Assembly: GCA_963777505.1 (NCBI GenBank) | Contig: CAVZQN010000012.1 | Location: 1-23,037 of the forward strand | DNA length: 23,037 nucleotides | Direction of reading: 5' to 3' | DNA from: an uncultured bacterium | Lineage (GTDB): Bacteria > Acidobacteriota > HRBIN11 > JAKEFK01 | Shown: piece by piece, positions 1-23,037 of the stretch | How positions within the stretch are numbered: the first letter of the stretch is position 1 | Layout of the letters: the number at the start of each line of letters is the position of its first letter | Notes under the pieces: generated by a model | Told to the model about the DNA's origin: nothing | The model's input: the letters and a program-made list of their open reading frames with translations, nothing else | The model's database searches: none | Program-made: the position numbers and the translations under genes

Positions 1-2
1 TT

Positions 3-677
3 CGCGGTTTAGTACGGATTCCGGATTCGGCTGGATCCGATACGCAATCAGCAGAAGACAAGATCCAAAAAAATCCTGTAGGTAATTCTCAGCAGGAAGC
101 CGCGTCGCCAAAGCTTCAACCTGAAGCCGCCAATTTACGTAAAGCTGAAGCAGGAATAACGGCGAATCAACTTCAATCGCAATTGCTCAACCAGACAAAC
201 AAAAAGATTTCTACAGGGACAACTCGTGCTACGAATCAAACACCAAAATCCGACGGCGCTGCTCTACAGAAGGCTCTCAAGATGTATGGGATTACGAATG
301 AGCAACTACAACGTTATGTTGCCACAGGTGAAGAGCCGGAAGGATTGAAGAAAGCTATAAGCGATGCAAGAACTAAAGGCGGATGGCCCGCGCTAAATAT
401 CGTTCGTGCAAGTTTTCAGAAGCGGGCGGAATACCTTCGAGCGAATAGCGGTCCGGATGATAGTAAAAGCCGCGCACAAGCAGATCAACTCGATGCAGAA
501 TCCGCGAGCCTCACGCGAAATCGGCAAGGGGTCCAACTGAAGCAGGCTAAGGATAGATTGGAATTAAGTAAAACCTCTACGCGTCCCGCTAACACTCAAA
601 ATCAAGTGACTCAAGCAACGATGGATATTGAAAACATAAGTGCTGAAATGGAGAAAATGATCAAACCGCGTAAGTAA
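3..677 (+). CDS. Hypothetical alpha-helical protein, 5'-partial, with disordered leader and shared N-terminal motif
   Basis: The frame of the listed 183..677 ORF is open back to base 3 (RGLVRIPDSAGSDTQSAEDKIQKNPVGNSQQEAASPKLQPEAANLRKAEAGITANQLQSQLLNQ...), so the true start is probably upstream of the window. No hydrophobic signal in the visible part; C-terminal half looks coiled-coil-like. Confidence 0.8.
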   Translation, partial: RGLVRIPDSAGSDTQSAEDKIQKNPVGNSQQEAASPKLQPEAANLRKAEAGITANQLQSQLLNQTNKKISTGTTRATNQTPKSDGAALQKALKMYGITNEQLQRYVATGEEPEGLKKAISDARTKGGWPALNIVRASFQKRAEYLRANSGPDDSKSRAQADQLDAESASLTRNRQGVQLKQAKDRLELSKTSTRPANTQNQVTQATMDIENISAEMEKMIKPRK

Positions 678-799
678 AAGTTGCTCCCCCCGTTGAATAT
701 CTATCGGTTTGAGATTCAGCGTTTCAAGTTGTTAGTGTATATTCCTACCGTGGTGAGACAGATAAAGCATTGGAATGGTTGGAACGCGCATACGTCCAA

Positions 800-852
800 C
801 GATCAGGACCCAAAATTCCTACCTATATATAGGTCGGTCAGAACGAGAAATC
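800..852. repeat. Short intergenic repeat (about 1.5 tandem units) with the palindrome ACCTATATATAGGT
   Basis: cgatcaggacccaaaattcctacctatatatagg (800-833) overlaps taggtcggtcagaacgagaaatc (830-852). Both resemble 10801-10842. Confidence 0.6.
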
Positions 853-982
853 TTATCACGCATCTCGCATCCGCATCTCAACTCTAAATGCCCTCGCCCT
901 GGCGTGTTTTTTTCCGGAAATACGTATTCATAACTAGAGGATTACTTATGGGTATAACGCCTGATGTTTTAGGGAGTGTGAA

Positions 983-2064
983 ATGAAAGTGTTTGTAATT
1001 TTGGTTGTTTCTCTTTGCTGTTTTTACTCAGGTTCTGTTTTCGCAATAGAGAATATACTTCTCTCGAGCAGCTACGACAGATAAGGAATTAATTCTCCTA
1101 AATGTTGAATACGAAAACAGGAAATTCAGGATTGTAGATCATGCCGTCTTCAAGCTGCCTTTTCAAGCTGGACTCACTGCTCTTGGCCGCTTACAAAATG
1201 GAAACTACCAGGTTGTTTGGACAGCTCAGGATGCGTCGAAAAAAATCAAAGTCCACAGCATGATATTTGATGCTGATCTTAACAAAATTGGAAATACCAA
1301 AAAGTTTGCGCCAATCCTCTCTTCCCATTTCAATTTGAATATTGTGAATTCGGATCCACAAACGCTCAAGACTGCAAAGGATGTCGATTCCTCTTTTGTA
1401 TCGTTAGAACGAAATAGTTCAGTTGTTTTGGTCGGACACAATGCTAACGGAACCTTCCGTCTCCCATACGATACATTGAATACTCCACCACCCGGTTTTA
1501 AAACGATTGATACTGCAATTACGGACTTTCTGACGCCGGCTACCGGCCCCTACTATGCCAACCTTGGTTACCTTGATTCGACAGGGGATAATGCGCTCCT
1601 GCTTGGCAATATCAATAACGAGAATTACACAACGGCTTTTGAATTTACTGGAGATGTTCTATCCATTGATCTGGTGGGCGACAGGAACAGATAATTTTAG
1701 CTTATTTGGTTGGGAGAAGTTGAACAACCCGGTACGATACCGAATATGGGAGCGCATTTTCAATGGTATTACTGGCCTGCCGGTCGAACGACAGAAAAAC
1801 ATACGGACAACCAAACCAGGAGATTTAGGAACACTCCCATCCTTTAATGGAGTTACTGCCGTACAGTCAAGCCAGTCGAGGGTACGTTTTCTATGGTGGA
1901 GCGAACCGGAACCTGGACTCATTGGAACCGATGTTTATGTCGCAAGCTTGGACGATGAAGCTAAAGAAAAAATAGTCCAACATTCAAATTTTGATATGAT
2001 CGGTTCGCCGAATTTTGTCCGATTCGAATACGCAATGGATTCTATTAACCTGGCAAGCGAGTGA
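983..2064 (+). CDS. Secreted hypothetical protein (about 360 aa), split by two +1 frameshifts
   Basis: RBS agggag at 971-976, ATG 983, signal peptide MKVFVILVVSLCCFYSGSVFA. Removing one base near 1067 joins it to the frame of the 1260..1694 ORF, which is open from 1050. Removing one G from ggg 1676-1678 joins it to the frame ending at 2064. Confidence 0.7.
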
Positions 2065-2187
2065 AATTCCAGTTTGCGGCGCCAGATCCTAAACCGTCCG
2101 CTATAATATGGAGGAGTTTCTACGAATACTTCCTGAACGAATCCGTACATTGCGCTAAAGGCTTCGACAGTTCCACTGAAAATTGGA

Positions 2188-3343
2188 ATGGTGAAGGCAA
2201 TCAATCCACGCATTGAAGTTCGCGGTAAAAGTATCGCTCGCACAACAACGCGTGACGGTGGTCTCGTATGGGCAGCAGTTTTCAATGCGGATAACGCAGG
2301 TGCGATCAGACTGCATGTGGAAAACATGTCGCTTCCTGCCGACACAAAAGTTTACCTGTACAGTAAGGATGGTCAGGCTTATGGTCCTTATACCGGAAAG
2401 GGTCCGAATCGTACAGGTGAATTCTGGACCGCCACTATTTTCGGTTCGGAAGCGATCTTGCAACTGCACATTTCATCTGCGGCAGCAAAGTCGAACTTGA
2501 GTAAAGTTTCGTTTCGGGTTCGGCAAGCAGGTTTGATTACGCGTCGATACGCAGGTGGATCGCAAGAGATTTTCAAACTCGTACCGAATGCACCCCTGGC
2601 GAACTGGCCGTGTGACAATATAAACTGCGTTGAGGATGCGACTTGCTACGGCGGTATCGCCGACACGCTGTCACTGGCAGTTGCAAAAATGGAGTGGCCA
2701 CAGGGCGCATTCCTCTACACTTGCACAGGTGGGCTTGATCAGTGACAACAATCCATCGCAGAACAACTTTTTCCTCACAGCGAATCATTGCGTTAGCAAA
2801 AACAACAATGCCAGGAACGTCAACTTCTACTGGCGATTCGCTACTTCGTCCTGTGAAGGGACTTGTCCAACGAATGGTGGATGGTCATTTCAAACGCAGG
2901 GTGCGACTGTCTCCGCGACAGGGAAAAAAGGAGACTTCTCGCTGCTTCATCTGAATTCTAATCCACCTGGTGGTTCCGTTTTTTTGGCATGGACCACAGC
3001 TCCGGTAGCGAACAGCAATGGAACCGATCTCTTTCGGGTCAGTAACCCGAATTTTGGTCCGCAGGTTTATTCAGAACACGATGTAGATACCAGTGCGTCT
3101 ACTTGTTCAGGCTGGCCCCGCGGACAGCGAATCTACACCCGGGATACGCTTGGTGCCATCGACGGTGGAAGCAGCGGTTCTCCGATCGTCAACAGCTCAA
3201 CGCAGATCGTAGGACAACTCAGCGGTACATGCGGAAGTAACCCAAACGATGCATGCTCCAGCGGGCCGGGTGAAGACAACGCTACCGTAGATGGCGCGTT
3301 AGCGTTTTACTTTTCATCCGTTCAACCGTTTCTCAATCCTTGA
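2188..3343 (+). CDS. Trypsin-like (S1) serine peptidase resembling the lysyl endopeptidase/Achromobacter protease I group; one frameshift, N-terminus apparently missing
   Basis: Removing one G from ggg 2731-2733 gives CTGGLISDNNPSQNNFFLTANHC. Triad motifs TANHC (His), GDFSLL (Asp) and GGSSGSP (Ser) are present. The pro-region resembles this family (AIRLHVENMSLP...VYLYS...GPYTG...FWT...I.G). Confidence 0.88.
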
Positions 3344-3351
3344 TCTTTTTA

Positions 3352-3384
3352 GAGCGCGGGCTTACAAAACCTAAGCCCGCGCTC
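3352..3384 (+). terminator. 13-bp perfect GC-rich hairpin (terminator or REP-like element)
   Basis: gagcgcgggctta-caaaacc-taagcccgcgctc, 8 nt after the protease stop. The U-tract is weak. Confidence 0.6.
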
Positions 3385-3973
3385 GTTCCTGCTACTGAAT
3401 TAGAGCTCGCAGTAAAAAACTACGATAAGAATCCGCGTATGATTCAGCAGCCTTGCGCGTATTTTCTGTTGCACTTGATATGACAAGTTCGAATGAATCA
3501 GGAATTTGACTTCTTTCGTTTATCCAAACGGAGCTTGCTCATTTCAAAAGACCTACTACTATCGCATCGTCACTCTGCCATCCGCAAAGAGATGGGTACC
3601 TATAAAGTTTGCGATCTGCAAAGTTGACGCCGCCATCCAATTCGGGGATCGGTACACGCGGTTGACACCTGTTTTGTATATATGATACGCTCGACTCAAC
3701 TCCAATTCACCTGATAAAAAACCGGTAACATCTTCTACAGTATTGATCTTCAGAACCGGTCATTAAGAATCGGTATTCGCTTTCCTCGTATCTTTGCGTA
3801 ACTGGCGCGTCAATTAAAGAACGTAAAGGCATCGGAACTGGGGCTGTTCCGAAAGAACTTTTGAACGTGCTTACGCACAGATCTACAATCCGGCTAAATC
3901 AAGCCCCTTAAGATTTAGTTCTAAAACAAACTGATTTGTTCTAAGCAAAGAACAAACATAAGTGGAGGCAACA

Positions 3974-5230
3974 GTGAAGAACCATTTTCCACTCTTCTCA
4001 ATTCTTTTCGTCTTCGTTTTTTTCGGCTGTATCGGGTTTACTCATAGTGATGCCGTCGAGGACTGGAACCTTTTCACAGCTCAAGCTAGTGCAACAGCAA
4101 CGGCTCCGCCTACGTCACGTCCAGGTCCCGCCTCGACACTTGATTTTGCGATGGTGCACATCGCCATACATGATTCAGTGCAAGCTTATGATGGACAATT
4201 TGAATCGTACTGTATTGATATTTCGAACGCGGACGGTTCACCGGTGGCTGCCATCGCCAAAGCCGCACATGATGTGCTTGTCAGCCGTTTTCCTGAACAA
4301 GCCGCAACACTGAATACCACATACAGCGACTATCTGGCCGACAACGATTTATTAGAAAGTGATCCTGGTGTGGTGGTCGGACAACAGGCTGCTGCATGCA
4401 TCATCGCACTGCGGGCTAACGATGGAAGCTACCCTAATCCGCCACCCGATCCATTTTTAGGTGGGATGGATCCAGGAGAGTGGCGTCCAACTCTTCCAGG
4501 ATTTGCACCCGGATTAATTCCGTGGCTGGGTGAAGTAACGCCATTTGCGCTGGATAGTACAGAGCAGTGCCATCCAGAACCTCCACCCGATCTAACAAGC
4601 AATCAGTACAAGAAGGATTACAAAGAAGTCAAGAAACTTGGGTCCGTGTCGAGTAACAGTCGCAGTGATAATGAAACGGACATGGCTAATTTCTGGTCGG
4701 CGAACATTATTCAAACCTGGAGCCTCGGTCTTCGTGATATCGCAACTGCGAATATCGACAACATTGGAGATAGCGCCCGATTATTTGCGCTAGTCTATAT
4801 CGCTAATGCGGACGCTGGAATCTGCGCTTGGGAGAGCAAATACTCATTCGTATTATGGCGTCCGATTACCGCCATTCAAGAAGGTGAGAACGATGGAAAC
4901 CCTAAGACCGACGGAGACCCAACCTGGTTGCCGCTATTAGCCACTCCACCCTATCCCGCCTACACATCCGGCGCAAATAATGTAAGTGGCTCTACGACTC
5001 GTATGTTGACCAACTTTTTCGCTACAAATCACATGAACTTTTCGTTGACGAGCACATTCCTGGGCGTGCAGAGAACGCGGGTGTACAACAAATTTTCAAA
5101 GCCAGCTGACGAAGTGGTCGATGCTCGTGTATTGCAGGGAATTCACTTCCGATTCGATGATACAACTGGCAGAAAACAAGGAGAAGGCGTAGCAGACTAC
5201 GTGTTTGAAAACTTCCTACGACCCCTCTGA
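3974..5230 (+). CDS. Secreted vanadium-dependent haloperoxidase / PAP2-superfamily protein
   Basis: GGAGG at 3964-3968 favours GTG 3974; a signal peptide precedes DAVEDWN. Motif 1 KYSFVLWRP (Kx6RP), motif 2 PAYTSGA (variant of PSGH), motif 3 ARVLQGIHFRFD (Rx5Hx3D). Confidence 0.9.
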   Translation: MKNHFPLFSILFVFVFFGCIGFTHSDAVEDWNLFTAQASATATAPPTSRPGPASTLDFAMVHIAIHDSVQAYDGQFESYCIDISNADGSPVAAIAKAAHDVLVSRFPEQAATLNTTYSDYLADNDLLESDPGVVVGQQAAACIIALRANDGSYPNPPPDPFLGGMDPGEWRPTLPGFAPGLIPWLGEVTPFALDSTEQCHPEPPPDLTSNQYKKDYKEVKKLGSVSSNSRSDNETDMANFWSANIIQTWSLGLRDIATANIDNIGDSARLFALVYIANADAGICAWESKYSFVLWRPITAIQEGENDGNPKTDGDPTWLPLLATPPYPAYTSGANNVSGSTTRMLTNFFATNHMNFSLTSTFLGVQRTRVYNKFSKPADEVVDARVLQGIHFRFDDTTGRKQGEGVADYVFENFLRPL

Positions 5231-5283
5231 TGACGACCGCTATGACAAGGACGACTGACGCTGTTCATCGCTAGCAATTACTA

Positions 5284-5311
5284 CAGGGCAGGTGACCATT
5301 GGCCTGCCCTG
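5284..5311. terminator. GC-rich hairpin downstream of the haloperoxidase (terminator or REP-like)
   Basis: cagggcagg-N10-cctgccctg, a 9-bp perfect stem with no U-tract. Confidence 0.4.
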
Positions 5312-5452
5312 AAGTCCCTGAACTGAAACGCTGATAGGAAAACGCGAATCGCGCAGCTCTTTTTTAAGCCACGCCGTTCGCTGCCAAAGCGCGGCGCTTG
5401 CGGCGGCTCTGTTAAACGACATTGGCCATCAAAAGGCGGATGTAAAAGCAAG

Positions 5453-5479
5453 AATTTGCCAAACGGCAAATTTTTGCCG
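5453..5479. promoter_or_regulatory. Candidate upstream activator sequence for a sigma54 enhancer-binding protein
   Basis: Overlapping palindromes AATTTGCC-aaac-GGCAAATT (5453-5472) and CGGCAAA-tt-TTTGCCG (5464-5479), 65-90 bp upstream of the -24 element. Confidence 0.5.
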
Positions 5480-5542
5480 ATTCGCAAAAAACAAAACGCA
5501 TTCTGATCTGATCGTATCCTCGAGATTCCCGCACAATGCTCT

Positions 5543-5558
5543 TGGCATAAGCGTTGCT
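5543..5558 (+). promoter_or_regulatory. sigma54 (RpoN) -24/-12 promoter
   Basis: TGGCATA-AGCG-TTGCT versus consensus TGGCACG-N4-TTGCW. GG 5544-5545 and GC 5556-5557 are separated by exactly 10 nt. The RBS aggagg and ATG 5587 follow. Confidence 0.8.
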
Positions 5559-5586
5559 TTAGTGTTGAACGCATCAGGAGGGAAAA

Positions 5587-6847
5587 ATGTTTAAGGTCGG
5601 AATCAATTCAGCACCACGGATTACAACGCCGGAAATAAACGAGACCGAGGAAACTCAGCAACAAAATGTGCAGGAGCAGATTGCGCCGCCGCAGGCAAAA
5701 CCAGTTTCGGCCGCAAATTCATCGATTCGAAGTGAAGCTATGTTTTCGACAATGGCTATGCGTTCACAGTTGACTCAACAGTTAGCTAACAACGAATCTA
5801 TGAAATCGAATCCTGAATCGCTTCAAAACATCGCACAAGTTGATCTGAAAGCGCCTTTAACGGAGAGTCAGGCAGATCAGCAAATCAATAACAAACCTGA
5901 ATACGATCAGCGAAAACCACTTACTGGTAGAGATCCATGGAATGGAGCTCTGTTGCCTAAGACCCTATTCACAGGTGATGGTGATGATCTCGTTGATATC
6001 CAGCAGAGTTCCGATGGAAGAGTTCATGTGAATGTAAATGGAAAGGAAGCATGGTCCGGGACAGTCAGACAATATCAGTCACTGACAATCAATACTGGCG
6101 CAGGAAACGATACTGTGAACATCCATAACATGAATTATTTGGTCGGTACTAAGCTTCAGACCGGGGATGGAAATGATGTAGTAAATAATCAGAGCTCGCT
6201 TACTTCGATCGATACAGGTGCGGGAAACGACACGGTCAACTCGAATGGAGACAATAATCAAATTAACACAGGCGATGGAAACGATATTGTAGAAATAACC
6301 GGAGACAATAACGAAATACAAACCGGAGACGGCGCTGATTGGGTTCGCCTGAACAGTGAGCGCTTTACGAATGGAGGAATTGACACTTACTCCGGTTACG
6401 CCAACCGCGTCGATACGGGAGCAGGAAATGATTCAGTGTTAGTCGAGGGACCAGTTAGGGGCAGACATTTCTACTGGTGACGGCGATGATTACGTTGACA
6501 ATAAAGGCAGTGGTTCCACTATTCAGACCGGCGATGGAAATGATTGGGTTGAAAATAGCGGAGATTACAGCAAAATCGAAACAGGCGGCGGAAACGATCG
6601 GATCAATCAGACATCCGGAGAAGGAACAACAATCAATCCAGGAGAAGGCTACGATCATGTTTACGTTAAGGAAAATCATGATGGATCGGACACTGGCGGT
6701 TATTGGATGAGAGATTCTTATACCGGACAGGATTACTGGGTGCGCAGTGAGGAAAATAGCGTGGCTCCAATCACAGTGGAAACAGATGGCAACGATGTTG
6801 TCTATAACAGCGATGATTCAAAAGTGATCGTTGATGATGAGAAGTAG
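5587..6847 (+). CDS. RTX-like calcium-binding beta-roll repeat protein with disordered N-terminal leader; one frameshift
   Basis: Repeats of x-TG[AD]G[ND]DxV, often with an 18-aa period (QTGDGNDVV, DTGAGNDTV, NTGDGNDIV, QTGDGADWV). Removing one G from gggg 6458-6461 continues the repeats (ISTGDGDDYV, QTGDGNDWV, ETGGGNDRI, NPGEGYDHV) to TAG 6845-6847. Confidence 0.82.
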
Positions 6848-6875
6848 GAAATGTTGCGTGCGAAAGAATTGAAAT

Positions 6876-6942
6876 CACCACAAAGAACAAAGGTCACAAA
6901 GGATTTATAAGATCAAGTAATATTTGTTCTTTGTGTCTTTGT
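6876..6942. repeat. Inverted repeat built from CACAAAG-like units (REP-like)
   Basis: caccacaaagaacaaaggtcacaaagg ... tttgttctttgtgtctttgt. Bases 6879-6891 are the exact reverse complement of 6923-6935. Confidence 0.6.
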
Positions 6943-7014
6943 CCTCCGTTCACTAGGTGAGTTGGATCGTCTTCCTTTAAGAGTAAACAAATTATGTAAC
7001 AGGAGGACAAAAAA

Positions 7015-8889
7015 ATGGGTGGCGGACCAATAGGCGATCCAACAACAAAACCTATAACCCGAACGGATTCTGGCAATGTCGGGGCAACCCAGGATAAACA
7101 ACCAATCACAACCCCACCACCGCCGTCGAAACCTGCGGACGACCCTGCAGTAACCGCAAAAACTTCAACAGCCTTGAAACAGCAAGGAACCGAAACAAAA
7201 AGTCAGCTTCAGATATCAGGACAACTGGTTCAGCAAAACTTGAATAACGCCCTACCGGCCGGAGCGAAACCACAAGCCGCGGTCTTTGACGGACCCGGAA
7301 TGGATCTGAAAAATGTCGTTGTTAGAAACTTTGATAAACCAATCGAAGCTGCAGCTCATGTAATGAAATATGAAAATACCGACCCGGCTCATGCGTCGCT
7401 TCAGTTTCATGAATTAGTTTCCAAACACAAAGATGATCCGAAATATCTGAAGGAATTTTTCGGAGCAATTGGCGGTGACAAGAGCAAAGAACTAATCGCA
7501 CGATCTCACAATTTCCTGTACATCAGCCGTCCCAATAACTCAAAAGCGGATGTTGATAAATATACAGGAGGTGTGCGAGATGCTATTCATACGCTGCATA
7601 AATCTGGCGATCTCACATCATCGGACGTCCAGGGCATAGTGCATGCTGCAAACGCTCAGGGAGTGGATACTCTAGCAAAACTTTCTACGTCCATTTCGAA
7701 TCTTCCTGAAGCAGAAAACTTGAAGAAGTCGTTTGCTGAAAACAATATGCAGCTTTATCAAACCTATCAGTGGAATGCTACAGCGAAAGCGGCTTATGCT
7801 ACGTCAGCTGCGGAATTGATGGGGAAAACTACCACCGAAGATCAACTGAAATTCATGAGCAAGCTGAGTAAGGAAAACAAGCTTGACTCATTTGTTAAAG
7901 ATGCGACTTCTTATCAACCTCAGTCGGTTTATGAAGCCTCTTCCACGTATGAAGGACGAAAAGCAGAAGCCACTCAACAACCAACAGGTGTCGCTAATCT
8001 TGTCAATACTACCTACATAGCAAGTCACGGAGATGCGCGTGATCGGTCACTCCCGATTAATGTTAAAGAGTTGGAAGACCTTCGGCTAAACATGTTCCAA
8101 TCAGCAGCAGACGTGTACTCTGACGCTAAACGGATCCCAATCTGGTCTAAAAGCACGGACATGAAAGATGCCTTATCCGGAATTTTCCAGGATGATTTCG
8201 ATAAGATTTGGAAATCTGGACTTGCACAAAATAAGGCGGTATTTGATGACGAAAGCGACAACCCACACAGGTCGGCAATTCAGCCGAAACTGGAAGGGTT
8301 TTTCCAGCATGCTCTGTTTTCTGAACCTACAGGCCAGTATCGTGATGAGACGAGTAAATTTCTTGCAGGAAAAATGAACGGTTGGATGGCCGACATCAAC
8401 GATTCAAAAATGTCAAAACAAGCTTTCTCTGCGAAATACGGAATGGAACGGACTCAACTCACGCACATCATGGGCGAAACCATGGGCTTTGTTAACAATG
8501 GAATGCAGACTGCAGTTAAGAGTGCGAAAGATCGCAAGGCTTCGAATGAAGCCGGATTAAAGTGGATGATGGATCTTGGATTCAGCTTATTGCCGGGAGG
8601 GGGCATTCCTAAGAAGATGCTTGGAATCGAAGGCGCGGAAACGATTTCCAAAATCGTTGCAGGTGTTCATGAAAAAGCGAAGGGTGCGTTGAAAGATATG
8701 ACCAAAGATGAAGCCGTGAAATATTTGCTGAAAGAATATCCGGGTTTGCGCTCGGATAAAATCATGGAGGAACTCTTTCAGGAACTGCGGGAAGTAGTGC
8801 CAGGTAGCGATGGTCAGGATCTTTTATCTGCGCTTCAAAGTTCTTACACACAAATAGATTTGCACCCCAAAATTCCTGGTGGCGTTTAA
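7015..8889 (+). CDS. Hypothetical 624-aa alpha-helical protein with Pro/Thr-rich leader and shared N-terminal motif
   Basis: Long intact ORF with RBS aggagg at 7001-7006. No Sec signal and no recognisable catalytic motif. Confidence 0.85.
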   Translation: MGGGPIGDPTTKPITRTDSGNVGATQDKQPITTPPPPSKPADDPAVTAKTSTALKQQGTETKSQLQISGQLVQQNLNNALPAGAKPQAAVFDGPGMDLKNVVVRNFDKPIEAAAHVMKYENTDPAHASLQFHELVSKHKDDPKYLKEFFGAIGGDKSKELIARSHNFLYISRPNNSKADVDKYTGGVRDAIHTLHKSGDLTSSDVQGIVHAANAQGVDTLAKLSTSISNLPEAENLKKSFAENNMQLYQTYQWNATAKAAYATSAAELMGKTTTEDQLKFMSKLSKENKLDSFVKDATSYQPQSVYEASSTYEGRKAEATQQPTGVANLVNTTYIASHGDARDRSLPINVKELEDLRLNMFQSAADVYSDAKRIPIWSKSTDMKDALSGIFQDDFDKIWKSGLAQNKAVFDDESDNPHRSAIQPKLEGFFQHALFSEPTGQYRDETSKFLAGKMNGWMADINDSKMSKQAFSAKYGMERTQLTHIMGETMGFVNNGMQTAVKSAKDRKASNEAGLKWMMDLGFSLLPGGGIPKKMLGIEGAETISKIVAGVHEKAKGALKDMTKDEAVKYLLKEYPGLRSDKIMEELFQELREVVPGSDGQDLLSALQSSYTQIDLHPKIPGGV

Positions 8890-8902
8890 TAAGGCTATTC
8901 GT

Positions 8903-8974
8903 GGCTTAGCGTTTTTCCGTTAAGCCCCTTGAAGTTCCGGAGACTGGCAAGGGCGACGTTTTGATCGCCCTTGC
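8903..8974 (+). terminator. Two consecutive hairpins after the 624-aa gene
   Basis: ggcttagcg-tttttc-cgttaagcc (8903-8926) and gcaagggcga-N8-tcgcccttgc (8947-8974). Confidence 0.5.
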
Positions 8975-9001
8975 TGCAACGCTAAATTTCCATCGGCTCT
9001 A

Positions 9002-9143
9002 ATGACGGTGCAATTATTAGCGGTCAGTCCAATGGATCCATTAACCTATCTTGCTGTGCATTAATTTTTCTCTTAGCTGCTACATTTGCGAGTTTCATTT
9101 CTGCACTTCGCTCCTCATCTTTTTCATCCAGCAGAGGTTTTGA
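9002..9143 (+). pseudogene. 3'-end relic of an ABC permease paralogous to 20265..22931
   Basis: Aligns by hand to 22779-22920 at about 83% identity (22 substitutions, 2 single-base indels). Encodes ...QLLAVSPMDPLTYLA...HPAEVL. Confidence 0.85.
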
Positions 9144-9182
9144 TAAAGAGCAGGTTAGGGACTTACAATTATAATTACAACT

Positions 9183-10392
9183 ATGAAACGTTCAGGATTT
9201 GCAGATTTGCCGCTTCATGGAGGGCGTGTGCCTTCGTGGCTTGCGGATCGCATGACGAAACTTGGTACCGCAATAACGGAAGCGATCGTGATGGAGTATG
9301 GCCGTTCTGAGTTTCTATCTCGACTCTCCGATCCCATTCTGGTTCCAGGCGTTAGGATCCGTAATGGGCATGGATTGGCATTCCTCAGGAATTACTACAT
9401 CGGTTATGGGGGCGCTCAAGCGCGGATTGAACATGCGTGCGAAAGAATTGGGGATTTATATTTGTGGAGGCCGCGGCCGGCATTCGCGCCGGACTCCTGA
9501 TGAATTGCGAATTGTTGCAGACAGGATTTCCCTGGATGGTGAGGCGTTGGTGCGCACTAGTCGTTTAACAGCGAGAGTTGACAACAATGCAATTCAGGAT
9601 GGCTTTCAGCTTTATCTCCACAATTTTGTCGCAACTGCAGATGGAGAATGGGCAGTGGTTCAACAGGGAATGAATGGAGCGACTGGTCTTGCGCGGCGCT
9701 ATCACTGGCACTCGCCATCCGTACGCGATTTTACTTCTGAACCTCATTGCGGAATTGTCGGTGAGCATCAAGGCATGATTCTGAATCTTGTCGATAATCA
9801 GGCCAAGCCTGCACAAGCAGCGCTTCTGGAAATCATCAAGCAGCAACCTGAAAAAAGCTTGCATCAAGCAAGAGAATTAGTTGTCCCTCGCCATCATGAT
9901 GTCCGCGCTCAGGATGTAAACCTGAAGCGACTCGGTGCAGTGCTCGCAATGGCTTACGAAAGTGACTTCAGAGACTTCGCGTCATTTCTGCTTCTAGAAA
10001 AATTGGGTCCACGTACGTTGCAATCTCTCGCACTCATTGCTGAAGTTGTGCATGGCACACCGACTCGCTTCTCCGATCCGGCGCGTTTCTCTTTTGCACA
10101 TGGTGGAAAAGATGGTCATCCATTTCCGGTTCCGCTCAAAACGTATGACAGATCGATTGAAGTGCTTCGTTGTTCGCTGGATGCGGCAAAGTTAGGTGAT
10201 AAAGAAAAACTCGAAGGATTCCGCCGCCTCGAACAATTCACTCGCAACATCGAAACCGTATGTCAGCCCGAAGCCGATTTTGATGCGCTGATTGCTCACG
10301 AACATCAGATCTCCCCATCCCTTGATGGCCGCACAGTATTTGATGACAAAAGATCAAAAAAACCTCGCTCAAAACAATTGCCCCTTTTTTAA
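9183..10392 (+). CDS. DUF763 domain-containing protein; one frameshift
   Basis: [14 protein letters not shown]...RM joins [20 protein letters not shown] after removing one C from ccc 9333-9335. Also [29 protein letters not shown] and [19 protein letters not shown]. Confidence 0.9.
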
Positions 10393-10398
10393 ACCTAC

Positions 10399-10446
10399 AA
10401 CCGTATCAATGTTTCGACCTCTCGCGCGCGTTGTGTTTACATTTTG
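10399..10446 (+). pseudogene. Possible relic of SF1 (Upf1/DNA2-like, AAA_12) helicase motif VI
   Basis: Translates as NRINVSTSRARCVYIL, resembling NRLNVA.SRAR...IL. No other helicase motifs are nearby. Confidence 0.5.
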
Positions 10447-10779
10447 GATATACGGAAGCGAATACGCAGCCAAGAGAAATATTTAGTTAGCAAGGTCAAT
10501 GCCAAAGGAAGCAATTTTGTTCACGTCGATGCATGCATCAGCAGAATGCGAAAAGGAGGAACTGTTACACCAATCGGTCTTCCGAAGGCAGTTCATATCC
10601 ACTTCCGCGCTGCTACGGTTTATCACGTAGATGAGAGTGACTTCATTGAAGAATGCGACGGCAATTGGACCGAAGTGGTGCGTGACGGCAAAGAAACCGG
10701 TAAGGTCGCACACAACTTCTACCCCGACGCACATTACCGGACTGTAGGCCAGTCCATGGGTGCTCGTCCTCGCCCCTGA
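10444..10779 (+). CDS. Hypothetical protein or C-terminal gene fragment
   Basis: 111-codon ORF with a protein-like composition in its second half. TTG start without a clear RBS. Confidence 0.4.
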   Translation: MDIRKRIRSQEKYLVSKVNAKGSNFVHVDACISRMRKGGTVTPIGLPKAVHIHFRAATVYHVDESDFIEECDGNWTEVVRDGKETGKVAHNFYPDAHYRTVGQSMGARPRP

Positions 10780-10800
10780 ATACCACTACCTCGCCGCGGG

Positions 10801-10842
10801 TAGGTCGATCAGGAACGAAAATCCCCCCACCTATATATATGG
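10801..10842. repeat. Second locus of the intergenic repeat seen at 800-852
   Basis: taggtcgatcaggaacgaaaatccccccacctatatatatgg, with inverted ends TAGGT...ACCTA. Confidence 0.6.
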
Positions 10843-10995
10843 AAACATTTTCACCGTTGCGTCTTTCATGCGTATCGCCGGTTAAATCAAATTGTAGTCG
10901 CTGTCATTTATCTCCTTTTTCGTACTTGAGGAACAAGAATCGACTGTCGGAAAATGAGTGACATTTATTAGAAGCAAAATACAGTACTATTAGCT

Positions 10996-13900
10996 ATGAA
11001 GTTTTTTCAAATCAGATTATCCTCACGTTCCACTTCGGTTAGCACACTTCAGCAGATTTCGAAAAAATATCGAATAAAAATTACGTACTTTTTTCCGAAG
11101 CTTGTGCTCTGGATGGTGCTCGCAGTTGTCTTAATGTCGGCGCAAGCCGTAAGCCCAGTCATTGCTGATCAGTTGGTCCAATCGTTTGAGTTGAACAGCT
11201 ACAAACGCGTTTTGGATGGCCAGTGGCAGGGAATACGCTACGCTTCTGATGGAAACGTGTACTTTGGTAGTTCAACTCATTCGGCGCATCACGGAGCGGC
11301 GTTTTTCAAATACGATCCACAGGCGAATCAGATCACACTTCTGGCTGAGGATCTCACAACCATCTGCGGTGAAGATCCACAAACGAATCCCCAAGGAAAA
11401 CTGCACAGCGATATTGTTGAATCCAATGGTTGGCTTTATATGAGCACACTTTTTGCCAGCGACATGCCGGGAGCCTGGGAAACATGGACTGGCTCGCACG
11501 TGCTGGGTTACGAACTCGCGACCGGTACCTTTCGTGATTACGGAGTGATCCACCCGAATTACACATCCTATTCTGCAATCGGGGTCGATCCGGTGCGCAA
11601 CTACCTATACGTCTACGTTACCGGAAAGTCCGCCGGTCAAGTTTCCTATATGTATCGCATCAATACCGTAACCGGCGATAAGACCAATCTTGGAGAAGTC
11701 AGCGGTCCAAATGTTAGCGGTGTGTTTTTGGCGTCATTTTGGACTTTTGTGGACAGTCAGGGCGACGTCTGGTTTTCACTACGTGACCAGGGGGGCGATT
11801 TGCGCAAGATCGACGGCGAGACCGGCCAAATCGAGGTATTTCCGAATGCGCTGCCGCCGCTCTATCGCTGGGACTCCAACCAGGTAGAGACCAATCAGTC
11901 GGAACAGGCGAAACGATTCATTAACTGGATGCAGCCATTAGATGCAAACAGGGCTGTATTCACACTGGGATGGTTTGGTGGAATGCTCTACGTGTTTGAT
12001 TCGACCAAGCCGATCGGCGAGGCGTTTCAAAACATCTCGCATATTGGCTACAACGATCTTGGTATGGCTGTGGGTGAAAATCGTGTGTTTTATTACCAGC
12101 GTGTCAACCGACAGTTCGGCCATCAGGACAAACAGGACTTCCATCTACTGAGTGTCTCACTTGATCCGAACACTTCCTATGCAATTACGGATCATGGTCT
12201 GATTAAAGACCAGGATGGACGGCTCGTGTGGCGCATACCAGGGATGATGACAGATGGGCAAAATCGCGTTTTCATGATCGGTGATTGGTGGACCAATCCA
12301 GGCGATCTCGGAACCTTGCGCTACCGGTACAATGGGGGCAATGAATTTTATGAGCAGCTGCCGCGTGGCGAATTCTTTGCCGTTGCCGAAGTCAACATTC
12401 CGTCAGCGGGAACTGATCTTGCAATCTCCGTCACGCATTCACCCGATCCAATAGGGACAAAAAGACCATTGACCTACACGGTCCAGGTCACAAATCATGG
12501 ATCCATGGATGCTACTGGATTAGTAGTAACCGATACGTTGCCTGCAAATATAACTTATGTTTCAGCGACATCATCTGCCGGCACTTGCTCAAAAACGGGC
12601 AATTCAGTGAACTGCACTCTGCCTGGTTTGAGTGCCGGTTCTTCTGCAACGATCACAATCGTCGTCACACCGAAGTCTCCAGGAACTTATACCAATTCGG
12701 CCAGTGTTACCGGGAACGAGGTTGATACGGATTTGGGAAACAATTCCGCCACGTATAGCACCGCGGTCCTTGAAATTGTGCAATTCAATCAAATTGTTTA
12801 TTCGCTTGCAGAGAGTGGTGGTGCTTTGTCGGTTACTGTCACCCGTACAAACAACGGAAGTATTTCAGTTCAGTATGCGACAGAGAGTAACACCGCAACA
12901 GCCGGATCTGATTACACGCATGTTTCCGGTACTCTTGATTTTGCGCCGGGCGTAGCGTCGAAGACATTTACTGTTCCGATCATCAACGATACGACCGCTG
13001 AAGGCAATGAGTCGCTCAATTTGACACTGAGCACACCTAACGGCGCCGTACTTGGGAATAATCGGAGAGCGGTGCTGACGATTTCAGATAATGATACATT
13101 TACGCCGGCAACTCTGAATTTTAGTGGTGTCGATTTCGGACAGCTTGAATCAGTAGCGCCGAAGACCGTCGCGGTATCTCGAACCGGAGATAGCACCGGC
13201 ACAGTCAGTGTGAACTGGAGCGCAGCTTCTAACACAGCAATACTGGGAACTGACTTCACCGCGCCGGGTGGTGTTTTGACTTTCGGCCCTGGTGTGAGTA
13301 GTCAAAGTTTTGTTGTTAATATCGTGAACGATACTACGGCTGAAGGAAATGAACTTGGTCACCTGATCTTAAGCAATATCACCGGTGAAGCCATATTAGG
13401 GCAGAGACCGCGCGCGAGTCTGACAATTAAAGACAACGATGTTCCCTCATCTGGCTTTAAGATCAACGAGAATTATTATACGGCCGCTGAAACCGGATCA
13501 AAGTTGATTACAATCAGCCGCACGAATAGTACTTCAGCACAGTCCGTGACCTTCAGTACAAGCAATAACGGGACAGCTGAAGCCGGCATTGACTATTCTG
13601 CAGTCACTACGACATTGGACTTTGCAGTCAGCGAGACTTCGAAAACTGTGAGTATCCTCATTCTGTCTGACACGATCGTGGAAAGTAACGAGAGTGTTAA
13701 CTTGACATTGAGCAATCCGACTAATGGAGGAACGCTTGCTGCTCAGCGTGCAGCGGTGCTGTTCATTACTGATAACGACCTGAATGGAGTCTTGCAATTT
13801 CAATCAACATCTTTTTCAGTTAGCGAGAATGTTCCAACAGCGACAATCACAGTCACGCGCACTTCCGGCACGTTCGGGGCGATTGGCGTAAGCTATGCAA

Positions 13901-14121
13901 CCAGCAGTAATACGGCGACTGCAGAATCAGATTTCACAAGCACCTCCGGCACATTGAGCTTTGCAGAAGGAGAGACAACAAAGAGTTTTACGATCCCAAT
14001 TCTGAATGATGCCTCGTGGGAGGGAGCTGAGAGTATCAATGTCACACTCTCCAACCCGATCGGTGGGTCGACGTTAGGATTAGCCCGCAAGGCTGTTCTC
14101 AGCATAACGGACAATGACTAA
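10996..14121 (+). CDS. Secreted multidomain protein: putative beta-propeller + DUF11 + four Calx-beta domains
   Basis: Hydrophobic signal region ending AVSPVIA. Propeller-like motifs (SDGNVYFG, DSQGDVWF). DUF11 (TDLAISVT..PDP....LTYTVQVTNHG...A..LVVTDTLP...NNSA). Four units starting with F....[YF]...E, containing TA.AG.D[YF] and ending I.DND. The start codon is uncertain (alternative ATG 11113). Confidence 0.9.
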   Translation: MKFFQIRLSSRSTSVSTLQQISKKYRIKITYFFPKLVLWMVLAVVLMSAQAVSPVIADQLVQSFELNSYKRVLDGQWQGIRYASDGNVYFGSSTHSAHHGAAFFKYDPQANQITLLAEDLTTICGEDPQTNPQGKLHSDIVESNGWLYMSTLFASDMPGAWETWTGSHVLGYELATGTFRDYGVIHPNYTSYSAIGVDPVRNYLYVYVTGKSAGQVSYMYRINTVTGDKTNLGEVSGPNVSGVFLASFWTFVDSQGDVWFSLRDQGGDLRKIDGETGQIEVFPNALPPLYRWDSNQVETNQSEQAKRFINWMQPLDANRAVFTLGWFGGMLYVFDSTKPIGEAFQNISHIGYNDLGMAVGENRVFYYQRVNRQFGHQDKQDFHLLSVSLDPNTSYAITDHGLIKDQDGRLVWRIPGMMTDGQNRVFMIGDWWTNPGDLGTLRYRYNGGNEFYEQLPRGEFFAVAEVNIPSAGTDLAISVTHSPDPIGTKRPLTYTVQVTNHGSMDATGLVVTDTLPANITYVSATSSAGTCSKTGNSVNCTLPGLSAGSSATITIVVTPKSPGTYTNSASVTGNEVDTDLGNNSATYSTAVLEIVQFNQIVYSLAESGGALSVTVTRTNNGSISVQYATESNTATAGSDYTHVSGTLDFAPGVASKTFTVPIINDTTAEGNESLNLTLSTPNGAVLGNNRRAVLTISDNDTFTPATLNFSGVDFGQLESVAPKTVAVSRTGDSTGTVSVNWSAASNTAILGTDFTAPGGVLTFGPGVSSQSFVVNIVNDTTAEGNELGHLILSNITGEAILGQRPRASLTIKDNDVPSSGFKINENYYTAAETGSKLITISRTNSTSAQSVTFSTSNNGTAEAGIDYSAVTTTLDFAVSETSKTVSILILSDTIVESNESVNLTLSNPTNGGTLAAQRAAVLFITDNDLNGVLQFQSTSFSVSENVPTATITVTRTSGTFGAIGVSYATSSNTATAESDFTSTSGTLSFAEGETTKSFTIPILNDASWEGAESINVTLSNPIGGSTLGLARKAVLSITDND

Positions 14122-14329
14122 AGAAGTACATATTGAGGGTTGATATTCCGGACGAACCGGTAAAGCACCTTCATAGTGATTGCACAAACCAACAGCGTCT
14201 TGCGGTCCATATCCTTGATCGACCAAAATTCGTAAGCCAGAAATTCACTGTCGTTAAAGAAGATAATCTAATCCCATTCATGCCCGAAATTCCTATGATA
14301 CTCTTAAGATGAGAGCGAGGGAGTATTCA

Positions 14330-14762
14330 ATGAAACCATCCAACCCTATCTGTGTTTATTTTCTTTTGTACTGATCCTTTTAAGTTGTCATGCATTCGCC
14401 TTGCAGCAAATGTCTCCCCAATGTTGTTTGAGCCGAATATCGGGTTGGAAGATGCCTCGGTTAAATTTATTGCGCGCGGTTCGGGATACAAAATACTGCA
14501 TCCAACGAAGTCCGGATTGACTACAAAAATGAAGAGGGCATGTATGCAATTCTGAAACTGAATTTGGAAGGATCAAGTGCGAGCCCGGTTTTAGAACAAG
14601 ACGGTCCTGCACATGGCATTGCAGGTGATGTGGCTGTAGATAACGCAGGAAATATTTTTGTCTCAGGTCAAACTTCGTCCAAGAATTTTCCGACAACACC
14701 TGGTGCCAAAACGAAGTATGACAGGCACCGCTGATGGTTTCGTAACAAAGATATCGCCATAG
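14330..14762 (+). pseudogene. Internally deleted relic of an SBBP (beta-propeller) repeat protein
   Basis: RBS gagggag and ATG 14330. FEPNIGLEDASVKFIARGSGY resembles the usual N-terminus of these proteins. VAVDNAGNIFVSGQTSSKNFPTTPGA...DGFVTKISP-stop is an SBBP repeat. The pieces lie in different frames within only 430 bp. Confidence 0.75.
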
Positions 14763-14870
14763 GTCGTCTTTTGTTTATCACACTCATACGGCGTGATCTT
14801 AAAACTGTTTCCTTTTCCCTTTTTCCGCTACAATAAAAACCTACTGTCAAACGTATTCATGGAGTTTTAA

Positions 14871-17800
14871 GTGACAGAATCCCGTGAAGATCCTGAGCCT
14901 CCCGAATCCAATGATTCCGTCGATTCCAGCACTTCCCAACTTTTGACTCTCGATTCAGGTGCAGACGCCGAGGTAAAAGGCGACGGCCACTTTCAATTCC
15001 CAAAACATATTGGTCATTATGATATTGATGCTGTTTTAGGTTCTGGCGGAATGGGACAGGTTTTCAAAGGTTATGATCCAAAACTCAAACGGTTCGCAGC
15101 ATTAAAGATATTGCGTGCTGAAACTCCTCAATTGAATCGCCGTTTTGCTCAGGAAGCAAGATTACAAGCAAGAATTGATCACCCCAATGTTTGTAAAGTG
15201 TATGAAGTAGGGGAGGTCGATGGAAAGCATTTTATTGCAATGCAATATATCGCTGGCAAAACTTTGCGCGATGCAGCGACAGAATTAAAACTTGAAGAAA
15301 AGCTCCGGATCATCAAGCAAGTTGCGGAGGCGTTGCATTCTGCGCATAAAGAAGGGCTTATTCACCGGGACATCAAACCATCCAACATCATGGTGGTAAA
15401 AACTGAAGAAGGAATCTGGCAGCCCTATATTCTGGATTTCGGTTTAGCGCGGGAGCAAGAAGCTGCCGGTTTAACACTTTCAGGAGTTGTTGTTGGAACC
15501 CCGCACTATATGGCTCCGGAACAAGCTCGCGGGGATACGACTCATCTTGATCGCAGGACAGATGTCTACGGTCTTGGAGCTACATTGTATGAATTGCTCT
15601 CAGGTCAAACACCCTATCCTGGCAAAAGTTCCGCTGACGTTTTGATCAGGGTGTTGCAAGAAGATCCTGTTCCAATTAGAAAAATCGATCGTAATATTCC
15701 GATCGATCTTGAAACGATTGTGATGAAGTGCATGCAAAAGGAGCCTCATCTCCGTTATGAATCTGCTAAAGAATTGTACGAAGATCTTCAAAGGTATTTG
15801 GATGGCGATCCGATTTCAGCCAGGCCGATACGTTTTTCAGAACGCCTGATTAAAAAAGCAAAGAAAAATAAAGTAGCTGCAGTAAGCATCGCCGGCGCTT
15901 TACTGATCACTTTGGTTCTTATTAGCGCTTTAGTCTGGGTGCAAACAAAGTCCAGCATTCAATCAAAGTATGCAAGAGAGTTCGGTGAGGAAGTTCGAAG
16001 TATTGAATCGATGATGTTAAGCGTTTATTCAGCTCCAATCCATGATATTAGATCGGAATCAGCTGTAGCCAAAAAGCGTCTTTCCAAAATTGAAAATCGA
16101 ACCAGGGAAGCTGGTAGTTGGGCATATGGTCCGGGACATAATGCGCTGGGGTTGGGATATTTCGCTATCGGTGACTACGATAAAGCATTTCAAAATCTGG
16201 AAATTGCGTGGCAATCTAATTATCGTGAACCATCAACGATCTACACTCTTGGGAAGCTGTATGGAATCCGTTATCAACGTGAATTAGCCGAAGCAGCATC
16301 CATTAAGAACAAAGTACTTCGTGATGAGCAATTTGCGAAAATCGAGAAAGAGCTTCGTGATCCTGCCGTTGAATATTTGAAGATGTCGAAAACGAGCATT
16401 GATTCGCCTGCGTATGCGGAAGGACTCATTGCATTTTATGAGAAGCGATACAGTGATGCGCTAAAAAATGCCATTGAAGCTTACAAACAAGCCGGTTGGT
16501 CTTACGATGCGAAAAAACTGGAAGGAGATCTTTATCAATCAAGAGCGAGTGAACTTGAAGATAAGGGTGACTCTGAAGAAGCTGCAAAGAATTTGGATGC
16601 TGCGGCCGCCGCCAATCGGATCGCCATCGAATTAGGTAGAAGTAGAGCAGAAATCTACTTGAACGAAGCTTCCAGATGGACTGAAATTCTGATTCGCGAT
16701 ACTGAGAAGGGAAAGACCAATCAAACTGCTTTCGATCAGGGACTTCATTTTGCGGATCAAGCAATCGCGATTAATCCGGAAGCTCCGGAAGGATACGCTC
16801 GCGGCTCAAAAATCTATACAAGTGCAGGAAACTATTTGATGTACAACACCGGTGAAGATCCGCGGAAGATGATGGAACAGGCAATTCAGATGGGTGAGCA
16901 ATTGCAGAAATTAAGTCCGCGATATCCTATCGCATTCTCTGAATCCGGAATTGCATACAGATTGATTGGCGAGTATGAGCTTCGACATGGAATGGATCCA
17001 CGAAATTCGTTGGCTAAATCGATAGATCTTCTTGGAAAATCGGTTCAGATTAAGCCAGGGTTTTCACCATATTTAGGAGCACTTGGCGTTGCGTATTCAC
17101 TTCTTGCGGAATATGAACTGAAACACGGAAAAGATCCACGTCCTACATTTCAGAAAGCGATTCAACAATATCGAACCTCTGAACAAATAAATCCTAAGTA
17201 CACCCAGGCCTTTATAAATGCTGGAATCGCATACTGGTTCATTGCGTCTTATGAAGGGTCACGCGGCTTAGATCCAACATCTGCTTTTCAAAATGCAATT
17301 GAACAGTATCAAATGGCCATCACAGCGAATCCAAAAAATGCCTTTGCCTTATTCAATCTGAGTCTTGCATACATGGAGGCGGGTAATTTTGAGCTTGTTT
17401 CGGGACGTGATCCCACTAAGTCTTATGCACAATGTCTTGATGTTTTGAAGAAATGTGCAGAGTTAATGAACAATTCATACGTTCCAACTGCATTCGGCAG
17501 TATTTTCTATCAGATGGCAAATTTACGAGTTTCAAAAAGGAAATGATCCGACATCTTTACTTGAACAATCGCGCAATTCTTATCAGAAATCGATTGAAAT
17601 AGATTCTTCTAATTATGAGCCATTCGGATTTTTAGGGCGTGATGAAACTCTTGCCGCGCGCTGGACCATAAAATTGGACATTCTCCGAGTACCCTGTTCA
17701 AATGGGCGCGCAAAAATTTCCAAAAAGCCATCGAGTTGAATAAAGAAGAACCTACCGTCTATCAGCTCTATGCCGATTTGTTGCGTAGGGAAGCTGAATG

Positions 17801-18072
17801 GCTTCAATCCCAAAAACGATCTGCAAGTGAACCGATTTCCACGGGTTGCAGATCGTCAAAAAAAATCTCGATCTTGATCTACATCGTCCGAAGCTTACGC
17901 TCTGGAAGGAACGTTTTATCTCTTGAAGGCAGAAGAACAAACAGATAAAGACATGCGATCCAATTTGATCGCCAAAAGTAAACTTTCTTTGGAGTATGCC
18001 TTGAAATTGAATCGCTGGCTGAAAAAGGAATATCAGCCGGTTCTGGAAAAAGCGAATAAAAGCCTGGAATGA
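14871..18072 (+). CDS. Membrane-anchored Hanks-type Ser/Thr protein kinase with C-terminal TPR-like repeats; four frameshifts in the last 550 bp
   Basis: LGSGGMGQV, ALK, HRDIKPSN, DFG, GTPHYMAPE and DVYGLG; TM segment AAVSIAGALLITLVLISALVWV. The repeats continue past the 17546 stop after indel correction near 17523, 17672, 17845 and 17880, ending ...EKANKSLE-TGA 18072. Confidence 0.9.
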
Positions 18073-18082
18073 GGCGAACCGT

Positions 18083-18111
18083 ACCACGAAGGTTACGAAG
18101 AGCACGAAGAG
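18083..18111. repeat. Three 9-bp units (ACGAAG core), single arm of a REP-like element
   Basis: accacgaaggttacgaagagcacgaagag, 10 nt after the reconstructed kinase stop. Similar to the left arm at 6876-6902. Confidence 0.5.
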
Positions 18112-18488
18112 CGCTACACCAATATTAACGTCAAACGTTATTGCTCACATTTTAAAACGAACTGACAACACGTACGCTGGGGACTATTCATTGATCGCGT
18201 ACTATTTTCACAGAAGTTATCTAAGGAAACTCTTCTAATATTTTAGCTCTATTTACATTCTTATGATTTTAGGTTATTATTTGAACTAACTTATAATTGG
18301 TAAAAGCTTAAGTGTCTTTAAGCCGCATTCATTTGAAGGATTAATCGTAGACTCAAGAATCGCTGAAGAAGCTCCAAACGGATATTTCACAATCCCTCCC
18401 GGACCCTGCTAAGTACTACGTCTTCAACTTTCAAATAGAGTTCGTGATCTATAGATGGATTACGAAGAAACAAAGGAGATAGAGTAAT

Positions 18489-18998
18489 ATGCTTTCAAAA
18501 ATTGATAAGGCCAAAAAACAAAAAGAGCTGCTTTCTAAAATTGCGGCCGACATTAATGAAGATGTGCGAGCCAAAGCTGTAAAGCTCGATCAAGGAAATT
18601 ATCCTGGTTACCTACCTTCAACCTGGTATTCCTTGTTTCAAAAACAATTTCTTCGCCACACCGGCGAAAGAGAAGTAGAAATGTTTTTTTTAAGCCCGAG
18701 TGGTTGGCTTAAAGGACTCCAACTCAATGGTGCGTTAAAGAAAGAAACCGAATTCATAGCACGGCTTAAAACAGTTTGCGTTACATTGAGAAAATTGGCG
18801 AATGAGAAAAACGCAGGAAATGTGCGATTCCTTGGGGAAATAGCTGCAGAGGCCAAAGTGCCAGCGGCGTGGCTGGCGAATGTAATCGATTCTGAATCAA
18901 TTGAATACAGGTTTAATAAGATCGGAATCGCATGGTTGAATGAAAAGGATAATTCTGTTCTTATTCCATCGAATGTGGGACTGAAGAAATCAGCTTAA
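18489..18998 (+). CDS. Hypothetical protein, possibly the surviving 3' part of a decayed longer gene
   Basis: 169-codon ORF. The same frame upstream reads LKD*S*TQESLKKLQTDISQSLPDPAKYYVFNFQIEFVIYRWITKKQRR*SN. The region is AT-rich. Confidence 0.55.
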   Translation: MLSKIDKAKKQKELLSKIAADINEDVRAKAVKLDQGNYPGYLPSTWYSLFQKQFLRHTGEREVEMFFLSPSGWLKGLQLNGALKKETEFIARLKTVCVTLRKLANEKNAGNVRFLGEIAAEAKVPAAWLANVIDSESIEYRFNKIGIAWLNEKDNSVLIPSNVGLKKSA

Positions 18999-19028
18999 AC
19001 TGATGACTCAGCTCCTTACCTTCTTCAG

Positions 19029-19679
19029 TTAAGAATTCTCCGATGGGAATAGCACCTTCATCTGTTTTTCATTCCTCTTCCAATAACGATGGATATACCA
19101 CATGTGCAGAAGTACAGAAGTTACAAATATTACGGCGCCTGATGCAATACAAACAATCAACGACGTCTTAAAGATTGAAAATGCCAGCAACCCGGCAAAT
19201 ACCGCGCTGAGGATACTATTGATAAGGCTGACCAACCCGGCAGTCGATGCGAATTGTTGAAGTATAGAATTGGGTGCGCGTAAATTCTGCAAATATCCTG
19301 GCATATCATCATGAGTGGACAGAATGAAATATTCCTTCACGTGCGGAGCGACTTCAGTGTAATAGTGTCGAATACGGTTGATGCCGCGCGCAGAAACCAT
19401 ATCTTCGGTGCCCGTTTGATTCACGCGGATAAAGGTAACCAGTCCAAGGAAAATGAGGGATGGAAACAAGATCAGGGCAAAAAGAAAAAAGGCACGTCCC
19501 AGGTCAGACATTTGACCAATAAAGGCAAGAGCCACGATACTGCTCGAAACGGTTCCCAGGAAAAGGTTCGTACGACCATTGGCTTCATAGACTGTAGCAG
19601 AACGCATCGCTTGCAGATTCGTGTGTTCATTGATCAAAATCTGTAAAGCTTCCGGGCTTCTTGAAGGCTGTTCATTCAT
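19029..19679 (-). CDS. Hypothetical integral membrane protein (about 4 TM helices in two hairpins)
   Basis: RBS aggag upstream on the minus strand. Two pairs of hydrophobic segments separated by a loop containing GINRIRHYY. Confidence 0.85.
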   Translation of the reverse strand: MNEQPSRSPEALQILINEHTNLQAMRSATVYEANGRTNLFLGTVSSSIVALAFIGQMSDLGRAFFLFALILFPSLIFLGLVTFIRVNQTGTEDMVSARGINRIRHYYTEVAPHVKEYFILSTHDDMPGYLQNLRAPNSILQQFASTAGLVSLINSILSAVFAGLLAFSIFKTSLIVCIASGAVIFVTSVLLHMWYIHRYWKRNEKQMKVLFPSENS

Positions 19680-19851
19680 CTGTTAGCTCCTATAAAGAAA
19701 CTACGCTAGCAGCTTGCGTTCGCAAGTTTGATTGGCCGAACGCGGCATGAAGGCTACGATTCAACGTAGTTTGTGGTGATCTTCGTAATGCTGGGAATTA
19801 GCGTGTGCTCCAGCTGCTCAAGTTACAACAACTAGCAACAAATCTTTTCCT

Positions 19852-19909
19852 TCCCCTTGACGTTCGAAAGAAGAAAACTTATGTTTCCTTTCGACACCCG
19901 AAAGAAGAA
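19852..19909 (+). promoter_or_regulatory. sigma70-type promoter overlapped by two candidate PadR operators
   Basis: TTGACG (19857-19862)-17 bp-TATGTT (19880-19885). 24-nt direct repeats at 19852-19875 and 19886-19909 (18/24 identical); the second contains the palindrome CTTTCG-N5-CGAAAG. Confidence 0.7.
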
Positions 19910-19914
19910 CATTT

Positions 19915-20268
19915 ATGACCAAAGATAAGAGTGAAGTGTTGCAGGGAACGCTGGACATGCTTGTGCTGAAGGCATTGCAGCTTGAACCGATGCATGGCTG
20001 GGGAATTACGGAGCGGATCGAGCAATGGTCCGAGAGCGTTCTGCAGCTGGGGCAGGGCACATTGTATCCGGCACTTTACCGTCTTGAGGGGCAGGACATG
20101 ATCCGGTCGGAATGGAAAGTTACGGAAAATAACCGGCGTGCTCGATATTATTCGCTTACCCCAAAAGGCCGGCGTTTTTTAAATCAGGAATTAGCAGATT
20201 GGCGCCGTATTTCGCGCGCGATTGAGCTTGTGCTTGCAGCAACTCTTGAACCGGAAAGATCACGATGA
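19915..20268 (+). CDS. PadR-family transcriptional regulator (acidobacterial type)
   Basis: LQGTLDMLVLKAL...MHGWGI..RI...GTLYPALYRLE...W...ENNRRARYYSLT..G. Overlaps the next gene by ATGA. Confidence 0.95.
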   Translation: MTKDKSEVLQGTLDMLVLKALQLEPMHGWGITERIEQWSESVLQLGQGTLYPALYRLEGQDMIRSEWKVTENNRRARYYSLTPKGRRFLNQELADWRRISRAIELVLAATLEPERSR

Positions 20269-22931
20269 AGGGATGGCTTCAAAGATTAAAACGGCTTCAC
20301 CGGCGAAGCGAACTCGAACAAGGACTCGCAGAGGAAATTCAGTTCCATATAGAAAAACAATCTGAGAAGAATGTGAAAGCTGGCATGCAACCGGATGAAG
20401 CGCGCAGGCAGGCAATGATTCAGTTTGGTGGAATTGAGCAATTCAAGGAGTCTACACGCGATCAGTTTCGTTCCGCATGGCTCGAAAATTTCGTCCGCGA
20501 TTTGCGTCATGGAGTGCGCGCTCTGCGGCGAACTCCAGGGTTTACGTTCGTTGTAATCTTTACGCTTGCAATCAGCATCGGCGCCATCACTGCGATGTTC
20601 AGTGTACTGAATGGAGTTGTGCTGCGTCCGTTGCCATATCCGCAACAGGACCGGCTGATTGAACTTGTACACGAAGCTCCACGTTTTGGTTTAAACGAAC
20701 TGTTCGCATCACCAGCCATCTATTTTTCTTATCGCGACTACAACAAAACATTCGATTCAATCGGATTGTGGGATTGGGATGATTCGCCGGTAACTGTGAC
20801 CGGGTCTGGATCACCGGAAGCGATCCAGAGCGTAGAAGTGACACACGAAATTCTTCCGATGCTTGGAGGCAATCCGATCCGTGGTCGAACCTTTAGTGAA
20901 ACTGATGATCTTGCTGGAAGCGAACCAACGGTAATTATTTCCTATGCATACTGGCAGCGTAGATTTGGTGGAGTGGATCCGCTGGGGCAAACGCTGATTG
21001 TTGATGGAATTCCCCGCGTGGTAATTGGAGTGCTGCCGCAAAACTTTCAATTCTTTGATTACGCCGCTGACCTTTTCTACCCAAGACAACCCGTACGATC
21101 GGAAGCTTCGTTTCCATCCTTTGATGGACGCGCGATTGCAAAACTAAAACCTGGCGTCACTCTGGAGCAGGCAAACGCCGATGTTCAGCGCATGATTCCA
21201 CTGCTGGAAGAAGAATTCGGGCAGAATGTACAGCCATGGAAGATGAAACCAAAATTGAGATTGCTCAAAGAAACAGTCGTAGGAAATCTGGATGATACGT
21301 TATGGATTTTGATGGGAACGATCGGACTCCTGTTGTTGATTGCATGCGCGAATGTTTCGAACCTGGTGCTCGTGCGTACTCAATCGAAGCAGGGAGAACT
21401 GGCCGTTCGAAGAGCACTTGGCGCCGATTCGATTGCGGTCGCAAGAGTTGTGTTTGCTGAAAACATCATCCTGGGTCTTGCGGGCGGAGCAGCCGGTATT
21501 GTAGTTGCCTATTTCAGTTTGCCGTTTCTGCTTTTATTAGGTGAAAGCGATTTGCCTCAAATTATGAATGTAAAGATCGATCCTGTCGTTTTGCTTGCAG
21601 CTCTGGGTATATCCGCGATCACAATTTTTCTGGTTGCGCTTCCATCAGTGATCCATTTTGCGCGACCACGAAATCAACTCGCCCAGGCTTTGGGATCTGG
21701 CGCGCGATCGTTCACTGAAGGACGTGAAGTGAACTGGGTCAGGCAAATTCTGCTGGTCACCCAGGTTGCGCTCGCACTCGTGCTGCTCATCGGCTCAGGA
21801 TTAATGATTCAAACCTTCATGAGATTGCGCCAGGTGGATCCGGGCTTCAACGATCCACAGCACGTGCTTACATTTCAACTAACGATTCCGGTAAAGGCTG
21901 AAGTTGAGTCTGATGAAGCTGAACTGCGCGAACGGCTTCTTCGAATGCAGCATGCGATCGTGGATCAGCTTGCCGCGATTCCCGGTGTGCAATCAGCAGC
22001 TTTTTCTGCGTTTAGTGATGGACTTCCACTGGATGGAGACGGACGTCAACACGGACTTTGCATTGAAACAAAAGCTCAGATTGAATGCGGAGAATCCATG
22101 AAAGAAGTGCAATCAGTTTCGCCAGGCTTTTTTGAAACGACAAAAACTGCGCTCGTTGCCGGACGTTTGTTTGATTGGGACGATGTGCATCAGCCCAGGG
22201 AGGTTGTTTTACTTTCTGAAAATCTCGCGCGAGCGGAATGGGGATCAGCGCAGGCCGCGTTAGGAAAACGGGTGAGTAATTCCCAAACCGGACCGTGGCG
22301 CGAAGTAGTGGGCGTTGTCAAAGACGTTCATCATAATGCCTTAAGTCAACCTGCGCCGCAGACCATAATTTATCCGGCTGTAGCAGCGGACACTGCAACA
22401 TTTGTCATTCGAACCAATCGCACTGGCACGGCCGGTTTTCTGGAGGAAGTTCGAAAAGCGGTGTGGTCTGTGAATGCGAATCTTTCACTTGCAAAAGTGC
22501 AAACTCTCGGTGATCTTCATCAACGTTCTATGGCTCGAACTGATATGACAATGCAATTACTTGCGATTACTGGCGCAATCGCCTTCATGCTGGGACTTGT
22601 AGGGATTTACGGAGTGGTTAGCTACACAATTTCGCAGCGGCGCCGTGAGATCGGGATCCGCCTTGCTCTTGGAGCCGGGCAGGGTCAGATCAGACGGATG
22701 TTTGTTCGACGCGCGTTGATGAATGTAATGATCGGGGTTGTAATCGGGCTCGTTGCTGCTGCCGGTCTAACCCGCATGATGATGTCGCAATTATTCGGTG
22801 TTAGTCCAATGGATCCGTTGACCTATCTTGCTGTTGCATTACTCGTGCTTTTAGCTGCTGCATTTGCCAGCTTCATTTCCGCACTTCGCGCTTCATCGTT
22901 TCATCCAGCAGAAGTTTTGAAAGCTGCCTGA
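20265..22931 (+). CDS. MacB/FtsX-like duplicated ABC permease (ADOP type: permease prefix + 2x MacB_PCD/FtsX), no fused ATPase
   Basis: Prefix EEIQFHIE...GM...EARRQA...FGG; DLRHGVRALRRTPGF; LLIACANVSNL; ELAVRRALGA; QRRREIGIRLALGA; LFGVSPMDP. Confidence 0.95.
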   Translation: MKGWLQRLKRLHRRSELEQGLAEEIQFHIEKQSEKNVKAGMQPDEARRQAMIQFGGIEQFKESTRDQFRSAWLENFVRDLRHGVRALRRTPGFTFVVIFTLAISIGAITAMFSVLNGVVLRPLPYPQQDRLIELVHEAPRFGLNELFASPAIYFSYRDYNKTFDSIGLWDWDDSPVTVTGSGSPEAIQSVEVTHEILPMLGGNPIRGRTFSETDDLAGSEPTVIISYAYWQRRFGGVDPLGQTLIVDGIPRVVIGVLPQNFQFFDYAADLFYPRQPVRSEASFPSFDGRAIAKLKPGVTLEQANADVQRMIPLLEEEFGQNVQPWKMKPKLRLLKETVVGNLDDTLWILMGTIGLLLLIACANVSNLVLVRTQSKQGELAVRRALGADSIAVARVVFAENIILGLAGGAAGIVVAYFSLPFLLLLGESDLPQIMNVKIDPVVLLAALGISAITIFLVALPSVIHFARPRNQLAQALGSGARSFTEGREVNWVRQILLVTQVALALVLLIGSGLMIQTFMRLRQVDPGFNDPQHVLTFQLTIPVKAEVESDEAELRERLLRMQHAIVDQLAAIPGVQSAAFSAFSDGLPLDGDGRQHGLCIETKAQIECGESMKEVQSVSPGFFETTKTALVAGRLFDWDDVHQPREVVLLSENLARAEWGSAQAALGKRVSNSQTGPWREVVGVVKDVHHNALSQPAPQTIIYPAVAADTATFVIRTNRTGTAGFLEEVRKAVWSVNANLSLAKVQTLGDLHQRSMARTDMTMQLLAITGAIAFMLGLVGIYGVVSYTISQRRREIGIRLALGAGQGQIRRMFVRRALMNVMIGVVIGLVAAAGLTRMMMSQLFGVSPMDPLTYLAVALLVLLAAAFASFISALRASSFHPAEVLKAA

Positions 22932-23037
22932 CTCTAGCGCTCATCAACGCTCAATCGCAGACCCTCACATGCTAATTTCACCCATTTGATGGCATCTGAT
23001 CGATTATTTCGTTCTGAAGTAGTTTTACTCTACGTCA

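Follow-up and report, generated by a model that had tools for sequence, protein, structure and literature searches.

The window analyzed here, a 23,037-nt stretch of one contig from an uncultured soil acidobacterium (genome G000), carries three neighboring genes, P0001, P0002, and P0003 (Table 1). The earlier note had aligned a 19-residue string from each encoded protein, had described a P/Q/T/S/E-rich stretch before each string, and had seen neither a Sec signal nor any relationship among the downstream bodies. Translation bears out these observations: the strings start at residue 47 of the 5′-open frame of P0001, residue 48 of P0002, and residue 62 of P0003, and a hydrophobic 19-mer is absent from all three proteins. 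Two of the genes need correction from how they were first read. P0001 is cut by the contig start, and its complete N-terminus is visible in the 231-aa copies on C7 and C13. P0002 is frameshifted relative to an intact 419-aa copy on C13, the rest of the protein continuing in frame at positions 6443 to 6844. P0003 has homologs in only two clusters among 5.8 billion proteins, and the sole outcome of comparing its body with the ESM Atlas was a 0.92 lead to DUF6571/TPR_23 clusters. Its homolog P0005, at 35% identity, keeps the helix region as a conserved island. A search of genome contigs for related loci returned one locus (L093, 87% identity).

Table 1. Features of the three neighboring genes, in positions of the window
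Feature	Position	Strand	Basis or remark
P0001, small leader-bearing protein	3..677	+	5′ end missing (contig start)
P0001 leader helix region	111..215	+	Profile A2 match, E 1.4e-5; left-out rank 2 of 8,792
P0001 19-residue string	141..197	+	Translation
Sigma-54-type promoter consensus TGGCAY-N5-TTGCH	5543..5558	+	Ends 28 nt 5′ of P0002 ATG
P0002, leader and RTX-like Ca-binding repeat body	5587..6480	+	Translation, domain scan
P0002 N-terminal cap M-F-K-V-G-I-N-S	5587..5610	+	GGAGG-type Shine-Dalgarno directly upstream
P0002 leader helix region	5698..5805	+	Profile A2 match, E 5.2e-8; left-out test
P0002 19-residue string	5728..5784	+	Translation
P0003, leader and large helical body without known family	7015..8889	+	Translation, homolog search
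P0003 leader helix region	7168..7272	+	Profile A2 match, E 5.4e-7; left-out rank 1
P0003 19-residue string	7198..7254	+	Translation

The three strings are part of a tripartite N-terminal leader composed of a cap, a spacer, and an amphipathic helix. The cap follows the pattern M-x(0-3)-[KR]-[IV]-x-[GS], which matches 12 of 26 family genes versus 62 of 2,195 (2.8%) in the background. The spacer spans 45 to 61 aa and is rich in P, T, S, Q, and E, with A enriched as well, and the helix follows [KR]-[AS]-E-x-x-[ILM]-x-G-Q-x-[RK]-x-x-x-L-x-x-x-L, its hydrophobic face being heptad-like as read from alignments. This motif starts 45 to 61 aa past an ATG with a GGAGG-type Shine-Dalgarno sequence in 25 of 26 genes and, in relatives, 48 to 68 aa downstream of a Met at 17 of 20 loci; the conserved helix lies at residues ~45 to 80 of family proteins. 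In some members it stands downstream of another domain (C4:1737230 and, after a peptidoglycan [PG]-binding domain, C7:126457). Neither a Sec signal nor a transmembrane segment was found in the leader family, a hydrophobic 19-mer being absent in 26 of 26 members; KD19 windows of members never rise above 1.44, whereas 32% of genes reach more than 1.6 in their first 70 aa. A disordered N-terminal signal of the non-cleaved type, lacking Sec features, is typical of substrates of type III secretion systems (T3SS), and these sequences have it. Given the I-x-G-Q core, double-glycine (PCAT) leaders, which end in GG or GA after a canonical hydrophobic spacing and go with a C39 ABC exporter, were also considered, but conservation here runs 11 residues beyond the Gly, and the Glu/Ile spacing does not fit their consensus.

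By themselves, the three 19-mers are weak evidence, with pairwise identity at just 4 to 6 of 19 positions; their significance comes from the wider family. The regular expression of the earlier note and an HMM built from the three strings plus one paralog recovered the seeds and seed copies and nothing more, the HMM placing only itself above reversed decoys (next best E value 0.41, versus 1.4 for a decoy). A first position-specific scoring matrix (PSSM) scan was overfitted and was replaced by a leave-one-group-out PSSM applied to ORFs of at least 100 aa (n = 8,792 others). Under this scheme P0001, P0002, and P0003 ranked 2, 8, and 1 of 8,792, their best sites all falling where expected, and ten core members ranked 1, 1, 1, 1, 2, 3, 8, 10, 11, and 23 when left out. 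Of 16 left-out sequences, 14 had their best site precisely at the N-terminal position expected and 2 had it 1 to 2 aa away, and 25 ORFs outscored the best reversed decoy. At least 29 distinct genes in G000 carry the helix leader (class A), and ~10 further genes carry a second motif (class B).

The family also has a narrow distribution. Profile A2 (36 aa, the helix region) matched 35 times in G000, 21 in G001, 13 in G003, and 2 in G005, and not at all in the 27 other genomes of the related set; the 4 positives of 31 belong to two genera only. With profile A6 (the full leader), G001 had 31 matches and G003 had 15, whereas G002, G004, and G006 had none. Among 1.84 billion representative proteins, 23 matched at E ≤ 0.001; in 19 of them the alignment begins at residue 1 or 2. 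The leader family is therefore real, specific, N-terminally confined, and conserved in two genera, and we found no description of this leader in a search of the literature. The earlier note's picture of a dispersed family with a portable tag on variable cargo holds for the family and the tag, while the status of these proteins as substrates is putative.

The bodies that follow the leader are as unrelated across the family as they are in the window, comprising PG-binding, annexin, RTX-like, hydrolase, or no known domains. PG_binding_1 was found in 7 of 28 members by domain scan, which also detected the annexin domain, RTX-like repeats, and hydrolase. PG-binding domains are unusual in effectors injected into eukaryotes, and we counted this against a T3SS reading. 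A small gene lies 3′ of two PG-binding members and was considered as a class I chaperone, but its predicted fold is unlike CesT/SycE. A model from 2 sequences was poor (pLDDT 55.6); a 28-sequence model (pLDDT 75.4) resembles NTR/TIMP-like OB folds (TM 0.59, E 2.7e-5), suggestive of a partner with an inhibitor- or immunity-like role, not of a chaperone. A strict sigma-54 site lies at −39 to −49 in 6 of 28 members, for a chance rate of 0.011 per 250 nt; none was found at the loci of the G001 T3SS cluster.

The earlier note had proposed a dedicated export apparatus encoded elsewhere, and a T3SS is encoded in relatives, including one of the same genus, but not in this assembly. Of the 12 other genomes of the class, 11 encode an injectisome-type SctV and one has a fragment. 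Twelve of 31 relatives have an SctV scoring over the curated cut-off for injectisomes, which flagellar controls do not reach, and PF00771 occurs in five of the six other genomes of the family. G001, of the same genus, has a cluster with SctV, U, T, S, R, N, L, J, Q, O-like, P-like, and SycD-like tetratricopeptide repeat (TPR) genes, in which SctV, SctR, SctN, and SctL exceed their cut-offs while SctU, J, and Q are best matches below theirs. YscO-like and FliK/SctP-like (ruler-like) genes are present, and no rod, hook, or Mot families were found among the 43 cluster ORFs scanned. No secretin gene lies in the T3SS cluster, the secretins (three) of G001, G002, and G003 all being elsewhere. By gene content, the G001 T3SS is injectisome-type (non-flagellar).

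The G000 assembly (95.9% complete) lacks the T3SS core genes PF00771 and PF01312, and when 65 proteins from the G001 region were compared with it by tblastn, no Sct core gene was detected. Synteny between G001 and G000 amounts to just five blocks of 75 to 82% nucleotide identity in 284 kb and is too weak to decide between gene loss and an assembly or binning gap. Flagellar, contractile-injection, T6SS, and T4SS core genes were likewise not found in the assembly. In extracellular contractile injection systems, payloads of diverse kinds have disordered N-terminal leaders ~50 aa long, and T6SS has marker motifs; we rejected this route on the absence from G000 of sheath PF04984, gp25/TssE PF04965, and TssC PF05943, and T4SS on the absence of VirB4 (PF03135). 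A Pfam scan of 84 ORFs in the first ~97 kb of contig C7 revealed no secretion apparatus, and clustering of leader gene neighborhoods revealed no recurring candidate apparatus. The leader and the T3SS occur together in G001, where no A6 match lies inside the T3SS cluster, but the co-occurrence envisaged in the earlier note fails in G000 (leader, no T3SS) and in the sister-genus genomes G002 and G004 (T3SS, no leader). The leader is also missing from eight SctV-bearing genomes outside the family (G007 to G012, G021, and G028). Since so many T3SS-positive genomes are without it, the leader is not a general requirement of this T3SS.

The only secretion-type genes near leader genes are T3SS-type chaperone candidates. 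Class II chaperones (SycD/LcrH/PcrH/IpgC/SicA) bind a short translocator peptide, P-x-L-x-x-P. Six small paralogous TPR genes occur in G000, and the NCBIfam family that fits them best is LcrH_SycD (TIGR02552), with a match over the full length. Two of them score 62.6 and 69.8 bits and the G001 cluster copy 81.7, all below the 104.8-bit equivalog cut-off, and the best PDB sequence matches of the G000 proteins are generic or designed TPRs. The six paralogs share 37 to 46% identity with TPR genes within the G001 cluster. Like class II chaperones, these proteins are small (~150 aa) and all-TPR and are encoded in the relatives' T3SS cluster with SctV; unlike them, they score below the cut-off and number 5 to 12 paralogs, some beside leader genes outside the cluster, and their presumed ligand is a 20-aa amphipathic helix. 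The small-TPR profile (A3) matched all 13 SctV-bearing genomes at E ≤ 5e-28, whereas in 17 SctV-negative genomes it matched only at E ≥ 2e-17, always in long ORFs. SycD-like TPR genes adjoin sctV in G001, G002, G003, G004, G005, and G028, and in G006 SctV, strong TPR matches, and leader matches are all missing together. The small TPR family thus tracks SctV across genomes, with G000 the exception. Of the six G000 TPR genes, three have a leader gene no more than 5 kb away (random expectation, 6.6%); in G001, neither of the two TPR genes that lie outside the cluster adjoins a leader gene. The YbjN/CesT-type chaperone family PF10722 was absent.

We propose, with a probability of roughly 0.5, that the leader acts in T3SS export and docking as a module reassorted among proteins. 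The three proteins are members of a lineage-specific, signal-peptide-less repertoire with a modular N-terminal leader, which would serve as a non-cleaved export signal plus a docking or chaperone-binding segment for a non-flagellar T3SS that is near-universal in this acidobacterial class. Terminal reassortment would have spread the leader onto unrelated cargo domains, and many leader genes would be under sigma-54 promoters. Recognition of the leader by the T3SS or its chaperones, persistence of the apparatus in this organism, and the destination of the cargo are points that we infer. The analogy to type III export drawn in the earlier note gains from the T3SS of relatives and from the SycD/LcrH-like TPR genes beside some family genes; it is weakened by T3SS-positive genomes of the sister genus and the rest of the class that have no leader.

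Those genomes, together with an assembly that holds the full leader repertoire and no T3SS, favor a reading in which the leader addresses proteins to another, unrecognized route (an ABC exporter, a Tad- or T2SS-linked system, or vesicles) and its association with T3SS is coincidental. We consider this unlikely, given that neither the neighborhood clustering nor the scan of 84 ORFs on C7 showed an apparatus recurring beside members, that the contractile and VirB4 markers are all absent, and that the secretion-type genes nearby are of T3SS type. Alternatively, the proteins might be intracellular, with the leader acting as a docking or substrate module of a network of Ser/Thr kinases, FHA domains, and sigma-54, its helix binding TPRs of kinases or other proteins and its spacer being phosphorylated. 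For 11 of 24 members, a kinase ORF does lie no more than 6 kb away (24% at random), sigma-54 activators (some FHA-GAF) or response regulators occur in eight neighborhoods, and T, S, and P are overrepresented in the spacer. However, the kinase enrichment is only about two-fold in a genome with 113 kinase ORFs, cargo of the PG_binding_1, annexin, and RTX-like Ca-binding kinds speaks for a location beyond the cytoplasm, and the small TPR family follows SctV, not kinases. Such a network would also leave the strict extreme-N-terminal position unexplained, and we hold it to be less likely again. A purely structural role for an inherited disordered and helical module, in oligomerization, tethering, or autoinhibition, would suit the heptad-like face and the two members in which the motif follows another domain, but the fixed distance from Met-1, the conserved cap, and the N-terminal database matches are properties of a signal, and the module sits on cargo with unrelated folds; we give this reading a still smaller chance. 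Finally, a fortuitous resemblance between Q-rich amphipathic helices, as the low identity of the strings and the barren HMM might suggest, is refuted as far as computation shows by the left-out ranks, the decoys, the 27 genomes without a match, and the N-terminal confinement, and we give it almost no credence.

A T3SS export module would have precedents. A group of Salmonella SPI-2 effectors shares the N-terminal translocation motif WEK(I/M)xxFF. An account that cites Stavrinides 2006 (PMC7406222) describes families of conserved signals and the terminal reassortment by which type III effectors are formed. The likeness lies in one N-terminal module on unrelated C-terminal domains, in many dispersed genes, and in its use for finding repertoires. 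The present case differs in its motif, its fixed-length tripartite layout, and its uncultured acidobacterial host, as well as in its sigma-54 promoters, PG-binding cargo, a cluster in relatives with no secretin gene, and putative export. Two further sources describe a Myxococcales-type non-flagellar T3SS without secretin (Abby & Rocha 2012, PMC3459982) and a "needleless T3SS*" of M. xanthus that acts with the Kil Tad system (PMC12075869). The systems agree in a free-living soil bacterium, a cluster with no secretin gene, and substrates that are not known, while here SctV exceeds the injectisome equivalog cut-off and FliK/SctP-like ruler and YscO-like genes are present. New relative to the Myxococcales-type system is a set of candidate substrates whose leader can be read from sequence.

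Acidobacteriota dominate soils. To our knowledge, T3SS signals are usually unreadable from sequence, and the substrates of non-flagellar T3SS in free-living, non-pathogenic phyla are essentially unknown. As a tentative and rather doubtful extension, a class of soil Acidobacteriota may export a large sigma-54-controlled repertoire, through a Myxococcus-like non-flagellar T3SS with no secretin gene, into its own periplasm or into neighboring bacteria. The cargo would be PG-binding, Ca-binding, and hydrolytic, some of it with inhibitor-like partners, and recognition would rest on the tripartite leader and expanded SycD-like chaperones. In two genera, the simple profile of cap, fixed spacer, and helix picks out candidate substrates by the dozen in each genome, making the question of what acidobacterial or Myxococcus-like T3SS export directly testable, and the case illustrates with unusual clarity how a candidate secretion module undergoes terminal reassortment. 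It also ties type III candidates to regulation by sigma-54 and Ser/Thr kinases in Acidobacteriota. If the doubtful extension to export into the periplasm or neighboring bacteria is true, the leader would be the first defined substrate signal, with its repertoire, for an ancestral-type T3SS and would point to a use of type III secretion that is not directed at eukaryotes.

Translation of nucleotides 3-677, 5587-6480, and 7015-8889 (P0001, P0002, and P0003) places the three N-terminal strings at the residues and coordinates reported in an earlier note. With pairwise identities of 4 to 6 of 19 positions, the strings taken alone are weak evidence of a shared motif. The regular expression from that note returned nine matches, all to the three genes and their copies; a looser expression added a paralog on contig C9 and returned no match in any of 20 shuffles, and an HMM of the three strings and this paralog recovered nothing further above reversed-sequence decoys. 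Searches with phmmer using the N-terminal 100 residues produced a web of weak reciprocal matches, none of which lay beyond about residue 120 of the ORF concerned. Read by eye, the N-termini of these ORFs share a common design.

Since these candidates had been chosen by eye, we ran four separate tests. Leave-one-group-out position-specific scoring matrices (PSSMs) used 16 of the 20 candidates, four being set aside for unclear register. Ten left-out candidates ranked 2, 8, 1, 1, 11, 3, 10, 1, 23, and 1 among 8,792 other ORFs of at least 100 aa, and six weaker ones ranked 122 to 1,348; the top site coincided with the expected position in 14 of 16 and lay 1 to 2 residues away in the other two, whose register had been set by hand. 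With an iterated PSSM, the top reversed decoy scored 21.6, a value that 25 ORFs exceeded; 39 ORFs scored above the fifth-best decoy. A motif-blind screen for an ATG with a Shine-Dalgarno sequence and polar, non-hydrophobic residues 9 to 45 selected 49 of 2,310 ORFs, and inspection by eye showed the same leader design in most of these. A 36-column profile (A2) aligned from 25 motif regions gave 35 matches in the assembly (G000; 29 distinct genes), 21 in the same-genus genome G001, 13 and 2 in G003 and G005 of a second genus, and none at E ≤ 0.1 in 27 other related genomes. In gene tallies, the three copies of the window locus were counted once. The left-out ranks, decoy comparisons, and matches in relatives thus bear out the gap-free N-terminal motif and extend it well beyond the three proteins for which it had been proposed. 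Against 1.84 billion representatives, a full-leader profile (A6) returned 23 proteins at E ≤ 0.001, of which 19 align over the full profile beginning at residue 1 or 2, in agreement with the prediction of the earlier note that matches would be confined to the N-termini of signal-less proteins; one non-N-terminal match, a 4,127-aa repetitive protein, is probably spurious. The leader family is rare and lineage restricted.

The leader comprises a cap, a spacer, and an amphipathic helix (class A). The motif starts 45 to 61 residues past an ATG with a GGAGG-type Shine-Dalgarno sequence in 25 of 26 G000 genes and 48 to 68 residues downstream in 17 of 20 loci in relatives, the remaining three ORFs being truncated. 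The cap, M-x(0-3)-[KR]-[IV]-x-[GS], is found in 12 of 26 members, compared with 62 of 2,195 background genes, and the A6 alignment contains a third conserved element, a Glu at about residue 20 to 25 that usually precedes T, V, or I. In the spacer, P, T, S, and Q are enriched approximately two- to threefold and E and A about 1.5-fold, with L, F, R, and G depleted. For the helix, the consensus reads [KR]-[AS]-E-x-x-[ILM]-x-G-Q-x-[RK]-x-x-x-L-x-x-x-[LIV], and a Pro frequently comes next. No hydrophobic 19-mer (Sec signal or transmembrane segment) was found in leader members, whose maximum KD is 1.44, whereas 32% of genes exceed a KD of 1.6 within the first 70 residues. P0003 has a single distant homolog, P0005 (35% identity), in which the motif region forms a conserved island within an otherwise divergent leader, and metagenome orthologs of P0002 have a nearly unchanged cap and helix. 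About 10 further genes (class B) have the same cap and spacer, with the helix replaced by G-[IV]-x(3-5)-D-[SGTL]-F-[EDK] around residues 35 to 50. One class B gene adjoins the P0003 copies on C13 and C7 and is absent from the window, where a DUF763 insertion occupies its place.

Among 28 leader members scanned for domains, seven carry PG_binding_1 directly after the leader (one of them also with annexin repeats), one weakly matches an alpha/beta-hydrolase, RTX-like repeats occur in P0002, and the remainder returned no match. P0001 and P0003 gave no hit in Pfam, where the sole match of P0002 was a sub-threshold RTX repeat; its intact copy weakly matched a calcium-binding repeat in NCBIfam. A small gene coupled to two PG-binding leader genes has 28 homolog clusters in metagenomes. 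Modeled from a 28-sequence alignment (pLDDT 75.4), its product folds as an OB domain of the NTR/TIMP-like kind (TM 0.59 and E 2.7e-5 in Foldseek), and we rejected its identification as a CesT-like chaperone. The model suggests that this protein may be an inhibitor or immunity-type partner of PG-binding members, and hence that their cargo may be enzymatically active and potentially self-harmful. FGE-sulfatase-like genes (formylglycine-generating-enzyme fold) adjoin two other PG-binding leader genes. Eukaryote-typical domains also occur near or in the family, namely a calpain-type C2 peptidase, an ankyrin protein with five Ank_2 stretches, and the annexin repeats of one leader protein.

A strict sigma-54 consensus lies 39 to 49 nt upstream of the ATG in 6 of 28 members, P0002 among them (0.011 sites expected per 250 nt), and orthologs in G001 and G005 retain such a site. 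Ser/Thr kinases lie within 6 kb of 11 of 24 leader genes, about twice the 24% found at random. In eight leader-gene neighborhoods there are response regulators or sigma-54 activators, some of the latter carrying FHA-GAF domains.

Coordinates of features in the window, in assembly G000 (contigs C3 to C13), and in the same-genus genome G001
Feature	Location	Remark
Class B leader gene	C13:7912-8424 (-) and C7:177172 (+)	cap M-Q-I-K-K, D-S-F-E near residue 37
Sigma-54 consensus of P0002	window 5543-5558	strict consensus upstream of ATG
Small gene coupled to PG-binding leader genes	L007:7234-7656 and L008:7768-8199 (G000 C3)	translational coupling
FGE-sulfatase-like genes	L010:5201-6025, L024:5048-6058 (G000 C3, C7)	directly 3' of leader genes
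Eukaryote-typical domains	L002:6231-7451, L060:4628-5710, L021:6138-7103 (G000 C7, C6)	
Locus copies	C12 (window 1-9175 and 14780-19011); C13; C7:170701-184407 (~170.7-184.4 kb)	
DUF763 gene	window 9183-10392	overlapping frames 9183-9500 and 9298-10392
143-nt direct repeat	window 9002-9143 and 22779-22920	83% identity
Short overlapping ORFs	window 1260-3343	M28 and trypsin-like peptidase fragments
T3SS cluster	L079-L080 (G001:C3 ~88-110 kb)	complete, non-flagellar, no secretin gene
Cap/class B-like N-termini in T3SS cluster	L079:19597-19974; L079:14736-15545	examples: 125-aa ORF; ruler-like ORF

Assembly G000 (5.23 Mb, 14 contigs, 44% GC, 95.9% complete), of which the window is the entire contig C12, holds three copies of the locus as mosaic blocks with 92 to 99.7% nucleotide identity and differing insertions. 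Two copies sit on small contigs (C12 and C13), and the three could be strain variants that were binned together in a single MAG, or the locus could truly be triplicated. In the window, P0001 is 5'-truncated by the contig start and P0002 is frameshifted near 6440-6480, leaving 297 aa and a second frame at 6443-6844; the C13 copy has 419 aa, and the C7 copy lacks the start region in its ORF call. The overlapping frames of the DUF763 gene, which is missing from the C13 and C7 copies, suggest a frameshift. One unit of the direct repeat lies just past P0003 and the other at the 3' end of a MacB/FtsX permease gene of the ADOP type; C13 and C7 also contain this stretch, which may be a remnant of a permease gene. 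The peptidase-fragment ORFs look like decayed genes, and their region is shared only in parts by the C7 and C13 copies.

The earlier note had read the motif as a tag for a dedicated export apparatus encoded elsewhere. Searches of G000 for FlhA/SctV, FlhB/SctU, contractile sheath, gp25/TssE, TssC, and VirB4 found none, and 65 proteins from the G001 region, used as tblastn queries, returned no core Sct gene; the divergence between G000 and G001 is too great for synteny to separate an assembly gap from loss of type III secretion (T3SS). We reopened the idea because of SycD-like TPR paralogs in G000 and the presence of FHIPEP (PF00771, the FlhA/SctV family) in five of the six other genomes of the family. 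In G001, the FHIPEP gene lies inside a compact T3SS cluster in which SctV, SctR, SctN, and SctL exceed curated cut-offs, and SctU, T, S, J, and Q give the best match but fall below theirs. Further genes of the cluster encode YscO-like and FliK/SctP-like proteins, a sigma factor resembling FliA, and three SycD-like TPR proteins. No secretin was found in the cluster; G001, G002, and G003 have three each, all elsewhere. In this respect, the cluster resembles the secretin-less T3SS described for Myxococcales (PMC3459982). Several small presumed-substrate proteins of the cluster have N-termini resembling the cap and class B motif. Of 31 relatives, 12 have an SctV that exceeds the injectisome cut-off, and flagellar controls fall below it. 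The class has 12 other genomes, of which 10 are among these relatives and an eleventh, G009, has SctV as a contig-end fragment.

G000 has six small all-TPR paralogs of 126 to 160 aa, one decayed, whose best NCBIfam match, spanning their full length, is to the class II T3SS chaperones of the SycD/LcrH family, with scores of 62.6 and 69.8 bits under the 104.8 cut-off. The G001-cluster TPRs share 31 to 46% identity with them (two of three, 37 to 46%), and a leader gene lies within 5 kb of three of the six G000 TPR genes, against a random expectation of 6.6%. With a profile of the small SycD/LcrH-like TPR proteins (A3), each of the 13 SctV-bearing genomes gave a match at E ≤ 5e-28; in the 17 SctV-negative genomes, matches reached only E ≥ 2e-17, all in ORFs of at least 295 aa. 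G000 is the single genome with SycD-like TPR genes but without SctV. In G006, a 73%-complete genome of the genus of G003 and G005, SctV, strong TPR matches, and leader matches are all absent.

The leader is laid out as expected of T3SS substrates, with a disordered N-terminus that is not cleaved and, within the first ~100 residues, a conserved segment. Like the terminal modules described for type III effectors (PMC7406222), it has been shuffled among cargo proteins that are unrelated to each other. Given this layout, the shuffled cargo, a T3SS in the lineage, and TPR genes among leader genes, the leader is best explained as a putative T3SS export and docking module, a reading to which we assign roughly even odds. 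It would then represent a secretion module conserved at the N-termini of reassorted T3SS substrates.

The counterevidence is substantial. The export interpretation is partly supported, by T3SS in relatives and SycD-like TPR genes in G000, but T3SS is missing from assembly G000, where no core gene was found, and the TPR proteins score under the family cut-off and by sequence resemble generic TPRs in the PDB. Some T3SS-positive genomes lack the leader: even the full-leader profile found no match in G002 and G004 of the sister genus or in the eight SctV-bearing genomes outside family f1. Within the G001 cluster, we found neither a leader gene nor a strict sigma-54 site, and the TPR genes of G001 outside the cluster are not adjacent to leader genes.

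PG-binding cargo fits export to the periplasm or other bacteria better than injection into eukaryotes. The boldest reading would be export into the periplasm or toward other bacteria by a T3SS with no secretin gene in its cluster. The leader is a candidate secretion module for a phylum and a type of T3SS without known substrates.
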